From contig JAZMZK010000018.1 in NCBI GenBank assembly GCA_045585955.1, positions 25,450 through 89,449 of the forward strand: a DNA stretch of 64,000 nucleotides, in the 5' to 3' direction. The DNA is from Victivallaceae bacterium (lineage in GTDB: Bacteria > Verrucomicrobiota > Lentisphaeria > Victivallales > Victivallaceae). The translations under genes and the position numbers were made by a program. How positions within the stretch are numbered: the stretch's first letter is position 1; every line of letters starts with the position of its first letter. The notes beneath the pieces were generated by a model. The model was given only the letters and a program-made list of their open reading frames with translations, was not told the origin of the DNA and ran no database searches. This document shows, piece by piece, positions 1 through 64,000 of this stretch.

Positions 1-2103
1 AACTTCACTGACGGCATACTCGGCACCGACGATGATACCGTTGTGGTCGGTTCTGTCAGTTACGGTGGCTTTTATGTTTCGGAAGCACTTTACAGTCGTG
101 ATTTTACTTACAGCAATGGAGTCCTTTCCGGATTTACGCTGGTTGGACAGTGGAATAAAAATGATCTTGAGCTCTATTATGGAGCTCAAGCTATTGACCT
201 GCTGATGACCTGCAGCAGCACGCTGACGATCCACAGCAGCAGTATTGCGAAAAATGTAGAAACAAAAAATTCTTACATTTACGCCGGAGATGTCTTTAAT
301 GACGGCGCACCGGTGCATACCCAGGTAATTTATGTAAAAAATACCGGCAGACTGGAAGATGCCCGCATGGACTTTAACAGTATCATTAAGCTGGAACGCA
401 ATGGTACGGCAAAAAATATCTATCTGGAAAGACCGGATCTGTTTGAAGACCCCGAGGGTATGTATACTGATCCGGAAACAATGGAACCAGACTATTTTCT
501 GTATGGCGCTCCTGCCACACTTGAGGCGGAAGATGGTGGTATCCTTGAAGGATATATTACTGTTTATGGTATGTTGAATGTTCTGCCAGGAGCAACAGTA
601 CAAGCCGACAATGCCGATATTCAGTTCGGTTTGGCAAGTGATAACAAACTGCTTGATGAGTTTTTCGACCTGGACGGCAGCGGACTGGTGGTGAATGCCG
701 ATAAACTCGATGGCGCCGTATTTTCTTTGGCAACGGCAAGAGTTGCCGAAAACTTTTACTCTAAAGTTGCTTCGTATACCGACGACAGTTTTTATACCTC
801 GCTTACTGTGGAACTTATCAACAGCAAGGGCGAACATACCGGAATTTATGTAACTGATACACAAAATGCAATTTGCGATGCAAAAGAGTATGATATGACC
901 ACCAGTATTATTGATGGTGTTAAATATGTGCAGATTTCAGTAACCGATGTTCCGGTAATATGGGGGTCTGAAGATCCGGAACCGTTGCCGCCCAATCAAC
1001 CATGCCCCCGCCCCATTGATCCGCTGCCCGGAACCGATGCAGTGTATCTGGTTGACTACAGTTTGACTGCCGATTTTGAAAAGGTGGTGCGAATCAAAGT
1101 CAGCGGTGATCTTACACCGCTTAATCTGGATAACGGCACTCATTACATCCGGGCGCGTTATATCAACAGCAATGCGTGGAGCGATACCCAGATCCTTACA
1201 GTCAGCAGCAACAACTCGGCTGAAAGTCTGAATATTACCATTACTGAAGATTTGGTTCCGGCAATTATTTTTGCCACCAGTGACTCATTATGGAGTAAGC
1301 GTTATGCCGCTGAACATCAGGGAATAAAAGGTTCCTGGTCAGGTACTGGCGAGATTGTTGTTGCCGGTTACCGCAACCGTTTCAATGATATTTTCAATGG
1401 TTGCGGCGATCACAAAAATGTTATTTATCTTACCGATACCGACAACGGCGATGCTATCTTTATGGCAGATATATTCTCTTCACTGCCGGATGGCGTTGCC
1501 AAGCAGCAGTCCCGGATAGCAAATATCACTGAAATACGCGCCGGTCTTGGCGATGACATTATTGATATGACCAGCAAAACATACGCTTACACCGGTAGTG
1601 GCATGACTATCCGCGGCGGCGATGGCGACGATGTTATCTGGTCAAACAAAGGCGATAACAATCTTTTTGGCGATGCCGGAAACGACCGGATTGTCGGCGG
1701 CAAAGGCAATGACCTTATTGCCGGTGGTTCCGGTAATGACTCCATGCATGGCGGTGGCGGCAAAGATGTCTTCTTCTTCTGCAATGACTGGGGCAATGAT
1801 ACTGTTGAACAGCTTACCGGTGGAAAAGTTACCCTTTGTTTTGAACAGGATACATTTTATCTGGATATTCAATACGATAAAGCAATCGGCACAACGATTT
1901 CCGACGGCACCAACACCATACTGGTCAAGAAGATGAAGATCACCCAAGATAATATAATCTCCCGGTACGATCTTGATACAGCGGTCAGTGATTATTACAA
2001 CGAGCTTGGAGTGTTTTCGGCTGGCAGTACTTGTGCAATTTATGAAACCGAAAAGGATTACGATAATCCAGCCAGCGGCTTGAAGTACGCTGATATTTGC
2101 TGA
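1..2103 (+). CDS. Large secreted RTX-type calcium-binding repeat protein (5' partial)
   Basis: Frame 1 is open from nt 1, with no stop before the GTG at 43, so the gene continues upstream. The C-terminal third carries tandem GGxGxD nonapeptides (GGDGDDVIW, GDAGNDRIV, GGKGNDLIA, GGSGNDSMH, GGGGKDVFF) typical of hemolysin-type Ca-binding repeats. A strong hairpin terminator follows. Confidence 0.8.
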   Translation, partial: NFTDGILGTDDDTVVVGSVSYGGFYVSEALYSRDFTYSNGVLSGFTLVGQWNKNDLELYYGAQAIDLLMTCSSTLTIHSSSIAKNVETKNSYIYAGDVFNDGAPVHTQVIYVKNTGRLEDARMDFNSIIKLERNGTAKNIYLERPDLFEDPEGMYTDPETMEPDYFLYGAPATLEAEDGGILEGYITVYGMLNVLPGATVQADNADIQFGLASDNKLLDEFFDLDGSGLVVNADKLDGAVFSLATARVAENFYSKVASYTDDSFYTSLTVELINSKGEHTGIYVTDTQNAICDAKEYDMTTSIIDGVKYVQISVTDVPVIWGSEDPEPLPPNQPCPRPIDPLPGTDAVYLVDYSLTADFEKVVRIKVSGDLTPLNLDNGTHYIRARYINSNAWSDTQILTVSSNNSAESLNITITEDLVPAIIFATSDSLWSKRYAAEHQGIKGSWSGTGEIVVAGYRNRFNDIFNGCGDHKNVIYLTDTDNGDAIFMADIFSSLPDGVAKQQSRIANITEIRAGLGDDIIDMTSKTYAYTGSGMTIRGGDGDDVIWSNKGDNNLFGDAGNDRIVGGKGNDLIAGGSGNDSMHGGGGKDVFFFCNDWGNDTVEQLTGGKVTLCFEQDTFYLDIQYDKAIGTTISDGTNTILVKKMKITQDNIISRYDLDTAVSDYYNELGVFSAGSTCAIYETEKDYDNPASGLKYADIC

Positions 2104-2126
2104 CCACTTACAGCATAATGAATAAA

Positions 2127-2185
2127 ATCAGCAGTTTGCGGTGAAAAAAAATCATTCCGGCAAACTGCTGATTTTTATTTTTAAC
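2127..2185. terminator. Bidirectional rho-independent terminator between convergent genes
   Basis: A 13-bp perfect stem (atcagcagtttgc at 2127-2139, gcaaactgctgat at 2160-2172) is followed by ttttatttttaa. An A-run inside the loop region serves the opposite strand. Confidence 0.7.
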
Positions 2186-2197
2186 GCCTTATCTTAT

Positions 2198-2575
2198 TCA
2201 GCCGCGGCTTATGCGATTGCAGCTATATCCCGGCAAGCGGGAAAGAAAAAGTTCGCTGCGGGGGGAAAGTTGCCTGCCGGAATTATCCAATGCAGATTTA
2301 TTTTCAAAGTATTCCCTTTTGCCTACACCTTCAATGCTTTCGCTTTTCAGGATATTCTGCTCTGAATTATTTACCAGAAACAACGCTTGTTCACAAACCG
2401 CACAAAATATCAGCAGATCGCCGATATCAAGTGTTTTACTGCCGATTGCCAGCATGATATCTATTTCAGCCATCTTCACGGCGGCAGTCTGTTGTTCTTC
2501 TGAAAGCTGCTGCCATGCCTTGCGCTGTAAATGACAGCTGAAATATTCTTTGACTTGTATCATGGATGTTTGCAT
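2198..2575 (-). CDS. Phage head-tail adaptor / head completion-like protein
   Basis: 125 aa, with a GGAG RBS 8 nt upstream of the ATG. It lies directly downstream of the capsid gene. Size and position fit gp6-type head-tail connector proteins. No diagnostic motif was recognised. Confidence 0.4.
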   Translation of the reverse strand: MQTSMIQVKEYFSCHLQRKAWQQLSEEQQTAAVKMAEIDIMLAIGSKTLDIGDLLIFCAVCEQALFLVNNSEQNILKSESIEGVGKREYFENKSALDNSGRQLSPRSELFLSRLPGYSCNRISRG

Positions 2576-2652
2576 AAAAAATCTCCATTTTATTTGAAAA
2601 AACTCCGGCTCGGAATTGCTTCCGCTCCGGAGTTGTTGGTTATTGAAAAATA

Positions 2653-3801
2653 TCAGGCTTCCCGCAACGCTTTAAGACTCTCTGCGCTGCGCTGGATATT
2701 GTGAATACGGCAAAGACGCTGTTTGGCATTTTTGAATTCAAAAGTAAGTTCGCCGATCGCCATGCGCTTTACGCCGTCAAATCCTTGAGGAGTAGCATCC
2801 ACATCGGTAATGCTGCGTCCCTTCAAACTTGCAAGCCCCAGACCGGTGGTATCCATGACCCACACATCGGTATCGGGCACATCAGGATCAGCCATGATCG
2901 TCATACCTCTACCGGAAATTTCGTTTACAACAGTGGCAACATAAGCGCCGCGCCGTTCATCGCTCCGCAAAACCTGCAAAGAGCGCTTATATTCGTTGGA
3001 AAGCACTCTGGCCTGACCGGGACTGCACAATATCTGCATGGGTTCGCCGCCTTCAGCAAGGATATTCTGTGCGGCATCATTGACCATAAAACTGTCAAGT
3101 GCCAAACCGTCGGCATCAATGTTCATTGCATCACTGCCGGTGGCAAAACAGTAAAGCCCGCCCGCTTCGCCGCGGATAGCGGCACTGGGTTCACGGCGCA
3201 CACCAAAGAGAGCTACCCGGTTGAGATCACGGGCAAGTTCACTCATAGCAAAAGCTGTCTGCCGGTTGATCTGATTATCTATCGAACCGTAAACATTGAT
3301 CGCCATTGCCGTACCGGTCAAAACGATATCTTTGCGAAAAATCTGCATGTAGTTGTATTCGGTATTGCTCAAATGACTGGTCGCTTCCCCGTCACCATTT
3401 ACCGATCCTTCTGCCATAGGCGAACTTACAATATTAAGGACTGCATCAGCTGCGGGCATATCCAACTCCGCCCCGTTTGCCCCCGCAAGTTCCAGCATAA
3501 AGTATTCTTCGCCGATTTCAGTTACCCGGAACAGTGCCGAATCATTCTGAACGACCAGCAAGGTTCCGACCTTGAGTTTGGCAATATCAGCAGCAGCGGC
3601 GGCGGCTTTATTGCCCTCAATGCTCAAAAGCTTGATACTGCGGCCGGAAATCTGATCTTCCAGCCATTCATGCTTCTGGGCAGTACCGTCAGCAACGGTT
3701 GTAAAGTTGGAAATAAAACGGGGTTCATCTTTTACCACGGTCGAAAGAATGTCAGAAAGATCGCGTTTTTTGTTGAGAAAACTGTAAGCATAAATAGCCA
3801 T
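2653..3801 (-). CDS. Phage major capsid protein (HK97-fold, SU10/DUF5309-like)
   Basis: 382 aa with an AAGGAG RBS. The N-terminal pattern KKRDLSDILSTV...AQKHEWLEDQ and the overall length resemble the SU10-type major capsid family as I recall it. A coiled-coil scaffold-like gene lies immediately upstream. Confidence 0.7.
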   Translation of the reverse strand: MAIYAYSFLNKKRDLSDILSTVVKDEPRFISNFTTVADGTAQKHEWLEDQISGRSIKLLSIEGNKAAAAAADIAKLKVGTLLVVQNDSALFRVTEIGEEYFMLELAGANGAELDMPAADAVLNIVSSPMAEGSVNGDGEATSHLSNTEYNYMQIFRKDIVLTGTAMAINVYGSIDNQINRQTAFAMSELARDLNRVALFGVRREPSAAIRGEAGGLYCFATGSDAMNIDADGLALDSFMVNDAAQNILAEGGEPMQILCSPGQARVLSNEYKRSLQVLRSDERRGAYVATVVNEISGRGMTIMADPDVPDTDVWVMDTTGLGLASLKGRSITDVDATPQGFDGVKRMAIGELTFEFKNAKQRLCRIHNIQRSAESLKALREA

Positions 3802-3836
3802 AAAAAATACTCCTTTTGTGTTGAATAATATTTAGT

Positions 3837-4370
3837 TTAATTGATTTCCCGGGCATGGGATATAAGCATTTCCAATGCATCCATGCGCTTGATTTCACTG
3901 CCGGGCAAAACATTCCCGGCTGAAGTTCCGGGACGACTGCCGGCTCCGGGTTTGAGCTGCAAATCAAAAAATCGCGGCTTGCTCTTTTTAAGTTCCCGCA
4001 TAAATGTTTTTACAGCCTCGTGGTCTTCGCTGGAAATGTTATTTTTCTGCAAAATAAAATCCAGATATTCCACATCGTTAAAGCTGTAATCAGCGGCAAT
4101 GTTCTGCAAAGCTTGCGATGCCTTGATTTGTTTGAGTTCAGCAGCGTGATTATCGCGCTCTTGAACTGTATTATGCAGTATAGTTTGCATTTTTTCCAGT
4201 TCCGGACGGCTTTGCTGCATAAACTCTGTCAGCGTTTGTTTCATTTCGGCAAGCATCTGCTGGATTTCTGCCTGACGGGGCAGGGGGGCTTCCGGTAAAG
4301 TACCCTTTTCCGGAACGGGTTCGTTGCCATCAGGGGGGGCTTCTGCGGCAATAAATGACTCATCTACCAT
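3837..4370 (-). CDS. Phage scaffolding-like coiled-coil protein
   Basis: 177 aa with an AGGAG RBS. It is Glu/Gln/Lys-rich with a heptad-like helical middle (QQMLAEMKQTLTEFMQQSRPELEKMQTILHNTVQERDNHAAELKQIK). Its position directly before the capsid gene fits a scaffold. Confidence 0.5.
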   Translation of the reverse strand: MVDESFIAAEAPPDGNEPVPEKGTLPEAPLPRQAEIQQMLAEMKQTLTEFMQQSRPELEKMQTILHNTVQERDNHAAELKQIKASQALQNIAADYSFNDVEYLDFILQKNNISSEDHEAVKTFMRELKKSKPRFFDLQLKPGAGSRPGTSAGNVLPGSEIKRMDALEMLISHAREIN

Positions 4371-4540
4371 AAATACTCCTGGGTGAATGATTAAAAAAAA
4401 GCATCATGCAAACCGCCGGATGCGGCTTGTATTGCTTTCGTTAATCATGGCAGATATTGTCAACATAAGCTGTTTTTCAAGCACAAAAAAAGCCCGGAAG
4501 CATTGCACTCCCGGGCAGAAAAAAACAGTGATCAGATTTA

Positions 4541-5065
4541 TCAGTATTTTTTATCGGCGTAGGCGACCCAGCCGCCGGCTTTAACCAGCTCCAAATCAAA
4601 AGGAGCAATTTCAAACTTGTAGACTTTGGTCAGCTTGTCGTTGCTGATAGTGAACTCAAACTTTTCCAAATCGGTTTTACATTCAGCAGATGTGTTGGCG
4701 AAGTTGGCAAAAATATCATCAATGCTTGCTTCATCCAGCTGGATCGCCGCCAAACCACAGTTGAACATGTTCTGGCGGAAAATGCGGGCAAAGTTTACCG
4801 CGATCACCAGATTGATATTGTTGCACTCCAACACCCACGGAGCATGTTCGCGGGAAGAGCCGCAACCGAAGTTTGCACGGGTAACGATGACCGCTTTACC
4901 TTCAATATCTTTTTTAGGGTCAAAACCTTCCAGCGAAAGGTCTTCCAGGCAGTAGGGCTTGAGCGCGGCTTTGGTCAGCTCGGTCAGATATTTTGCCGGA
5001 ATGATTTCGTCGGTATTGATATCAGAACGGTCAAGAAAAAGGATTTTACCATTAAAGTTTTTCAT
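4541..5065 (-). CDS. leuD: 3-isopropylmalate dehydratase small subunit (short, archaeal-type LeuD)
   Basis: 174 aa. It has NTDEIIPAKYL and ANFGCGSSREHAPW motifs of the aconitase swivel domain and lies directly downstream of leuC. Confidence 0.9.
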   Translation of the reverse strand: MKNFNGKILFLDRSDINTDEIIPAKYLTELTKAALKPYCLEDLSLEGFDPKKDIEGKAVIVTRANFGCGSSREHAPWVLECNNINLVIAVNFARIFRQNMFNCGLAAIQLDEASIDDIFANFANTSAECKTDLEKFEFTISNDKLTKVYKFEIAPFDLELVKAGGWVAYADKKY

Positions 5066-5091
5066 AATTTTATACCTTTACAGCAATAAGT

Positions 5092-6378
5092 TCAACCTTT
5101 GTAGAGCGGCGAATTGGTTATCACCCCGGCAATGGCAGTTGCTGCCGCAGTTGCCGGACTCATCAAATGTACCATGCCGCCTTTACCCATACGGCCGTTG
5201 AAGTTACGGTTGGTGGTGGAGGCACAAACTTCACCGTTGGCAAGCACCCCGTTGCTCATACCAAGACATGCTCCGCAAGTGGGGTTGGTTACGCAGAACC
5301 CGGCTTCCATAAATATATCGATCAATCCTTCTTTGAGTGCCTGACGGTAGATAAGCGGGGTTGCCGGAGAAACCACGGCACGCACCTTGTCGCTGACTTT
5401 TTTGCCTTTGAGGATGCTGGCAGCGATCCGCAAATCTTCCAACCGACCGTTGGTGCAGCTGCCGATGTAGACCTGATCCACCGGGGTTCCGGTCATTTCC
5501 CGAACAGTTTTAACTTGATCGGGCTTGTAGTTGAAAGTCACTACCGGCTCCAGAGTGGTTACATCAAAGTCAATAACTTTGGCGTAAACCGCATCGGCAT
5601 CGGGGCAGAACTTGCTGTATTCTGCCAGAGCAGCTTCCTTGCTGGCAAATTCGTCAGCAATAAAGGGCCAGAGGTAATCTACCGTTACCATGTCAGGGTA
5701 GCAAATACCGCAAGTACCACCGGCTTCGATCGCCATATTGCACAAGGTCATGCGGGCATCCATCTTCATGGCGGCGACAGCTTCACCGGCAAATTCGATA
5801 ACATGGTCAGTAGCACCGTTGACAGTGAGAGTTTTAATGACCGAAAGAATAACATCTTTGGCATAAACGCCTTCCGGCAATTTGCCGGTGATGTTGACTT
5901 TGATGGTTTCAGGTTCACGCATAGTGCAGACACCTTTGAGGATACCCACTTCAAGGTCAGTAGTACCGACCCCGGCAGCAAAAGCCCCGAAAGCACCATG
6001 AGTACAGGTGTGCGAGTCGCCCATAATTACCGTAAAACCGGGACGGACAAAGCCTTTTTCCGGAAAAATAGCATGACAAACGCCATTGTGACCAATATCA
6101 AAAAAGTCTTTGATATTGTGGCGGCGCGCCCAATCACGCAAAGTTTTGCCCTGTTCGGCAGTTTTGGAGTCTTTAGCTGGGGTAACATGGTCGATGACCG
6201 CCTTGATCTTGGTGGGGTCAAAGACCCGGTCACGACCAATGGCAACCAGATCATTGATAGCAATAGGGGTGGTGATCTCGTGACAGAAAACACGGTCAAG
6301 ACTCAATACTGCCACGCCGGGGGCAGGGGAGTCAATGCGGTGTGCATCAAAGATCTTTTGAGCAGCAGTTTTACCCAT
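5092..6378 (-). CDS. leuC: 3-isopropylmalate dehydratase large subunit (aconitase family)
   Basis: 428 aa with an AGGAG RBS. It has MGDSHTCTHGAFG and GSCTNGR / CGACLG Fe-S ligand motifs of LeuC/homoaconitase. Confidence 0.9.
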   Translation of the reverse strand: MGKTAAQKIFDAHRIDSPAPGVAVLSLDRVFCHEITTPIAINDLVAIGRDRVFDPTKIKAVIDHVTPAKDSKTAEQGKTLRDWARRHNIKDFFDIGHNGVCHAIFPEKGFVRPGFTVIMGDSHTCTHGAFGAFAAGVGTTDLEVGILKGVCTMREPETIKVNITGKLPEGVYAKDVILSVIKTLTVNGATDHVIEFAGEAVAAMKMDARMTLCNMAIEAGGTCGICYPDMVTVDYLWPFIADEFASKEAALAEYSKFCPDADAVYAKVIDFDVTTLEPVVTFNYKPDQVKTVREMTGTPVDQVYIGSCTNGRLEDLRIAASILKGKKVSDKVRAVVSPATPLIYRQALKEGLIDIFMEAGFCVTNPTCGACLGMSNGVLANGEVCASTTNRNFNGRMGKGGMVHLMSPATAAATAIAGVITNSPLYKG

Positions 6379-6499
6379 GATTTATTCTCCTAAAATTGGT
6401 AATAATTGTTTTCAGTGTTATATACATTATATAAGATAATGCCGCAAATGCACTTTGTCAATCCACAAATACTATTATCTTGATAATATTCTGTACTTA

Positions 6500-7219
6500 T
6501 TAAGCATTTTTAAAGGTGATTTTTCCGGCAAACAACTTTTCCGGCAAATCGTTATCAGAAAAACAATCACCATTAAACAGGGCAGGGGTGGAAAGTGGAA
6601 GATTTTTCACAATACTTTCCGCCTGCTCAAGCTCAAGCATTTCGCCTTCCCAATAAAGTATGCCGGACTGTTCAAAAGCAGAGATTCTCTCAACATCAGC
6701 AGCAGAATGGATCTCCCAAATTATTTCCAGTTCAAGCTCCATAGCCTTTTTATAAAGTTCCGCAAGTTCGATTTGATCGAGCAGGGGAACAATTATCCGG
6801 ACAGCATCCGCGCCCCACAACCTGGACTGCATAAGCTGGTAAGGCTCCATAATAAAATCCCAGCGGATGATCGGCAAATCAACCAGATGAGCTACACCGG
6901 TAAGCATGCTGGGTTCGCCGCAATAAAAGTGTTTTTCAGTAACCACCGCCAAAGCTGCAGCTTTTTGCGCAGCAAACTTTTTGGCTGCTTCCAAAGCGTT
7001 AAAATCAACATTGACCGTACCGGAACGGGGAAAAGCTTTCTGCAAAGCATAAATATTGCTTAACTCATTTCCGGAAAGTTTGGCGGCAAGTTCCCGGTGT
7101 TTGCGATGATGCTGACTGCACAACTCTGCAATAGAGTCAGGCGGCAAAAGCATTTTCTGTTTTTTGAGATCCAGCCGGACAAGATCGGCACATTGCCGGT
7201 AAAAACCTAAAAGATCCAT
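6500..7219 (-). CDS. Indole-3-glycerol-phosphate synthase (TrpC)-like TIM-barrel protein, divergent
   Basis: The core AALAVVTEKHFYCGEPSMLTGVAHLVDLPIIRWDFIMEPYQLMQSRLWGADAVRII...LEIIWEIH matches the IGPS pattern (SVLT..F.G...L.....PvLrKDFI.d.YQ...a...GADa.LLI...vEVH). I chose the ATG at 7219, which has an upstream RBS, over the TTG at 7288 used by the ORF track. Confidence 0.55.
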   Translation of the reverse strand: MDLLGFYRQCADLVRLDLKKQKMLLPPDSIAELCSQHHRKHRELAAKLSGNELSNIYALQKAFPRSGTVNVDFNALEAAKKFAAQKAAALAVVTEKHFYCGEPSMLTGVAHLVDLPIIRWDFIMEPYQLMQSRLWGADAVRIIVPLLDQIELAELYKKAMELELEIIWEIHSAADVERISAFEQSGILYWEGEMLELEQAESIVKNLPLSTPALFNGDCFSDNDLPEKLFAGKITFKNA

Positions 7220-7811
7220 TTTATACCCTAACCTTTTTACAAGTAATTTTTCGGAGCAAAAGATAGCACCAACCAAGACTTTTGTCAAATATTTAACGAT
7301 TAAAAAAATGTTGACAAAACTTCCTTATTATAGAAACTATTAAAAAATGAAATAGAAAGACCTCCGGGAGTTACAACAACAAAAAATCAATAAATAGCCG
7401 GAAAAGTTAATCACAAGTTATTAACAGGCACTGTTTACATACTTGTTAAATACTTAATACAGCGATTATTACAAAACCAACAACCACACAACCTCACCAT
7501 AATCCACTTAACATAACATGTATTATGCGACATAATGTTTTAGCCGGAAATGCCCCTCTGGCGCGCCTTGTTCACGCCGGGTACGATCTATCACCCTGTT
7601 CTGAATCACAAGGTCTGCGGCGATCTTTGAAGATTTTATTTTTTTGAAAAATTACATAAAAAATCTTTTCTATTATTGTTTATCCTGTCAATATCATGGC
7701 TGTATCAAATCGTTTATTTCTTTGCGTCTTCGTTTCAGTGCAGGGGTATATGTAATTAACTTTGATCGCCGGTTTGACTGGCAAGGTACGAATTTTTCTT
7801 CAACTTGCCGT

Positions 7812-7839
7812 TTGCATTGTTTAAACACTGAATTATAGT
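7812..7839 (+). promoter_or_regulatory. Candidate sigma-70 promoter for the 7884 gene
   Basis: TTGCAT (7812-7817), a 16-nt spacer, then TATAGT (7834-7839). This is about 45 nt upstream of the ATG at 7884. Confidence 0.3.
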
Positions 7840-7883
7840 ATATGTACTATTCAAACAAAGTAAAAAAGAAAATAGGGGTATTT

Positions 7884-10739
7884 ATGAAAAAACTCTCCAT
7901 CATCGCCCTCGCCTGTCTGACCTCTGCGGCTTTACCGGCTGCTGTACAAATTGAAGAAATGCCTGATGCTGTAAAAATTGCCAACGACCGCATTTCGGCA
8001 GTTATTACGGCTACCGGCGGGCGGCTTGCCAGCTTGAAGGTTCTGAAAAATAATCTTGAATATGCGCATGGTTTTTCCGAAGCCAAACTCAAGAGCAACA
8101 CACTGGCAGCCAGCGACGGCTTTGCCAAAAGCCGGGTCTATGATACTCCGAGCGATAAAACTCTTTATCAAAATAAATATAAGTTGCGGGTGGTTCGTAA
8201 AAGTTCCACAGAAGCAGTCGTTGAGGCTGTCGGCAAATCAGTATCCGGTCTGATCAAAGGTTTGGAAATCATTCACCGCTACACTCTCCGTGACGGCGAA
8301 CAGCGGATAATTTTTGAACAGCTTTTCCGGTCAGACACCACCAATGTAAAGTTCTCGCCGTGGATCCATAATGCTCCGCAGCTGCCGGACAGCGTTGCCG
8401 AAAAGAACACTGTTCGTATTTTTGCCCAGAGCAAACAGGGCATTTACAGTACCCCGGTAATAAAATCCCCGCAGGTACACAATATGTTGCAGGATGCAGC
8501 TGAAGGCTGGATCGGTTTTGCCGGAACCAACAATCAAGGTATCTGCATGGTTGCCGATGTTCGCAAATTAGCCCACTTTTACAGCTGGCTGGGCAGTGAA
8601 TACTTTTGCACGACCGAGTTTGTTTTTTTGCCGGTAAAAATGGCCGATGGCAGCAATGCTGCCAACCAACTTTGCTACATACCGGTAAGCGGCTTGGATA
8701 ACTTTAAGCTGGCAACTGCCGAATATGTTGCCGGTATTGCTCAAAACTCGCTTAAACTTTTTGCCGCAGTCCCGGCAAAAACACTAAAGATCACCTGTTC
8801 GCTCAACGGTAAAACAGTCAGTAAAACTTACAATAAAATTCAAGCGGCATCTTGCGTAACACTTCCCCTGCCCGGCTGGAAAAATACTGCTGATGCTAAT
8901 GTAAAAATTGAATTCAACGGAAAAAATCACAATCACAATGTACGATTCAATGCCGACCGTAATTACAACGAAACTAAAACGGCTGCCACTTTCAAAAAAA
9001 CCACCATTCGCATCGGGCTTAACATGACCCATGCCAACGATGTGATCTACCTGGCAAGCAATATACATAATCCGGTACATTTCGGGTTGCGTGCCAACTA
9101 CAAAGGCAAAAAGCCGCCCAAAAGCAAACTGTTTCTGGAAGTGCCTGACTGCGTAAAGGTGGTTAAGCCTTCGCTCAAAACAGTCAAGAAATCCCGGATC
9201 ACCCGTAATGGTAAACCCTATACTCAATATGTGTTCAATAACCATCGCGGCAGTTACTACGCAGTGTTGAATATGTTTATGACCACCACCCTGCCCGCTG
9301 GCAAAAAAACTGAAGTTTACTATTATGCCCAGAGCAGTTTAGGTAAGCAGAAACCGCAAGTGCTGCCGGTCGTTTCGGTCGATTTCCGCCCCATCAGGCG
9401 CATTCCCGGGAAACTGGTTGCCGGAATCGGTTTTTACGGAGCGGAAGTTTGCCGCCGCTGGCCGGATATATTCAACAGTCTCAAACAATGCGGGATGAAT
9501 GTCATATCGCTTTCCGGTTATGATGTCAACCCGGAGAATTTCCGTGAATTGGTGCTTAAAGCTAAACAAAATAATTTTTATGTTACCGGCAATACCAGCC
9601 CTACGCATAAAGTACCAGGTTTGAAAAACGAACCGGAAGGCTGGGTAGTGAACCTTGAAGGCAAGCGTGATATGATGCTCTGCCCCACCTACCGCGGCAA
9701 AGCATTTGCTGCCGAAGTGGATAAAGTGACCAAACATGCCGAAGCCGGTGTGGCAATAGCTTACTGGGATACAGAAAACTGGACCCGCCGTGAGTATTGC
9801 TTCTGTTCCCGCTGTATAGAAAAGTTTGAACAGTATTTCAAAACCCAATACCCAAATGAAAAATATCTTTCGCCTATGCAGTTCGAGCTTGATCCGGGCA
9901 AGCACCCGCAACTTCACACAGCATGGTGCAACTTCCGTCTGGCGATCGGTGCTGAATTTTTTAATGAAATCACCAAAGAATACCGCCGTAAACTTAACGC
10001 TTCCGGCATAAATGGCATGGCACCCGCAGGATATTCTTTAATAACCGGGCTTTACAATGTTACCCCCAAAAGGATCTATCACCATTTTATGCGTTATGAA
10101 GAACTGGCATCTGCCGGAGCGGTCAATGTAACCATGCCCAGTTACTATTACAGCGGCGATGCCTACCGTACCGGGCTTGCGGTAAAGAAAGTTCGCAAAG
10201 CAATGAACAACTCCCGTATCATCCCATGGATCTGCGGTGGAGCCGGACCGGAATATGAAAGTACCGCCATAAATCACAAATTTGTGCTGCTGGAAATCTT
10301 TTTCAACGGCTGCATGGGCTTTACGACCTGGCCCTGGATGGGCTGGGATGCGCTGGATCTCAAATACATAGCTGAAGTAATGAATATGGCGGTTCCGCTG
10401 GAAAATATCATAGTAAACGGCACGGTAGATGATACTTTGAAGAGCGATCAGGAACATGTCCGCATTGCTGCTTTGCGATTGAAAAATGAAATGACTGTCT
10501 TGTTAAGCGATTACTACCACGATCATCTGGTAGAAAACAAGTTAACTGTTACAGTCCAAGAACCATGCAAACTCTTTGATGTGGAATCCGGTACTTTGAT
10601 TGCCGAACTGAAAAAAGGAATCAACACGGTGTTGATTCCTGCACACAATGAAAGTGCCCGTTTGTTTTATGTGGGCAAGCAGGCGCCGAAAACCGATTTT
10701 ACAATTCCATTGGCAAAATTTGTAAAGAAAAAAAAGTGA
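7884..10739 (+). CDS. Large secreted protein of unknown function (possible carbohydrate-active TIM-barrel C-terminal half)
   Basis: The start was moved to the ATG at 7884 (AGGGG RBS), which yields a signal peptide MKKLSIIALACLTSAALPAAVQ. The ORF is 951 aa and a hairpin terminator follows. No confident family assignment was made from sequence alone. Confidence 0.75.
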   Translation: MKKLSIIALACLTSAALPAAVQIEEMPDAVKIANDRISAVITATGGRLASLKVLKNNLEYAHGFSEAKLKSNTLAASDGFAKSRVYDTPSDKTLYQNKYKLRVVRKSSTEAVVEAVGKSVSGLIKGLEIIHRYTLRDGEQRIIFEQLFRSDTTNVKFSPWIHNAPQLPDSVAEKNTVRIFAQSKQGIYSTPVIKSPQVHNMLQDAAEGWIGFAGTNNQGICMVADVRKLAHFYSWLGSEYFCTTEFVFLPVKMADGSNAANQLCYIPVSGLDNFKLATAEYVAGIAQNSLKLFAAVPAKTLKITCSLNGKTVSKTYNKIQAASCVTLPLPGWKNTADANVKIEFNGKNHNHNVRFNADRNYNETKTAATFKKTTIRIGLNMTHANDVIYLASNIHNPVHFGLRANYKGKKPPKSKLFLEVPDCVKVVKPSLKTVKKSRITRNGKPYTQYVFNNHRGSYYAVLNMFMTTTLPAGKKTEVYYYAQSSLGKQKPQVLPVVSVDFRPIRRIPGKLVAGIGFYGAEVCRRWPDIFNSLKQCGMNVISLSGYDVNPENFRELVLKAKQNNFYVTGNTSPTHKVPGLKNEPEGWVVNLEGKRDMMLCPTYRGKAFAAEVDKVTKHAEAGVAIAYWDTENWTRREYCFCSRCIEKFEQYFKTQYPNEKYLSPMQFELDPGKHPQLHTAWCNFRLAIGAEFFNEITKEYRRKLNASGINGMAPAGYSLITGLYNVTPKRIYHHFMRYEELASAGAVNVTMPSYYYSGDAYRTGLAVKKVRKAMNNSRIIPWICGGAGPEYESTAINHKFVLLEIFFNGCMGFTTWPWMGWDALDLKYIAEVMNMAVPLENIIVNGTVDDTLKSDQEHVRIAALRLKNEMTVLLSDYYHDHLVENKLTVTVQEPCKLFDVESGTLIAELKKGINTVLIPAHNESARLFYVGKQAPKTDFTIPLAKFVKKKK

Positions 10740-10777
10740 TTGCCAGCCTTTATGCAAAGGCTGATACTATAAAAAAA

Positions 10778-10817
10778 GAGCCGTCAGCAAAACTTTATGC
10801 TGCGGCTCATTTTTTAT
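10778..10817 (+). terminator. Rho-independent terminator
   Basis: A gagccgtcagca / tgctgcggctc stem with one bulge is followed by attttttat. Confidence 0.5.
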
Positions 10818-10823
10818 ACCTTT

Positions 10824-11942
10824 TCAAACAACATTTTCCAAGTGATCAACCATCACCCCTGCCCGGCGGTAAAACTCACTTGAGTTGGCACTCTGCAATA
10901 CTTTACAGCTTAAATCGTCAAGATTATTTACCGCAAAGTTCAATGCTTTATTGAGAGCTTCGGCGGTAAATGGTTCAGGAGTTACCAGTTCTGGAGCAAA
11001 CTTTGCTGTGTAGTCCGCATAGCCGCAAGCAGCGGAAGCGATTACCGGTATTCCGATTGCCAATGATTCAACAATAACCGTCCCGGTGGCTTCTTTTCTT
11101 GCGGGGTGGATCATCAAATCTGCTGCGGCGATCAATTCCGCTATATTGCTGCATGCTCCGGCAAAAATCACATTATCCCCTGCCCTGCAACTGTCGGCAA
11201 TTTTTTGATATTTTTCGATTTCGCCGCCCCCAATTACCAGCAAACGGCAATCTTTATCGGAATTTTTTTGCAGCACTGCCAATGCTGCAATAGAGCGATC
11301 GACGCCTTTTACCCCAAACTGGGCTGCCACTTGAATAATCAAAAGAGCGTTTTCCGGTATATTATATTGCTGCCGGATCTTTTGCCGGACTTGCGGAATA
11401 TTTTCCGGCCTGCGGCAAGCATTATCGATCCCCGCCGGCATCACCCTGAACCTTTCAGCAGGAGTGTTATAAAACTTTTTATAGTCGCAAACCTGCTGAT
11501 TGGTCAGAGCCAAGATTTTTGTAACACTTTCCGGGGCAAAAACTTTGCGTTCCAGCTCAAGAAAAGTCCGGTAGCGGGGGAGCAACTTCAACACCCAGCG
11601 GTTGTGGAGTTTTCCCCAGTCAGCAGCCAGACAATTATCGGCAGCAAAGTAATAGTTTCCGCCGGGAATACGGCTGAACATCAGAACATTGTCGTATTTC
11701 TCCCGGGCGATCAGTTTATTGACATCTTCAGCAAAAGAAGCCATTTTACGGTGATTGCTCCAGCCGGAAACCGGGACTTTCACCACCTGAAAGAATTCGT
11801 TTTCTTCCAGCGGCGACTCCTGCACAGCAAAGTACGCAGTAACTTTATGCCCCCGGCTCAAAGCTTCGTGCAAAGTACGCAAAAAGTCTTTCTGAAGCCC
11901 GCCGTGGGGGAAAAATCGGTATAACACAAAAGCAAAATGCAT
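10824..11942 (-). CDS. Glycosyltransferase family 4 (RfaG/WaaG-like)
   Basis: The start was set at the ATG at 11942 (AAGGAG RBS), giving MHFAFVLYRFFPHGGLQKD. A C-terminal GT-B motif is present (HPARKEATGTVIVESLAIGIPVIAS). Confidence 0.85.
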   Translation of the reverse strand: MHFAFVLYRFFPHGGLQKDFLRTLHEALSRGHKVTAYFAVQESPLEENEFFQVVKVPVSGWSNHRKMASFAEDVNKLIAREKYDNVLMFSRIPGGNYYFAADNCLAADWGKLHNRWVLKLLPRYRTFLELERKVFAPESVTKILALTNQQVCDYKKFYNTPAERFRVMPAGIDNACRRPENIPQVRQKIRQQYNIPENALLIIQVAAQFGVKGVDRSIAALAVLQKNSDKDCRLLVIGGGEIEKYQKIADSCRAGDNVIFAGACSNIAELIAAADLMIHPARKEATGTVIVESLAIGIPVIASAACGYADYTAKFAPELVTPEPFTAEALNKALNFAVNNLDDLSCKVLQSANSSEFYRRAGVMVDHLENVV

Positions 11943-12058
11943 AAAAAAACACTCCTTACTGTGTTTAATATAACGCCGGAGAAAAAATTTGCAAGCAAAG
12001 AAAAACTCCGATTCCTGCAGAACCGGAGTTTTTTTCTCAAGTTTATTTTCAAGAATAA

Positions 12059-12460
12059 TCAAATTATCAGCCAGGAACCTTTGACTTTCTGCAAATTCAG
12101 TGTTTCGGTTTTCGTTTTCTTATCTTTGGTATAAGAGTATTTTACCTCTGCTTTATTGCCGGTAATTTTTTCTGAAATGATTTTTGCGTTTGCCAGCGGG
12201 GTAAAATCTTTTTTGGTATCTTCTTTCAGGCTGGGAACTTCTTTGGTCATTTTTTCCAGAAATTCGATCAGTTTTTTCATTTCATCGGCAACTACATATT
12301 TTCTGGCAACAGCAAAGTCAGACTTTGCCATTGCGGTATAAAATGTTTTTACAGCCGCTGCCGGACTTCCGGAGCTTACAGGGGCATTTTTTGCAGCAAG
12401 ATCACTTGTAAGCATAAATGCAAACAACACAGCTGCAACGGTTAAAACAAACTTTTTCAT
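12059..12460 (-). CDS. Small secreted/lipoprotein-like protein (DUF4878-like)
   Basis: The ATG at 12460 has an AAGGAG RBS. A signal peptide MKKFVLTVAAVLFAFMLTS is present, and the ~130-aa NTF2-like length fits the family. Confidence 0.65.
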   Translation of the reverse strand: MKKFVLTVAAVLFAFMLTSDLAAKNAPVSSGSPAAAVKTFYTAMAKSDFAVARKYVVADEMKKLIEFLEKMTKEVPSLKEDTKKDFTPLANAKIISEKITGNKAEVKYSYTKDKKTKTETLNLQKVKGSWLII

Positions 12461-12657
12461 ACAAGAAACTCCTTTCATTATGGGTGTTCTCCGGTACTAT
12501 AACCGCATGTTTTCAGAATGGCAAATTTTAATTAAAAAAATATCAAAAAAACTAAAAAAAATTCTTGACAAGAACCTTATGCTATGGTATATTCCCCTCC
12601 CGCAAAATTCCGGGGAATTTTTATCCATCAACAACATAAAAAAAAAGGAGTGCCAGC

Positions 12658-13416
12658 ATGAAAAAATCTACCGTCGCAATCATCTCAATTTCCATCGCCG
12701 CCCTTACCGTAGGTATGGTGCTTTCTGCATTTATGTTGAGCCGCTTCATGCTTAAAATCCAGCGCACTACCGAAAAAAGCATTACTGTAAAAGGCGTTGC
12801 CGAAAAACAGGTCAAGTCCGATATAGCAGCTTTTACCGCCTCCGTAAGTATAAAGGCCAAAAGCAAGGCAGAGGGTTATGTTGCGCTGGAAAAAACCGCA
12901 AAAGTATTCCGCGCAAAACTTGACAGTTTAGGCTTTACAGATAATATGCGGGAAGATGAATCCATTTATTGTGCTGAAATCAACCGTACGATCGTTACAA
13001 AAGAACGCAACGGCAAAGAGACCCGGGAAGATATTTTCGACCACTATTATTTGACTTACCGGGTGCGGATCCGTACCAATCTGGTTGCTACAGTGGCGAA
13101 AAATCACCTTAAAATCTACGAACTTACCGCCCGCAAACTTGATGTAGAAGTCAGTAAACCGCAATACTATATCGGCAACCCGGAGCAGTATAAGCTGGAA
13201 TTGGTCAACGCCGCCAGCGCCTCTGCCGCTGAACGGGCAAGAACCGCCGCCCACCACAGCGGTAGCAAACTGGGGCCGCTGATGACCGCCCGACAGGGGG
13301 TGATCCAGATCACCCGTCCTGCCAGCAGCGAAACCAGCGACTACGGCATGTATGACACCTCAAGCGTGGAAAAGGTGATCCGGCTGGTTATGACCATGGA
13401 ATTTGAATTGAAGTAA
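12658..13416 (+). CDS. SIMPL (DUF541) domain protein
   Basis: AAGGAG RBS and an N-terminal TM helix. ITVKGVAEKQVKSDIAAFTASV and the overall 250-aa architecture are typical of SIMPL/BP26-like proteins. Confidence 0.75.
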   Translation: MKKSTVAIISISIAALTVGMVLSAFMLSRFMLKIQRTTEKSITVKGVAEKQVKSDIAAFTASVSIKAKSKAEGYVALEKTAKVFRAKLDSLGFTDNMREDESIYCAEINRTIVTKERNGKETREDIFDHYYLTYRVRIRTNLVATVAKNHLKIYELTARKLDVEVSKPQYYIGNPEQYKLELVNAASASAAERARTAAHHSGSKLGPLMTARQGVIQITRPASSETSDYGMYDTSSVEKVIRLVMTMEFELK

Positions 13417-13435
13417 AATTTTTCAAGTCAAAAGC

Positions 13436-13476
13436 AACTCCGGCAGAAGCGTGAACTTTTGCCGGAGTTTTTTATT
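13436..13476. terminator. Hairpin terminator between convergent genes
   Basis: aactccggc (13436-13444) pairs with gccggagtt (13461-13469) and is followed by ttttatt. Confidence 0.6.
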
Positions 13477-13483
13477 GGTTGAA

Positions 13484-15181
13484 TCACAAACAGCTTTTTA
13501 TATAAGTCATCTCTTCAGCAGTAAGTTGATAACACTGATAAATCATATTTTGCAGCTTGCAGTCATCACCCCTGCCCTGTAAAATAAGGTCGATTTGTTC
13601 TTCGATCGCTCTTTGCGGTGCTGTTTCAATATGAGGCAGCGGCAGTTCAATCAGATTACCCTTTAAGATTTTCATATCGCCGAACCGCATCTTATAGTAA
13701 TAGCGTAAAACTTCGCTGTTGAGCAATGCCAGAATTGTTTTTATACTCAACTGTGGTATTTTCGGTATAAGCATATTGGCACTGTTTAAAAGCAGGCTGC
13801 CGGTATTATCGTAAGCAAAAACCAACTCTTTGCTGATAAATTTGTAAACCAGTTTCTCCCCTGCCCGATAATATTCATCTTTGGCGACCTGCTGGAACTG
13901 TGTCCGTTCATAAAAAAGATATTTCCGGGGAGCAAGCAATTTATAACGCCCGATCTCTTTACCGGTACAAACAGCTTCCATGCCAGCTTGACATGTATCA
14001 GAAAGTTTATTTTTATTATCGCCGGTGACGATTCCCAATGCAAAAATACTTTTCGCAAGATCATATTTTCTGCAAGATTCAATTTTTTTCAGCAATACTT
14101 TATCTTTTGGACCGGTAAAAGCGATTGTGTAATTGAAATTAGTTATAAGTTCTTCCTGATCCAGTTGAACAAATCTTCCATCTCTGACCAAAGTTACAGT
14201 TTCTGTGGCCGGAACATTGACAACTTCAATATTTACATATTTGCTCATTACACCGGAAAAACTGCCTTGCAAAAAAGAAATTTTCGTAAGATTGCACTCA
14301 TTTAATATAAACCGCCGCAACTCTTTGTGCGCTCGAATATTCAATACCGCTTCCGGCAATAAAAAGCAACATGCACCACCTTTTTCAAGTTGCTGATAAG
14401 CCTTGTAAAAAAAGCTGGCAAAAGTATCCTGTCTGTTACCTGCATTCAACCGGAGCTGCCGATTGTTTTTAGCGCCCCAAGGCGGATTGGTGGCAATCAA
14501 GTCAAATCTTTTTTGCAGAATGTGGCAGGCACTCGCAGTCAAATAGTTCAAGTTGTATATATGGGGTATAAACTCAAACTGTTTATACCTGCAAAGTAAA
14601 TTCACTTTAGCAATAAATACCGCTGTATCATCCAGATCGCATCCCCAAAGCTGTTCAGGAGTGCTTGCCTTTACCGCCAGCAGAAACGCCCCAGTTCCGC
14701 AACATGGGTCAAGCATGTTTTGACCGTCCGCCAACGGTCGGTCTGCCAGCATGCTTTGAGCAACATCGCAGGGGGTGTAATAAGCACCGGCAATATTTTT
14801 TTCGCCCTCGCTCAATAAACATTGATAGATAAAACCCAATATATCCCATTCCTCAAGCGGCAGATTTTCAAGCGGCAGCTCTTCTGCAAATTTTCCGGGA
14901 AAAGTTGATAAAACATCCTTTACATGTTTTTTATCAAAAATACCATGCTTTTGCAGCAGTTTTACAGCCAAACTGCAAATAATATCTGCCCGGGGTAAGG
15001 ATTTTTTTTCAGCAAAACTTAAAAATTCGACTACCCATGCATGAGTTTTTTTATCAAGCAAATACTCTTTGGGAAAGATTTTTTTTACGGAACAGCTTTT
15101 GTTGGCACCACGCAGCAATTTAACGGCGGGATCACTTTTTAATCTTTGCCAATTTGCCCGGGTGGCATGGGAAATTTTCAC
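13484..15181 (-). CDS. N6-adenine DNA methyltransferase (gamma-class, Eco57I/TaqI-like) with C-terminal target-recognition domain
   Basis: It has the AdoMet motif MLDPCCGTGAFLLAV and the catalytic motif IV LIATNPPWG. The GTG start directly abuts the TGA of the upstream kinase gene (TGAGTG). No nuclease gene is adjacent. Confidence 0.85.
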   Translation of the reverse strand: MKISHATRANWQRLKSDPAVKLLRGANKSCSVKKIFPKEYLLDKKTHAWVVEFLSFAEKKSLPRADIICSLAVKLLQKHGIFDKKHVKDVLSTFPGKFAEELPLENLPLEEWDILGFIYQCLLSEGEKNIAGAYYTPCDVAQSMLADRPLADGQNMLDPCCGTGAFLLAVKASTPEQLWGCDLDDTAVFIAKVNLLCRYKQFEFIPHIYNLNYLTASACHILQKRFDLIATNPPWGAKNNRQLRLNAGNRQDTFASFFYKAYQQLEKGGACCFLLPEAVLNIRAHKELRRFILNECNLTKISFLQGSFSGVMSKYVNIEVVNVPATETVTLVRDGRFVQLDQEELITNFNYTIAFTGPKDKVLLKKIESCRKYDLAKSIFALGIVTGDNKNKLSDTCQAGMEAVCTGKEIGRYKLLAPRKYLFYERTQFQQVAKDEYYRAGEKLVYKFISKELVFAYDNTGSLLLNSANMLIPKIPQLSIKTILALLNSEVLRYYYKMRFGDMKILKGNLIELPLPHIETAPQRAIEEQIDLILQGRGDDCKLQNMIYQCYQLTAEEMTYIKSCL

Positions 15182-16231
15182 TCACGCCTCCGGAGAGGTA
15201 TTGCCCCATTCGGCACATTTTACACCGCCGGTGACAATATTGGGTTTGACGATTTCGATTTGGTTGGCATTAAAAAGTTTTTTCAGAGCAGCAAAGTGCT
15301 TTTTGTCGTGATAAATACCGATGACCGCCCCGCCGGAACCGGTAAGTTTAGCCGCCGCGCCTAAAGAGTTTGCCAGCTCCACCATCCGGCGGTTTTTTAA
15401 GCTTACAGTAGTAGAGCAAACTTCACAACGCAGTTCAAAATTCCGCCGCAAACATTTTTCTATGGCAGGATAATCTTTCCGGCACAACGCTTCGGCAACC
15501 AGATCGGTCAAATGAGCCCACTCTTTGATTGCCGCCAGCACTGCGGGGACTTTATTATTGTAATCTTCCCGCAAACGGCTGTGGAGGATCTCCGAACCTT
15601 CAGCAAGGTCGGTACGGAAGGCTACAAATAAATTCAAGTCAGAAGGTATGGTTATTCCCCGATATATGCCGCAACCGGATTTTTCCATGTGTTCACGGTC
15701 AAAATCCATAAACACCGGCACATTATAGGCTTGTGCAACCCGATCCTGCAAACCGGCATCAATGCCCAACTCGTCGGTTTCCACAGCTAAAATAAGATTT
15801 GCCAGTTCGGGCAAACTTATTTCCACACCGTAAAACTCCTGTAAAGCTCTGATGCTGGCGGTGATGATCGCCGACGATCCCGCCAAGCCCAAACGGTTGG
15901 GTATGGTTGTACCGTAACGCATGGTAAAGTTGTTTTTGTGCAGAGCTATATTGTGTTCGTCACAATACTGTACAAAGCGTTTTATGCTTGCCTTCAGTAA
16001 GCGTATCCCGCCATAATAACCATACAACCCCACATCGTGTACCAGCTCCCGCACATTGGCAAAGCTGGGTTGATCCCGCAAGCTGGGCACCAGGTTCAGC
16101 TCCGGAGTTTCGTAGAGCATCACCTGGGCGGCGTAATTATCAAAGACAAAGGCAATGGTTTTGCCGTAGTATCCGTCCGACGGGTTGCCGATCAAAGCCG
16201 CCCGGGGGAATGCCTGCTTGCGGATAATCAT
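15182..16231 (-). CDS. GHMP-family sugar/metabolite kinase
   Basis: The GHMP motif PNRLGLAGSSAIITA is present in 349 aa. The start lies 2 nt from the ileS stop. Confidence 0.8.
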   Translation of the reverse strand: MIIRKQAFPRAALIGNPSDGYYGKTIAFVFDNYAAQVMLYETPELNLVPSLRDQPSFANVRELVHDVGLYGYYGGIRLLKASIKRFVQYCDEHNIALHKNNFTMRYGTTIPNRLGLAGSSAIITASIRALQEFYGVEISLPELANLILAVETDELGIDAGLQDRVAQAYNVPVFMDFDREHMEKSGCGIYRGITIPSDLNLFVAFRTDLAEGSEILHSRLREDYNNKVPAVLAAIKEWAHLTDLVAEALCRKDYPAIEKCLRRNFELRCEVCSTTVSLKNRRMVELANSLGAAAKLTGSGGAVIGIYHDKKHFAALKKLFNANQIEIVKPNIVTGGVKCAEWGNTSPEA

Positions 16232-16232
16232 T

Positions 16233-19200
16233 TTACGCCTTGCTCAAGCTCAAAGCAGCCTTGTGACCGTTGAGATCGACCTCGCCGGAACCCGCTACCA
16301 CGGTCATTTCCACAGCCAGAACTTCGTTTTTGATGTAATCAGCAAAGCTGTTGGCGGCGGCAACCACATTTTCGTCACCGGCAACGGTAAGCTTGATACG
16401 GTCGACCACTTCCAGATTGCTTTCTTTACGCAGATTCTGCACTTTGCTGACGATTTCCCGTGCCAGCCCTTCGGCTTCCAATTCAGCAGTCAGAGCTGTA
16501 TCCAGAGCAATTGTCACGCCGTTTTCGGTGGCGACCACCAGACCGGCTTTTTCGCTTCTCTGCACCAGCAAGTCTTCGGCAGCCATAGCAAACACGGTGC
16601 CGTCGGCAAGAGTAATATTGTACGCTTCACCGGCAAGAATTTTGCCGATGGTAACAGAATCGAGTTTTTCCACCAATGCGGCGGCTTCTTTCATATTCTT
16701 GCCCAGCTTTTTACCCATGACCTTGAAGTTGGCTTTAGCCGAACGGGTCACGAGGGCATCTTCGTTGTCAGAGAACTCAATGTTTTTCACATTCAATTCT
16801 TCGCCGATGATGTCCAAAGTACCGTTGAGCAGCTTGGCGCCTTCGGCATCGGGAGCCAGCAATACGGCACGGCTCAAAGGCTGACGCACCTTCAAATTGT
16901 GCTGGGTACGCAGGAAACGGCCCAGTTTGACCGCAGTCATGGTCAGGAACATCTGCCGTTCCAAAGCTTCGTCACGACAGGCAGCATCTGCCACCGGGTA
17001 GTCGCAGCAATGGACGGATTCGGGCATATCGGCAGTCCGCAGATTGTTGTAGATCGCTTCGGTCGTAAACGGTATAAAGGGAGCCGCCGCTTTGCAGAAC
17101 TCGATCAACACATAGTGCAATGTAGCATAGGCTTCCTGCTTGTCGCCATCGTCGGTGCTTTTCCAGAAACGGCGGCGGCTGCGGCGGATATACCAGTTGG
17201 TCAGATCGTCCACAAACTTTTCAAACCGGTTGGCGGCACGCTGCAAATTATAGCCATCCATTTCGGCAGTGATCTCTTCGACCATCTGGGTACAGCTGCT
17301 GATGATCCAGCGGTCAAGAGCGTTGGAAAGGTTCTGCGGCAGCTTGACGCCGTCTTTGGCTTCGTAGCCATCCACATTGGCATAAGTTACAAAGAAGCTG
17401 TAAGCGTTCCACATGGGGATCATCACATTACGCAGCACATCTTTGATGCCGTTTTCCGAAAACTTGAGGTCTTCGGCATGTACCACCTGACTGCCCAGCA
17501 TGAACAAACGCAGTGCATCAGCACCGTACTTGTTGACTACATCCATGGGGTCGGGATAGTTCTTCAACCGCTTGGACATCTTCTGACCGTTTTCGGCAAG
17601 AATAAGCCCGTTGACCACCACATGTTTGAATGCCGGCTTGTCAAAGAGCGCCGCACCAAGCACCACCAAAGTATAGAACCAGCCGCGGGTCTGGTCAAGA
17701 CCTTCAGCAATAAAGTCCGCCGGGTAGTTGGCTTCAAAGTGTTCTTTATTTTCAAAGGGATAATGCTGCTGGGCGTAGGGCATGGAGCCGGATTCAAACC
17801 AGCAGTCCAAAACTTCCGGAATACGCTTGAGCGGGCTTTTGCCGGTGGGGGAAGGTATTTCCAGTTTGTCGATAAAGTGCTTGTGCAAGTCATCGACTTT
17901 CTGACCGGTAAGTTCTTCCAGCTCGGCAGCGCTGCCAACGCAGATAACTTCGCCTTCTTCATTGCGCCAGATGGGCAGCGGAGTACCCCAATAGCGGTTG
18001 CGGCTGATCGCCCAGTCACGGGCATTTTCCAACCACTTGCCGAAACGACCTTCTTTCAGGTGTTCCGGGAACCAGGAGATTTCCTTATTTGCCTTGATCA
18101 TCTTGGCTTTGACTTCGTCAATTTTGACAAACCATGTGGAGATCGCCCGGTAGATCAGCGGGTGATCGTCACGCCAGCAATGGGGATAGTTGTGCTTGAT
18201 GGTGCCCCGGTGGATAAGTTTACCTTCGGCTTTCAAGCGGGCAATGACTTCGTTATCCACCTCTTTGACATATCTGCCCTGATAGTCCGGCACTTCAGCG
18301 GTAAAACAGCACTGATCGTCGATGGGACAGACTTCCGGCAAACCGGCGGCGTGACACACGGCGGCGTCATCTTCACCGAATCCGGGAGCGATATGCACGA
18401 TACCCGAACCATCTTCGGTACTGACATAAGCTGCCGCCAGCACCTGGAACGCACCATCTTTGCGCAAATCAGCAAAATAATTGAACAAGGGTTCGTAGGT
18501 TTTACCGGCAAGGTCGGAGCCTTTGTAACGCTCCACGATCTCCGGCATATCATTTTTGTAATAGGCACCCAAACGGGCTTCTGCCATAATGTAAAATTCG
18601 TCGCCGTCCTTGATTTTCACATAGTCGATTTCGGGGCCCACTGCCAGAGCAAGGTTGCTGGGGAGAGTCCACGGAGTAGTCGTCCATGCCACAAAGTAGG
18701 TGTTTTCTTCTTCCAAGCTCTTGAAACGGATGGTGATCGCCGGGTCAACAACTTCCATATACCCCTGATTGGCTTCAAAGTTGGAAAGCGGCGTGGCACA
18801 CCGGGGGCAGTAGGGCAGGATCTTGTAGCCTTCATAGATCATGCCTTTATCCCACAAACTTTTGAACACCCACCAGATGGATTCCATGTAATCCCGGTCC
18901 ATGGTACGGTAGCCGTTGCGGAAATCCACCCAGCGGCCCATACGGTTGACCACCCGTTCCCACTCGTTGGTGTAACGCAGCACGATAGAACGGCAGGCTT
19001 CGTTGAATTTATCGATACCGTATTCTTCGATGGCTTTTTTGTTGTTCAAAGCCAGAATTTTTTCCATCTCGTTTTCTACCGGCAGACCGTGGCAGTCCCA
19101 GCCGAAAGTACGGCGGACGAATTTGCCCCGCATAGTCTGATAACGGGGCACCACATCTTTGATGGTACCAGCCAGCAAGTGGCCGTAGTGGGGCATACCC

Positions 19201-19352
19201 GTAGCAAAGGGAGGCCCATCGTAAAAAACATATTCTTCGCAATTTTCACGCTGTTTGAGCGACTTGGCAAAACTGCCGTTCTCCTGCCAGAAATTAAGGA
19301 CTTCTTCCTCCAATTTCGGCAGCGACACCTGATTGTCAACTGGTTTGAACAT
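16233..19352 (-). CDS. ileS: Isoleucine--tRNA ligase, type 2
   Basis: It has the HIGH-region PPFATGMPHYGHLL, the KMSKR loop GQKMSKRLKNYP, and the 1039-aa length and architecture of eukaryote-like type-2 IleS. Confidence 0.97.
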   Translation of the reverse strand: MFKPVDNQVSLPKLEEEVLNFWQENGSFAKSLKQRENCEEYVFYDGPPFATGMPHYGHLLAGTIKDVVPRYQTMRGKFVRRTFGWDCHGLPVENEMEKILALNNKKAIEEYGIDKFNEACRSIVLRYTNEWERVVNRMGRWVDFRNGYRTMDRDYMESIWWVFKSLWDKGMIYEGYKILPYCPRCATPLSNFEANQGYMEVVDPAITIRFKSLEEENTYFVAWTTTPWTLPSNLALAVGPEIDYVKIKDGDEFYIMAEARLGAYYKNDMPEIVERYKGSDLAGKTYEPLFNYFADLRKDGAFQVLAAAYVSTEDGSGIVHIAPGFGEDDAAVCHAAGLPEVCPIDDQCCFTAEVPDYQGRYVKEVDNEVIARLKAEGKLIHRGTIKHNYPHCWRDDHPLIYRAISTWFVKIDEVKAKMIKANKEISWFPEHLKEGRFGKWLENARDWAISRNRYWGTPLPIWRNEEGEVICVGSAAELEELTGQKVDDLHKHFIDKLEIPSPTGKSPLKRIPEVLDCWFESGSMPYAQQHYPFENKEHFEANYPADFIAEGLDQTRGWFYTLVVLGAALFDKPAFKHVVVNGLILAENGQKMSKRLKNYPDPMDVVNKYGADALRLFMLGSQVVHAEDLKFSENGIKDVLRNVMIPMWNAYSFFVTYANVDGYEAKDGVKLPQNLSNALDRWIISSCTQMVEEITAEMDGYNLQRAANRFEKFVDDLTNWYIRRSRRRFWKSTDDGDKQEAYATLHYVLIEFCKAAAPFIPFTTEAIYNNLRTADMPESVHCCDYPVADAACRDEALERQMFLTMTAVKLGRFLRTQHNLKVRQPLSRAVLLAPDAEGAKLLNGTLDIIGEELNVKNIEFSDNEDALVTRSAKANFKVMGKKLGKNMKEAAALVEKLDSVTIGKILAGEAYNITLADGTVFAMAAEDLLVQRSEKAGLVVATENGVTIALDTALTAELEAEGLAREIVSKVQNLRKESNLEVVDRIKLTVAGDENVVAAANSFADYIKNEVLAVEMTVVAGSGEVDLNGHKAALSLSKA

Positions 19353-19418
19353 TATAACTTAAAACTCCATTTTATAAGTTGTCAATATATTATTTATATA
19401 ATATAGCACCGAAAGCAC

Positions 19419-22400
19419 CTATTTGCCACTTGTTTTAAATAAAATAGTAAGTTTTGCGGGGTCGGAAAGCTCTTTTTGCAGATTTTCCAGCAAAACATAA
19501 CTTGCCGCATCCATATAAAAGGGTTTGATATCGGCTTTTTCCTTGAAAATCAAAGTGTTGTCCGGTGTTATTTCGCAAGTTCTGCTGATACTTCCGGTAT
19601 TGCCCGGAAGAGAGCGTTCCACATCCGGAACAATAAGGTTGCAATCCTTCCAATCCTTCAGAAGAGTTACTTCACACTCCAAAGATTTTTTTTCAGCTGC
19701 AAGCCGCAGATAAGGCAGCGAGCGTTTCCCGGCAGTGCGGAATACATTTCCAAGGATCGTCGGCAATTTAAACGACACATATTTGCCGCTCGATTGCCAG
19801 AAATCCGGATGCTTGACTTGATATGAAATCATGCCGGGATACTTATCCAGCTCTTTTTTTACACTGACAAGTTCAGAACCCGCCAGAAAACCTGCCAGTT
19901 TCTGTTCCCAATACTGCCGCTCTTCTTCCGGATTTATGCGGTCAAAAAACTTTTTCATTCCGGCATGAGCTGTGCCGTAAAAGTATTCGCTTACAGTGAT
20001 TTCAGCGGCATTTCCAGCAAGAGCTTTTATCTGCAAAAACTGCCGGTTTTCTGCGGCATAGCCGGGAGAACTTTCTATGGTTATCAGTTCACCATTATTC
20101 AAATCCAATCCTAAAGCATTCTCATGCTTACAACTGCCCATTTCCGCATATTCGTTGGAATCATTCAAATAAAACTCTTCGCCGTCAAGATCGACCCGCA
20201 GCAGCACACTGTCAAACACATTTTGCGGCAACAGAGTGTAGAGTCTGCGGAAAACCTCCAGATCCGGCACGCCGGATGCCAATACAACGGATATATTTTC
20301 TATTTTTGCCGCTTTAAGCAATGTGTAAAGCAATACCGCACGGTCAATGCTGTTGCCGTAACCGTCACGCAATGTTGTATCAGCCGGGGTAATATATTTA
20401 CAACCAAGCCTATCAACTTCCATACCGGCACTGCGGATATTCTTTGCAACATAATCCCGGATCGCCCGCACTCTGGAGCGTAAAACAGGATATTTTTTTA
20501 TAAACATAGCAGATAATTCATCTATCTTTGCAGAAGTTTTTGCCGCCTTTTTAAAAGCCGCCAGCAACTCTTCAGAGTATCTTGCAGGATCAAACTCACT
20601 GATACCCGCCACCGGTGCAAAAAGCTCTATGGGAGGCACCGACGGTTCTTCTTTATACATGGGTATATCCTGCCCGGTAACAGTTACTGTTTTATAAGAG
20701 CCTCTTGTGCCCTGCTCTACGGTAAAACCGCTCTCCGGCAGCAAAAGTTTGAATTGCCGGGCAAGTCTGGCAGGGTAAGAATATTGAACTTTTACATTTT
20801 TTATCGGTAAAAATCCAGCCAGCGAAGTTAAAATAGAATTATCTCCGGCTGTTTTTGAAGTCAAACAACTGGTGTATTCAATTATACTGCCAACTTCCAC
20901 CCCCGGCAGCGGCAAAACAAGTTTTTTAACTGCGGGGTAACGGGGTGCAGCTGCCGAAACCGGGTCATCCATGACCTTTACAGTTTTAAGGTCAACGATC
21001 TTTACCTTGCCCGCAGGAGAAATAACCTTGACCGATACAAATTCAGCAGTGGTCAATCCTGTTACATAATCTAAAGTCAATTCAGAATATTTTTTGATAC
21101 CGCTGTAATTAAGCACTTGCAGTTTAACTGTATAGAGAGCTTTAAGTTCGCCGCGGCGGATAAACTCCACCTGACAATCTTTATTGAGCTTCACAGCATC
21201 AGCACCGCTTGCCGCCAAAGTTTTATCCGGGATTTTCCGCTCAGCAACGATTTTGCGTTTATCCGAAAAACTTATATTCTGCACCGCTTTAAGAAAATTG
21301 GCATAATCTTCAGTTGCCACTTCCACAGCATTGAGTTTCACATGCCGTTTACCGGTTACGACCCGGTCTTTTGCAGCAATATCAAAATCCACCGTCAATG
21401 CCGGCTCTTTGACTTTTTTATAGACCGGCAGGGCCGCAACGCTCAAATCCTCCGGCAAAGTTATAACACAATCTTCCACAACTCCGGCTGTGGATTCAAA
21501 ACGCATGGGATATTTGCGGCTTTTTAACAGCGAATCCCCTACCATAAAGTTAAAAAAACCGAACCCCCGCCCGATAAAGGGCATAGCGATCAAGCCGGTA
21601 TTCATTTTTATACTGGCAAAATCTTTTACCGAACACTCTATAACCAGCTCAAAAGGTCGGGCAAGATCACGAATATTTTCCGGCAGGACTTTTACATTTT
21701 TGATTTCTGCCCCCGGAAGAACCCGTTTCATTGCCGACGCGATAAACTGCTCCCGGTAAGCCGGAGTCCAGCGGGCAAAGGCAGAACGGTAAACATTATC
21801 GTTTATCCCTTCAAACAAAAGTGTGCTTTTCAGGTGCAAAGTCTGTTCGTTATCAATAACGCCGGTGGACTTGATCCGCAAAAGATTTTTTTCAGCCGGA
21901 ACAACCGAAGTTTTACGCAGTATATCGCCGGATTTGGTGGCACACAAAAAGCTCTTATCCATAGCGTATGCCGGAAGCATGTCTACTGAGTTTTCGTCGG
22001 TGGGATCCATTAAAATCAATTCGCCGGAAGAAGTCTTAACTCCGGTAATGGCGTGGTTAAAGTAGTTATTAGGTACTTCAAAATCCTTCGGGTCGCCCGC
22101 CATGAACAATACCGGGAATGCGTCAAAACCAGCTTCCAGCAGCATAGCAGCAAGCAAGGCGGCTTTGTCCCGGCAAACCCCATGTTTCTGGGCAAAAGTA
22201 TCTTTTACATCATGGGGTTCATAGCCGGGAGCGGTATTTTCGTTGGTAACACCGGTATAGCGGATCTCCTTGGAAACAAAATCAAACATGGCACGGATGG
22301 CAGCTTTTTCGTTTTTTCCAGCCGCCAGACTTCTGGCTTTGCGAGTCAATTCCGGCGAAACTGCTTTTATGTGCGGCATACACAAATTATAGTACCAGCG

Positions 22401-23222
22401 GGAAACTGTTTGCCAATCCGGCACGGTGCTTGCCAATATTCGCATAGAATGCAGATACCACGGCGGCATATCCGGTTCGGGAAATACTTGCGGAACATTA
22501 TTGGCTTCAAAAGTATAGATGATTCTGCCGTTGACCTTTTTCACACTTTTTTTCAGAGCACCTTTGACTTCATTTTTAACAGCGATTTTAGTCAGCGGAG
22601 TATTTTCGGGTGCAGAGATAGTGTAGGAGTAATGCAGTATAGGGTCAGGATTTTGCAGCATAGTTATCGTGCACCACACATTTTGCATGCGGGGGCGGAT
22701 CGTTTCTTCCTTAAAAATATAATGCACAATATCGCCCACTTCCAAGCCGGGAATGCCAACAGCGAGCACTTTGTTGGCTGGGTCATAAATATTGCTTTGC
22801 ATCTGGGAGCTTTCAACAGAGATTTTTTTCTGCAAAATTGGCTTGACCACTTTGCCGTCAGGCTTGATGATCTCGATCTCAACCGACGGTGTTTTTTCGT
22901 AAAATTCGTTAAAATGCAAGGCAATGGTGCGGTTATCATCCCGCCCTTTTTCGGTACAGATCAAAGTAAAGTATTCATCGCTTCGTGTGTAAGTGCCGTC
23001 GGGATTATAAACGACTTTATCAATATCATCCAGCAATATGGTATTGGCGTTGGGGTATTTTTTCAAATCCAGATCCCGCCACTTTGCGGCAGGATCAACA
23101 ACAGTTGTTTTAACTGTTGCATCAGTTGAAGCGGATCGTTCCGCAATTTTTGAAACAGTCGAACACCCGCAGAAAACCAGCAGCGGCAGCAGAAAACAGA
23201 TCAATAAATGTTTTTTATACAT
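19419..23222 (-). CDS. Large lipoprotein with DUF3857-like and transglutaminase-like domains
   Basis: The ATG at 23222 has a GGAG RBS. The lipobox is LLVFCGCS. A transglutaminase core Cys motif (HGVCRDKAALLAAMLLEAGFDA) is present. The architecture looks bipartite and repeated. Confidence 0.8.
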   Translation of the reverse strand: MYKKHLLICFLLPLLVFCGCSTVSKIAERSASTDATVKTTVVDPAAKWRDLDLKKYPNANTILLDDIDKVVYNPDGTYTRSDEYFTLICTEKGRDDNRTIALHFNEFYEKTPSVEIEIIKPDGKVVKPILQKKISVESSQMQSNIYDPANKVLAVGIPGLEVGDIVHYIFKEETIRPRMQNVWCTITMLQNPDPILHYSYTISAPENTPLTKIAVKNEVKGALKKSVKKVNGRIIYTFEANNVPQVFPEPDMPPWYLHSMRILASTVPDWQTVSRWYYNLCMPHIKAVSPELTRKARSLAAGKNEKAAIRAMFDFVSKEIRYTGVTNENTAPGYEPHDVKDTFAQKHGVCRDKAALLAAMLLEAGFDAFPVLFMAGDPKDFEVPNNYFNHAITGVKTSSGELILMDPTDENSVDMLPAYAMDKSFLCATKSGDILRKTSVVPAEKNLLRIKSTGVIDNEQTLHLKSTLLFEGINDNVYRSAFARWTPAYREQFIASAMKRVLPGAEIKNVKVLPENIRDLARPFELVIECSVKDFASIKMNTGLIAMPFIGRGFGFFNFMVGDSLLKSRKYPMRFESTAGVVEDCVITLPEDLSVAALPVYKKVKEPALTVDFDIAAKDRVVTGKRHVKLNAVEVATEDYANFLKAVQNISFSDKRKIVAERKIPDKTLAASGADAVKLNKDCQVEFIRRGELKALYTVKLQVLNYSGIKKYSELTLDYVTGLTTAEFVSVKVISPAGKVKIVDLKTVKVMDDPVSAAAPRYPAVKKLVLPLPGVEVGSIIEYTSCLTSKTAGDNSILTSLAGFLPIKNVKVQYSYPARLARQFKLLLPESGFTVEQGTRGSYKTVTVTGQDIPMYKEEPSVPPIELFAPVAGISEFDPARYSEELLAAFKKAAKTSAKIDELSAMFIKKYPVLRSRVRAIRDYVAKNIRSAGMEVDRLGCKYITPADTTLRDGYGNSIDRAVLLYTLLKAAKIENISVVLASGVPDLEVFRRLYTLLPQNVFDSVLLRVDLDGEEFYLNDSNEYAEMGSCKHENALGLDLNNGELITIESSPGYAAENRQFLQIKALAGNAAEITVSEYFYGTAHAGMKKFFDRINPEEERQYWEQKLAGFLAGSELVSVKKELDKYPGMISYQVKHPDFWQSSGKYVSFKLPTILGNVFRTAGKRSLPYLRLAAEKKSLECEVTLLKDWKDCNLIVPDVERSLPGNTGSISRTCEITPDNTLIFKEKADIKPFYMDAASYVLLENLQKELSDPAKLTILFKTSGK

Positions 23223-23410
23223 TATAAACTCCACTTGTCAAACAAATACACTATTAAAATTTAACCCGGTTTAGAGAAAATAAAAGTTTTTTTGCAAAAA
23301 TCTTCATCTTTTATTTGAAAAAAACGCTAATTGAGTTAAATTATACAGATATGAAGAGTAAATACATTTGTATTAAACAACAATAATTTAACAAATAAGG
23401 TTGGTTCATC

Positions 23411-23521
23411 ATGGGTCAGCAACACAACAAGATCATCAAACGCCGTCGCCGCAAGGCCTACCTCGCCCGCTGCAAAGCCCGCGTGGCTGCTCTTATCAAG
23501 AGCGGAGCAAAGCGCAAGTAA
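23411..23521 (+). CDS. Unannotated small ORF encoding a 36-aa highly basic peptide
   Basis: An ATG-to-TAA ORF (MGQQHNKIIKRRRRKAYLARCKARVAALIKSGAKRK) with 14 of 36 residues K/R. AAGG lies ~10 nt upstream. Its own hairpin terminator follows at 23563-23597. It was missed by the ORF track size cut-off. Confidence 0.45.
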   Translation: MGQQHNKIIKRRRRKAYLARCKARVAALIKSGAKRK

Positions 23522-23562
23522 TTGCTGCGTTTGATTGCCGGTTTATTGAGCCGGTGTGCTTG

Positions 23563-23597
23563 AGCCCGTCCGTAAAAGCGGTCGGGCTTTTGTATTT
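23563..23597 (+). terminator. Rho-independent terminator after the sORF
   Basis: agcccgtccg (23563-23572) pairs with cggtcgggct (23579-23588) with one mismatch, followed by tttgtatttt. Confidence 0.6.
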
Positions 23598-23613
23598 TAA
23601 GGCAAATAAAAAT

Positions 23614-24321
23614 ATGCAGTTATTCCGGAAAATACTCAATTATATCTGGGAGTTCCCCTGCCCGTTGTGCGATTGCGACAATCCGGCAAATCACGACTTC
23701 AACACATTCTGCCCGGATTGTCTGAAAGAAATCCCCCTGTTGAGCGGAAAGCGTTGTCCGGGCTGCGGCGGCGAACTTGATGGCGTTTTGGAACAGTGCC
23801 GCCAGTGTTTATCCATGCCGCCAAGACCGTGGAGCAAAGCAGTCAGCGTTATGCAGATGGAAGGCTTGGGCGAAAAAGTTATATACCAGCTGAAGTTTTC
23901 CGGCAATACCGCTATGGCAAGAGCGATCGCCGAATTGGCTTATCCGCTTTTGAATAATCCGGAATTTATGGAATGTGATATGATAGTGCCGGTGCCGCTG
24001 TATTGGAAAAGATTTCTGCAAAGAGGCTATAATCAATCCGAAGTGCTGGCAAAAATGCTTGCCCGCTACATGAATATACCGGTAAAAACTCCTGTAAAAC
24101 GCATCCGGCATACTACCAGGCAAGCCACTTTAAGCCGGGAAGAACGATTGAAAAATCTCAAAGGAGCCTTTGCCGTACCCAAACCTGAAAAAGTGGCTGG
24201 TAAAACGATATTGCTGATCGACGATGTTTTAACGACCGGCTCGACCTTGCACGCTTGCGCCGAAGCATTGCGCAAAGCCGGGGTCAAAGATATAAAAGTT
24301 TTTACGGTCGCCCGGCGTTAG
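23614..24321 (+). CDS. comF: ComF-family phosphoribosyltransferase-like protein
   Basis: The start was set at the ATG at 23614 (MQLFRKIL). It has N-terminal Cys4 zinc-finger motifs (CPLCDC...CPDC, CPGCGG...CRQC) and the C-terminal PRTase motif ILLIDDVLTTGSTL. Confidence 0.85.
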   Translation: MQLFRKILNYIWEFPCPLCDCDNPANHDFNTFCPDCLKEIPLLSGKRCPGCGGELDGVLEQCRQCLSMPPRPWSKAVSVMQMEGLGEKVIYQLKFSGNTAMARAIAELAYPLLNNPEFMECDMIVPVPLYWKRFLQRGYNQSEVLAKMLARYMNIPVKTPVKRIRHTTRQATLSREERLKNLKGAFAVPKPEKVAGKTILLIDDVLTTGSTLHACAEALRKAGVKDIKVFTVARR

Positions 24322-24892
24322 ATTTTATGCCTTCCGGAACTTTTACTTCAATATTTTTCCGCAAATAAACTCTTTTACCGCTGTCATTTATAAAGTATCT
24401 GCCGCCGCGGGGACCGGAATAAACGATTTTACCGTCAGCAGTTTTTCCGACAATATTTCCGGAGTTTACAGTGGCAGTTTTATCATTGAATATTTTCAAG
24501 AGCTGCTGGCGGTTGAAAGTAGCCTGATACTTTTTGGGCAAATCCTTAAAAGCGACCACCGCAGTACCGGAATCATGTTTGATCGTTAGAGATTTATTGC
24601 CCATAACTTTAACAGAAGTATTTTTAAAGGTTCTGCCGTCAGCCAGAGTCAGATCACCCCCTTTGCGCAAAGCCCCACGCTGACGGGAATTCAAGGCGGC
24701 AATAAAATTTTCCGGCAGATCATTCAAAGCGATTTTGGCTTCACCTTTTTCATAAGCTATATAAACAAAACCGGCAGCACATTTTTTAACTTCAGTTTGA
24801 GCATAAACAGAGCCATTTTCCAAGGTCAAATCAGCAGCAGAGAAAGCTGATGAAAAAAGTGTAAAAACAAGTATAAAAAATATTTTATTCAT
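24302..24892 (-). CDS. Secreted hypothetical protein
   Basis: The ATG at 24892 gives a signal peptide MNKIFFILVFTLFSSAFSA. Its 3' end overlaps the comF 3' end by 20 nt (convergent). No family was recognised. Confidence 0.55.
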   Translation of the reverse strand: MNKIFFILVFTLFSSAFSAADLTLENGSVYAQTEVKKCAAGFVYIAYEKGEAKIALNDLPENFIAALNSRQRGALRKGGDLTLADGRTFKNTSVKVMGNKSLTIKHDSGTAVVAFKDLPKKYQATFNRQQLLKIFNDKTATVNSGNIVGKTADGKIVYSGPRGGRYFINDSGKRVYLRKNIEVKVPEGIKSNAGRP

Positions 24893-25053
24893 AAAAAACA
24901 CCCAATCCCATAAAAAGTGTAAGTTAAAGATAGTACCGGAAGAGCAATTTTGCAATTTTTTCGGTAAGATTAAGTAAAAAAAATCTGAAAAACGATTTGC
25001 TTTTTTCTAAAACAAGTATATATTAAGTAGCATTGAGGATGATCAATTCATGC

Positions 25054-25128
25054 TCCGGCATAGCTCAGCGGTAGAGTAGGTGGCTGTTAACCACTTGGTC
25101 CCTGGTTCGAATCCAGGTGCCGGAGCCA
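25054..25128 (+). tRNA. tRNA-Asn (anticodon GTT), CCA encoded
   Basis: The cloverleaf was folded by hand. Acceptor stem is tccggca/tgccgga, anticodon loop is ctGTTaa, the T-arm is cctgg-ttcgaat-ccagg, the discriminator is G, followed by CCA. Confidence 0.93.
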
Positions 25129-25138
25129 TTTTTTTGCC
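25113..25138 (+). repeat. Direct repeat copy 1 (tRNA-Asn 3' end plus flank), att-like
   Basis: ccaggtgccggagccatttttttgcc recurs at 25303-25327 with one T fewer. Confidence 0.85.
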
Positions 25139-25182
25139 CAAATTTTATTTGAGGCAAAAAATGGATCGGTAAAGCTGGATTT

Positions 25183-25212
25183 GCGGAAATGAAAACATTT
25201 CCGCATTTTTTG
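25183..25212 (+). terminator. Rho-independent terminator-like hairpin inside the 175-bp insert
   Basis: gcggaaatg pairs with catttccgc (9-bp stem, aaaa loop) and is followed by attttttg. Confidence 0.55.
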
Positions 25213-25302
25213 TGTCAACAAAAAACGAACCAAACCCGGAGGGTGGTTCGACCCCGAAGGGGAGCCTGAGCATTTCTGCAAAGCAGAAAGCGGAAGGCAA
25301 TA

Positions 25303-25327
25303 CCAGGTGCCGGAGCCATTTTTTGCC
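25303..25327 (+). repeat. Direct repeat copy 2 (partial tRNA-Asn 3' end), att-like
   Basis: It is identical to 25113-25138 apart from the T-run length. It is followed by a ttttgcc/ggcaaaa hairpin like the one after the intact tRNA. Confidence 0.85.
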
Positions 25328-25522
25328 TTGAAAAGGCAAAAAAAACATGAAGCCTGCTTGTCACGGCGTAGCCCGTAAGGCGAAGACGGATAAAGGCTTC
25401 GCTTCGTACCGCGCCAGCGGTGCTTCATACATTGCAGCAACGCTGCAATGTGCTTCATGCGGCGACAGCCGTGCTTCATTTTCCCTCCAGCCTTTACAGA
25501 TGAAGCAACTGCGTTATGAAGC
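25327..25522 (+). repeat. Long direct repeat, copy A (left flank of the R-M island)
   Basis: About 90% identical by eye to 31039-31197, apart from a 34-nt insertion (cttgtcacggcgtagcccgtaaggcgaagacgga) and a few indels. It contains multiple GCTTCAT/ATGAAGC motifs and a 9-bp hairpin (cattgcagc-aac-gctgcaatg). Confidence 0.85.
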
Positions 25523-26099
25523 TACTTGTAAATAGTGTTCTATTGTACGAATTAAATGATGGTGCCGTAGCATTGTTTGTTGTATCTATTGCAAGAAATT
25601 GAAGTGGTCTCCGAATTATTTGATAGGGATTGTTTGCAAATGTCATCCATGTAAGTGCATAATACTCATACGGAATTTTCTTTTCCGAAATGGATTGTTC
25701 CATGCCCATTCCCAACAATTCATCGTATTTACCCTCGAATCTAATACCGAACTTCTCGTCTTGCTTTTTTAATGTACCATACACCTCTCCATAGAAGTAA
25801 TCAGCATTTTTGCTTTTACGATCAAGCTCCAACTCAATTTCTATCAATATTCGTGGCAAGGTCTTAATGCTAGGGTTGGCTTCAAACGCCTCAACCATTT
25901 GGGTATTGAACAAATCACGCAACACAGATTTATTTGCAAGCCGATACTGTTGGTTTAGTACCGTCTTTATTGCATCTAAAATGGTACTTTTTCCAGCTTC
26001 GTTCTCGCCAACAAGAATATTCATATGCTCGTTAAATTCTACATCAAGGTGCTGAAACTTTTTGAATCCCTCAATATGTAGAGATTTAATATGATTCAT
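25494..26099 (-). pseudogene. Truncated AAA/ABC-type ATPase (OLD/RecF-like N-terminal domain)
   Basis: It has an N-terminal Walker A (LVGENEAGKSTILDAI) in the typical MNHIKSLHIEGFKKF context of OLD-family/SMC-like defence ATPases. Only 201 aa remain. The last ~10 codons read into repeat A, so the native C-terminus is missing. Confidence 0.6.
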
Positions 26100-26168
26100 T
26101 CAATTACCTCTTTCAATTTAGATTACGGTTGAAATTTTTCGAGAACAAAGATTTCTCGTTGTATAAAA

Positions 26169-26459
26169 TTATCTTCTACGAGCTTCCGAACGTATCAAAT
26201 CGCAAAATTCTTTACAGTTGATTCTCCCATAAATGCCAGTTTTTCCTGCCGTCATGTTTCGTATTAAACATTCTGGAACTCCTGCCTCATGCTTGAAATG
26301 TATACGATCCTCCGGTCCCCACGCACCTTGATTTTGATTATCTTCATGAATGTTGAAATTAACATTGTCAGAGCTCAGGATATACTCAATAGCAAAACGA
26401 AGTTCTTCTTCAGAATCAAAACGTACCTGTCCTTTTTTCCCAAATACTAATTTACACAT
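26169..26459 (-). CDS. Hypothetical 96-aa protein in the R-M island
   Basis: An ATG-started ORF between the nuclease and the ATPase fragment, co-directional and 13 nt from the upstream gene stop. No family was recognised. Confidence 0.5.
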   Translation of the reverse strand: MCKLVFGKKGQVRFDSEEELRFAIEYILSSDNVNFNIHEDNQNQGAWGPEDRIHFKHEAGVPECLIRNMTAGKTGIYGRINCKEFCDLIRSEARRR

Positions 26460-26472
26460 CTTATCTCCTTAA

Positions 26473-27696
26473 TTATGCTGCATAATGCACATTTATAGCG
26501 TTAATGACAGCGCAAAAATCCATATCTGCAATTTCTAGGACATCGTCATTATCAAAGCCAACATTGAGAACAAATAAGAAATTAGAGAATTCATAAATCT
26601 TTTCTGCCACAACATCAGTTAGATTCTCGTGGATACGTTCTGCTTTGGAGAGTAGAAGCAAATGTTGATACTGCTCGTCAATCTCCTGCGTATGACCATT
26701 TGGATGAGCATAATTCAGATGCTGTGTCGGAGTCAATGCAATAATGTTCTCCAAATAATAGCAAATTTCGGGGTATATTGCTTCGGGGAAAATATGGTGC
26801 ATATGGATTGCTTTATCACGGATATTAGCAGTTTCAAGATGTTCTGTCTGACCATCACGGTTTTGATCGTTGAACATACGGAGGAATCTTTTGGCTTTTG
26901 CCGATTGATAGTGGTAATATGCTTCGTTAACTTCCACAGGATGCTGCGTAGCATATTCTTTTCGAGTTACACCTTTAGGCTTATCAGCATATACATCTCT
27001 GAAGTTATTGCGATTATACATCAGCATATCATAGGTGATAATCTGCTCAGACAATCTGCCTTTCTCAGTACCATGTGAATTGTTGAAGTATGCCAACGGA
27101 TTTAACACCTTGATAAAAATACGGTTGCACTCTACAGTACCGTTAATTTTTGTGTTTTGGATAATAAAACTTGAAAACACCTCTTTAACATGCTGATAAG
27201 CATCCTTTGTTTGTGTTCTGAAAAAAGTCTCAAAATCCCGATAGATACCACTATCACGCAAAACTTTTTCAATATATGTCTTCAAGAAAAACAATGCGTT
27301 TCGTTCACGCAGAGCGATATATTCAAGGACTTCCATATTATTTACTTGATAAAAGTTGTGATTTCCCCGCTTGGTTTTTGTCAAGACATTGGCATTCGCC
27401 AACATTTCCATCGGCTGTTGGAAGAATTTATCATACTCGTTTCTCGCTGCTTCATTTGCCACTCTCGGTTTCTTAAAGATGGCCTCAACATTTTCAACGG
27501 TATAGTCATAATGCCATATTTCTGTAGATGTAAAGATGCCATCTTCATCCTGTAAGGCGTAATTGTAGATACAGTCTGCTACGACAGTAACGACATCTGC
27601 AGCACATTTTTGATCGATCCATCTACCGTTTCCGCTTTTTCGAATATCGTAATCGTACTGATTACAAAAATCTATAATTGCTTTTTGTGTCAACAT
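26473..27696 (-). CDS. HNH-motif restriction endonuclease candidate
   Basis: 407 aa. The C-terminal H-N-H pattern is IHMHHIFPE...YYLENIIALTPTQHLNYAHPNGH. It lies 18 nt downstream of the methyltransferase stop on the same strand. Confidence 0.65.
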   Translation of the reverse strand: MLTQKAIIDFCNQYDYDIRKSGNGRWIDQKCAADVVTVVADCIYNYALQDEDGIFTSTEIWHYDYTVENVEAIFKKPRVANEAARNEYDKFFQQPMEMLANANVLTKTKRGNHNFYQVNNMEVLEYIALRERNALFFLKTYIEKVLRDSGIYRDFETFFRTQTKDAYQHVKEVFSSFIIQNTKINGTVECNRIFIKVLNPLAYFNNSHGTEKGRLSEQIITYDMLMYNRNNFRDVYADKPKGVTRKEYATQHPVEVNEAYYHYQSAKAKRFLRMFNDQNRDGQTEHLETANIRDKAIHMHHIFPEAIYPEICYYLENIIALTPTQHLNYAHPNGHTQEIDEQYQHLLLLSKAERIHENLTDVVAEKIYEFSNFLFVLNVGFDNDDVLEIADMDFCAVINAINVHYAA

Positions 27697-27714
27697 ATTC
27701 GTTGTCTTTCTCCG

Positions 27715-30306
27715 TTAATTGAATAATAAAAGCTGGATATTTTCTTGTTCGTTTAATTTCTCTGTAATTGGAATATCTTTTAAATGTTTTCGCAAAAGAC
27801 CATAGAAAAAAACTGAACACGCATCTACATTCAAAGATCTTGTTTGATAATTTCTTGCCACTTGATAGAAATCACGATACTCCAGTGTAGAGAAAAATTC
27901 CAGCTGTTCTTCAGAGGGGACAATTTGCTCTTTGGGGACAAGAATAGCCAATGAACCATTAACCAACACATTCTTTGGCTTTTTTATCACTCTTGGCTTA
28001 TAGGTCATATTAGGGGTGAGGTATACATCTTCTCTCTGCAGATATTCGAATACAGAAAGAGTTTTTGCCTCGCTTGAGGATATATATGAATCATATCCAT
28101 CAATGTCAAGCACATTTTTTCCATCATCGCTGATATTACGGGACTTGAGTACTCTGATATCCCCTACATCGGATAGTAGTTTGTTTGTTATTTGCCTGTC
28201 GCGAAAGACTCTAAAGACATTAAAATCCAATCGTTTACAGACATTGTCGAACTCATTGTTGCGGTAGATAATCCAATAAGGAAGTTTTGTATCAAAGATA
28301 TAGTCCTGAACTTGCTCTAGACGAATACTATGCGTAAAAGAGAATACCTTAGTTTTCAACGGACTTCCTTGGTTGTTTATGAAAATTGCCAACGTTTCAA
28401 CCAAGACCCCCGGAAAACCTTTTTCGCCAAAGTCAATGATACCATCAACTGCTTTTGCGGAAAGATACTCTCGTGTTTTTGCAAATTCCGGTGTATTAAG
28501 CAAGAACTTCGGAAAAACTAATGCAACATAGTTTCCGATATCCATTGCTTTGTCGAGAAAAAAAGAGCAGATATTGGTTGTATCTCTGTTGATTGCACTT
28601 TGACGATACACATTCAAGAGCGTATTTGTGGATTTCATCTTATAAAATGGTGGATTCCCAATAACATAATCGTATTTTCCGTCAAAATCATAGAGCAAAA
28701 AGTCATCCTTGATATAATTAATCGTACAGTTTTGTGGTATTTCATAATTCTTTAATATGAGTTTTGCAACCTCCAAACTATGCTCATCAATATCGACTAC
28801 ATCAAGGACAATGTCTTTACCTTCAAATTTTTTTATGATAAGAGGAATAAAATTGCCCACCCCAACGGATGGCTCAAGAATCTTTACAGTCTGCAGATCT
28901 GTATCCGGCAACGCTTTCATTATTTCTGTGATGAGCGTTTTACTGGTAAAAAAAGCAGCGTTATCTGTACGGCTTGTATTAGCTAATTCTGCAATCTTGC
29001 CCAATGTCGTAGCAGATAAGAACATTTCGTTTTGTATAATAAAATTTTTTAGTCTTTCGACATCATACAAACAATATTCAGTTACGATTTTATTGATTGT
29101 TGCTGTGTTAATAGGGGGATGTTTCAGCGCAGCAACAATTTTTTTGGCAATAGCTTGAAAAATTGCTGTAGGAACAGCCTCTCCTAATGATTGTCTGATT
29201 TTGATTTCTTCTTTTTTTAAGAACGCTCTTTTTTTAGTGGCAGAAAACTGATTGAGTATTTCTAAATCTTCTTCTACCCATTTGAAAGAGCAAGGAACGG
29301 TCATCATCATCATCAGTTCTCTAATGCTAAAAACCCTGTCATCGCTTGGATGAATCGTATTTTGACTTGCAAGTTGATCGTTTCTTGTGTGAATACAAGG
29401 ACCTACTTTGTCCCAATATTGACGTCTATATTTATCACCGTTTTTCTGCTGGTTGATTACAATTTTTCCATCCTTGATTTGATGGGGTTTTTTGCTGTTA
29501 TCAGCATTGTCGAATGCCGATTCACCCTCTTTTATGTCAGCGATCCACGATCTCATATGTTCGGGATATACTCTAAAAAAGTGATATATATCTTCTTCGT
29601 CTATTTCGGAAAACTCTGTTAACGGCTTCAGTTTGCCTATTACTTGTCTAAGAGTTTTTTCTTTTACAAGGTCAGGAAAGAGTTCCAGCGGAGAAACCTC
29701 ATCGGCATAATCTTTAGAAACACCAATAACAACCGTACGCTGTCTACTCGAACAAGCACCATAATTTTTGAAGTTAATAATGCGAGAAATATATGAATAC
29801 CCTACACCTAAATTACTTTCGATTGCTTCGGCTATCGTCTTATTTGTACCATCGATATCGGTACAAATAGTTTTCATAAAAGCAGGAACATTTTCAAAGA
29901 TAAAAAAGCGAGGATTGATCTGTTTGATAATCCTGATAGACTCGATCACCAAGGAATTTCTGATGATTTCCGTGGAACTTTTTTTATGATTCGCTACGGA
30001 CATTCCCTGGCAAGGTGGGGTAGCAATTACAACATCAATGCGAGATACATTTTCTTTCTTACTCCATAAATCGATTTGCGCATATAGTGCAGATTTTGTG
30101 GATTCAGCAGTAATGTCGCCGCAAATATACCCACTTTCATATTTGCACTTGTTATTATACTTTTGAATATCCAGTCTTCTTGTAATTAACTCATTGGTTG
30201 CCACACAATCAAAGCCCTCCAACTTAAATCCATAGCATCCAATTCCTGCACTACTAAACAAGCTAATGTATGTTGGTTTGTAGTTTGTTTTCATTCTTAA
30301 TGCCAT
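27715..30306 (-). CDS. Bifunctional DNA methyltransferase: N-terminal C5-cytosine MTase fused to C-terminal N6-adenine MTase
   Basis: m5C motifs: I FSSAGIG, IV TPPCQGMS, VI FENVPAF, VIII QRTVVIGV, X GEAVPTAIF. A second module follows with the AdoMet motif ILEPSVGVGNFIP and the catalytic motif VIGNPPFYK. Confidence 0.88.
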   Translation of the reverse strand: MALRMKTNYKPTYISLFSSAGIGCYGFKLEGFDCVATNELITRRLDIQKYNNKCKYESGYICGDITAESTKSALYAQIDLWSKKENVSRIDVVIATPPCQGMSVANHKKSSTEIIRNSLVIESIRIIKQINPRFFIFENVPAFMKTICTDIDGTNKTIAEAIESNLGVGYSYISRIINFKNYGACSSRQRTVVIGVSKDYADEVSPLELFPDLVKEKTLRQVIGKLKPLTEFSEIDEEDIYHFFRVYPEHMRSWIADIKEGESAFDNADNSKKPHQIKDGKIVINQQKNGDKYRRQYWDKVGPCIHTRNDQLASQNTIHPSDDRVFSIRELMMMMTVPCSFKWVEEDLEILNQFSATKKRAFLKKEEIKIRQSLGEAVPTAIFQAIAKKIVAALKHPPINTATINKIVTEYCLYDVERLKNFIIQNEMFLSATTLGKIAELANTSRTDNAAFFTSKTLITEIMKALPDTDLQTVKILEPSVGVGNFIPLIIKKFEGKDIVLDVVDIDEHSLEVAKLILKNYEIPQNCTINYIKDDFLLYDFDGKYDYVIGNPPFYKMKSTNTLLNVYRQSAINRDTTNICSFFLDKAMDIGNYVALVFPKFLLNTPEFAKTREYLSAKAVDGIIDFGEKGFPGVLVETLAIFINNQGSPLKTKVFSFTHSIRLEQVQDYIFDTKLPYWIIYRNNEFDNVCKRLDFNVFRVFRDRQITNKLLSDVGDIRVLKSRNISDDGKNVLDIDGYDSYISSSEAKTLSVFEYLQREDVYLTPNMTYKPRVIKKPKNVLVNGSLAILVPKEQIVPSEEQLEFFSTLEYRDFYQVARNYQTRSLNVDACSVFFYGLLRKHLKDIPITEKLNEQENIQLLLFN

Positions 30307-30308
30307 CC

Positions 30309-30527
30309 TTACATTGCTTGTCTATCATTTGGAACTAATTCCATAATGTCATCTATGCCGCAACCAAGAGCAGAGCAAATTCTCACTAGTACATCAACAG
30401 TAACATTCGCGTTTTTTCCAAGTTTTGCAATAAGAGAATTACTTATTCCTGCAGCTTCTCCAAGCTCTTTTTTTTTCATATTTTTATCAATAAGTAATTT
30501 CCAAAGTTTATTGTAACTAACAGCCAT
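30309..30527 (-). CDS. XRE-family HTH regulator (controller C-protein candidate)
   Basis: 72 aa from the ATG at 30527 (GAGGTG RBS). The HTH is KKKELGEAAGISNSLIAKLGKN. Its stop lies 2 nt before the methyltransferase ATG. Confidence 0.8.
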   Translation of the reverse strand: MAVSYNKLWKLLIDKNMKKKELGEAAGISNSLIAKLGKNANVTVDVLVRICSALGCGIDDIMELVPNDRQAM

Positions 30528-30552
30528 TATAAACACCTCTTGACTATGTGAA

Positions 30553-30594
30553 TGTGCTTTGGTGTATTATAGCACAAGTTTTTTGAAAATTCAA
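30553..30594 (-). promoter_or_regulatory. Sigma-70 promoter with overlapping palindromic operator (C-box candidate)
   Basis: On the minus strand: TTGAAT (30594-30589), a 17-nt spacer, then TGcTATAAT (-10 at 30571-30566). The inverted repeat TGTGCT...AGCACA (30553-30576) overlaps the -10. Confidence 0.6.
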
Positions 30595-31038
30595 GAAGTA
30601 ATTGCACGAAAATATAATTTATCTGCAAAAAAATTGCGAACAACAAAGCTAAACAGACACAATTTTTACGCTTTTGAAATTCGTAGCCGCTATCGGCTAT
30701 CCTTTTAGTTTATACTATGTAAATACTATCAGGCACTTCCCACCGGGTTAGCTGCTTGGTTAACATCAACGATGTATTGTCAATTGAATGAGCAAATTCA
30801 AACCAGTAATATACGCCTTGCCAGCAATCTCATTCTTCACAGCAATCTGACTAATGGAAGTCATCAGTACTACCTGATGGTCGTAAATCCGTGCAGACAG
30901 TTTTAATGTTAATTTCACAGTATCCTTAATTTCGTAATATTACGTTTTTGAGTGTTGCGGGAGGTGTCATATCTTCCAGAAAATACAAATTGGCAAATTT
31001 TGGCAAATAAATCTATCCATTTGAGCAGAGTTTAATAG

Positions 31039-31197
31039 CTTGAAAAGGCAAAAAAACATGAAGCCTGTAAAGGCTTCGCTTCGTACCGCGCCAGCGGTGC
31101 TTCATATATTGCAGCAGCTGCAATGTGCTTCATGCATCGTAAGCCGTGCTTCATTTTTCCTCCAGCCTTTACTGATGAAGCAACTGCGTTATGAAGC
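31039..31197 (+). repeat. Long direct repeat, copy B (right flank of the R-M island)
   Basis: It matches 25327-25522 as described above. ORFs called across it are not frame-conserved between the two copies. Confidence 0.85.
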
Positions 31198-31202
31198 ATT
31201 TG

Positions 31203-31225
31203 CTTGTGCAAATATGAAGCACAAG
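31203..31225. promoter_or_regulatory. Perfect 7-bp inverted repeat CTTGTGC-N9-GCACAAG (operator-like)
   Basis: cttgtgc (31203-31209) pairs with gcacaag (31219-31225). The same half-site occurs in the C-gene operator (minus strand AACTTGTGCTATAAT). Confidence 0.4.
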
Positions 31226-31299
31226 TGTCTGAAGCCGCTTGTATAATATCCCCCTGCCCCCCCCTAAAAAAGACTCTGGGAAATAAACCGGTAATATAG

Positions 31300-32592
31300 T
31301 TACACAGTTTTGTTTTTCAATCTTGCACTTAAACGCACCGAACAAAAATCGGGACCGCACATGGTGCAATATTCCGAGCCATGCTGATTTGGTGCGTTGC
31401 TTTCTTCCAACGCCTGATGTCGCAATTCTCTTGCCCATTCCGGATCAATAGCCAGCTCAAACTGTTTTTCCCAATCGAAGCTGGCTCTGGCATCAGATAT
31501 GGCATCATCCCGTTCCCGGCAACCGGGTTTCTTCAAAGCAACATCCGCTGCATGAGCTGCTATCTTAAAAGCAACAACTCCCCGGCGCACATCGTCGGCA
31601 TTAGGCAGTCCCAGATGTTCTTTCGGGGTTACATAGCAAAGCATAGCTGCGCCATGATACGCCCCCATCATACCACCCATTCCGGCAACAAAATGATCAT
31701 ACCCCGGCGCACAGTCAATGACGACAGGCCCAAGAATATAAAAAGGAGCATCGTTACAGATTTGCCGTTCGCGTTCCATATTTTCTTTTATTTGATCCAA
31801 AGGAACATGTCCCGGGCCTTCCACCATGACCTGCACATTGCTTTTCCGGCAGCGCTGCACCAAATCCCCCAATGTATCAAGTTCGGCAAACTGCGCCTCA
31901 TCCGAAGCATCAGCCAGACATCCGGGGCGCAAACCATCCCCCAGCGAAAGAGTAACATCGTACTTATGGCATATTTCGAGAATATCGTCAAAAGCTTCAA
32001 AAAATGGATTTTCTTTTTCATGCTCTTTCATCCATGCAGCGATCAATGCCCCGCCCCGACTGACGATACCGAGTTTCCGTTTCAAAGCCAGCGGCACATA
32101 ATTTTTCAGCAATCCGGCGTGGATCGTCATATAATCCACGCCCTGCTCTGCCTGTTCCCGGATGACAGTAAGAATTTTATCTGCTGAAAAATCATTACAG
32201 CCATATCGGGCAACGATTTCATAAACCGGTACTGTGCCCAGAGGAGCAGTACAAGACTCCAACATATTCTGCCGGATAGAGTTTATTTCGCCGCCGGTAC
32301 TTAAATCCATAACGGTATCAGCTCCATAATGTAAAGCAACGGCAAGTTTACTCCGCTCGGCACCGGGGCAACTGGATAATGATGAATTACCGATATTGGC
32401 ATTGATCTTGGTTTTAAGTTCACGACCAATACCGCAAGGTATCAAGTTTTTATGATTGATGTTTGCAGGAATCACAATAGTCCCGGCAGCAACTCTATCG
32501 GCGATAAACTCAACAGAACGCTGTTCGATCCCGGCTACATGTTTGATTTGCGGAGTAATTATTCCTTTTCGGGCATATTCGATCTGTGTCAT
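31300..32592 (-). CDS. thiC: Phosphomethylpyrimidine synthase
   Basis: MTQIEYARKGIITPQ... and the C-terminal CTMCGPDFCS cluster motif are present. The ATG at 32592 overlaps the thiD TGA (ATGA). Confidence 0.95.
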   Translation of the reverse strand: MTQIEYARKGIITPQIKHVAGIEQRSVEFIADRVAAGTIVIPANINHKNLIPCGIGRELKTKINANIGNSSLSSCPGAERSKLAVALHYGADTVMDLSTGGEINSIRQNMLESCTAPLGTVPVYEIVARYGCNDFSADKILTVIREQAEQGVDYMTIHAGLLKNYVPLALKRKLGIVSRGGALIAAWMKEHEKENPFFEAFDDILEICHKYDVTLSLGDGLRPGCLADASDEAQFAELDTLGDLVQRCRKSNVQVMVEGPGHVPLDQIKENMERERQICNDAPFYILGPVVIDCAPGYDHFVAGMGGMMGAYHGAAMLCYVTPKEHLGLPNADDVRRGVVAFKIAAHAADVALKKPGCRERDDAISDARASFDWEKQFELAIDPEWARELRHQALEESNAPNQHGSEYCTMCGPDFCSVRLSARLKNKTV

Positions 32593-33419
32593 AATTCTTT
32601 CCAATATATCTGATCTGAATAGTTTTTTACGGGCGGAAACATTTGAGTCAGCGTATCGCTTAATTTTCTGTTTTCGGTAAGCGAACCATAAACAAATGCT
32701 TTGGCATCAGTCAATGCCTGCTGCCAATCCCCGCCTTTTGCCAAAATTGCAGTAATTGCAGCGCTCAAAGTACATCCGGTACCGTGCGCAGTGTTACGGG
32801 GCAACTTAACTGCCGGAGAACTCACAGTAAAAACTCTGCCCTGATAACAGACAATATCACTTGCCTGATAAGCCGCTGCTGCATGACCGCCTTTCAACAG
32901 ACAATTACATTTATATTTATTGAAAAGCTGCCGGGCAGCTCCGGCAAGGTCTTCCATGGTTGTAAGCTGCCGGTTGCAAAGAAATTCGGTCTCCGGGATA
33001 TTAGGCGTGATCCATTCTGCCAGAGGAAACAATTTTTCCTGCATAACGGAAATTGCTGCTTTTTCCAGCAGGCAGGCACCTGAAGTTGAAATCATTACCG
33101 GATCAACAATCAGTTTAAGATTGTATTTTCCGGCAAATTCAGCTACACATTCCACAATTTCTTTATTGGCAAGCATGCCGGTTTTGGCAAAACGCACCGG
33201 AAACAGTTCCAATACGCTTGCCAGCTGCATTTTTACAGATTCAAGCGGCATTATATCGACCCGCCGCACCTCATTGGGATTTTGCGCCGTAACGGCAGTA
33301 ACCGCCGAACAACCATAAACATTAAATGTATTAAAAGTCCGCAAATCGGTCTGCACGCCGGCGCCGCCGCCGGAATCACTCCCGGCAACAGTTAAAACAA
33401 CCGGCAAACTGTTACTCAT
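32589..33419 (-). CDS. thiD: Hydroxymethylpyrimidine/phosphomethylpyrimidine kinase
   Basis: LTVAGSDSGGGAGVQTDL and the C-terminal GTGCTLSAAI motifs of ThiD are present. Confidence 0.92.
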   Translation of the reverse strand: MSNSLPVVLTVAGSDSGGGAGVQTDLRTFNTFNVYGCSAVTAVTAQNPNEVRRVDIMPLESVKMQLASVLELFPVRFAKTGMLANKEIVECVAEFAGKYNLKLIVDPVMISTSGACLLEKAAISVMQEKLFPLAEWITPNIPETEFLCNRQLTTMEDLAGAARQLFNKYKCNCLLKGGHAAAAYQASDIVCYQGRVFTVSSPAVKLPRNTAHGTGCTLSAAITAILAKGGDWQQALTDAKAFVYGSLTENRKLSDTLTQMFPPVKNYSDQIYWKEL

Positions 33420-34080
33420 ACAATGTACTGCCTTTCATGATCTGCCGCAAATGCTTTACTTTGTTTTCAACATCGGCAGCTTGAGTTATTTCAGTTATCA
33501 TAGCTATATGCCTGAATCCTTTGGCACACAAATCCGCCAGATGCTGCTCTTTGATACCGCCCATTACGGAAAATGGACAATCCACAAGCTTTTTAAGCTC
33601 TTCGGCTTTGTCCAACCCCAGAGCCCCGCAGGCAACACTTTTAGTATTGGTGGGAAACACCGGGCCGATATTCAGGTAGCTGCAACCGTCGGCAAGAGCC
33701 TGACGGATCTCTTCGGCGTTGTGAGTCGATGAGCCGAAGAGCATCTCCGGAGCAAGCTTTTTAGCTTCACGCAGCGGAAAATCATCCTGCCCCAAATGAA
33801 CACCGTCGGCCCCGGCAGCCATTGCAATATCTACCCGGTCATCCACGATCAAAAGCATTTGATAACCGTCAGTTACAGCTTTACATCTCTTTACCAGTTC
33901 AAACATGGAGCAATCTGAAATATTTTTTTCCCGTATCTGTACGATTTTAGCCCCGGCAGCGGCAATGCTTGCAACAATATCGCAAACATTCCTGCCGTTG
34001 CAATATTCTGAACTTACAACCGGATAAATATCAGAGCTTTTGAACAGTTCGATGCGTTCAGCATGAGTACGCATTTTCAA
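33412..34080 (-). CDS. thiE: Thiamine-phosphate synthase
   Basis: A 222-aa TIM-barrel ThiE pattern ([24 protein letters not shown]) within the thi operon. Confidence 0.9.
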
Positions 34081-34856
34081 CGGCCTTTTTCGATAATAAG
34101 TTTGGCAACTTTTCTGCCGGACATAAGCATACCGCCGAAAATCGGCCCCATGCGATAACCGCCCATAACATTATTGGCACTCATACCGCAAGCATACAAT
34201 CCGGGGAAATAACAGCGGGTATTTTCAACCGTGGAGGCTTCGCCGTTTTCGACCCACATCGGCTTTTCGCCGATAATATCGCCGGTGGGGGTATCGAGTT
34301 GGATCTTGGCTTTTTTTACAGCAAGATTAAGTATTTCGCTGGGGTGGCCGGTGCCGTCAATTACATTTTCGGCGATAACAGTCAGGGGGTCTACATGCAG
34401 CCCCAGCCGTTCAACACAAGTCCAGTTGATCACCAGTCCATTGACTTTTCCATTTTTGAAAACAAGATCTTCCACACTTACTGAATTAAAAATCAAAGCC
34501 CCGGCTTTTACTGCACCAAAAATCAATCCGCTTGCCATTTCGACCGAATCAAGAGTGTGATACCCCGGTGCATTTTCCAACTTTTTGTGGGTTATACTGA
34601 AATCATCAAGAATATCGAGTGCATCATCCTGCACCACGACTTCGTTAAAAAGCATGCCGCCGCCCCAAGTACCGCCGCCGGGAGCAAGTTTACGCTCAAA
34701 AATAGCTGTTTTTATCCCGGCTTCCGCCAGATAACGGGCAGCAACAAGAGCTGAAGGGCCGCCGCCGACGATGGCGACATCAAGTTTCAAATTCGCAAGG
34801 AGTTTTTCGCTGAATTTGCTGACGATTGCAGAGGAGATAATGTTTTCTTCCGACAT
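34077..34856 (-). CDS. thi4: Thi4-type thiazole synthase (FAD/NAD-fold)
   Basis: It has the dinucleotide fold [19 protein letters not shown] and Thi4-like motifs ([21 protein letters not shown]). It is the first gene after the TPP riboswitch. Confidence 0.85.
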
Positions 34857-34953
34857 ACCGGAAATCCTTTCCGGCGCAAGCTTGTGCGCCCATTATGGGT
34901 ATGCCGGTGCTGAATGCACCATCTTAAAATTGTAACAAAAATGATATTCATTT

Positions 34954-35032
34954 GTCTTTCCTACGCCGGCATTACCCGTTTCAGGTTCGATGGGTTTGAT
35001 CTCAGCCGTTGTTACCTCAACAACAGCACCCC
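34954..35032 (-). promoter_or_regulatory. TPP (THI-box) riboswitch
   Basis: The minus strand reads GGGGUGCUGUUGUUGAGGUAACAACGGCUGAGAUCAAACCCAUCGAACCUGAAACGGGUAAUGCCGGCGUAGGAAAGAC. This contains the conserved CUGAGA and ACCUGA...GGGUAAUGCC..GCGUAGG elements, ~95 nt upstream of thi4. Confidence 0.9.
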
Positions 35033-35160
35033 AAGGTTACATATCTTCTAATGTAACACCATTTGCAAAAAAAATCAAATATAAAAATACATTTATGTTT
35101 GATTTTTATATCGGCAAATGTTATTTTAATGGCGATGCAAACACAAAAAAAGGATTTTTT

Positions 35161-35808
35161 ATGAGGTTCCAAGCCGCTATTTTTGATTTGGACGGCACAT
35201 TGCTGGACAGTATGAAAATATGGAGCAATCTTTGCCGGGAATTTTTATTGCGCCACAATATTGACGAAGCGCTTGATCTTGACGGCAAGCTTGGAGTTAT
35301 TTCCATGCACAATGCTCTTGAGTATATTATAAACGAATTTTCCTTGAATATAACTCTGGAAAAAGCTTATGCAGAAACCTGGCAGATCGTCGAAAATTTT
35401 TATAAAACCCAAGCCAGCCCCAAACCGGGAATAAAAAAAATCCTGGATCATTTGCAGAAAAATAATATTCCATGCGGAATAATCACTGCAACCGAATCAG
35501 GATTGGTTGTTCCGGCATTGGAGCGTACCGGATTGAGCGGATATTTCAAAGCAATTTTCAGCTGCTCGGAAATGCAGACCTCCAAACGGACAGCGGATAT
35601 ATTTTTCAAGATGTCAGATATACTGCATACCTCCCCCGACAACACCATTGTTTTTGAAGATGCACTCTATGCAGCCAATACGGCAGCCCAAGCCGGATAC
35701 GCCGTCGCCGCTGTTTACGACCCCAGCGAAAAAAATCCGGCTCAACTGCAAAAAACAGCTGACTGGTATTTTCAGAGTTGGGAAGATTTTCCGCTTGACC
35801 AACTCTGA
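35161..35808 (+). CDS. HAD-superfamily phosphatase (subfamily IA-like)
   Basis: The start was set at the ATG at 35161 (MRFQAAIFDLDGTLLDS, motif I DxDGT). A later GIITAT and FEDALYAANTA fit motifs II-IV. Confidence 0.85.
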   Translation: MRFQAAIFDLDGTLLDSMKIWSNLCREFLLRHNIDEALDLDGKLGVISMHNALEYIINEFSLNITLEKAYAETWQIVENFYKTQASPKPGIKKILDHLQKNNIPCGIITATESGLVVPALERTGLSGYFKAIFSCSEMQTSKRTADIFFKMSDILHTSPDNTIVFEDALYAANTAAQAGYAVAAVYDPSEKNPAQLQKTADWYFQSWEDFPLDQL

Positions 35809-35816
35809 ACACATTT

Positions 35817-36818
35817 TCAGCAAATTCTCGGCAGCAGTTCTCCGGTGGGCTGGGGCAATATGGTTTTGCCGCCAAAGGGCTGTTCGATGGTAACTTTGCC
35901 CACATTCTCCGTTACTTCGCCAATAATGGAAGCATTGCTGCTGTACGGCATAGCTTGCAGAACTTTTACGATTTCTCCGGCAACAGTCTGCGGAGCAAAG
36001 ATGACCAATCTGCCTTCGCACGCCAGATACAAGGGGTCAAGCCCCAGCATACCGCACACTCCTTTTACCGGATCAGCTACGGGTATATCGGCAGCTTTGA
36101 TATTTATACCGATTTGGCTCTGATCGCAAATTTCGTACAATACTGTGCCCACGCCGCCCCGGGTTGCATCACGGATCACATGGATATCTTTGCTGACACT
36201 CAAAATCGCTTCCACGGTTTTGCCCAGCGGTGCGCAATCGCTTGTTACATCAGCATCAATGCCGAACTCGTCACGCTCCAGCAAAATGGTGCAGCCGTGC
36301 CGCCCCACATCGCCGGAAACGATCACTGCATCCCCAACTTGAGCAATGGCTCCGGAGGTGCGGACTCCGGGCAGCAGTTCCCCTACCCCGGCAGTGGTGA
36401 TAAAGACTTTATCCACTTGCCCTTTGCCCACGACTTTGGTATCACCGGCAACGATTTTGACACCCGCTTCGGCGGCAGTTTTTGCCATAGCGGCGGCGAT
36501 TTCCTCCAAGTCGGCGACCGGGAACCCTTCCTCAATAATAAATGCACAGGTTATATATTTGGGGATCGCCCCCATACATGCTATATCGTTGACCGTACCG
36601 CAAATACTCAATTTGCCGATGTTGCCGCCGGCAAAACGCCACGGCGAAACTACAAAGCCATCAGTAGACATGGCGATCCGGTCAGCCTTTACCGGCAGAA
36701 CAGCCGCATCATCGGGGGTAAAAAGATCGTTGGCAAAATGTTTTTTGAATATCGAACCGATAAGTTCAGAGGTCTGCCGACCGCCGGAACCGTGAGCTAA
36801 TGTAATAAATTTTTCCAT
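35817..36818 (-). CDS. hypE: Hydrogenase maturation carbamoyl dehydratase HypE
   Basis: PurM-like fold with N-terminal LAHGSGG. The diagnostic C-terminal PRIC motif ends the protein. Confidence 0.93.
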   Translation of the reverse strand: MEKFITLAHGSGGRQTSELIGSIFKKHFANDLFTPDDAAVLPVKADRIAMSTDGFVVSPWRFAGGNIGKLSICGTVNDIACMGAIPKYITCAFIIEEGFPVADLEEIAAAMAKTAAEAGVKIVAGDTKVVGKGQVDKVFITTAGVGELLPGVRTSGAIAQVGDAVIVSGDVGRHGCTILLERDEFGIDADVTSDCAPLGKTVEAILSVSKDIHVIRDATRGGVGTVLYEICDQSQIGINIKAADIPVADPVKGVCGMLGLDPLYLACEGRLVIFAPQTVAGEIVKVLQAMPYSSNASIIGEVTENVGKVTIEQPFGGKTILPQPTGELLPRIC

Positions 36819-36831
36819 AATAACACCTGAT

Positions 36832-37866
36832 TTATTGACCGTATTGGTAAAAAGCCGAACAAGCTCCTTCGCCGGAAACCATGCACGCCCCCACCGGATT
36901 CATGGGCGTACAGACTTTGCCGAAGAGCGGGCAGTCGCATGGTTTGCAAATCCCTTTCAAGACTTCGCCGCAGCGGCATCCGGGGTTGCATTTGCCGTCA
37001 TCGGGAGTTAAACCAAACTTGATTACGGCATCAAATCCGCTCCATTGGCTTTTGAGTTTCATACCCGAACCTTTGATTTCGCCCAGACCGCGCCAGACGC
37101 AATCGCAAGGCTCCATCATGCTGTTGACCAGCTTTTGTGCCGCCGGATTGCCCCCGGCTTTGACTACTGAAGTATAAGCGTTATCGCAAAAAGGTTCGCC
37201 GCTTTGTGCGTATTCTACGATCATACCCAATGCTTTTATCACTGCTTCGGCAGTAAATCCGGCAACTACCCCGGATACGCCGTAATCGTTTTTGAGTTCT
37301 TCACAAAGTTTGGTGCCGATAATGGCGTGAACATGCCCCGGATAAAGAAACGCATCAGCCGAACCTTGCAGAGCCTTATATGCCTGAGGCATGGTTTTGT
37401 TGGCGGTCAGGAGAGAAAAGTTTTTTATCCCCAATGCCGCCGCCCGCTTTACAGCTATGCAAGCAGATGGGGTGGTGGTTTCAAACCCCACCGCCAGAAA
37501 AACCACCTCTTTATCCGGATTACTTGCCGCAAAGTCCACCGCATCCAATGGCGAATAAACCGTTTTGAGTTCAGCCCCCAAACTTCGGGCCTGTGCCAAG
37601 CTCATTTCGGAACCGGGCACCCGGATCAGGTCGCCAAAGGTGGCGATCACTGCATGGTGCTTGAGCGCCAGAGTTACGGCACTGTCGATGTACCCGGGGG
37701 GAGTAACGCAAACCGGACAGCCGGGCCCGGAGATAAGCTCAATATTTTTGCTCAAAAGCGACCGGATCCCCAAGCGGAAAATCTCGTGAGTGTGAGTTCC
37801 GCAAACCTCCATTATCCGCAAAGGTCTGCCGGAATAATTGCTTAATAATGATTGGTAATCACTCAT
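36832..37866 (-). CDS. hypD: Hydrogenase maturation Fe-S protein HypD
   Basis: MEVCGTHTHEI and GPGCPVCVTP motifs are present. The ATG at 37866 lies 4 nt after the hypC stop. Confidence 0.93.
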   Translation of the reverse strand: MSDYQSLLSNYSGRPLRIMEVCGTHTHEIFRLGIRSLLSKNIELISGPGCPVCVTPPGYIDSAVTLALKHHAVIATFGDLIRVPGSEMSLAQARSLGAELKTVYSPLDAVDFAASNPDKEVVFLAVGFETTTPSACIAVKRAAALGIKNFSLLTANKTMPQAYKALQGSADAFLYPGHVHAIIGTKLCEELKNDYGVSGVVAGFTAEAVIKALGMIVEYAQSGEPFCDNAYTSVVKAGGNPAAQKLVNSMMEPCDCVWRGLGEIKGSGMKLKSQWSGFDAVIKFGLTPDDGKCNPGCRCGEVLKGICKPCDCPLFGKVCTPMNPVGACMVSGEGACSAFYQYGQ

Positions 37867-37870
37867 AAAC

Positions 37871-38050
37871 TTACTCCTCATTTTCCGGAGTTATTTTAGC
37901 TATCGCCACCCCGGCGTGAACCATCACATAGTCGCCGGGCTCCAAATCGTCCAGCAGTTCAGCGGAAACCTCCCGGCGGGCACCGGAAGCATCGACTAAA
38001 GCGGTATCTTTATTGACCGCCACAACCTTGGCAGAAAGTCCAACACACAT
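37871..38050 (-). CDS. hypC: Hydrogenase maturation chaperone HypC (not in the ORF track, 59 aa)
   Basis: Hand translation gives MCVGLSAKVVAVNKDTALVDASGARREVSAELLDDLEPGDYVMVHAGVAIAKITPENEE. It has the essential N-terminal Met-Cys and the GDYVLVHAG-like motif, and sits between hypF and hypD. Confidence 0.88.
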   Translation of the reverse strand: MCVGLSAKVVAVNKDTALVDASGARREVSAELLDDLEPGDYVMVHAGVAIAKITPENEE

Positions 38051-38067
38051 AAGATAAATCCTTTATA

Positions 38068-40362
38068 TTAAAACTGTTTTATATTATAAACGCCATAAAG
38101 TGCCTGCCCCAGCGATATACCGCCATCATTGGCGGGTACCAGCTTGTGGAGCAAAACCCTGAAACCATTCTTCGAGAGCTTTTTCCGGCAAAGATCCAGC
38201 AAAAGCATATTCTGGAAACTCCCGCCGGATAATGCACACACATTCAAATTGCTTGCCCGTCTTGCCTGCAAACAGCTTGCCAAGATCATATCCGCCAAAA
38301 GTTTGTGGAAGCTGTATGCCAGAAACCCCACATCCACGCCTTTTATACGCTCATTTGCCAACCAGGTAAAAAGTTCATCAGTCGCCATAATGCCTTTTTC
38401 TGCAAAAGAGCTATCAATACCTGGCAGATCATCTTTGTTTGCTTCATACCACCTTTGGGCGGCAAACTCCAAGCTCATAGCTGCATCGCCTTCAAAGGTG
38501 GAATTGCGGGCAATGCCCAACAGGGCACTTACGCCGTCAAACAATCTGCCGACACTGGTACTGACAACGGTATTGATGTTGTTTTTTATCATTGCCGAAA
38601 GCATTTTGTATTCCAGAGAAGAACACAAATCAAGTTTTTCAGCATACTTGCCCGCTTGCTCCGGCAGATACTTTTCCAACAAACCCACCGCGATCCGCCA
38701 CCCTTCCCGGCTGGCAGCATCGCCCCCGGCTTGCGGGAAAGGTGCTATATGGGTAAAACGCTCAAACTTATCCGGAGAAGCAAGCAATATTTCGCCTCCC
38801 CAAATGGTGCTGTCGGTGCCGTAGCCGGTACCATCCATAGCAACCCCGATAACCGGATCAAGGTAGTTATTTTCTGCCATACAGCTTAATATATGGGCAT
38901 AGTGGTGCTGGATTTTCACCACATTACCGCTTAATTCTCCGGCGATGCGGGTGGTGTGATACCCCGGGTGCATATCCGAAACAGTCCGATCCACCTTGCA
39001 CTCCAACAACTCCGAAAAGAGCTTGACTGAATCCTTCAAAGCCTCGTTACTGCGAACATCTTCCATATCCCCGATATGGGGGGCTATGTAAAAAAGTTGA
39101 TCTTTAGCGATACAGAAAGCGTTTTTCAGCTCGCCGCCGATCGCCAGCACTTCGCCTTTAAGCGGCAGATCCACCTTGACCGGCAGCGGAGCAAAACCCC
39201 GGGATCGGCGGATCATGTAAGGTTCATTGTTATAAAGCCGCATCACTGAATCATCGGCACGCAAGCGGATATCCCGGTTGTGAGAAAGTATAATATCGCA
39301 AAAACTGCTGATCTCCTGCAAAGCATCCTCTTCGGTTCGGCAGATGGGGGCACCGGATACATTGCCGCTGGTCATAACTAATGTATCAGTAAAATCCACA
39401 CCATCGGGGTAATCAAAAAGCAGCATCTGCAACGGTGCATAAGGCAGCATCACTCCCAGCGTGGGATTGCCGGGAGCCAGAATATCCGGCAAGGTGCAAT
39501 CGCTTTTTTTATCCAGAAGCAAGATCGGTTTTTCGCAGCCATCCAGCCATGAAAGAGCTTTTTCGCTTAAAATACACTCTTTTCTTACCGTATCAACATT
39601 GTTCATCATCACCGCAAAAGGCTTGCGGGGGCGGTGTTTGAGTTCCCGCAAACGGTTCACGGCTTCAATATTCCTTGCATCGCAAGCCAGATGAAACCCG
39701 CCGATGCCTTTGATGGCAGCTATCCTGCCTTGCATAAGGAGCTTCCGGCACTCGGTAATGGCTGCACCTCCCCGCAAATTTGAACCCAATATATAAACTT
39801 CCGGGCCGCAATCATTGCAGCAAACCGGCTGGGCATCATAACGGCGGCTGGCAAGGGAGTAATACTCTTTTTCGCACGCCTGACACATGGGAAAATGTTT
39901 CATGCTCGTCCGTTCCCGGTCGTAAGGCAACGCCTCCAGAATGGTCAAACGGGGACCGCAAGCCGTGCAGTTTATAAAACTGTGCAAATACCGCCGGTCA
40001 GCGGGGTCAAACAGCTCTTTGCGGCACTGGTGACAAGTTGCAATATCAGGCGGTATAAATATTGCCCCTTTATCCGCTTGGCTTTCCAATATGGAAAAGT
40101 CTTCAAAAACTTCAAGTTCAACAACTTGTTCTTTTATATCAACAATATTTGCCCGCTCCGGAGCTTCAGCAGCCAAAGCGTTGCGGAAATTCTGCAAATC
40201 CTCATCACTGCCTTGAGCCACTACCTCCACAAAGCTGCCGCGGTTGATAACTTTGCCGGTAATGCGGTGAGCCAACGCAATGCGGTGGACAAAGGGGCGG
40301 AACCCCACGCCCTGCACCACGCCGTAAATATTGTATATAACGCTTTTGACCAAATTTGCCAT
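38068..40362 (-). CDS. hypF: Carbamoyltransferase HypF
   Basis: It has the acylphosphatase motif VQGVGFRPFV, two CxxC-x18-CxxC zinc fingers (CHQCRKE...CTACGPR; CQACEKE...CNDCGPE), and YrdC-like and Kae1-like domains. The ATG directly abuts the TGA of the upstream gene. Confidence 0.95.
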   Translation of the reverse strand: MANLVKSVIYNIYGVVQGVGFRPFVHRIALAHRITGKVINRGSFVEVVAQGSDEDLQNFRNALAAEAPERANIVDIKEQVVELEVFEDFSILESQADKGAIFIPPDIATCHQCRKELFDPADRRYLHSFINCTACGPRLTILEALPYDRERTSMKHFPMCQACEKEYYSLASRRYDAQPVCCNDCGPEVYILGSNLRGGAAITECRKLLMQGRIAAIKGIGGFHLACDARNIEAVNRLRELKHRPRKPFAVMMNNVDTVRKECILSEKALSWLDGCEKPILLLDKKSDCTLPDILAPGNPTLGVMLPYAPLQMLLFDYPDGVDFTDTLVMTSGNVSGAPICRTEEDALQEISSFCDIILSHNRDIRLRADDSVMRLYNNEPYMIRRSRGFAPLPVKVDLPLKGEVLAIGGELKNAFCIAKDQLFYIAPHIGDMEDVRSNEALKDSVKLFSELLECKVDRTVSDMHPGYHTTRIAGELSGNVVKIQHHYAHILSCMAENNYLDPVIGVAMDGTGYGTDSTIWGGEILLASPDKFERFTHIAPFPQAGGDAASREGWRIAVGLLEKYLPEQAGKYAEKLDLCSSLEYKMLSAMIKNNINTVVSTSVGRLFDGVSALLGIARNSTFEGDAAMSLEFAAQRWYEANKDDLPGIDSSFAEKGIMATDELFTWLANERIKGVDVGFLAYSFHKLLADMILASCLQARRASNLNVCALSGGSFQNMLLLDLCRKKLSKNGFRVLLHKLVPANDGGISLGQALYGVYNIKQF

Positions 40363-41394
40363 TCAAAGCTCCTCAAGCAGTTTTCCGGAAACCGCAAAAT
40401 GGGGGAAATCCACCCAGCTGCCCTTATATATATTATGCACGATCCGCTCAAATGCGCTGTCAGCAAAGACCACATCAAAGGTGTTTGTTTCAAAAACTTT
40501 GCGGAAATCTTCTTCGCTGTTGAACTTGAAATCAGCGTCTTTATTTACTGCATTAAAGAAACTGCCGCAAACAGCTTCCGCATCGGGGAAAGTGCTTGAT
40601 ATGCGTTTTTTCAGCTCCAACGCCGCAAAGTTCTGGTGGACTATCAACACTCTTTTGCCGGATAGATCGCTAATTTCAAGCTCATCGGCAATGCCGGGAG
40701 CTGCGATTTCGTATGGTGTGTTGAAAGATTTTTTCAAATATTCCGCAGCTTTCAATCCGGCGGGCGATACCACAATATTTTTTTCTACTTCCGAAGCCTT
40801 TGCCACATCGTCTAAAGTTCCATTCATACCGTAAATACGCACATCGCCTGTCAAATGTTTTCTGATGACCTTTGCCGCCTCAAGGGTGCTGTAATCCAGC
40901 GGTGTGGCACCCAGCACCCCAATCGCTCCGGTTTTGACCGGACGCGCTTCCACTGCAAAGGTTTTGAATAGCGTTGTATAGGCTTGCGAGGCACCAACTT
41001 CATAATACATTGTACCGCTTGCCTCCAACGCCATAACCGGTATATCCAACGCCTTTTGGCACATTCTCTGCAAGGCAGGAAAATCGGTAGCGATCACTGC
41101 CGGTACCGGCGAACCGATTACCGCCATAAATTTGCGGCTGCTGATTTTTGCCGCGGCAATAAGTTTATCTGCCAACAGCCGATCCCGCCCCAGAATGGCA
41201 TCCATATCCCGCAAACCGGCACTGAACAAAGCACTTTTGCGGGTAAACCAGCGGGGTTCGTCAAAGCCGCAAATATTACCGGTGCAGCCCCCGGCATCGC
41301 AAATCACGATCACGCCATCAAGCTCGAACAACACCGAAACCGCCCCCGCCAGATCGGGTGCAAAGGGCGAAAGATATTTCAAAAGACTTTTCAT
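40363..41394 (-). CDS. Nitrogenase component-1-type (Oxidored_nitro) subunit, beta-like, triad 2
   Basis: 343 aa. It is a paralog of 43420-44580; compare LAGAVSVLFELDGVIVICDAGGCTGNICGFDEPRWF with [36 protein letters not shown]. It has the general NifK/N/BchB-like Rossmann triplet layout. Confidence 0.75.
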   Translation of the reverse strand: MKSLLKYLSPFAPDLAGAVSVLFELDGVIVICDAGGCTGNICGFDEPRWFTRKSALFSAGLRDMDAILGRDRLLADKLIAAAKISSRKFMAVIGSPVPAVIATDFPALQRMCQKALDIPVMALEASGTMYYEVGASQAYTTLFKTFAVEARPVKTGAIGVLGATPLDYSTLEAAKVIRKHLTGDVRIYGMNGTLDDVAKASEVEKNIVVSPAGLKAAEYLKKSFNTPYEIAAPGIADELEISDLSGKRVLIVHQNFAALELKKRISSTFPDAEAVCGSFFNAVNKDADFKFNSEEDFRKVFETNTFDVVFADSAFERIVHNIYKGSWVDFPHFAVSGKLLEEL

Positions 41395-42677
41395 TGCAGC
41401 ACCTCCCCCATAGCAGAAAATAAATCATTGACCGCCTGATAGCCAAACTGCCGCACTTCGGAGTTCCATTTGATCCCCGGCTTGTCGGCGTGATAATACA
41501 TGGCATCCTGCCCGATGGCAAAATCGATTTTTGCCTCTCTCTTATCATAATAAAGCATGGTGGGCGACAAGTTGCTGTAAACTTTGGTTGCAGGCGAAAT
41601 GGCAGCGAGCTTCTTCAAGTAAACAAAGTTGCTTTCGCCGATGGTTCCGTAAATTTCATTTACTTGCAAGCCCATTTCCGCCAGCGAGAGAGCCAGCTCA
41701 AAACTGTCGGCATTGAGCCATTCACCCACGGCAAAACGCAAATTACCGAACTTGTCTTTGAAGTTTTTGATTATTTGGGCACTTTCCGAATAAAACTTTT
41801 CATCGTCAAATGCAACATTCAACGCTTGAGCCAACGCCATATATTGAGCGTGGATCTTATCTATCCGGTGAAGATTATTAAGCTCAATAAAGGGTATCTC
41901 CAAATTTTTGCTCATATCCTGCGCAGCATATCTCGCTTCGCTGTTGAGCACCAGATTAAAGTTGGCTTCTGCCATAAGTTCGTACTCTTCAAAGCTCTGC
42001 ATACGGGATAACTCCCGGATGTTTTTTATTCCCACACTCTGCAAAAGTTTATATAGTTCGCACTCATCCGCCAGCGGCGAAAAGTAGCCCAACAAATTGC
42101 AGGCATTGCTCTTTTTGGGGCGTTTTTTCAATAAACTGTAAACGCTCCGACGCACCGATGCCATAGGCGGCAGCCGCCCTTCCCGGGTCAAAGCATACAT
42201 GTAACAGGGCACGACCGGCACCCCGGCAGCTTCTGAACACTTGCGGCAGACCCGATCCATATCCGTACCCAGCAAAGCATCCACACATGTTATGCAAATC
42301 ATCACCGCTTTGGGCGGTACCGGTCGGCTGGAACAAATCTCTTTGACCGCTTCGGGTATGCGGTTCAAGTGGCGGCCGGTAACAATATCAGTATCGTCCT
42401 GCAAAAGATAGTAGAATCGGTCGGCATACTTCCGGTCGCGGCCCAATGCAGCGGTATTTCTGCCGCAGCACCCCGGCGACACTAAAAGCATCACACTTTC
42501 CGGAACCGCCAGCCCCGCCCGCTTGACCCCGAAACCTTGAGCCCCGGGGGAGTTAAAAGCCAGAGTTGCCGGAGAACTGTAAACCAGATTTTTGCCGGAT
42601 AACAATTCTGACGGGATATTGTTTTTTCCCAATTCAGCCAATTCTTTGGCAGTTATATAAAAAGCTGTATTACTCAT
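41391..42677 (-). CDS. Nitrogenase component-1-type (Oxidored_nitro) subunit, alpha-like, triad 2
   Basis: 428 aa with Cys motifs [10 protein letters not shown] and [13 protein letters not shown]. It is a paralog of 44577-45911. Both junctions are ATGA overlaps. Confidence 0.75.
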
Positions 42678-43432
42678 GATTCACCTTCGTCGATAAGCAT
42701 TTGAGCCAATGCCAGAAATTTTTGGCTCACCGGCAGATCTTTATTGCCTTCGATCACTGTTTTGCCCATATCTTCATAATGGATTATATCGTTGGAGCGG
42801 GGTATATCGGCAACGATCTCCAAGTTATTATCGTCGGCAAACTTGCGAACTTTTTCTTCCTCATTTTCCACAGCACGGCGATTCATTACTATACCCCGCA
42901 CAGCGGCATAGTTGCGGTCTGCAAAGTTTTTTACAGCATTGTTGATGTTGTTGGCAGCATAAAGTGCCATTTTTTCGCCGGAAGTAACGATCAATACTTT
43001 CTCGGCATATCCCTCCCGGATGGGGGCGGCAAATCCGCCGCAAACCACATCGCCCAGCACATCGTACAAAACAAAGTCGGGCTGATATGTTTCAAAAAGT
43101 TCCAGATCTTCCAGCAAGCTGAAAGTGGTAATAATGCCCCTGCCCGCACAGCCTAGCCCCGGAGTGGGTCCACCGGTTTCGATGCATAAAATGTTGCCGA
43201 AACCAACTTTACTGATCTCTCCGATCGTTTCCGGCTCCCGGTCGAAATCTCTTATAAAATTCATTACCGGCGTCAAAGGTTCGCCCCTCAGCAGATTTAC
43301 TGTGGAGTCCGCTTTGGGGTCGCAGCCGATCTGGATGACCCGTTTGCCCAGCGTTGCCAAGGCTGCTGCCAGATTGCTGGTAACGGTGGATTTGCCGATA
43401 CCGCCCTTGCCGTAAATTGCTATTTTCTGCAT
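42674..43432 (-). CDS. NifH/BchL/CfbC-family ATPase Fe protein-like, copy 2
   Basis: It has Walker [11 protein letters not shown] and switch I CDPKADST. The [4Fe-4S] ligand contexts GLGCAGRGI and [12 protein letters not shown] are both present. The ATG at 43432 was chosen over the TTG at 43447. Confidence 0.9.
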
Positions 43433-44580
43433 ATCAAACTCTTCCAATCTATATATTTATCAATCAAATTCAATCTTGCTTTATGATAGCACCGCCCGGA
43501 AAAGGCTTCGTGGGGCAACGCTATATATTTTTTGCCGGAGGGGACAATGGGTAAATACATATTGTCGCAAACGATCAATTCGGCGCTGGCAAATTCTCCG
43601 GCAATAAGTTTTTCCTGACCGACAGCTTTATCGGTGCCGGTCAACAACTTTTTATCCCCTGCCAAAGGGTCAATGATGCGGCAGCTTACACCAAGTTCGC
43701 TCTCCAACGCCTTGGCAAGAGTGCCGGAATACACGCTTTCGCCAATGATCAGGCATTGAGCATTTTCGCCGCTCTCCCGGCACGCTGACCAGTAAGAATT
43801 TACTTTACTCTGCCGGACACTCGCTAATTCTTCAAGCAAATCATTTGCCGCCGATTTACCAACCGGCACGCCGCAAACAAAGGGTATATTGTATTTTTTA
43901 TACATGTATTGAGCCAGCGGCAAACCGCTGTTGGCGATCACCAGATTTACTTCGGCATTAACTGAATAACGCAACTCCTCAAGTGTATTATTCATCGCCC
44001 AGGAAGCAAGCACTTTGTAATCAAACTTTTGCAAAAACTCTACAATACTTTCCACATTGCCGTTGATGGAGAAATCCAGCGGAGTAGCCCCCAGTATATT
44101 CACACTTTGCGGAATGATCTTTTCAGCTTTTTCCGGCAGAAACCGCTCTGCCAGAAGTTTCCACGCCTTGGCCGCCCCGACATGATAATGCTCCATACCC
44201 GAAGTCGGCACCGCAAAACATGGTATGTTGGTTTGTGCTTCGATTGAGCAAGCAACAGCACGCATATCCGTACCCACCATCAAAGGTATGGGCGAATTGC
44301 ATAATGCTATAAATTCGGGCTGAAGCGTTCCGGCAGAACGCACCACATCCTCAATAAATTTATCATCATTGCCGCAAACCATATCCAGTTCGGTCAATGC
44401 TGATATATAGACCATGCTATCCGAATTGAACCAGCGGGGTTCATCGTGGGTGGCATAAGTGGAGTTGCAGCCGGAGGCATCGTGCACAATGGTCATGCCG
44501 CCCAGCTCAAAAAGTGCTGAACAAACGCCCGCAGTATCTGCCGCATAGCAGGAGATGATTTTTGCGTAATTATTACTCAT
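43420..44580 (-). CDS. Nitrogenase component-1-type (Oxidored_nitro) subunit, beta-like, triad 1
   Basis: 386 aa from the ATG at 44580 (ATGA overlap with the upstream stop). Motifs are [10 protein letters not shown]...DEPRW and [15 protein letters not shown]. Confidence 0.75.
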
Positions 44581-45911
44581 AAACAGCTTTCGCACCCCCA
44601 TCCTTTGAGCTGGATAACTTTTTCCGTATCGCTCAAAGTGTTTTTAGCGTTCACCATAGCCTTGCACATTTGCGTTATGCCGTCAAAACCGTACCAGCCG
44701 CCGCCGGAAACGATATTGACCAAATGCCGACTGCCGGTAAAGCAAGCTGCTTTCTGCCCGATGGCAAGGTATTCATCGCCGGAACCGGGTGTTTTGACCG
44801 CAAACCGCATTGCCGGGTGCAGTGTGGGAGAGATCAATAGTTTGGGGCAATGGCTTTGCAACCACTCAAAGTCCGCTTTTTCTTCCGGAATAACCACATC
44901 GCTGTAAATGCGTTCAACATTAAAGTCATGCTCCAGAAGCAACCTTGCCAGCGAGAGATTCCGCAAAGTTGCCGTATAATCTATGGCTATGGGCATAGAG
45001 CCAATGACCTTGCGGGCTTCAGCCAATGTTCTGCGGGCTTCGCTTTCGGCTTGAGAAAAATCCAATTTTATATTCAATTCTTCGCTTAAAATCCGGTAGT
45101 TTTCTGCGATTTCTTCAAAACTGTAACTTAAAGGCAAATGCAAAAATTTCCGCCGCAGCCGCTGACACAAAAACTCATTGCCCGCTTTTGCCGTGGGGTA
45201 ATAAGATATATTGCAGAAACTTTCACTCATAGATAAATATTCGTCATAATCTTGGCACGCAGCTATATCTTTGACCTTGAAACCATTATTTTTGAGCATA
45301 ATTATCAATTCGCTGGATTCTGCCGTTACCCGGTCGTTGCCGATAATGTTTATGCTTTTATTATCCGCCACAGCGTTTTCACGCAAAGGTGCATAGAGCT
45401 GTTTACGCATAAAGGCATCCGGCGTCAAGCCCGATTTCCGCATAGTGGGGTGCATCAAACATTCCACAAAGTCGATTGCGGGGAAACGCTTTTGCAATTC
45501 ATCGTAAATCGCCCGGGTATCGCACCCGGCAAAAAGCTGTATACAGCTTAAAAAGACCAATACCGCCCGGGGCTTTACACTCATTTCCTCAAGAATAGCA
45601 CTTATGCCTTCAATAGCATTGCTTTCAAGAGTGCCGTCAAATAGATCGCTTTCTTTGACCGTAACAAAACTCATGCGCTCCATGGCGTTCATCTCGGCGG
45701 CAGTCAATATCACACCCCGCAAACAACCTTGAGCACAGACAAATATCTGGTGGGAGCGGGGTATAAGCATCCCGGTATGCACAATGTTCCACATGCCCCG
45801 GGAGGGAGCATTGAACTCCAGCTCCGAAGCAAAAAGCTGGGGAAACTTTGCCGCTTTTACCGGCAGAGCAAAAAATTCAGCATCAACTTTTTTTCCTACA
45901 CTTTTAAGCAT
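44577..45911 (-). CDS. Nitrogenase component-1-type (Oxidored_nitro) subunit, alpha-like, triad 1
   Basis: 444 aa with Cys motifs VCAQGCLRGV and FLSCIQLFAGCD. Its start overlaps the NifH-like copy 1 stop by 8 nt. Confidence 0.75.
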   Translation of the reverse strand: MLKSVGKKVDAEFFALPVKAAKFPQLFASELEFNAPSRGMWNIVHTGMLIPRSHQIFVCAQGCLRGVILTAAEMNAMERMSFVTVKESDLFDGTLESNAIEGISAILEEMSVKPRAVLVFLSCIQLFAGCDTRAIYDELQKRFPAIDFVECLMHPTMRKSGLTPDAFMRKQLYAPLRENAVADNKSINIIGNDRVTAESSELIIMLKNNGFKVKDIAACQDYDEYLSMSESFCNISYYPTAKAGNEFLCQRLRRKFLHLPLSYSFEEIAENYRILSEELNIKLDFSQAESEARRTLAEARKVIGSMPIAIDYTATLRNLSLARLLLEHDFNVERIYSDVVIPEEKADFEWLQSHCPKLLISPTLHPAMRFAVKTPGSGDEYLAIGQKAACFTGSRHLVNIVSGGGWYGFDGITQMCKAMVNAKNTLSDTEKVIQLKGWGCESCL

Positions 45912-46659
45912 TGTTCTGCTCCATGATCTTTTCTGCCAGCGACCGGTAAGCCTTGGCTATATCACTTGCCGGATAAGCACTCAAAAGAGTTTTCTGCATT
46001 TCTTCAGCTTCGGCAACCAAACTGCTGCGGGGAATTATGCCGGTGATCAGACTTTCAAAATCCTCTGCCAGTGCTGCAACCTTATTGGCTTCATCCTTGA
46101 CGACCCGGCAATTCAAGATAAAACCGCCCAGCTCTGCATAGTTGCGGCTCTGGAAATTCTTCAACGCCATGGCGATATTTGCCGCAGCATAAATGGACAT
46201 GTTTTCGCCGGAAGTAATAATGTATACTTTATCAGCGTAACCATTACGCATAGGCATGGCAAAGCCGCCGCAAACCACATCGCCCAGCACATCGTACAAA
46301 ACAACATCGGGCTTAATCGCAGAGTAAGCACCTTTGCTTTCCAGTTTTTCCAGAGCGTTGATGATCCCCCTGCCCGCACAGCCCATGCCGGGAACCGGAC
46401 CACCGGCTTCCACACAAGCGATATTCTTTTCGCCGAACGACACCATATCATGCCACGAAAAATCATCGCCGTATTTGCGGATAAGTTCCAAAACCGGCGT
46501 GGGGCGTCTGCCCCCCAGATGCGACATGGTGGAGTCCGCTTTGGGGTCGCAGCCGATTTGCATAACTTGCAGACCTTTTTCCGCAAGTGCATAAGCTAAA
46601 TTGCTGACAGTAGTGGATTTACCGATACCGCCTTTACCGTAAAAAGCCAATTTCAACAT
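45904..46659 (-). CDS. NifH/BchL/CfbC-family ATPase Fe protein-like, copy 1
   Basis: It has Walker [11 protein letters not shown] and switch I CDPKADST, plus the cluster ligand contexts GMGCAGRGI and [14 protein letters not shown]. Its start overlaps the HydE stop by 7 nt. Confidence 0.9.
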   Translation of the reverse strand: MLKLAFYGKGGIGKSTTVSNLAYALAEKGLQVMQIGCDPKADSTMSHLGGRRPTPVLELIRKYGDDFSWHDMVSFGEKNIACVEAGGPVPGMGCAGRGIINALEKLESKGAYSAIKPDVVLYDVLGDVVCGGFAMPMRNGYADKVYIITSGENMSIYAAANIAMALKNFQSRNYAELGGFILNCRVVKDEANKVAALAEDFESLITGIIPRSSLVAEAEEMQKTLLSAYPASDIAKAYRSLAEKIMEQNNA

Positions 46660-47702
46660 GTTTTTTCACTCCAATCGCCCCGGCTGAACTCAAAAGCATA
46701 GCCGATAGTGTTCAATTCTTCACTTAAAGCTTTGACCGCCTCCGCAACCGGCTTATCTGCCGAAAGCTTGTTGTTGTACAATAGATAATTATTCTGCACA
46801 TCTTTGGGCGTCAAATTGGGCATGATCACATTGGCACCGGCTTGGATGCCCAGCACTCGCCCGCCGGATTTCAGCGAACCCAACGCCGTGGTCGCCGGAA
46901 GCAAGACCTTTTCCAACATGATGCGAGTCAAGCTCAAAAGCATCAAAGTTTGCGCCACACTGCTTGCCGGATAACTGGCAAAGGGGGTATCTTTGTGAGG
47001 GATAAAAGGCCCGATGCCCACCATTTCCGGCTGCAAACCGTGCATAAAAAGCATATCTTTTGCCAGCGTTTGGGGCGTTTGGAACGGGCTCCCGGTCATA
47101 ATGCCGCAACCGGTCTGATAGCCCAAACTTTTCAAATTCTGCAAACACTCCATGCGATTACTTAAACTCATATATTCCGGGTGCATTTTCCGGTAATGCC
47201 CTTCATCAGCCGTTTCGTGCCGCAAAAGATAGCGGTCAGCTCCGGCTTCACGCAAAAGTTTGTATTCAGCCAAGCTCAATTCCCCCAGCGAAAGCGTTAC
47301 CGCACAGCCGGGAAATTCACTTTTCAAACGCCGTACCAATTGGCAAAGCCGGTCAGCACAACAACCCACTTCGCCACTTTGCAGAACAAAAGTCTTGATA
47401 TTATTTTGCCAGCCCGTGCGGCAGCACTCAACGATCAGATCGTCGCTCATATTGTAGCGTTGAACCAAAGTGTTGCTTTTGCGGATGCCGCAATAAAAAC
47501 AATCGTTGCTGCAAACATTGGAAAATTCCACAATGCCCCGGATAAAGACCTTTCTGCCGTAATGTTTTTGAGCGATCGCCTGCGCTTTTTCAGCAGCAAA
47601 GAGCCGATCCGCTTGCGAGTAAGAACTCAAAAGCGTCACCCATTCGGCAAAGCCAAGCTGTTTTTCAGCATCAAGTTTTTCAATCAATCCACGGCAAACC
47701 AT
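46653..47702 (-). CDS. hydE: [FeFe]-hydrogenase maturase HydE-type radical SAM protein
   Basis: The radical SAM motif is EFSNVCSNDCFYCGIR. Blocks TFVLQSGE, AVTLSLGE, EAGADRYLLRHETA, VGIGPFIPHKDTP, LPATTALG and GANVIMPNLTP match Thermotoga HydE as I remember it, nearly block for block. Confidence 0.85.
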   Translation of the reverse strand: MVCRGLIEKLDAEKQLGFAEWVTLLSSYSQADRLFAAEKAQAIAQKHYGRKVFIRGIVEFSNVCSNDCFYCGIRKSNTLVQRYNMSDDLIVECCRTGWQNNIKTFVLQSGEVGCCADRLCQLVRRLKSEFPGCAVTLSLGELSLAEYKLLREAGADRYLLRHETADEGHYRKMHPEYMSLSNRMECLQNLKSLGYQTGCGIMTGSPFQTPQTLAKDMLFMHGLQPEMVGIGPFIPHKDTPFASYPASSVAQTLMLLSLTRIMLEKVLLPATTALGSLKSGGRVLGIQAGANVIMPNLTPKDVQNNYLLYNNKLSADKPVAEAVKALSEELNTIGYAFEFSRGDWSEKTC

Positions 47703-47760
47703 TGTAAAATCTCACAATAAAGAGTTAAAATTGAAAAAAATGAATTTTGAATTGAATGAT

Positions 47761-47849
47761 TTTTCGGAGATGAGATGTGAGCGGTAGTTTTTTCCGGCTA
47801 CTCGTAGAGTAACCGGGAAAAACGCTCCGCTTGCAGATCGCTCCGAAAA
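47761..47849. promoter_or_regulatory. ~90-nt imperfect inverted repeat in the operon leader/promoter region
   Basis: The outer 9-bp arms are perfect (ttttcggag at 47761-47769, ctccgaaaa at 47841-47849). Inner pairings are gagcg/cgctc, ttttt(t)ccgg/ccgg(g)aaaaa and actc-gta-gagt at the apex. Confidence 0.5.
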
Positions 47850-47885
47850 CATTCAAGGCATTTTCATTTTTTTTAATTTTGACTC

Positions 47886-47928
47886 AACAAAAAGACCGTA
47901 TTCCTGACATACAGACAGCAATACGGTC
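47886..47928 (-). terminator. Rho-independent terminator after the TM1266-like gene
   Basis: On the minus strand, gaccgtatt pairs with aatacggtc (9-bp stem, 17-nt loop) and is followed by tttttgttg. Confidence 0.7.
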
Positions 47929-48019
47929 AAAATAACGACTTATTATTATGCTTCTGCCTCAAAGTTCCCTGCCGGGAAGTTTTCAGCGTCAGGATAAATA
48001 TTCAATATACAATTTTATT

Positions 48020-48268
48020 TCAAACTGCCGAACAGACGGCTTTGGCAGTCACGCCCTCAAGTCTGCCCAGTTTACCGGCTATGGCGTTGATCTTATCGGT
48101 TGGAGCATCCAGCACGATATTGATTATGCTGATCTTGCGTTCCCGATAAGGCAAACCCATTCTGCCGATGATATATTCGCCGAACTCGTGCAGTATGGCA
48201 TTGACCGCTGCGGCGGACTCCATATTTTCAACGATTATTGCCACTACGGCAACACGGTTTTCAGCCAT
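48020..48268 (-). CDS. TM1266-type ACT-like protein (putative iron-only hydrogenase system regulator family)
   Basis: 82 aa from the ATG at 48268 (GAGGTG RBS). RVAVVAIIVENMESAAAVNAILHEFGEYIIGRMGLPYRERKISIINIVLDAPTDKINAIAGKLGRLEGVTAKAV parallels the Thermotoga TM1266 sequence pattern as I recall it. Confidence 0.7.
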   Translation of the reverse strand: MAENRVAVVAIIVENMESAAAVNAILHEFGEYIIGRMGLPYRERKISIINIVLDAPTDKINAIAGKLGRLEGVTAKAVCSAV

Positions 48269-48331
48269 ACAACACCTCGCAAATATACCACTTTGACTAT
48301 TATAGCACAACAAACTGTTTATGCAAACAGT

Positions 48332-49816
48332 TTACTTCAAAAAATCCAACACAAATTCTGCCATATCGGATTTTTCAATGCAATTCTTGTGCCGCACTTC
48401 GCAACCCTTCAAATTGGCAAGCGGTGCCGGGATCGGGGTATTGGAAAGTTTGGCAAGCATTTCCAACTGGGCAAAGCCGTCAGCAGGAATAGCTTCGGCA
48501 GTCAAAGCCGGCAATACCGATGCAGCAAACTTATAGGGCGAAGCAGTGGAAGCCACCACCGTCAATGTATTGTCGCCGGTAGCTTTGCGGTACTGTTCAA
48601 GCACATTTGCCGCAACCGCAGTGTGGGTATCGGCAAGATAGTTGTACTCTTTGAAAAGTTTGCCGATAGTTTCTTCGGTACCCTTTTCGTCGCAATATCC
48701 GCCGAAAAATTCGCTCTGCAATTTTGCCAGCACATCTTTGGGCAGCTCGTAACGGCCTTTTTCCGCCAGCTCTTTCATAAGTTTGGCAGTAAGTTCAGCA
48801 TCGTTGCCGGCAGCGTGGAAGATCATGCGTTCCAAATTGCTGGAAATCAATATATCCATGGAAGGACTGCTGGTGGTGTAAAACTCCCGGTTGCGGTCAT
48901 AGACCCCGGTTTCCAGAAAATCGGTCAAAACTTTGTTGCGGTTGGAGGCACAAATAAGTTTGTCGATAGGTACACCCATTTGCTTGGCATAGTAAGCAGC
49001 CAATATATCGCCGAAGTTGCCGGTGGGCACAGCTACATTGAACTTTTCGCCCGCTTTCAACGCACCTTTCTTCAAAAGATCGCAAGCTGCCGACACATAA
49101 TAGACGATCTGGGGAACCAGACGGCCGAAGTTGATGCTGTTGGCAGAAGAAAATTCCATATTCTTCTTATCCAGAGCTTCCCGGATGGCATCGTCGGTAA
49201 AGATTTTTTTGACTCCGCTCTGGGCATCGTCAAAGTTGCCTTCGATACCGCAAACCGAAACATTGTCGCCAACTTGGGTGATCATCTGCAATTTCTGCAT
49301 ATCCGACACCCCGTTTTCCGGGAAGAACACCACGATCCTGGTGTTGGGTACATCGGCAAACCCCGCCAATGCCGCCTTGCCGGTATCGCCGGAAGTGGCT
49401 ACCAATATAACGATGGTTCTGCCGGGAGCAGTCTTATTGGCAGCTTTGACCAGCAAAAAGGGCAGCAGCTGCAATGCCATATCTTTAAAAGCACAAGTAG
49501 GCCCGTGCCAGAGTTCCAGCATTTCAGTACCGGCAGTTACTTCGGCAAGGGGAGCGGGGTCGTTGTTATCAAAAGTATTGGTGTAAGCACCTTTTACGCA
49601 ATAATCCAGCTCTTCATCTGTATAGTCAGTCAAATAGAGTTTGAGCACTTCTTTGGCACGGCCAATATAATCCATATCAGCAAGTGCCATAAGTTTTTCG
49701 TAAGATAACTGCGGGAAACTGCAAGGCACAAAAAGCCCACCATCAGCAGCAATACCCCGGGTAATAGCGGCAGCAGAACTGACACTCTGCACACTTCTGG
49801 TACTGGTAAACAACAT
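48332..49816 (-). CDS. thrC: Threonine synthase (long form)
   Basis: It starts MLFTSTRS, has GGLFVP, and has the PLP-lysine context GPTCAFKDMALQ. Length is 494 aa. Confidence 0.92.
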   Translation of the reverse strand: MLFTSTRSVQSVSSAAAITRGIAADGGLFVPCSFPQLSYEKLMALADMDYIGRAKEVLKLYLTDYTDEELDYCVKGAYTNTFDNNDPAPLAEVTAGTEMLELWHGPTCAFKDMALQLLPFLLVKAANKTAPGRTIVILVATSGDTGKAALAGFADVPNTRIVVFFPENGVSDMQKLQMITQVGDNVSVCGIEGNFDDAQSGVKKIFTDDAIREALDKKNMEFSSANSINFGRLVPQIVYYVSAACDLLKKGALKAGEKFNVAVPTGNFGDILAAYYAKQMGVPIDKLICASNRNKVLTDFLETGVYDRNREFYTTSSPSMDILISSNLERMIFHAAGNDAELTAKLMKELAEKGRYELPKDVLAKLQSEFFGGYCDEKGTEETIGKLFKEYNYLADTHTAVAANVLEQYRKATGDNTLTVVASTASPYKFAASVLPALTAEAIPADGFAQLEMLAKLSNTPIPAPLANLKGCEVRHKNCIEKSDMAEFVLDFLK

Positions 49817-49915
49817 TATTATTTTCCTTTATATTATATAATAAACAAGAATAAATCTTAATACAATACACCCAAAGTCGTTTTTTTGCAACAAACACGC
49901 AACTCTTTTATAAGA

Positions 49916-51178
49916 TTACTTTGATAATTTGCGCACCAGATCAGCAAAAATATTGCCCCGCTCTTTGTAATCTTTGAACATATCCATACTTGCCGCCGCC
50001 GGAGAAAGCAGAACTATGTCGCCGGCGTGGGCAATTTCTGAAGCATGATCGACTGCCAGAGCAAAGTTGCAGTCGGCGTCAAAGACTTCCACTTTGCCGG
50101 TAAATGCGGCGGCGACTGCATCCTTGCATCTGCCGTAAACAATGACTTTGCGCAAATAGTCAGCCAAGCTGCTCAAAGGCGAAAAATCCATATCTTTATC
50201 CAACCCTCCGGCAATCAGAACAATATCTTTTGCCGGAACAGTTCTCAATGCCTTTACCGCTGCAATAACTGCCGCCGGGTTGGTAGCTTTGGAGTCGTCG
50301 ATATACTTTACGCCATTGATTTCAGTTACCAAACTTATGCGGTGATCGCCGGTTTTGAAATCCTGCAATATCCCGGCAAGTTCGCAAAGATGTTCTTCCA
50401 GCGGCAGCAACGCTTGAACCAAATTCAAGGCCGCCAGCAGATTTTCCCGGTTGTGCAGAGCATTCAAAGCAGTCTTTTCCAGTTCAACAACCTTGTTTTC
50501 TCCATAATAAAGCATACCGTCAGCAATTCTGAACATGCCAGCTTCCGCCTTGCCGGTCATGGTGGCACCGTAGAAACATTTTTCCGGCGGCACCTGTTGG
50601 AAAATGCGTTCTTTAACGCTCCGGTATTCCGCAAGCCCCCCGGGGTAGCGGTTGATATGGTCAGACTCAATATTCAGTAAAACCGCCGCTTCGGCAGGCA
50701 GATAATGAGTATGCTCAAGCTGAAAACTGCTGACTTCCAACACGGCGAAAAGTTTTTCCGCTTCTTTGATCTCGCCACGGAGGATTTGGGCGGCAACTGC
50801 CGAAAGGGGCAAACCGATATTTCCGGCAGCCACCACTGCCCTGCCAAGTTTTTTCAAAATAAATTCAGTAAGCTCCACCGTAGTAGTCTTGCCATTGGTA
50901 CCAGTCACTGCCACACATTTGCCGGGAAAATGCCGCATACCCAGTTCAAGCTCGCTGATTACACTTATCTTACGCTCAACAGCCCCCATATAAAGCCGGG
51001 AAGTTGGCAATACGCCGGGACTGACCACCACTTGATCCACTCCGGAAAAAACTTCATCAAGTTCGCAGTCAACGGTTTCTATATCATTGACGATCCGGCA
51101 TTTGATATTCAACGCTTCTGCCAGCTCTGCCACCGCACGACCGCTTACTCCACCGCCTATCATCAATATATTATTCAT
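49916..51178 (-). CDS. murD: UDP-N-acetylmuramoylalanine--D-glutamate ligase
   Basis: It has the N-terminal GGGVSG Rossmann motif, the Mur ligase P-loop VTGTNGKTTT, and a C-terminal GGLDKDMDF. Length is 420 aa. Confidence 0.85.
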   Translation of the reverse strand: MNNILMIGGGVSGRAVAELAEALNIKCRIVNDIETVDCELDEVFSGVDQVVVSPGVLPTSRLYMGAVERKISVISELELGMRHFPGKCVAVTGTNGKTTTVELTEFILKKLGRAVVAAGNIGLPLSAVAAQILRGEIKEAEKLFAVLEVSSFQLEHTHYLPAEAAVLLNIESDHINRYPGGLAEYRSVKERIFQQVPPEKCFYGATMTGKAEAGMFRIADGMLYYGENKVVELEKTALNALHNRENLLAALNLVQALLPLEEHLCELAGILQDFKTGDHRISLVTEINGVKYIDDSKATNPAAVIAAVKALRTVPAKDIVLIAGGLDKDMDFSPLSSLADYLRKVIVYGRCKDAVAAAFTGKVEVFDADCNFALAVDHASEIAHAGDIVLLSPAAASMDMFKDYKERGNIFADLVRKLSK

Positions 51179-51350
51179 AAAAAGCCCTTCAATAATAGTT
51201 TATTTTCCGATAAAGATTGAAAAAAATCCCGGAATCTGCCGAAATTTTTTTCAAATCCTGCTGCTATCGCCGCAATTAAAATAAAAACAATACTGCTTTT
51301 GATTTCAGCTGCTGCAATATTTTATCAAACAATACAGTAAATACTGCAAA

Positions 51351-51380
51351 ATATAAAAACCCACAGGAAAATCCTGCGGG
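51351..51380 (-). terminator. Rho-independent terminator after the repeat-protein gene
   Basis: On the minus strand, cccgcagg pairs with cctgtggg (including a G-U pair that only works on this strand) and is followed by tttttatat. Confidence 0.6.
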
Positions 51381-51396
51381 CTGATTTTTATAATCG

Positions 51397-51807
51397 TCAA
51401 CGCCCCCGTCTGTCGTGGTGTCGATCGCGCCCCCGCTCAACCGGGCTGTGCGGGGGAGCAATTACCACCTTTCGCCGTTCAACCGGGCGCTCTACAACCA
51501 CAGGGCGCTCTACAACCACAGGGCGGCGCACATGCGAAGGCGCAGGACGACGCACCACCGGGCGTTCTACAACCACCGGGCGCTCTACCACAACCGGGCG
51601 CTCTACAACCACAGGGCGTTCTACAACCACTTGGCGCTCTACAACTTTGGTTGGAACCGGAGTAACAACCGTTTTGACCAGATTTACGATCCCGGCAGCC
51701 AAACGCAGTCCATCATTATCCCGATGATGGTGCGGTCTTGCCATTGCCTCCGGAACAACAAACAATACAGCCCCGCCTGCCAACAGACCAATCATAATTC
51801 TTTTCAT
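51397..51807 (-). CDS. Small secreted protein with tandem ERPVVV hexapeptide repeats and His-rich ends
   Basis: The signal peptide is MKRIMIGLLAGGAVLFVVPEAMA. HHHRD motifs occur at both ends. The core is (ERPVVV)n, encoded by 18-bp DNA repeats. Confidence 0.7.
   Translation of the reverse strand: MKRIMIGLLAGGAVLFVVPEAMARPHHHRDNDGLRLAAGIVNLVKTVVTPVPTKVVERQVVVERPVVVERPVVVERPVVVERPVVRRPAPSHVRRPVVVERPVVVERPVERRKVVIAPPHSPVERGRDRHHDRRGR
51483..51645. repeat. Two blocks of in-frame 18-bp tandem repeats (coding), separated by a non-repeat spacer
   Basis: Units of gggcgctctacaaccaca and variants occur in two blocks, about 2 units at 51483-51522 and about 5 units at 51558-51645. They lie inside the CDS and encode VVERPV repeats. 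Confidence 0.85.
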
Positions 51808-52045
51808 AAGATATCCCCTTTCTTTTTTGTTTCCAATAAAGTTTTGAAATATATCAAGTGATTTTACTGTAAAATAAAAACTTTAATTAATCCCGAAATC
51901 TTTAATACAATACCACATAAAAAAAACTTTTCAACCATAAAAAAGCATATTATAGACAAAAAAAATAAAAACTGTTGCATGTTACAGCATATTGTACTAT
52001 ATTATTACATGAAACAAAAAGATCAATACTTGTGGAGCAATCAAT

Positions 52046-53143
52046 ATGGCAGTAAAATTGAGTTTGGTAGTACCATGTTACAACGAAGAAAAAACCTTGT
52101 CCGGAATCGTTCAGAGAGTACTATCCTTACGCAGCGAAAACCTTGAACTTGAAATAATCATAGTTGATGACTGTTCAAAAGATAAAAGCTGGGAAACAGC
52201 TCAAGCTCTGGCGGCAAAACATCCGGAAATAACTTTGGCAAAACATGAAGTAAATCAGGGGAAAGGTGCAGCATTGCGAACCGGATTCCTGAAAGCCACC
52301 GGGGATTTTGTAGGTATTCAGGATGCAGATATGGAATATAACCCTGCCGATTACCTTGTTATGCTTGAACCATTGCTGGATGGCAGAGCCGATGTGGTTT
52401 ACGGCTCTCGTTACCTCAAACCGGATACCCGGCGAGTGCTTTACTTCTGGCACAGCTGCATGAATAAATTTCTGACTTTTACTTCCAACATGTTCACCGA
52501 TCTTGGGATAACGGATATGGAAACCTGTTACAAACTCTTCAAACGGGAAGTTATCCAGGCCATCGCCCCCCGTTTGAAGGAAAACCGTTTTGGTTTTGAG
52601 CCGGAAGTCACAACCTATATAGCCGAAGCCAAAGTAAGAGTTTACGAATGTGCCATAAGCTACGATCCCCGGACTTTTGAAGAAGGTAAAAAAATCGGCT
52701 GGAAAGACGGCTTGCGCGCACTTTACTGCATCATGCACTACGGAGCATGCAATGCGCCGATACCGATGCAGCTGATCATTTACTTCTTTATCGGAGCAGC
52801 ATCAGCGCTGGTGAATCTGGCATCTTTTGCACTTTTGCTGAATATATTCAGAACAGATTTGTATTGGGCAATTACGGGTGCATACATTGTAAGCGCCCTG
52901 GCAAATTACTTACTGTGTGTGGCAATACTTTTCCGGCATAAAGCCCGGTGGAATACCGCTGGAGAAATCATTGCTTACCTTATCACTCTGATAGTAATGG
53001 GAGGTATTGATATTGGACTGACCAAGTTGCTTATCAACTGGCTGCAAGCGCCCCTGTGGGGCAAATTTATAGCATCACTGGTCGGATTTTTCGGCAACTA
53101 TTTTCTGCGCCGGAAGTTGGTATTCCCCATGAAGAAAAAATAA
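52046..53143 (+). CDS. Family 2 glycosyltransferase fused to a GtrA-like membrane domain
   Basis: LSLVVPCYNEE and the DxD context IQDADMEY are present. The C-terminal ~130 aa has four hydrophobic helices typical of GtrA. Confidence 0.85.
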   Translation: MAVKLSLVVPCYNEEKTLSGIVQRVLSLRSENLELEIIIVDDCSKDKSWETAQALAAKHPEITLAKHEVNQGKGAALRTGFLKATGDFVGIQDADMEYNPADYLVMLEPLLDGRADVVYGSRYLKPDTRRVLYFWHSCMNKFLTFTSNMFTDLGITDMETCYKLFKREVIQAIAPRLKENRFGFEPEVTTYIAEAKVRVYECAISYDPRTFEEGKKIGWKDGLRALYCIMHYGACNAPIPMQLIIYFFIGAASALVNLASFALLLNIFRTDLYWAITGAYIVSALANYLLCVAILFRHKARWNTAGEIIAYLITLIVMGGIDIGLTKLLINWLQAPLWGKFIASLVGFFGNYFLRRKLVFPMKKK

Positions 53144-53174
53144 AATTGCGGGGGGGCGGCAAAGCTGTTTCAGC

Positions 53175-54392
53175 TCATTTCAACAATCCGGCAAGATAGC
53201 CGGAGCTGAATGCCCATTGTATGTTATACCCGCCGCAAGGGGCATCCACATCAATAAATTCGCCAGCTAAATAGAGGTTGGCGACTTCTCTGCTCTGCAT
53301 GGTTTTGCTGTTGATTTTACTACGGTCAACGCCGCCGGTGGATGCCATAGCTTTTTCCCAGCTTTCCACGCCGGAAACATTTATGGGGGTACTTGTCAGA
53401 TATTCCAGCAATCGCCCCTGAACCGCTTTGGAGAGATTTGCAGCAATCATATCCCCTGCCCCGGCAGCTTGAGTTATGGCGTTTGCCACAGCTTGGGGAA
53501 AATGTTGATTGAATAGATTACGGATAAGTTTTTTGCCGTTCTCTTTGCGGGCATTTTCCAAAAGGTTCAGCCAGTCGGATCGGCTTTGATCCGGGGCTGG
53601 ATTCAAGCGTAAAATCACCGTTTTTCCACTATAAAGAGCTTTAGCGACCCTGCCGGACATATCCAACGCTGCGGGGCCGGAAATACCATCACCGGTAAAG
53701 AGCAAAGTACCTTGGGTAAAGTTCTTTTTATCCCAAGTCAAAACAGTGTTATCCAAAACGATACCTGCTAAATCCTTCAGCCACAAATCATTGCTCTTTA
53801 TACCGCACAAAGCCGGAGTTCGCTCCACCATGGTTATATTGCAAGCAGACAAGATTTTATCCAAGCTCCCCCGTCCGCCCAAACCGGGAAAACCGGGGCC
53901 ACCGGCAGCAGCGATCAAAGAATCGCACTCAAAAAACTTTTCCCGGCTGTAAACACCTTTGATCAAACCTTCGGAGATTTTAATATCTGTTACCGGCGAA
54001 TCACAAAGCACCCTGCCCCCAGCAGCAGCAAGTCTGTCAAGCAATACCTGTAATATGTCGGAAGCCTTTTCGCTTGCCGGAAAACAGTAAAAATCATCCA
54101 CCAGTTTATGCGTCACGCCATATCTGGCAAAAAAATTCCGCACATCTTCCGGCGTAAAAGCCAATAAAGCGGGTTTGACAAATCTCCGCTGTTCCGGGGC
54201 GTAACGCTCCGCCATACTTTCGGCATCCAGCATATTGGTAAAGTTGCATTTACCGGCTCCGGAAGCTAAAAGTTTCCTTCCCATGCGAGGTAAATATTCC
54301 AACACCAGCACCTCCCGGCCTTGCCTTGCAGCTGAAATACCTGCCATCAAACCGGCGGGGCCGGAGCCGATAACTATAACCTTTTCCGCCAT
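53175..54392 (-). CDS. HI0933/BaiN-family flavoprotein (NAD(P)/FAD-dependent oxidoreductase)
   Basis: VIVIGSGPAGLMAG, SGAGKCNFTN, and a C-terminal GYNIQWAFSSG are present. Confidence 0.85.
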   Translation of the reverse strand: MAEKVIVIGSGPAGLMAGISAARQGREVLVLEYLPRMGRKLLASGAGKCNFTNMLDAESMAERYAPEQRRFVKPALLAFTPEDVRNFFARYGVTHKLVDDFYCFPASEKASDILQVLLDRLAAAGGRVLCDSPVTDIKISEGLIKGVYSREKFFECDSLIAAAGGPGFPGLGGRGSLDKILSACNITMVERTPALCGIKSNDLWLKDLAGIVLDNTVLTWDKKNFTQGTLLFTGDGISGPAALDMSGRVAKALYSGKTVILRLNPAPDQSRSDWLNLLENARKENGKKLIRNLFNQHFPQAVANAITQAAGAGDMIAANLSKAVQGRLLEYLTSTPINVSGVESWEKAMASTGGVDRSKINSKTMQSREVANLYLAGEFIDVDAPCGGYNIQWAFSSGYLAGLLK

Positions 54393-54395
54393 AGC

Positions 54396-55784
54396 TCAAT
54401 CTTCTTTTATAGGGTCGCCGCCGGCTGCATATTCATTCAACCGGCGGTGAAGAGTGCGGCGGCTGATGCCTAATATCTCCGCAGCTCTGGTGCGGTTGCC
54501 TTTAGCGGAAATCAACGCCTGTTCAATAAGTTTGCGTTCATTGCCGCCCAAGTCAAGTTTTACACTTTCTTCAGTTGCAGCAGATGGGTTGGCGAGCACA
54601 TGAACATTATCTTTATGATCCCTTATCTGCGGCGGCAGATCTGCTGTATCAAGGGTATCGCCTCTTGCCAGAACCACCATGCGTTCCACGGTGTTGCGCA
54701 GTTCACGGATATTGCCGGGGTAATCGTACTTTTCCAAAAGCTCCATCGCTTGAGGTGTAATCTGCAGCACGCTGCGATTGTTATCTTTGCAGACAATATC
54801 CACAAAGTGCTTCACCAGCAATGGTATATCTTCTTTGCGTTCCCGCAAGCCGGGGAGATTTATGGAAACTACATTCAACCGGTAATAAAGATCTTCCCGG
54901 AAAGTACCTTCGGCAACCATCTTTGCCAGATCCCGGTTGGTGGCAGCCACGATCCGGACATCGCTGGTCAGCGTTTCCGTACCGCCCAGCCGCTCAAAGG
55001 TGCGGCTTTCCAACACCCGCAGCAGCTTGACTTGAGTGGAGAGGTCGATTTCGCCGATCTCATCCAAAAAGAGCGTACCGCCGGAAGCCAGTTCAAAACG
55101 GCCTTTACGCATTTCATTTGCTCCGGTGTAAGCACCCTTTTCGTGGCCGAAGAGTTCGCTTTCAAGCAAAGTTGCCGGTAATGCCGCACAGTGAACGGCT
55201 ACAAATTTGCCGGTACGGAAACTTTCGTCGTGCAGCGCTTTGGCAATCACCTCTTTACCGGTACCGCTTTCGCCGGTAAGCAATACCGTGGCACGGCTGG
55301 GGGCAACCTGTTTGACCAGCTCCATAATAGACTGCATGACCGATGATTTGGCTATGATATTGGTAGATTTCTTTTCCTGTGAAAGTTTTTCTTTCAGCTC
55401 CCGGTTTTCGCTCTGGAGCTTTCTCGTAGCCAACGCCCGGTCGAGGATCAAGCTCAACTGCTCAAGATTCACCGGTTTCATAACAAAGTCAAAAGCGCCG
55501 CGTTTTACAGCTTCCACAGCATTTTCCACCGTGCCGTATGCCGAAAGGATTATGCACAAAGGTTGAGGAGCTTTTGCAAGCGAGGCTTCCAGAACCTTCA
55601 TGCCGTCAGTCCCCGGCATCCGCAAATCGGTCAAGATAAGGTCATAATCGTTGCCGGAAATAAGTTTGACCGCTTCGGCACCATCCCCGGCACCGGTAAC
55701 TTCAAAACGCCGTTTCAGAAAACGGCACATGGCATCGAGTGTGCTGCGTTCATCATCAACGATCAATATGCGATCTTTATCCAT
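54396..55784 (-). CDS. Sigma-54-dependent response regulator (NtrC family)
   Basis: It has a receiver domain (ILIVDDE...DLILTDLRMPG), an AAA+ sigma-54 interaction domain (GESGTGKE, ESELFGHEKGAYTGA), and a C-terminal Fis-type HTH. Confidence 0.93.
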   Translation of the reverse strand: MDKDRILIVDDERSTLDAMCRFLKRRFEVTGAGDGAEAVKLISGNDYDLILTDLRMPGTDGMKVLEASLAKAPQPLCIILSAYGTVENAVEAVKRGAFDFVMKPVNLEQLSLILDRALATRKLQSENRELKEKLSQEKKSTNIIAKSSVMQSIMELVKQVAPSRATVLLTGESGTGKEVIAKALHDESFRTGKFVAVHCAALPATLLESELFGHEKGAYTGANEMRKGRFELASGGTLFLDEIGEIDLSTQVKLLRVLESRTFERLGGTETLTSDVRIVAATNRDLAKMVAEGTFREDLYYRLNVVSINLPGLRERKEDIPLLVKHFVDIVCKDNNRSVLQITPQAMELLEKYDYPGNIRELRNTVERMVVLARGDTLDTADLPPQIRDHKDNVHVLANPSAATEESVKLDLGGNERKLIEQALISAKGNRTRAAEILGISRRTLHRRLNEYAAGGDPIKED

Positions 55785-55790
55785 AACACT

Positions 55791-56744
55791 TCAATCCTCA
55801 AAGTAATAACGCAAAAATAATTTAATATCTTCAAGCTGAGTCGTTCCACACTCCAATACAAAGTGCCCTACCCCGGCATTTTTGCACATCTGCACAACTT
55901 TTTTCAAATCGATCGCCGAATTGGGATATGTAAGCGGCAAATGCCCATCACCCCATTGATCGTGGGGCATATCAAAGGTATATTTACTGGCGTGTAAATG
56001 GATCATTTCCACACACTCTGACTCTAAAGCAGTGTTTAACTCTTCATAAAAATCCAGATCCAACATCTTGCTGGTTGCCCACATGTGCCCGGTATCAAAA
56101 CAAAGTTCATGCTTCAAATAAGCCATGTCCGAACCGCGAAGCATGCCGGAAGTTATTGCCGGAAAGTCATTTTCAATGCACCAATGATATTCGCCATATT
56201 CAAAACGCAATCTTTCCAGATTTTCTTTCAATCGTTCACGCCGCATCAGAAATTCATCGGTATTGGTAAAATCCCGGACAAAGTTTGATACCGGGGACCG
56301 CAGCAACTCGATTCGCCGGGAAGCATTCATGCAATCATAATAACTCTTCCCATGCCCGAAAGCACAAACATCTTTATCGGTCATCAAAAAACCGTGAAAA
56401 ACTGTGCGGCAGACGCTATACTGCTCCATAAGTTCATACTGTTCTTTAATGATATCCCAGCTTTTTGAAGTATCTTCTGCCGCAAAATTCAACATATATC
56501 TGCCTTGAACCGGCGAGTGGAACGAAAGCATAAAACCTGTATTGGCAGCCATTTCCAATTCTTTTTTTGAGGCTGAATTATGTACCTGTATACCAAAGCT
56601 GAAGCCATGTTGATCCAGCAAATCCCATGCATTGCCCAACCAACTTAAATCATTTTGATTAAAGATCGTTGAACTTAAATCGATCCGGGGGTATGATCTG
56701 GGGATCTTTTTGCGTACACGCTCGTTACCGGCAAATTTTATCAT
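55791..56744 (-). CDS. Xylose-isomerase-like TIM-barrel (sugar phosphate isomerase/epimerase family) protein
   Basis: The ATG at 56744 lies 2 nt after the kinase stop. Metal-ligand-like contexts are FHSPV, CFDTGHMW, IHLHAS and FVLECG. Confidence 0.6.
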   Translation of the reverse strand: MIKFAGNERVRKKIPRSYPRIDLSSTIFNQNDLSWLGNAWDLLDQHGFSFGIQVHNSASKKELEMAANTGFMLSFHSPVQGRYMLNFAAEDTSKSWDIIKEQYELMEQYSVCRTVFHGFLMTDKDVCAFGHGKSYYDCMNASRRIELLRSPVSNFVRDFTNTDEFLMRRERLKENLERLRFEYGEYHWCIENDFPAITSGMLRGSDMAYLKHELCFDTGHMWATSKMLDLDFYEELNTALESECVEMIHLHASKYTFDMPHDQWGDGHLPLTYPNSAIDLKKVVQMCKNAGVGHFVLECGTTQLEDIKLFLRYYFED

Positions 56745-56746
56745 GT

Positions 56747-57925
56747 TCAGCACTCCTCCCGGTCTGATTTTTCCGGCAGCATCCGCACCCGGCAATTTTC
56801 TCTGGGGAAACTTATGGTTATGGTCATGCCTTCATCGGGGGCAGTATCCAGCAGCAATTTGGCTCCGTGGGCCCGCACAACTCTTTCAATGATCATCATG
56901 CCCAAACCGTTGCCGCCTTTTTTGAAGCTGGCAAAAGGTTCAAACATCCGGCTCAATTCCTGCACATTTACTCCTTTGCCGCTGTCGGCAAAACCCAGAT
57001 TTACGGAGTTTTCGTCAATGGTGCCGGTTATGACCAGTTCACCGCCGGAGCTCATAGCTTGAGCGGCATTTTTTATTATGTTGTAAAATGCCTGTTTAAG
57101 CTGTTCGGCATCGCCGTGGATCATCTGCCATGTGTCAGGGAAATTACATTTCACAGTCAGCGACCGCAGCTCCAGCTCGTGATGCATAAACTTTAATGTA
57201 TCAAGCAAAAGTTCCCGCAGATCCACTTGCTGAAAATTCATCTGTGCCGGTCGAACCGCATTTAAAAACTGCCGGATGAGATTATCCAGCCGCTGGACTT
57301 CCCCCCGGCAGCAGGCCACAGTTTCCAGAGCTTCTTCCCGGTCAAAGGTGTTTTCTTCCTTGAGATCGTGCTCCAGAAGCTGTAAATTCAAATACAAACT
57401 GTTGAGCGGGTTGCCGATTTCGTGTGCCACGCTCCCGGCAAGCATTGCCACTACCCCGGCGGTGCGGCTTTCCAGCTCTTCATCGGCTTGCTTGCGCCGT
57501 TCGGTGACATCGTGGAGGATTATTGTAGCAAAGCGTTCGTTATCATCGTTTTGCGGAACAACATATACTTGCAGCCACCGCTGCTGCGGATAAGCTGTTT
57601 CGATCTCCTGCCGGGCAAGGCGGGTCCAGGCATCCACATCGCCGGCTAAAATCTTCCGCCAGTCCAGCTGGGGCAAAACTTTGATTATCTTGAGTTTGCG
57701 GTAATCATCCGGCAAGCCCAACAGCGTTTTTGCCGCATGGTTGAAATACTTTATGGACAGGTGTTTATCAATAACTAAAATACCTTCCTGCACCGCATTG
57801 AATACCGATTCAAAAAAGCCCCGTTCCCGGAAAAGATGCACAATATATGCCTGCAAACTGTTGGAGTCGATTGCGTCCAACCGCTCAATAAAACGGTCAA
57901 GAAAACTGGCTTTTTCCTGGGGCAT
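56747..57925 (-). CDS. Cytoplasmic PAS-domain sensor histidine kinase (NtrB-like)
   Basis: It has the H-box SVAHEIGNPLNSL, an N-box NIIKNAAQAM, a G-box GNGLGMMIIERVV, and no TM segments. Confidence 0.9.
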   Translation of the reverse strand: MPQEKASFLDRFIERLDAIDSNSLQAYIVHLFRERGFFESVFNAVQEGILVIDKHLSIKYFNHAAKTLLGLPDDYRKLKIIKVLPQLDWRKILAGDVDAWTRLARQEIETAYPQQRWLQVYVVPQNDDNERFATIILHDVTERRKQADEELESRTAGVVAMLAGSVAHEIGNPLNSLYLNLQLLEHDLKEENTFDREEALETVACCRGEVQRLDNLIRQFLNAVRPAQMNFQQVDLRELLLDTLKFMHHELELRSLTVKCNFPDTWQMIHGDAEQLKQAFYNIIKNAAQAMSSGGELVITGTIDENSVNLGFADSGKGVNVQELSRMFEPFASFKKGGNGLGMMIIERVVRAHGAKLLLDTAPDEGMTITISFPRENCRVRMLPEKSDREEC

Positions 57926-57931
57926 AAGGCT

Positions 57932-59107
57932 TTACCTCGCTGTATCCACCTCGTGGCGGAATTCTTCATTTGTAAAATAATCCAGAGCTATTTTTGCCAA
58001 AATCGCTGCGGCATTGGCGGTATTTTCCAAAGCTTTTTCCGAAGCCGCCGCCTCCCGGAAGGGTATGGAGTGCAGAGCCAGCGGTTCGCCGTGGGTCACA
58101 TCAAAGTAAATGTTCAAGCCGGGTACACAATCACAAACATTGGCAAAGTCAGTGGAGAGAGGTTCTTCGATCACTAAATCAGTCTTCAAACCCATATCCA
58201 TCATCATTTTTTCCGCAGTTGCCGCCAAAGCATTATTGGGTTTACCGGCGGTGTAGGCTGCATCGTGCCAGTGCATTTTATACTCGCACCCGGCAATCAA
58301 TGCGGCACCTTGAGCGATTTCTTCAAAGCGTTTTTCCATAAACTTCTGGAATTGGTTATTGTCGCTTCTTACATAAAACACCCCGGCAGTGTAGTCGGGT
58401 ATAACATTTGCCGCCGTGCCGCCGTTGGTGATTATGCCATGTACCCGGGCAGTTTTGGGCAGCTGCTGCCGCCATGCGTTGATGCCGTTCATAAAAATCG
58501 TCATGGCATCCAAAGCATTGATCCCCTGCTCCGGATTGGTGGAGGCGTGGGCGCTTTTGCCGAAAAACTCCAAATCGCCGTGAGTTACCGCCAATATATT
58601 GCGGGATACGCCGTTGCGGAAAAATGGATGGCTCAACAAGGCTATATTTACATGCTTAAACACATCTTTGCGGATCATGTAGACTTTGCCGCCCAGTTGC
58701 TCTTCTGCCGGGCAGCCGATCGCCTGCACCGTGCCGGGGATCTGGTACTTTTCCATAATATTGCGTACCGCAGTAAGTGCCAGCAGCCCTGCTCCCATGA
58801 TCAGCTGATGACCGCAAGCGTGATCCATGGGCGGCTGCAAGGCATCGTATTCAGTCAGCAATGCCGCATTGATCGTATTATCGCTTGCAACTGCCGAATA
58901 GTTGCCTTTGAACGCCGTAGCAATATCGGCAACGCCTTTTTCCACAGCAAAGCCCAGCTTTTCCAGATACTCAACTTGTTTGGCACAAGCCTTTTCTTCT
59001 TTGTAGCCGGTTTCCGGATTGTCGCCCACAAATTTGATAATGGGAGCGACCGCCGCCAAGGCTTCAAGCACCGAGGCTTTTACTTCTTCAAAAGCAATAT
59101 TCACCAT
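57932..59107 (-). CDS. M20-family amidohydrolase/peptidase
   Basis: HACGHQL, GCPAEE and the overall 391-aa M20D/AbgB-like layout are present. Confidence 0.8.
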   Translation of the reverse strand: MVNIAFEEVKASVLEALAAVAPIIKFVGDNPETGYKEEKACAKQVEYLEKLGFAVEKGVADIATAFKGNYSAVASDNTINAALLTEYDALQPPMDHACGHQLIMGAGLLALTAVRNIMEKYQIPGTVQAIGCPAEEQLGGKVYMIRKDVFKHVNIALLSHPFFRNGVSRNILAVTHGDLEFFGKSAHASTNPEQGINALDAMTIFMNGINAWRQQLPKTARVHGIITNGGTAANVIPDYTAGVFYVRSDNNQFQKFMEKRFEEIAQGAALIAGCEYKMHWHDAAYTAGKPNNALAATAEKMMMDMGLKTDLVIEEPLSTDFANVCDCVPGLNIYFDVTHGEPLALHSIPFREAAASEKALENTANAAAILAKIALDYFTNEEFRHEVDTAR

Positions 59108-59110
59108 AAA

Positions 59111-61717
59111 TCAAAATCCTAAATCGGGCTGAACGATCCCCAGATCGTTATCAGGTTTATCGTTATTTTCTACTTTTGGCTGCCGGACAACCGGTTTACG
59201 AACCACCTTGCGGGCTGTTTGGGAATTGCTGTCCAAGACCAGCACATCATCTTCCGCAGCCGGAGCATCTTCCGCTGCCGGTTCTTCGGCTTCAACTGCT
59301 GGAGTATCCTCGATCGTTTCTTCCGGCAGAACAACTTCCTTTTCAAGCGTTTCCGCCGCCGGAACATCTTCTGCAACAGCTTCAACTGTTTCAACTGCCG
59401 GAGCTTCAACTGCCGGAGTTTCAGCGGCCGGGTCTTCAGTCACAGTTACTTCATCGGCAGCAACTTCGGCATTATCAACTTTGAGAGCTTTTTCTTCAAC
59501 AGCCGCAGCAGCTTCGACTTTTTCCTCTGAAGCTTCAACTGCTGCCGGAGTTTCCGGAGTTTCAGCTTCCTCTTCCGCCGGAGCCTCCTGTGCGGCTGCG
59601 GCAAGAAATTCAGCCAATTCAGCTTCTTCCAGATAGCGGCTGTGAGTTATTTTAACAATATTCCCGGCAATCAAAAATCCTCTGGCCTTGGGCGAACGCA
59701 CCGGCAGCGTCATCAAATTGAGTTCTTCATGCTTGTTATCGCCCCGTTTGGCGGCGATCTCCAAATCGTAGATCGCGTCAGCTCTGGGAGTGAAAAGCTC
59801 CAGACGGCAGCCTTCGGGGCAAAGCATGTACTCTTTTTCTTTGATGAATTTATCAATAGTGGAGCGTTTGCCGTAGAATTTACCGGTTTTCTTTTCCGAA
59901 TAGATTATACCGAACTCCTGTTTGGCATCGTATTTGCGGAAATCGTACAATTTACCGGCGTGCATCTTGTCGGGTATATCGTAAATAATATATTTCCCGG
60001 AGCGTTCCACGCACAAAAGTTTATCGAACTCGTTGCACATGATCACATCGTCGCTCTTGATATTGGTACCGATATGGCCGTTTTTCCGATCCCAGAATAC
60101 TTTGATATTGTTCAACGCTGCCCGGGTGCGGTCGATCTTTTCGATCTGCTCGATCTCGGTGCGGCGGGGGAAGTTTTTGCCGTACCGCTCTTTGATGTCC
60201 TCAAGATAGCCGATGGTGTATTCCACAAGGTGTTTCAAATGGTGGCGGACTTCTTTCAAGCGGTCAAGGATCGCCCGGATCTCCTGCTGGTTCTTTTCAA
60301 TATCAAACCGGGCAATACGCCGCACCGGCAGAGCCAGAAGTTTATCAATATCTTCGTTAGTGACATCCCGCAAAAGCTGATCCCGGAACGGTGCCAGACC
60401 TTCCTGAACTTCCTTATATTCCTCTTCCTGCGAACGGCACTCTTCGATGCGTTTGTAAATGCGGTTTTCAAAGAAGAGCTGTGCCAGAGTTTTAGCGTGT
60501 TTGGCTTCCAGCAAACGCCCTTCTTCGATCTCAAACTCCCGCTTCAAGTAATCCAAAAGTTTGCTTACATTGCGTTTCAGCACATCTGATACACTCATCT
60601 GCACCGGGCGGCGGTCGCAAATCACCGTCATCTTGGGCGAGATACTGACCGAACAATCCGTATACATAAAGAGCCCTTCCCGGGTCTTTTCCGGGTCATA
60701 CCCTCGCATGGGGGTAACGCGGATCTCCACCTGGTCGGTAGTGTAATCCACCAGACCGCCGGCGGCAATACGGATCTTGTTTTTTTCGGCAGCCCGTTCA
60801 ATGGATGCCATCAAAGAAGCGGTGTTGGTAGTAGCGGGGATCTCCCGGATCACCAGTTCTCTGCCTTCAATATCTATTCTGGCACGCAAAGTTATCTTGC
60901 CGTTGCCGTCGTTGTATTCTCTTACATCCATCACCCCGCCCTGCTGAAAGTCAGGGAATATCTGAAACTCTTCGCCCCGCAAATGGGCGATCTCGGCATC
61001 AATAAGCTCGTTGAAGTTATGGGGCAATATAAGCGTACTCATCCCCACGGCAATACCGTCGGAACCCAGCATCAGCAAACTGGGAACTTTTGCCGGCAGC
61101 TGGGTGGGTTCCTTTTTGCGGCCGTCGTAGTTGGGTATGAAATTGGTTATGTCGTTGTTGAACATAGTTTCATACGCCAGTTTGCTCAAGGCACACTCGG
61201 TGTAACGCGCCGCAGCGGCGGGCGAACCGGTCAGGATATTACCGAAGTTACCTTCTTTATGGATAAAGTAAGGTGTATTCACATGCCGGAGCCGTTCAGT
61301 GCCGTCGCTGTCTATTTCCATACGCTCAATACAGCCGCCTTTGTTGGCAAGCACCACGATAGCGTCGCCAATGGAAGCATCGCCGTGAGGGTGATAGTGC
61401 ATGGTATTGCCGACAATGTTGGCGGTTTTGGTGGGGCGGCCGTTATCGTAATTCTGATAAAGGGTCCACAAAATTCGCCGCTGTACGGGTTTCAAACCAT
61501 CATCCACATCAGGTATGGCACGGGAACCTATGACATAACTTGCGTAATCCAGAAAGTTCCGATCCATCATCTGGCGGAAAAACTCGTTGCTGCCCCGCTT
61601 ACGCACCACACTTACAGCATCATCAACATCACTGTCGGCAGGAGTTTCCACATTCTCCACTGCCGGATTTTCCAAATCATTTTCTTCGGGCACGGGCAGA
61701 TTTTTCTCATCACTCAT
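59111..61717 (-). CDS. parC: Type IIA topoisomerase subunit A (topoisomerase IV ParC-like) with long acidic C-terminal tail
   Basis: GLKPVQRRILW and the catalytic Tyr context AAARYTECAL are present. The start overlaps the subunit B gene by 8 nt. The assignment as ParC rather than GyrA is tentative. Confidence 0.85.
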   Translation of the reverse strand: MSDEKNLPVPEENDLENPAVENVETPADSDVDDAVSVVRKRGSNEFFRQMMDRNFLDYASYVIGSRAIPDVDDGLKPVQRRILWTLYQNYDNGRPTKTANIVGNTMHYHPHGDASIGDAIVVLANKGGCIERMEIDSDGTERLRHVNTPYFIHKEGNFGNILTGSPAAAARYTECALSKLAYETMFNNDITNFIPNYDGRKKEPTQLPAKVPSLLMLGSDGIAVGMSTLILPHNFNELIDAEIAHLRGEEFQIFPDFQQGGVMDVREYNDGNGKITLRARIDIEGRELVIREIPATTNTASLMASIERAAEKNKIRIAAGGLVDYTTDQVEIRVTPMRGYDPEKTREGLFMYTDCSVSISPKMTVICDRRPVQMSVSDVLKRNVSKLLDYLKREFEIEEGRLLEAKHAKTLAQLFFENRIYKRIEECRSQEEEYKEVQEGLAPFRDQLLRDVTNEDIDKLLALPVRRIARFDIEKNQQEIRAILDRLKEVRHHLKHLVEYTIGYLEDIKERYGKNFPRRTEIEQIEKIDRTRAALNNIKVFWDRKNGHIGTNIKSDDVIMCNEFDKLLCVERSGKYIIYDIPDKMHAGKLYDFRKYDAKQEFGIIYSEKKTGKFYGKRSTIDKFIKEKEYMLCPEGCRLELFTPRADAIYDLEIAAKRGDNKHEELNLMTLPVRSPKARGFLIAGNIVKITHSRYLEEAELAEFLAAAAQEAPAEEEAETPETPAAVEASEEKVEAAAAVEEKALKVDNAEVAADEVTVTEDPAAETPAVEAPAVETVEAVAEDVPAAETLEKEVVLPEETIEDTPAVEAEEPAAEDAPAAEDDVLVLDSNSQTARKVVRKPVVRQPKVENNDKPDNDLGIVQPDLGF

Positions 61718-63569
61718 AGTCCGTTACCTCCAGATTGTTCATAATGTAGTTTTTGCGTTCCACGGAGTTTTCGCCCATGTAGAACTTGAGCATATCGTTT
61801 ACGCCGTGCATGTTATCCAATGTAACCGGCGACAAACGCATATCTTTGCCGATAAATACGCCAAAATCGTCCGGAGAAATTTCCCCCAACCCCTTGAAGC
61901 GGGTGATTTCGGCAGCTTTGCCCAGCTTGGCGACCGCTTTATCCCGCTCCGAATCGCTGTAACAGTAAATCGGTGCCGTCCCGGTTTTGCGAACCCGGTA
62001 GAGCGGAGTTTCCAGCACATACAAGTGCCCCGACAATACCAGCTGGTCAAAGAAACACAAAAAGAATGTGATCATCAAATTCCGGATATGAAGTCCATCC
62101 ACATCAGCATCGGTTGCCAGAATGATCTTATCGTAACGCAGAAACTCTGTGGAGTCTTCCACCCCCAGCGACTTCATAAGGAAAGTGAGTTCCTCATTTT
62201 TATAAATCATTTCAAAAGTTTCGCCGTAGGAGTTTTTGGGCTTGCCGCGCAATTCAAAAATCGCCTGACAATCCGGGTCGCGGCGTTTTTCCAAACTCCC
62301 GGCGGCGGACTGACCTTCGGTAAGGAAGATCATCGTTTCCTTGGGCTGAACGCCACGGGGCCACTTGGAGCCGATATGGTATTTGCAATCCTTGAGTTTG
62401 GGTATACGCAAAACGGTTTTCTGGGAAGTTTCTTTAGCACTCTTTTTGACTTCCTGAACCTTGCGCCGCACCTGTTCGTTGCGGGAAATTTTATCCAGCA
62501 ATATATCTTTGATTTCCACATTTTTCAAAAGATAATTGCAAATTTCGTCCTTGACCGTCTGCACGATGGGGCCCCTTACTTCGGTGCTGCCCAACTTGTT
62601 TTTGGTCTGGGATTCAAAAACCGGGTTCTGCATTTTTATAGCAATAGCTCCGGTGATACCATCGCGCACATCAGCTGCCTGATAGTTTTTGCCGGATATA
62701 TCGTTGATCGCCTTTAAAATGCCTTCGCAAAATGCCGACTGGTGAGTTCCGCCGTCGGTGGTGTGCTGACCGTTGACAAAAGAAAAATAGGTTTGACCGT
62801 ACTCGTCACTGTGGGTAAAGGCAAATTCCAGAGTTTTGCTTTTGTAGTGTATCACATCGTATATGGCGTTATCTTCCACTTCGCTGGTGAGCAGATCTTT
62901 CAACCCCTCTTTGCTGTAAAACCTCTGATCGTTGAGGTAAATGGAAAGCCCGGTATTCAAATACGCATACATCCAGAGCCGCTTTTCCACAAAACTCATG
63001 CGGTATCTGAACTCGTGAAAGATCTCCGGATCGGGGCGGAATACGATCAAAGTACCGTCCCGTTCTTCGGTATCGCCCTCCACATCACTATCGAGAATAC
63101 CCTGTTTGAAAGTTATTTCCCGGTAATGGCCGGAGCGGATACTGCGGGCAATAAAAGTTTCCGAAAGAAAGTTCACCGCCTTAACGCCCACACCATTCAT
63201 CCCCACCGAAAACTGAAAGGCATCTGTATCGTACTTGCCGCCGGTGTTGATATCCGAAACGCACTCCACAAGTTTGCCCTGGGGTATACCACGGCCGTAG
63301 TCCCGCACCGAAACGGTGTTATCTTCAGTAATAGTTATATCCAAACGCCTGCCGAAGTTCATAATAAACTCGTCGACACCGTTATCCACCACTTCTTTCA
63401 GCAAAACATATATCCCGTCATCCGGGTGCGAACCATCCCCTGCCCGGCCGATATACATCCCCAAACGGGCACGCACATGATCCCGGGCATCAAGGTGCTT
63501 GATATGACTTTCGTCATAGTTGACCGCACCACTTGCCGGTGTATTCAAATTTTCCAAATCTTCCGCCAT
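61710..63569 (-). CDS. parE: Type IIA topoisomerase subunit B (ParE-like, short form)
   Basis: It has the GHKL ATPase N-terminus (RARLGMYIG, EVVDNGVDE), the Toprim motif LTEGQSAAGS, and DADVDGLHI. The 619-aa length lacks the long GyrB insertion. Confidence 0.88.
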   Translation of the reverse strand: MAEDLENLNTPASGAVNYDESHIKHLDARDHVRARLGMYIGRAGDGSHPDDGIYVLLKEVVDNGVDEFIMNFGRRLDITITEDNTVSVRDYGRGIPQGKLVECVSDINTGGKYDTDAFQFSVGMNGVGVKAVNFLSETFIARSIRSGHYREITFKQGILDSDVEGDTEERDGTLIVFRPDPEIFHEFRYRMSFVEKRLWMYAYLNTGLSIYLNDQRFYSKEGLKDLLTSEVEDNAIYDVIHYKSKTLEFAFTHSDEYGQTYFSFVNGQHTTDGGTHQSAFCEGILKAINDISGKNYQAADVRDGITGAIAIKMQNPVFESQTKNKLGSTEVRGPIVQTVKDEICNYLLKNVEIKDILLDKISRNEQVRRKVQEVKKSAKETSQKTVLRIPKLKDCKYHIGSKWPRGVQPKETMIFLTEGQSAAGSLEKRRDPDCQAIFELRGKPKNSYGETFEMIYKNEELTFLMKSLGVEDSTEFLRYDKIILATDADVDGLHIRNLMITFFLCFFDQLVLSGHLYVLETPLYRVRKTGTAPIYCYSDSERDKAVAKLGKAAEITRFKGLGEISPDDFGVFIGKDMRLSPVTLDNMHGVNDMLKFYMGENSVERKNYIMNNLEVTDYE

Positions 63570-63780
63570 AAAATTCCTGTTCCAACTTCCGGAAAAACAC
63601 TTTCCGGCAACAATATAAGTATAACTGAACTAATTTAACTCAAAAGTGCAAAATTTCAAGTCTGGAACCGGTTTTTTCAGCAAAAACAATCGAAAAAAGT
63701 TTATATACATCACCCCGTTGCGGGATGATGCTTTGATTCTGTTTTGTTCAATGCAAAAACAACACAAGTTTACCGGTGGG

Positions 63781-64000
63781 TTATTCGGCGTGTTTCAGAA
63801 TAAAATCCGTCAGCTGCTTCGGGTTATCCAAACCGTGGGGATGATGACCGTAAAACTTGTGGTTTATGACGGTCAAATTTCCACCCGCAGCCTTAAAGTT
63901 TTTGGCAAAAATATCGAAGTTGGTCTTGTTGGGCACCGTCTGATCTTCGCCATGACGGATAGCGATCACCGGTATTCCGGCTTTGGCGATGACCTTGCAG
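63781..64000 (-). CDS. Alpha/beta-hydrolase (esterase/peptidase-like), 5' partial at the window edge
   Basis: The C-terminal segment ...GIPVIAIRHGEDQTVP...HHPHGLDNP resembles the catalytic Asp/His region of dienelactone-hydrolase/esterase folds. The frame stays open to nt 64000. Confidence 0.55.
   Translation of the reverse strand, partial: CKVIAKAGIPVIAIRHGEDQTVPNKTNFDIFAKNFKAAGGNLTVINHKFYGHHPHGLDNPKQLTDFILKHAE

Follow-up and report, generated by a model that had tools for sequence, protein, structure and literature searches.

A tightly packed cluster of 12 genes in a gut Victivallaceae bacterium combined two nitrogenase-like gene sets with the Fe-CN-CO hydrogenase maturase machinery. Within the window, a stretch of 64,000 nucleotides, eleven minus-strand open reading frames at 35817-47702 encoded HydE, two triads of NifH-like, alpha-like and beta-like proteins (H1-A1-B1 and H2-A2-B2) and HypF-C-D-E. 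All eleven were found at the coordinates given by the first-pass annotation, and its overlaps, abutment and gaps agreed with the re-read sequence. The hydE and H1 genes overlapped by 7 nt (ATGTTGA), H1 and A1 by 8 nt, and B1 and H2 by 13 nt; ATGA overlaps were located at 44577-80, 42674-77 and 41391-94. The TGA of B2 directly abutted the hypF ATG (TGAATG), followed by gaps of 17, 4 and 13 nt through hypC, hypD and hypE. The 4-nt gap depends on the hypD start at 37866, an ATG preceded by a GAGGAG Shine-Dalgarno sequence. Considering the observed gene content, catalytic motifs, conservation, protein fusions and absence of nitrogenase ligands, we tentatively favor, at somewhat less than even confidence, that the locus may represent a self-contained, mobile and HydG-independent assembly line, building an organometallic Fe-CN/CO cofactor on nitrogenase-like scaffolds in an ATP-driven manner. 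The proposed shared product of the machineries would be an Fe-CN/CO cluster held by such a scaffold.

The family identities assigned in the first-pass annotation held in profile searches, with the HydE, PF00142, PF00148 and Hyp models all matched. HydE (46653..47702, minus strand, 349 aa), a radical SAM maturase of the [FeFe]-hydrogenase H-cluster type, scored 472 bits versus 254.6 with TIGR03956, aligned over residues 38-326 with the Thermotoga maritima HydE structures (256 bits) and carried an invariant CX3CX2C motif (C64, C68, C71). The carbamoyltransferase HypF (38068..40362, minus strand, 764 aa; TIGR00143, 753 bits, cut-off 466) was complete in its domains (acylphosphatase, two zf-HYPF, YrdC and Kae1-like). 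A short form of HypC (37871..38050, minus strand, 59 aa) matched TIGR00074 with 56.6 bits (cut-off 48) over profile positions 1-56 of 80, and its Cys2 and His45 were invariant in 53 sequences. HypD (36832..37866, minus strand, 344 aa from the ATG at 37866; TIGR00075, 397 bits, cut-off 193) aligned with Thermococcus kodakarensis HypD (270 bits) across the CGTHxH, GPGCPVC and GFETT motifs and the C-terminal Cys cluster. HypE (35817..36818, minus strand, 333 aa; TIGR02124, 408 bits, cut-off 252) ended in LLPRIC, containing the PRIC motif with the conserved C333. Judged by the motifs of HypC, HypD and HypE and by the T. maritima match score of HydE, these maturases look functional.

Both triads contained an NifH-like ATPase/reductase matching PF00142, namely H1 (45904..46659, minus strand, 251 aa, 283 bits) and H2 (42674..43432, minus strand, 252 aa, 291 bits), paralogues with 49% identity. 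H1 scored under the NifH, CfbC, BchL and BchX equivalog cut-offs; the loop motif, the CDPKADST switch and switch II were read, and C94 and C130 at the [4Fe-4S] ligand positions were invariant. Of all cluster genes, H2 showed the strongest conservation, with 72-99% identity between phyla. The alpha- and beta-like proteins scored 57-107 bits with PF00148 (cut-off 28.6 bits). The very divergent nitrogenase component-1 fold of A1 (44577..45911, minus strand, 444 aa, 57 bits) found no match in a PDB sequence search, while Foldseek with its AlphaFold2 model (pLDDT 84) matched this predicted structure to NifK/AnfK/NifEN at a TM of about 0.6 and 9-17% identity. For B1 (43420..44580, minus strand, 386 aa, 104 bits) the top PDB match was NifE (54 bits), and NifN was matched too. 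A2 (41391..42677, minus strand, 428 aa, 107 bits) and B2 (40363..41394, minus strand, 343 aa, 61.5 bits) proved to be paralogues of their counterparts, with 22% identity between A1 and A2 (E 3e-29, hhalign probability 100%) and 33% between B1 and B2.

The alpha- and beta-like proteins carried unusual ligand sets conserved at the predicted A/B interface. Invariant cysteines of A1 were C59xxxC63, C123, C219 and C440; C123 aligned with NifE C124, and nothing equivalent to NifE C250 or NifD C275 was present in the alignment. In A2, C70, C71, H103, C128, C131 and C144 were invariant, with C131 aligned to NifE C124 and an Asn at the position of NifE C250. The invariant motifs were H33-DASGC38NSTYATH45DEPRW in B1 and C32-DAGGC37TGNIC42GFDEPRW in B2. 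As neither alpha-like protein possesses the FeMo-cofactor ligands, the system is not a nitrogenase, and this identity was rejected. Natural fusion proteins of H1-A1, A1-B1 and A2-B2 imply physical complexes. It is conceivable, albeit rather unlikely, that the triads are the end users of the cofactor. A1B1 or A2B2 would then be a new ATP-dependent reductase with an Fe-CN/CO active site, its cluster installed by HypCDEF and HydE, possibly with HydF, and the other triad would be an NifEN-like assembly scaffold. The two triads are ancient paralogues, like NifDK and NifEN, and each has its own NifH-like partner; C59xxxC63, C219 and C440 of A1 exceed the needs of an interface [4Fe-4S] cluster, and A2 and B2 together hold up to seven conserved cysteines, all in line with such a role. 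However, an ATP-burning catalytic reductase would be expensive for fermentative gut anaerobes.

At the upstream end, a twelfth co-directional gene (48020..48268, minus strand, 82 aa) had been overlooked in the first-pass annotation. It encoded a TM1266-family ACT-domain protein (TIGR03959, 113 bits, cut-off 60.8), a family that bears the name "iron-only hydrogenase system putative regulator" or "[FeFe]-hydrogenase system regulator". A corresponding coding region was present in 61 of the 66 surveyed loci with enough upstream room. The operon boundary drawn earlier was consequently wrong, since it left this gene outside. The TM1266 gene and hydE were separated by 317 nt, and this spacer contained a terminator- or attenuator-like hairpin with a U-run (47886..47928, minus strand; outer stem of 9 bp, -19.6 kcal/mol, followed by TTTTGTTG), for which Rfam gave no match. 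A strong hairpin with U-run of differing sequence occurred at the same position in eight more distinct loci, and the near-identical sister MAG (L004) also carried one in this spacer. The structure described earlier as an isolating terminator is real; its position between the TM1266 gene and hydE, however, places it within the conserved unit, not at an isolating boundary. Upstream of the TM1266 gene, a promoter-like site (48299..48327, minus strand; TTTGCA, 17-nt spacer, extended TG, TATAAT) reached 10 of 12 matches and the top score within 35500-48500 as a consensus match only. The 12-gene unit probably starts there.

An A1 relative was encoded in 346 species-level genomes. The best 80 of these relatives were surveyed at the locus level, 59 of them being informative for gene order, and 47 of the 59 displayed the whole colinear order H1-A1-B1-H2-A2-B2-HypFCDE. 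Colinear loci were distributed over Lentisphaerota, Bacillota, Spirochaetota and Synergistota; the B2-to-HypF gap had a median of 1 nt (52 loci), and HydE adjoined the cluster in 55 of 69 loci. The juxtaposition is thus not unique to this genome, but shared by dozens of species in four phyla, a recurrence beyond what chance would produce. Identity between Victivallaceae and Clostridium was uniform for all 11 genes (44-75%), suggesting from sequence comparison that the cluster is horizontally mobile and moves as a block. Among remote relatives (A1 at 35-41% identity), hyp genes stood beside the nitrogenase-like genes in all six informative loci, which differed in gene order (at least four orders) or hyp strand. 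Both the order kept across phyla and a linkage outlasting gene shuffling bear out the earlier proposal of one functional unit.

These data also bear on the view that a maturase island and an unrelated nitrogenase-like enzyme are co-located for no reason other than common control by anaerobiosis or metals, which we consider improbable. Here, hypFCDE would serve an unlinked [NiFe]-hydrogenase, hydE and TM1266 would serve unlinked [FeFe]-hydrogenases, and the triads would have some other task, such as the reduction of a metal chelate or tetrapyrrole taken up by the cell, in the manner of CfbCD and DPOR. At eight loci, only HydE-H1-A1-B1 was present, with an Fe-chelate-type ABC transporter next in line. 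More distant A1/B1 relatives (27-31% identity) adjoined an Fe-chelate/B12-type ABC transporter without hyp or hyd genes, a hint that the original function had nothing to do with CN/CO chemistry. The ligands of A1 and A2, of [4Fe-4S] type and without a FeMo-cofactor ligand, resemble those of tetrapyrrole-reducing members, and Clostridium acetogens with hypCDEF possess a group 1a [NiFe]-hydrogenase. Nevertheless, mere co-location fits poorly with a B2/hypF translational coupling kept in four phyla and with a linkage that outlasts at least four gene orders in the remote relatives. Moreover, in C. carboxidivorans one hypCDE set adjoins the [NiFe]-hydrogenase and another lies separately, and for Dorea longicatena, a reported carrier of two linked NifHEN-like sets, all hydrogenases found were of the [FeFe] class, with no [NiFe]-hydrogenase reported.

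Hydrogenase genes themselves were rare around the cluster. None of the structural genes was detected among the large ORFs scanned in the 64-kb window, so this earlier statement stands for every ORF scanned. HypA/B, [NiFe] subunits or their motif, NifB and the protease of [NiFe]-hydrogenase maturation were absent from all loci examined, and a HydG-sized radical SAM gene from all locus flanks examined; the lack of HypA/B, protease and large subunit again speaks against a maturase island. HydF (TIGR03918) adjoined the cluster in 19 of 80 loci. HydE was not found next to the cluster at 14 of 69 loci, and most loci lacked an adjoining HydF, so that the cluster is tied less tightly to the Hyd genes than to the Hyp genes. 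An aspartase-like gene was present in three loci (two surveyed ones and L003). At a single locus of about 90, that of the remote relative L086, a hydrogenase gene belonged to the string, which reads as a complete operon: ferredoxin, H2, an A2B2 fusion, HypFCDE, TM1266, A1, B1, HydF, HydE and finally a group B [FeFe]-hydrogenase (TIGR04105, 614 bits, TSCCPAW motif). For triads acting as end users, the invariant core of two triads plus HypFCDE, which hydrogenase genes almost never adjoin, is favorable. Unfavorable are the recurrence of HydF, whose sole role known to us is delivery to HydA, the [FeFe]-hydrogenase closing the L086 string, and a full cluster that comes without any substrate-related gene (transporter or downstream enzyme), its partners all being maturases or regulators.

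Alternatively, the triads might supply CO as ATP-driven CO2 (or formyl) reductases providing HypCD with its carbonyl ligand when oxygen is absent, and the finished Fe(CN)2CO would go to a conventional [NiFe]-hydrogenase whose genes lie elsewhere; we regard this as very improbable. NifH-type proteins are ATP-coupled low-potential electron donors, as such a reaction would need, and hypF was most tightly tied to the A2B2 and H2 genes. The anaerobic CO source of the Hyp pathway is an open question in the literature, where CO2 reduction to CO at about -530 mV "would require ATP hydrolysis". Nonetheless, CO supply leaves HydE, HydF, TM1266 and the second triad unexplained, and linkage to a [NiFe] subunit, HypA/B or protease was seen at none of the loci. 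To our knowledge, these nitrogenase-like genes are missing from most organisms that possess [NiFe]-hydrogenases, so that CO supply offers no general answer.

For the favored assembly line we infer the following steps. HypF and HypE would convert carbamoyl phosphate to enzyme-bound thiocyanate, HypC and HypD would assemble the Fe(CN)2(CO) unit, and HypC would deliver it to a nitrogenase-like scaffold instead of a [NiFe]-hydrogenase large subunit, most likely to A2B2, whose gene abuts hypF. H1 and H2 would pass ATP-costly electrons of very low potential to the Fe-S clusters held between the subunits of A1B1 and A2B2, enabling steps beyond the reach of an ordinary ferredoxin, for instance forming the carbonyl, reducing Fe(II) to Fe(I) or fusing clusters. 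HydE would contribute the radical-SAM reaction by which a mononuclear Fe-CO-CN synthon becomes a di-iron unit during H-cluster synthesis, HydF would join in where encoded nearby, and the TM1266-family protein would regulate the gene set. The product might be destined for an [FeFe]-hydrogenase, which we slightly favor, or be retained on A1B1. The conserved order and linkage, recurring HydF, absent HydG, putative L086 operon, fusions, unusual ligand sets and intact maturase motifs argue for this assembly line, as do the two NifHEN-like sets of D. longicatena with its [FeFe] hydrogenases and the ATP need of CO2-to-CO reduction. Against it count the looser Hyd link, the HydE-H1-A1-B1-only loci, the transporter-linked distant relatives and the single hydrogenase-bearing string. 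Furthermore, genes for HydG, HydA, [NiFe] large subunits and HypA/B may all lie elsewhere in cluster-bearing genomes, and some Clostridium species have hypCDEF without hypA/B, yet possess a [NiFe] hydrogenase. Finally, the ligand stoichiometry does not match: the Hyp product is Fe(CN)2(CO), whereas the H-cluster requires Fe(CO)2(CN)-type synthons.

The system is undescribed in the sense that it was never characterised: the literature searched, including a July 2026 review of nitrogenase-like systems which does not mention the cluster, gave no characterised system of such composition, in agreement with the first-pass annotation. The association itself was already noted in one sentence on two linked NifHEN-like sets that adjoin genes for hydrogenase maturation in Coprococcus catus and further Firmicutes (Dos Santos et al., 2012), and the same idea was restated later (Garcia et al., 2022). 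HoxV/HupK provides a precedent for HypC passing Fe(CN)2CO to a non-hydrogenase protein, which suits triads acting as end users. The latter possibility, the first option of the first-pass annotation, echoes the duality of NifDK and NifEN.

The eleven tightly packed minus-strand genes which the first-pass annotation had placed at 35817-47702 were found again as eleven consecutive minus-strand open reading frames (ORFs) in the ORF listing, and reading the junction sequences confirmed the coupling-type spacing described there. hydE has ATGTTGA in common with H1, the NifH-like gene of the first of two triads of NifH-, alpha- and beta-like genes (H1-A1-B1 and H2-A2-B2). H1 and A1 overlap by 8 nt and B1 and H2 by 13 nt, while at the A1/B1, H2/A2 and A2/B2 junctions an ATGA is common to both genes. 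The TGA of B2 abuts the hypF ATG, followed by gaps of 17, 4 and 13 nt from hypF to hypC, hypD and hypE, with a GAGGAG ribosome-binding site preceding the hypD start at 37866. thrC lies farther upstream of the cluster, and a convergent HAD hydrolase gene downstream. Profile searches upheld the proposed families. HydE reached 472 bits on TIGR03956 (cut-off 254.6) and 256 bits against the Thermotoga maritima HydE structures, H1 and H2 scored 283 and 291 bits on Fer4_NifH (PF00142), and A1, B1, A2 and B2 gave 57-107 bits on Oxidored_nitro (PF00148, gathering score 28.6). HypF with all four domains (753 bits), HypC (56.6 bits), HypD (397 bits) and HypE (408 bits) were over the curated cut-offs. HypE ends in PRIC, HypC retains Cys2 and His45, and HypD retains CGTHxH, GPGCPVC, GFETT and a C-terminal Cys cluster; HypC is a short form of 59-70 aa, covering profile positions 1-56 of 80. 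The HypCDEF motifs were invariant across 49-55 orthologues, and the four proteins belong to the machinery of Fe(CN)2CO synthesis. As had been claimed, the large ORFs of the 64-kb window include no structural gene for a hydrogenase or a nitrogenase.

A twelfth cluster gene was located upstream of the other eleven and co-directional with them (48020-48268, minus strand). It encodes an ACT protein of 82 aa of the TM1266 family (113 bits, cut-off 60.8), named "iron-only hydrogenase system putative regulator" in NCBIfam, and the best promoter-like site of the region (48327-48299) lies ahead of it. The hairpin at 47886-47928 had been read as a terminator isolating the eleven-gene unit. Hairpin and U-run are real (-19.6 kcal/mol); the outer boundary did not hold up, as the conserved TM1266 gene lies beyond it. 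The hairpin sits in a 317-nt spacer (47703-48019, minus strand) separating the TM1266 gene from hydE. A strong hairpin with U-run was observed at the matching place, with differing sequences, in eight further distinct loci, mostly of Victivallales, and also in a near-identical sister MAG (L004); loci besides the window are L004, L011, L014, L017, L034, L041, L043 and L046, and the loop often carries CAGG. Because it recurs between the TM1266 gene and hydE, and because the TM1266 gene belongs to the conserved cluster, the hairpin is an internal feature of the cluster, where it either acts as an attenuator or ends a short transcript of the regulator gene. Its recurrence suggests that read-through is regulated, perhaps with the ACT-domain protein taking part. 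The spacer matched no Rfam family; in Lachnospiraceae it is missing, and the TM1266 gene abuts H1. In the same region a -24/-12 sigma-54-type element with one mismatch (CGGCACAAGAATTGCA) was seen at 48379-48394 on the minus strand, approximately 110 nt upstream of the TM1266 gene and inside the thrC end, where it may mean nothing. Since the consensus was matched 46 times window-wide versus 45 expected, i.e., at chance level, the site was rejected as evidence. The window also holds, at 54396-55784, the gene of a sigma-54 activator that has a response-regulator domain.

The nearest relatives of the cluster genes were found in Victivallaceae/Lentisphaeria MAGs from animal guts, with 93-99% identity per gene. 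Scanning one genome per GTDB species with an A1 profile yielded A1 relatives in 346 genomes. The gene-neighbourhood survey proposed in the first-pass annotation was carried out for the best 80 loci (the closest 80 of the 346 species), reaching approximately 1 kb past hypE, and showed that the linkage is conserved across taxa. These loci belong to Lentisphaerota (35), Bacillota (37), Synergistota (2) and Spirochaetota (1), with 5 from rumen bins without group label; the Bacillota carriers comprise Clostridium aromativorans, C. lapidicellarium, Hominimerdicola aceti, Anaerostipes sp. MSJ-23, Guopingia tenuis, Ruminococcus, Blautia and Megamonas, the last as a MAG only. Using tblastn with the eleven window proteins, 59 loci were informative (at least 8.9 kb downstream of A1). 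The complete colinear order H2-A2-B2-HypF-C-D-E was present in 47 of these, interrupted by a contig end in 3 and rearranged in 1 (Megamonas), and the second module was missing in 8. The 21 contigs ending sooner were colinear throughout their available length. HydE adjoins the cluster in 55/69 loci, and a TM1266-family coding region was found in 61 of the 66 loci with upstream room. Median intergenic distances were -8 to +15 nt at all junctions (1 nt for B2/hypF). Between the window and C. aromativorans the eleven genes share 53, 65, 55, 44, 75, 61, 50, 55, 66, 63 and 65% identity, a range of 44-75% that is the pattern expected of a block spread by horizontal transfer. These data establish the cluster as a functional unit whose invariant core is formed by the two nitrogenase-like triads and HypFCDE, with TM1266 nearly always present, HydE usually, and HydF as an occasional neighbour. 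In Ruminococcus-type loci (L042, L045, L048, L049 and L071) an extra acidic protein of approximately 133 aa, without NCBIfam match, is encoded between B2 and hypF (e.g., L045, 15534-15935).

When 1.84 billion cluster representatives were searched exhaustively, 802 A1 relatives emerged, 224 of them at E <= 1e-30. For remote relatives at 35-41% identity the contigs were looked up, and hyp genes stood beside nitrogenase-like genes in 6/6 informative loci. The orders were HypC-D-E-TM1266-H1-A1-B1 (L085), B2-HypF-C-D-E-H1-A1-B1-HydF (L088), B2-HypFCDE-H1-A1-B1 (L092), HypE-A1 (L090), H2-A2-B2-HypF-C-D on the opposite strand and 4 kb away from A1-B1 (L091), and ferredoxin-H2-(A2B2 fusion)-HypF-C-D-E-TM1266-A1-B1-HydF-HydE-group B [FeFe]-hydrogenase (L086). 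This hydrogenase scored 614 bits on TIGR04105 and carries TSCCPAW. Straight after it, at 16586-21368 of L086, come the gene of a large serine recombinase and others of phage type (PDDEXK, DUF2800), which places the cluster of this genome at the border of an integrated mobile element. At 27-31% identity A1 relatives occurred in NifH/alpha/beta sets with an Fe-chelate-type ABC transporter, for example in L087 and on the Treponema saccharophilum plasmid pTS1, this distant outgroup being the sole find of the plasmid search. These transporter-linked sets are the nearest outgroup of A1/B1. An Fe-chelate-type ABC transporter, together with HydF and TM1266, was also found in the eight loci holding the first module only (HydE-H1-A1-B1). 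The cluster could be read as a maturase island beside an unrelated nitrogenase-like reductase, a reading kept alive by the ABC-transporter outgroup; as the hyp linkage was retained despite the shuffling of gene order, we consider it unlikely. Upstream of hydE in four of the module-1-only loci, an ABC ATPase with a C-terminal TM1266-like domain was observed (L054 7137-8189, L056 5700-6860, L059 6889-8217, L063 6732-8198), which ties a putative regulator domain to metal-chelate import.

The pattern over the loci was HydE and HydF without HydG, and HypCDEF without HypA/B. HydF (TIGR03918, 573 bits) adjoins the cluster in 19/80 loci and is missing from the window, and an aspartate ammonia-lyase-like gene was found in 3 loci overall, two surveyed ones and L003. 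HydE and TM1266 were over equivalog cut-offs, and in the window and the related loci a hydrogenase gene (HydA) was adjacent only in L086. The window has no HydG, and in none of the loci was a radical SAM gene of HydG size present. The flank ORFs of the 80 surveyed loci contained neither the H-cluster motifs TSCCP and MPCxxK nor the [NiFe] large-subunit motifs RxCGxC and DPCxxC, and HypA/B and NifB were not among their recurrent flank families. In the 64-kb window, as in the related loci, no [NiFe] large or small subunit, HypA/HypB or endopeptidase was detected; the window also lacked NifB, its sole radical SAM gene being of the HydE type (TIGR03956). A complete [NiFe]-hydrogenase maturation system was encoded neither in the window nor in the flanks of the 80 loci. 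A 2025 review names the anaerobic origin of the CO ligand as the main open question and holds that ATP hydrolysis would be required to reduce CO2 at about -530 mV. A role of the triads as a dedicated source of CO for ordinary [NiFe] maturation is very improbable in our opinion. In a survey of Clostridium acetogens, hypCDEF without hypA/B was reported for five species and a second hypCDE set for C. carboxidivorans, and all acetogens with those hyp sets possess a group 1a [NiFe]-hydrogenase. Reported cultured hosts of the cluster include Coprococcus catus and Dorea longicatena. For the latter, the hydrogenases given by Welsh et al. (2025) are [FeFe] enzymes of groups A2 and B only, next to a "NifH" hit and without a [NiFe] enzyme; KEGG and hyp terms were absent from the supplements of that study that were searched. 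The D. longicatena argument combines two papers, and in a homologue search with a Lachnospiraceae A1 as query no named protein from Dorea or Coprococcus was recovered.

With NifH-family ATPases beside PF00148 proteins and an A1 model of component-1 fold, the triads belong to the nitrogenase-like (NFL) two-component superfamily. H1 and H2 share 49% identity, and each has a P-loop, switches I and II and the two Cys ligands of a [4Fe-4S] cluster (invariant C94/C130 in H1, C95/C131 in H2). On the NifH and CfbC models they reached about 290-300 bits, under every curated cut-off. A1 is paralogous to A2 (22% identity, E 3e-29) and B1 to B2 (33%), and the two triads therefore represent an old duplication. 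In the PDB, B1 (54 bits) and A2 (40 bits) matched NifE, and A1 and B2 had no sequence match; the A1 profile hit NifE at E 0.0014 only. The AlphaFold2 model of A1 (pLDDT 84) matched NifK, AnfK, NifEN and MarDK at a TM of about 0.6 with 9-17% identity. A1 C123 and A2 C131 align with the NifE cluster ligand C124. Further invariant residues are C59xxxC63, C219 and C440 besides C123 in A1, and C70, C71, C128 and C144 besides C131 in A2. B1 has H33-DASGC38-NSTYATH45-DEPRW with C38 as single invariant Cys, and B2 has C32-DAGGC37-TGNIC42-GFDEPRW. The single Cys of B1, C59/C63 and C123 of A1, and C32/C37/C42 of B2, whose 5-residue spacing is unlike that of NifK C70/C95/C153, do not make up a six-Cys P-cluster site with three Cys each from alpha and beta. 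These residues point to unusual interface sites, and natural H1-A1, A1-B1 and A2-B2 fusions support physical complexes.

Known NFL types were compared and rejected. Nitrogenase proper and NifEN were dismissed on ligand and cut-off grounds: in the alignment to A. vinelandii NifE, the position of NifE C250/NifD C275 is occupied by "YLPTAKA" in A1 and by Asn in A2, the test for FeMo-, FeV- and FeFe-cofactor ligands covering the Cys275 position of the pair Cys275 and His442, and the NifD, VnfD and alternative alpha models gave 28-50 bits versus cut-offs of 486-823. CfbCD was rejected with 301 and 287 bits on NF033200 versus 402, the partners being alpha/beta pairs and not a CfbD homodimer; on the L086 A2B2 fusion the CfbD model TIGR03282 gave 26 bits only. 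DPOR/COR was rejected likewise (BchL 175-196 versus 345, BchX 149-196 versus 331, BchB 47 versus 490), and the window contained no chlorophyll genes. Methylthio-alkane and isethionate reductases (NFL groups IV-C and IV-F) did not fit either: the NifB-like MarB/IsrB was missing, the MarD/MarK structures (9d9u, 9fmg) were matched only at E 0.004-0.48, and no sulfur-assimilation genes were linked in the surveyed loci. At about 300 bits on the NifH model, both H1 (45904-46659) and H2 (42674-43432) would pass for nifH in marker-gene surveys. They fall into the "pseudo-nifH" class, through which diazotrophs and nitrogen fixation are overestimated in metagenomes of gut and rumen (Mise et al., 2021).

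The simplest mechanism, to which we give somewhat less than an even chance, is a metallocofactor assembly line in which the Hyp/nitrogenase-like part replaces HydG and the product is delivered to a hydrogenase. HypFE would supply cyanide, HypCD would build Fe(CN)2CO, and HypC would hand this unit to the nitrogenase-like scaffold; H1/H2 would provide low-potential electrons coupled to ATP, and HydE, plus HydF where encoded, would perform H-cluster-type chemistry. The absence of HydG in the presence of its companions TM1266, HydE, HydF and the aspartase-like gene suggests the replacement, and the group B [FeFe]-hydrogenase closing the L086 gene string fits delivery to a hydrogenase. What the analysis shows are gene content, motifs, conservation and the negative membership tests, and all transfer steps of this line are inferred. 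The main rival, in which one of the triads would be the end user of the cofactor, is somewhat less probable; among the surveyed loci no substrate-handling gene travels with the full cluster, every partner being a maturase or a regulator. More specifically, but doubtfully, the assembly line could place Hyp-made Fe(CN)2(CO) on the alpha/beta scaffold, where ATP-driven reduction by the dedicated NifH-like proteins together with HydE/HydF would yield a di-iron or larger carbonyl-cyanide cluster. The outcome would be either a tyrosine- and HydG-independent route to the H-cluster of gut [FeFe]-hydrogenases or a new class of organometallic nitrogenase-like enzymes. If true, either would be the first functional bridge of the nitrogenase, [NiFe]- and [FeFe]-hydrogenase cofactor pathways and could reveal how anaerobes synthesize carbonyl ligands.

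To our knowledge, three elaborate metallocofactor pathways, based on nitrogenase-type scaffolds, on Hyp proteins making Fe(CN)2CO and on Hyd proteins making the H-cluster, have so far been regarded as independent of one another. Here, their genes are united in one conserved, mobile unit. The cluster is real, widespread, strongly conserved and essentially uncharacterised, and combines nitrogenase-like two-component systems with hydrogenase maturation pathways. It was remarked on in 2012 and is missing from current accounts of nitrogenase-like systems. Searching the literature for nitrogenase-like genes with Hyd, Hyp or TM1266, the sole direct mentions were a passage in Dos Santos et al. (2012), on two linked NifHEN-like sets beside hydrogenase maturation genes in Coprococcus catus and other Firmicutes, and a sentence in Garcia et al. 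(2022), who repeat the association with maturases citing a 2020 review (Ghebreamlak and Mansoorabadi); TM1266 was absent from the literature searched. The Chemical Reviews article of July 2026 divides nitrogenase-like systems into groups I-III, MSL, VII, IV-A to F, V and VI, gives sulfur and tetrapyrrole metabolism as the only genomic context (groups IV and VI), and does not mention Hyp, HydE or a hydrogenase-maturase context. The cluster adds a third context to these two. There is a realistic chance, clearly below even, that it represents something categorically new. Hundreds of species from guts, rumens and fermenters carry the cluster, belonging to Lentisphaerota, Bacillota, Spirochaetota and Synergistota, and the cultured hosts (C. 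aromativorans, C. lapidicellarium, H. aceti and Anaerostipes sp. MSJ-23) make it testable. Possible yields are a HydG-independent way of building hydrogenase active sites, bearing on gut H2 cycling and heterologous hydrogenase production, a new organometallic enzyme class, or the long-sought ATP-dependent source of carbonyl ligands in anaerobes.

Several other features of the window were recorded. A TPP riboswitch (64.6 bits, 34941-35043, minus strand) lies upstream of a thiamine operon of thi4 (34077-34856), thiE (33412-34080), thiD (32589-33419) and thiC (31300-32604). Because the riboswitch covers the opening 54 nt of the HAD ORF called at 34990-35808 on the plus strand, this ORF probably starts farther downstream. 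The stretch 25054-30306, next to a tRNA gene (25054-25125), has a low GC content (36% versus about 46%) and looks like an acquired restriction or defence island. It encodes an 863-aa fusion of a C5 cytosine methylase and an Eco57I-type methylase (27715-30306), an AAA_23/AAA_15 ATPase (25494-26099) and a 407-aa protein without Pfam match. At 2653-3801 (minus strand) a lone gene matches the SU10 family of major capsid proteins (PF17236, 161 bits). It is flanked by genes for an RTX-repeat protein (43-2103) and for a member of the aconitase family (5092-6378), and may be what is left of a prophage or encode a capsid-like compartment protein.

Compared to known systems, the cluster resembles NifH/NifEN and NifH/NifDK in placing a NifH-type ATPase beside a PF00148 alpha/beta pair. 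NifE was the best sequence or profile match of B1, A2 and A1, the duplicated triads recall the NifDK/NifEN duality, and the predicted fold of A1 is like that of NifK and NifEN. Unlike the Nif system, the cluster lacks NifB and NifX, its partners are Hyp and Hyd maturases instead of Nif maturases, B1/B2 carry the novel motif H/C-x4-C-x(4-6)-C/H...DEPRW, and all scores were far under the Nif equivalog cut-offs. With CfbCD, DPOR, COR and the Group VI NflHDK it shares the two-component ATP-dependent architecture, the lack of FeMo-cofactor ligands and NifB, and a reduced interface Cys set; in contrast to CfbCD, DPOR and COR, no tetrapyrrole-biosynthesis genes are found nearby. The transporter-linked NifH/alpha/beta sets, reported in clostridia and Methanocorpusculum (Dos Santos et al., 2012), have the same kind of transporter as the eight HydE-H1-A1-B1 loci, but are without HypFCDE, HydE, HydF, TM1266 and a second triad. 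As in the HypCDEF pathway, HypF/C/D/E were over equivalog or subfamily cut-offs with catalytic motifs kept, and HoxV/HupK provide a precedent for HypC delivery to an intermediate scaffold; unlike in the [NiFe] pathway, the hyp genes are translationally coupled to a nitrogenase-like beta gene. In H-cluster maturation HydG is the normal source of the Fe-CO-CN synthon, and in T. maritima the operon order is presumably TM1266, HydG, HydE. The cluster shares HydE and TM1266 with this HydE/F/G system, as well as HydF and the aspartate ammonia-lyase-like gene in other taxa, but has no HydG, in whose place HypFCDE and the two triads are found.

Follow-up and report, generated by a model that had tools for sequence, protein, structure and literature searches.

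Gene content of the cluster

Twelve co-directional minus-strand genes occupy positions 35817-48313 of the window (the whole 64-kb stretch of DNA analysed), comprising two nitrogenase-like triads, H1-a1-b1 and H2-a2-b2, and their flanking genes. Scores are in bits, with model cut-offs:

TM1266-like, 48020..48313 (-): small ACT/NikR-C-like protein, likely start ATG 48268, 82 aa; TIGR03959 112.8, cut-off 60.8
hydE, 46653..47702 (-): radical-SAM [FeFe]-hydrogenase H-cluster maturase homologue, 349 aa; TIGR03956 472, cut-off 254.6
H1, 45904..46659 (-): NifH-like ATP-dependent Fe protein of triad 1, 251 aa
a1, 44577..45911 (-): divergent nitrogenase component-1 alpha-like subunit, 444 aa
b1, 43420..44580 (-): triad 1 beta-like subunit, 386 aa from the ATGA-overlap start; the ORF reaches 44601 (393 aa if counted from the farthest ATG)
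H2, 42674..43447 (-): triad 2 NifH-like Fe protein, 257 aa from TTG; alternative start ATG at 43432, giving 252 aa
a2, 41391..42677 (-): NifE/NifD-like alpha subunit of triad 2, 428 aa
b2, 40363..41394 (-): short beta-like subunit of triad 2, 343 aa
hypF, 38068..40362 (-): carbamoyltransferase, 764 aa; TIGR00143 752.9, cut-off 466
hypC, 37871..38050 (-): chaperone of a distinct sub-type, 59 aa; TIGR00074 56.6, cut-off 48
hypD, 36832..37881 (-): Fe-S scaffold, 349 aa; TIGR00075 396.7, cut-off 192.8
hypE, 35817..36818 (-): final gene of the cluster, 333 aa; TIGR02124 407.6, cut-off 251.6

A first-pass annotation had described tandem paralogous NifH/alpha/beta-like triads at 40363-46659, with component-1-like subunits of 444/386 and 428/343 aa, and the minus-strand ORFs bear out both the arrangement and the sizes. 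It stopped there, however, missing hydE upstream and hypFCDE downstream, and it is these flanks that dominate the functional inference. From hydE to hypE, neighbouring genes overlap or lie at most 17 nt apart: hydE and H1 share 7 nt, and hypF starts directly (0 nt) after the b2 stop. The TM1266-like gene comes first in the cluster, lying 317 nt ahead of hydE, and is itself preceded by a promoter-like TTTGCA-17-TATAAT with an upstream TG (48327-48299). Past hypE come a HAD hydrolase gene on the plus strand and, at 34941-35043, a TPP riboswitch that heads a separate thi operon.

The flanking proteins carry the motifs of their families. HydE has CSNDCFYC, and its runner-up model, PylB, reached only 131.7 bits. 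The HypF domain set is complete (acylphosphatase, two zf-HYPF, YrdC and Kae1-like domains), HypD shows CGTHTHE, GPGCPVC, GFETT and PGHV, and HypE ends in ...LLPRIC, with the C-terminal PRIC motif. The N-terminus of HypC, MCVGLSAKV, departs from the canonical MC(L/I)x(I/V)P; the N-terminal two-thirds of this HypC is nearly invariant between phyla, beginning MCVG(L/I)(S/A)A(K/R). HypA and HypB were found neither in the window nor at the inspected related loci.

Both triads belong to the nitrogenase superfamily by Pfam (Fer4_NifH: H1 2.9e-84, H2 1.6e-86; Oxidored_nitro: a1 1.9e-15, b1 1.1e-29, a2 1.2e-30, b2 8.6e-17). Corresponding subunits resemble each other: H1 and H2 are 49% identical (E 4e-85), a1 and a2 22% (E 3e-29; E 1.8e-38 across 395 columns in a profile-profile comparison) and b1 and b2 33% (E 7e-44). 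As alpha-beta matches are weak (a2/b2 3e-8, a2/b1 4e-7) and a1 matches neither beta subunit significantly (E 0.07-0.4), the duplication took the triad as one unit. Triad 2 is more conserved among orthologues than triad 1, and H2 is the most conserved of the six proteins (74-82% identity with orthologues from other phyla).

Relation to known nitrogenase-like families

None of the six triad proteins reached the cut-off of a curated Nif, Vnf, Anf, Bch or Cfb model. H1 and H2 scored 301.5 and 297.4 bits against nifH (cut-off 394) and 300.6 and 286.8 bits against CfbC (cut-off 402); the NifD, NifK, NifE and NifN models gave 16-66 bits against cut-offs of 327-654, and the CfbD, BchN/B and BchY/Z models were missed by a wide margin. 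The best PDB matches of H1 were NifH proteins (about 215-226 bits, with BchL at about 130), and H2 matched NifH at about 203-230 bits. By profile, b1 matched NifE, NifD, BchB and NifN (1e-7 to 6e-23), a2 matched the nitrogenase alpha chain and NifE (5e-13 to 8e-13) and b2 matched NifD and NifE (7e-9 to 5e-8). a1 gave no significant match to PDB sequences, even by profile search; its AF2 model (pLDDT 84, pTM 0.86) has a predicted fold resembling NifK, VnfK, NifN and NifE, with TM about 0.6 at 10-16% identity. The a2 model (pLDDT 87, pTM 0.86) resembled NifK, NifD and NifE in Foldseek (TM 0.6-0.7). Neither triad falls inside a characterised clade such as Cfb, Mar or Bch.

The earlier view that both Fe proteins look functional agrees with their translations: the P-loop and the further Fe-protein motif that it quoted are present in each, all ATPase and cluster motifs are kept, and H1 cysteines 37, 82, 94 and 130 are 98-100% conserved. 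The quoted alpha-subunit motifs (VCAQGC and FLSC..AGC in a1, SPGCC and ICITC in a2) are likewise there. LCNSP in b1 and IGSP in b2 are also real, but not their reading as the loss of a canonical ligand: the LCNSP cysteine is conserved in just 64% of 67 orthologues and lies three residues ahead of the position aligning with NifD Cys154, so its absence from b2 removes no canonical ligand.

Other positions are far more constrained. In a1, C59, C63 and C123 are 100% conserved, C151 93% and C219 96%, and the C-terminal pair C440 (97%) and C443 (90%) forms a GCxSC(L/I) tail limited to the HydE/TM1266-associated a1 family; neither a2 nor the nearest out-family has this CxxC. b1 keeps Cys38 and His33 (both 100%) and His45 (96%; 386-aa numbering), its HDASGC aligning with NifN HGAQGC44 so that the cysteine corresponds to NifN C44. 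C70, C71, H103, C128, C131 and C144 are invariant in a2 (H396 98-100%, C158 96%), as are C32, C37, C42, H253 and H332 in b2. Profile-profile comparison equates a1 C63, C123 and C151 with a2 C71, C131 and C158; the first two (C63 and C123) are invariant in a1, a2 and the out-family, and a2 C131 aligns with NifE Cys124 and NifD Cys154. The NifD Gln191/His195 loop is matched in the alignment by the loop past a2 C158, which is highly conserved, as is its a1 counterpart. Each alpha/beta pair has cysteines at the sites where NifEN and DPOR bind their inter-subunit [4Fe-4S] cluster. These ligands, the loss of which would have pointed to non-catalytic relics, are retained in both pairs, so the proteins are not relics. 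The FeMoco ligands have no aligned counterpart (Cys275 and His442 equivalents are absent), and only 3-4 of 6 P-cluster cysteine positions are kept. With the low Nif, Vnf and Anf scores, this upholds the initial conclusion that the locus does not encode a genuine N2-fixing nitrogenase.

Distribution and modular variants

The 12-gene cluster is widespread in gut anaerobes. An a1 relative is encoded in 304 species genomes of about 185,579; we drew 80 loci from these 304 species and based neighbourhood counts on the 42 with enough flank. The gene order was found at most of the 80 loci and recurs in Lentisphaerota, Clostridia, Synergistaceae and Spirochaetaceae (four phyla sampled), being identical in the cultured Clostridiaceae strain BL-3 and one Spirochaetaceae MAG. 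The proposed functional coupling of the triads is supported, since they are co-linear at all 30 adequately flanked triad 2 loci. Triad 2 was always accompanied by HypFCDE (30/30).

The cluster divides into two separable modules: TM1266, usually HydE, and H1-a1-b1 (module 1), and H2-a2-b2 with HypFCDE (module 2). On one further metagenomic contig (L084) the triads are adjacent and both modules intact but in swapped order. At 30 of the 42 loci a2 and HypF are present and an importer is absent. The remaining 12 loci have a periplasmic-type binding protein (PBP) gene, a permease and a TM1266-fused ABC ATPase, and lack a2 and Hyp; in this short variant, a BtuCDF/FecCD-type ABC importer replaces triad 2 and HypFCDE beside TM1266, usually HydE, and triad 1. 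All 12 form one clade in the a1 tree. The nearest out-family of a1 consists of NifH-a-b-PBP-FecCD-ABC operons without HydE or Hyp, showing that CO/CN machinery is dispensable in this NFL branch, which counts against an Fe-CO/CN role for the present cluster. One out-family locus has a DtxR-type regulator nearby.

A TM1266-like gene or domain was adjacent at 42/42 loci, HydE at 34/42 and HydF at 17/42; HydG was adjacent at no related locus. At several loci HydF, TM1266 and an aspartase-like gene typical of hyd maturation operons lie directly upstream. The curated table for BL-3 lists several hydrogenases, only of the [FeFe] type and with no Ech or [NiFe] enzyme, yet the cluster's hypFCDE is present; in the published table for this strain the sole HydE and TM1266 entries are those of the cluster.

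A possible assembly and recipient system

The arrangement has appeared in print before: it was briefly described in gut Firmicutes by Dos Santos et al. 2012 (PMC3464626), so the system is of a known kind, although uncharacterised. It is absent from a 2026 NFL review. On gene context, we tentatively favour a two-module NFL metallocofactor system, with assembly and recipient parts related as NifEN is to NifDK, that makes or employs an Fe-CO/CN organometallic cofactor and is distinct from both nitrogenases and tetrapyrrole reductases. An Fe-CO/CN unit on an NFL protein is put forward here as a proposal, drawn from gene neighbourhood and conserved residues.

In Hyp chemistry, HypF and HypE turn carbamoyl phosphate into cyanide, and HypC and HypD build the Fe(CN)2CO unit. 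Module 2 would be the assembly line in which these steps occur, the NifEN-like a2b2, with up to seven conserved cysteines predicted near the inter-subunit site, serving as the scaffold that reduces or elaborates the unit and H2 as its ATP-driven reductase. Module 1 would be the recipient, with a1b1 as terminal enzyme or second-stage scaffold. H1 would deliver electrons to it through an inter-subunit [4Fe-4S] cluster (a1 C59/C63/C123 and b1 C38), and candidate ligands of an organometallic iron site are a1 C151, C219 and the flexible, family-specific C-terminal CxxC. HydE, with HydF where present, may carry out radical-SAM processing of an Fe-Cys-CO/CN synthon, and TM1266 may act as a small-ligand sensor or carrier.

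The strongest competitor, which we regard as possible but unlikely, is that the NFL proteins are NifH/NifEN-like scaffolds or reductases that assist in making the [FeFe] H-cluster, the [NiFe] site or both, for a hydrogenase encoded elsewhere. In a sharper version, HypFCDE and triad 2 supply a tyrosine-independent Fe-CO/CN synthon that replaces or supplements HydG, and the never-adjacent HydG beside frequent HydE and HydF fits this. The full-scoring HydE equivalog, the hyd-type genes upstream and the BL-3 inventory point the same way. It also weighs against our favoured reading that the cluster's HydE and HydF may be no more than the genome's housekeeping [FeFe]-hydrogenase maturases. HydEFG alone, however, suffice for maturation of [FeFe] hydrogenases in vitro and in most organisms, and the a1 family is confined to few genomes. 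Signature motifs of hydrogenase catalytic subunits are absent from the ORFs of about 80 loci and from the window, a pair of complete ATP-dependent triads, whose six proteins are strongly constrained by purifying selection, is costly for an optional helper, and a1 carries its own conserved candidate cofactor ligands. A role of NFL proteins as hydrogenase maturation factors was already suggested by Dos Santos et al. (PMC3464626).

The first-pass annotation had the triads acting sequentially on one substrate or cofactor precursor, naming as known tandem uses DPOR then COR, or an enzyme plus a scaffold. The former fits less well than the latter because triad 1 occurs without triad 2 at 12 of 42 loci, a whole clade, and triad 2 always with HypFCDE. 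As sequential ATP-dependent reductases of one organic substrate or tetrapyrrole-type precursor (or as a CfbCD-like system), with Hyp and HydE in a separate role, the triads would find some support in near-equal CfbC and NifH scores, in a set of two alpha cysteines and one beta cysteine resembling that of single-[4Fe-4S] NFL reductases, and in the link of the short variant and out-family to BtuF/IsdE/FhuD-class binding proteins (corrinoid, haem or siderophore import). We consider this improbable: about 80 loci showed no tetrapyrrole or other substrate-pathway genes, no riboswitch (e.g. cobalamin) was found ahead of the clusters, the CfbD and Bch component models were missed, and a hypFCDE linkage that persists through inter-phylum transfer and module permutation is unlikely to be coincidence.

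Equally doubtful is that triad-1-type enzymes reductively process a metal complex from a type-II ABC importer, for instance releasing or remodelling the metal, the full-type cluster being derived and changed in role, with Hyp and HydE only supplying or repairing Fe-S or iron. The out-family operons, the DtxR-type regulator near one of them, the retention of the same importer in the short clade with a TM1266 sensor domain on its ATPase, and the proposal of Dos Santos et al. (PMC3464626) that metal transport is coupled to cofactor assembly all favour it, but it leaves unexplained the complete Fe(CN)2CO-building set and NifEN-like scaffold of the importer-less majority, the HydE linkage and the a1-specific CxxC. 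A genuine though unusual N2-reducing nitrogenase with a NifEN-like scaffold, superficially suggested by the H-D-K-like then H-E-N-like order (as in nifHDK plus nifEN) and two intact Fe proteins, has almost no chance of being correct given the missing ligands, the low component-1 scores, subunits 50-180 residues shorter than NifD and NifK, and the lack of NifB in the window and loci.

A point against the assembly-and-recipient system is that the complementarity of importer and module 2 is essentially one evolutionary event, as the 12 short loci form a single clade, and that triad 2 and Hyp could be encoded elsewhere in these genomes. In that clade module 2 would have been replaced by the importer, with TM1266 as a domain of its ATPase, a replacement that suggests import there, in place of synthesis, of the same metal species or an equivalent one.

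A twelve-gene cluster with two nitrogenase-like triads

Twelve co-directional genes occupy the minus strand of the window between 35817 and 48313. Two triads, each made of a NifH-like protein (H1, H2), an alpha-like subunit (a1, a2) and a beta-like subunit (b1, b2), stand between genes of hydrogenase-maturation type.

Genes of the cluster, listed from its upstream end, with model scores
48020-48313, minus strand: TM1266-like small protein (TIGR03959, 112.8 bits; cut-off 60.8)
46653-47702, minus strand: hydE (TIGR03956, 472 bits; cut-off 254.6); radical-SAM CxxxCxxC motif present as CSNDCFYC
45904-46659, minus strand: H1, Fer4_NifH match (~1e-85)
44577-45911, minus strand: a1, Oxidored_nitro match
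43420-44580, minus strand: b1, Oxidored_nitro match
42674-43447, minus strand: H2, Fer4_NifH match (~1e-85)
41391-42677, minus strand: a2, Oxidored_nitro match
40363-41394, minus strand: b2, Oxidored_nitro match
38068-40362, minus strand: hypF (752.9 bits; cut-off 466)
37871-38050, minus strand: hypC, 59 aa (subfamily model, 56.6 bits; cut-off 48)
36832-37881, minus strand: hypD (396.7 bits; cut-off 192.8)
35817-36818, minus strand: hypE (407.6 bits; cut-off 251.6)

The ORFs and their translations bore out the coordinates, sizes and motifs that the first-pass annotation had assigned to the two triads. From hydE to hypE, adjacent genes overlap by 4–28 nt or are separated by gaps of 0–17 nt, which indicates a single transcription unit. 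A good promoter-like site precedes the TM1266-like gene, itself 317 nt upstream of hydE; the 317-nt spacer between them (47703-48019) is non-coding and has no match in Rfam. Downstream, the cluster is bordered by a plus-strand HAD hydrolase gene and by a TPP riboswitch (34941-35043, minus strand, 64.6 bits) that heads a thi4/thiE/thiD/thiC operon. Scanning the window and ten related loci with Rfam gave no riboswitch upstream of the clusters; all matches were to tRNAs or to unrelated elements of the T-box, lysine, guanidine-I and TPP types. A long antisense ORF opposite hypE (35955-36800, plus strand) is an artefact of ORF listing and not a gene, as are those opposite thrC (47948-49708, plus strand) and ileS (16185-19406, plus strand).

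The remainder of the 64-kb window consists of housekeeping genes, restriction-modification genes and a phage remnant, and outside the cluster it holds no hydrogenase, HydG, HydF, HypA/B or NifB. At the left end, an ORF at 2653-3801 (minus strand) with a strong SU10 major-capsid-protein Pfam match (5e-47) suggests a prophage or phage remnant, with neighbours to about 4400. A low-GC island at 26000-30306 (36% against about 46%) carries an 863-aa C5-cytosine methylase/Eco57I-like fusion (27715-30306, minus strand) and a 407-aa ORF without a Pfam match (26473-27696, minus strand); a second restriction-modification-like gene, at 13484-15181 (minus strand), encodes an N6-methylase that has a TaqI_C domain.

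Paralogy and cysteine ligands of the two triads

The two members of each subunit pair are paralogues: H1 and H2 share 49% identity (E 4e-85), b1 and b2 33% (E 7e-44), and a1 and a2 22% (E 3e-29; profile-profile E 1.8e-38 over 395 columns). Since comparisons of alpha with beta proteins were weak or not significant, the entire H-alpha-beta unit must have been duplicated. Both paralogous triads also occur in other phyla, where the orthologues are 39–82% identical to the window proteins, and the duplication is therefore older than the spread of the cluster.

When scored against curated family models, H1 and H2 did as well on CfbC (300.6 and 286.8 bits; cut-off 402) as on nifH (301.5 and 297.4 bits; cut-off 394), reaching neither cut-off, and much less well on BchL (175–196 bits; cut-off 345) and BchX (149–196 bits; cut-off 331). 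The alpha and beta proteins missed CfbD, BchB and the other curated models by hundreds of bits. They gave at most 66 bits on NifE (best 65.8 on TIGR01283; cut-off 505) and less on NifD, NifK, NifN, VnfD, AnfD, BchB and CfbD, the cut-offs ranging from 268 to 874: at most 50 bits on nifD (cut-off 654), 24 on nifK (427), 16 on NifN (TIGR01285; 327), at most 47 on BchB (490) and 18.6 on CfbD (TIGR03282; 268). Compared with solved structures, a2, b1 and b2 matched NifE, NifD and BchB at 1e-8 to 1e-23 and the Mar structure 9fmg more weakly than NifE or NifD (1e-3 for a2 and b2, 6e-13 for b1); a1 gave nothing significant, even with a 20-sequence profile. AlphaFold2 models of a1 (pLDDT 84, pTM 0.86) and a2 (pLDDT 87, pTM 0.86), searched against the PDB with Foldseek, showed the generic three-domain component-1 fold, with TM scores of about 0.6–0.7 and 10–18% identity to NifK, VnfK, NifN, NifE and NifD. 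No preferred neighbour emerged; the search for a specific structural relative of either alpha subunit returned generic component-1 matches only. On curated cut-offs and PDB similarity we rejected membership of the Cfb, Bch or Mar groups, a placement that the first-pass annotation had named as one that would refute its own reading.

The P-cluster of Mo, V and Fe nitrogenases is held by six cysteines, three in alpha and three in beta. We counted conservation over 34–70 orthologues per subunit and mapped positions by HMMER and hhalign alignments; two of the six canonical positions are kept in alpha and one in beta. In a2, C131 aligns with NifE C124/NifD C154, and its equivalent in a1 is C123. C63 of a1 corresponds to C71 of a2, and both take the NifE C62/NifD C88 position by their spacing to a DxxFGG-type motif. 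On the beta side, b1 C38 and b2 C37 align with NifN C44. The first canonical alpha cysteine (NifE C37/NifD C62) is replaced, the surrounding motif being NAPxRG in a1 and NSPGAQG in a2, so that Gly/Arg or Gln occupies the NifE C37 position. Further conserved cysteines lie nearby: C59 in a1, which forms a CxxxC shared with the nearest relatives of a1 outside the HydE/TM1266-associated family, C70 and C128 in a2, and C32 and C42 in b2. Judging from the alignments, these could act as substitutes. Cysteines at the NifE C62/C124 and NifN C44 positions, together with those adjoining them, suggest that an inter-subunit Fe-S site is retained, formed of four cysteines in a1b1 and of as many as seven in a2b2. 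The first-pass annotation had read the change from LCNSP in b1 to IGSP in b2 as a lost cysteine; conservation and alignment do not support the loss of a ligand there.

FeMoco ligands, on the other hand, have no aligned residue in either alpha subunit. The column of the CHRS cysteine of nitrogenase alpha chains is occupied by Asn and Gln in a2 (HMMER alignment), the a1/a2 profile alignment places neither Cys nor His of a1 at these columns, and there is no invariant His equivalent to NifD position 442. The ligand mapping that the first-pass annotation had proposed thus shows the FeMoco ligands to be absent and cysteines to be kept at inter-subunit cluster positions; the kept cysteines argue against the triads being non-catalytic relics. 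Both alphas share a conserved cysteine (a1 C151, a2 C158) and, after it, a flexible loop that is also strongly conserved. The a2 loop aligns with the Gln191/His195 loop that covers the M-cluster in NifD, and a1 has its counterpart. Another a1 cysteine, C219, has an a2 equivalent that is present in 90% or more of the sequences; residue 226 of the window a2 is Met instead, so the lineage of the window, at least, can dispense with this cysteine. Finally, a1 ends in a tail KG(W/L)GCESC(L/I) that is 90–97% conserved and modelled with low confidence. The tail is absent from a2, and 11 aligned alpha sequences of the nearest outside relatives lack a C-terminal CxxC.

Hydrogenase-maturation genes and a two-module architecture

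HypF, HypD and HypE pass equivalog models and HypC passes a subfamily model, and the diagnostic motifs are kept: the N-terminal Cys of HypC, CGxHxH/GPGCPVC/GFETT in HypD and PRIC in HypE. The window and the loci examined hold no HypA, HypB, endopeptidase or [NiFe] large subunit. HypC of the cluster is a distinct, almost invariant sub-type in all four phyla (~45 loci), MCVGLSA(K/R)V...DASGA.R.VSA.L..DLEPGDYVMVHAG.AIA(K/R)I, with Ser in place of the canonical Pro6. For the cultured strain BL-3, which carries the full cluster, a curated table gives only [FeFe]-type hydrogenases, leaves Ech blank and lists the HydE and TM1266 of this cluster as the only ones. As indirect evidence that carriers may lack [NiFe] hydrogenases, the table is suggestive without being exhaustive. 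With HypA and HypB missing and HypC of a special form, the Hyp set looks dedicated to the cluster. A survey of clostridial acetogens reports HypCDEF without HypAB in several species, related to the present cluster by gene content only.

On the [FeFe] side, HydE, TM1266 and, where present, HydF pass their equivalog cut-offs. Across about 80 loci and the window, a scan for further CxxxCxxC radical-SAM genes never found HydG adjacent, the sole radical-SAM gene of the neighbourhood being HydE, and there was no motif of a hydrogenase catalytic subunit (HydA L1–L3 or [NiFe] large subunit). Large ORFs considered as possible hydrogenase or HydG neighbours proved to be MATE transporters, a sigma factor, malic enzyme, LysA and an aspartase-like protein.

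Relatives of a1 are numerous: more than 3,500 at 90% clustering, and at 50% identity 802 representative clusters with E <= 1e-3, 224 of them with E <= 1e-30; 304 GTDB species genomes encode one, and metagenomic variants run into the thousands. The a1 of the window is 97% identical to the proteins of two Victivallaceae and Lentisphaeria MAGs from gut samples (loci L004 and L005). Further carriers include many Clostridia, among them cultured strains, as well as Synergistaceae and Spirochaetaceae; the operon is one of gut and rumen anaerobes. Intestinibacter bartlettii DSM 16795, Clostridium aromativorans, Hominimerdicola aceti and strain BL-3 are cultured carriers. Phyla are intermixed in the a1 tree, which points to horizontal transfer.

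Gene order was compared in 42 loci with sufficient flanks. The full order seen in the window recurs in 30 of them; the remaining 12 are short and lack a2, b2, H2 and Hyp, holding instead genes for a Peripla_BP_2 binding protein, for a FecCD permease and for an ABC ATPase whose C-terminus is a TM1266-like domain. TM1266 is present in 42/42 loci, HydE in 34/42, HydF in 17/42 and an aspartase-like gene in 2/42. The cluster thus falls into module 1 (TM1266, usually HydE, H1, a1b1), the universal core with family-specific candidate ligands, and module 2 (HypFCDE, a2b2, H2), which is always inherited as a unit and is both better conserved and closer to NifE than module 1. A metagenomic contig with reversed order, H2-a2-b2-hypFCDE followed by TM1266-H1-a1-b1 with no hydE between TM1266 and H1 (L084:9243-21293), confirms the two modules. 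All 12 short loci fall in one clade of the a1 tree, so the exchange of module 2 for an importer was roughly one evolutionary event, since maintained over deep divergence; for the same reason we gave little weight to the complementarity of importer and module 2 as independent evidence.

Three further features were seen among the related loci. The importer ATPase of short loci, for example at L060:7052-8149, has a C-terminal TM1266-like domain (3e-19) whose resemblance to the substrate-sensing regulatory domains of MetN/ModC hints that TM1266 may bind a small molecule that is transported or related to the cofactor. In Clostridium relatives, H1 and a1 can be naturally fused into one gene of ~700 aa (L001:10001-12103; a 698-aa ORF in L020; proteins P0028 and P0063), which implies that Fe protein and alpha subunit associate in a fixed 1:1 ratio. 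In five Ruminococcus-type loci (e.g. L045:15534-15935, and L042) b2 and hypF are separated by a conserved ORF of 133 aa that matches nothing in Pfam or NCBIfam.

Relation to known systems and possible function

A full-text literature search found no paper studying this cluster, the only mention being a brief passage by Dos Santos et al. (2012; BMC Genomics 13:162; PMC3464626), where the arrangement was already noted. [quoted passage not shown] The likeness to these two clusters is set by their description in that passage only. A search seeded with a Lachnospiraceae a1 returned over 4,400 relatives, many of which carry the label Lachnospiraceae, and neither species name appears among the 120 matches listed. 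The passage gives a single sentence to the function of the double clusters, and describes no link to HydE/TM1266/HydF, no two-module structure and no importer variant. New here are the Lentisphaerota instance, the HydE/TM1266/HydF linkage, the two modules and the variant with an importer, the size of the family, the map of its ligands and the special HypC. A 2026 Chem Rev review of nitrogenase-like systems leaves the cluster unmentioned.

The nitrogenase system offers parallels in logic. As with NifH, NifDK and NifEN, an ATP-dependent Fe protein accompanies alpha and beta subunits of the same three-domain fold; the two pairs form paralogues in one operon, as do the NifDK enzyme and the NifEN scaffold; candidate inter-subunit cysteines sit at positions equivalent to NifE C62/C124 and NifN C44; and a radical-SAM enzyme, NifB there and HydE here, feeds the pathway. 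In contrast, the present cluster has no FeMoco/L-cluster ligands and no NifB, NifV or NifX, provides each component-1 pair with its own Fe protein, has much shorter subunits and is accompanied by Hyp and Hyd rather than Nif accessory genes, with all curated Nif cut-offs missed. A genuine nitrogenase is ruled out by the ligands, by the model scores, by how short the subunits are and by the lack of NifB, in agreement with the first-pass annotation. The HypF/C/D/E set and its motifs are those of the [NiFe] HypCDEF pathway, here welded to a NifHEN-like triad. Thermotoga-type [FeFe] hyd operons also combine TM1266 with an aspartase-like gene, and some of our loci include an aspartate-ammonia-lyase-like gene. 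Unlike in the HydE/HydF/HydG pathway, the maturase genes share an operon with nitrogenase-like genes, and HydG and HydA are never adjacent.

Like CfbCD, DPOR/COR, MarBHDK and Group VI Nfl, which are ATP-dependent nitrogenase-like reductases, the present proteins lack FeMoco ligands. CfbCD acts in F430 biosynthesis with a single-subunit CfbD in a methanogen context, whereas the alpha and beta subunits here are heteromeric and the hosts bacterial. The window and loci contain no tetrapyrrole genes of a DPOR/COR context, and no conserved sulfur-metabolism genes stand beside the cluster as would fit MarBHDK/IsrHDK (Group IV-C/IV-F). Group VI Nfl, a NifH clade sister to Group V, is described from B12-radical-SAM/HemN contexts in Elusimicrobia, Myxococcales and Gracilibacteria, and differs from the Hyd/Hyp cluster in neighbourhood and hosts. 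The closest sequence relatives of a1 (27–30% identity, E about 1e-50; protein P0454, locus L087) belong to the family outside the HydE/TM1266 group; their alpha has the CxxxC...C pattern of a1 and their importer is of the type found in the short variant. At L087:8240-14441 a NifH-like/alpha/beta triad is directly followed by Peripla_BP_2, FecCD and an ABC ATPase, and HydE, TM1266 and Hyp are all absent from the L087/L088 locus; a DtxR-type iron-dependent repressor gene lies about 5 kb upstream of the L087 triad. Operons joining such triads to type-II ABC importers are listed for C. botulinum, Alkaliphilus oremlandii, Methanocorpusculum labreanum and D. hafniense in the same 2012 paper (PMC3464626).

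The evidence favours a logic like that of NifEN and NifDK, in which an assembly module would serve a recipient module and be coupled to Fe-CO/CN chemistry. Module 2, with HypFCDE, a2b2 and H2, would be the assembly module and module 1, with TM1266, HydE, H1 and a1b1, the recipient. A more far-reaching version, which we put forward tentatively and think rather unlikely, makes a1b1 the catalytic part of an unrecognised class of ATP-driven metalloenzyme: a nitrogenase architecture with hydrogenase-type ligands, whose Fe-CO/CN active site would come from a hybrid pathway of HypCDEF, borrowed from [NiFe]-hydrogenase maturation, HydE (with HydF), borrowed from [FeFe]-hydrogenase maturation, and an a2b2/H2 scaffold. 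The cofactor would be made in-house in full loci and brought in by the ABC importer in short ones. The main alternative, also quite plausible, is that the nitrogenase-like proteins help to mature ordinary hydrogenases, possibly by a HydG-independent route, and the equivalog-level identity of HydE, HydF and TM1266 speaks for this. Successive reductions by the two triads, as in the first-pass reading, and an import-coupled role in chelate processing fit less well with the strict linkage to Hyp and are less probable.

Whichever applies, the cluster is of a kind already noted, and there is a substantial chance that it hides new cofactor chemistry. The classic routes to complex iron cofactors, through nitrogenase-like enzymes and through the two systems of hydrogenase maturation, have hitherto been treated separately; here all three are joined in a single operon, which is conserved and has been exchanged horizontally. 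Because cultured carriers exist, the locus is directly testable. If Hyp and HydE products reach the nitrogenase-like proteins, this would mean a new organometallic cofactor or maturation route, possibly independent of HydG, and would supply a function for one nitrogenase-like clade, part of what the 2026 review regards as the main open problem. If these proteins merely assist ordinary hydrogenases, accepted minimal maturation schemes would still change.
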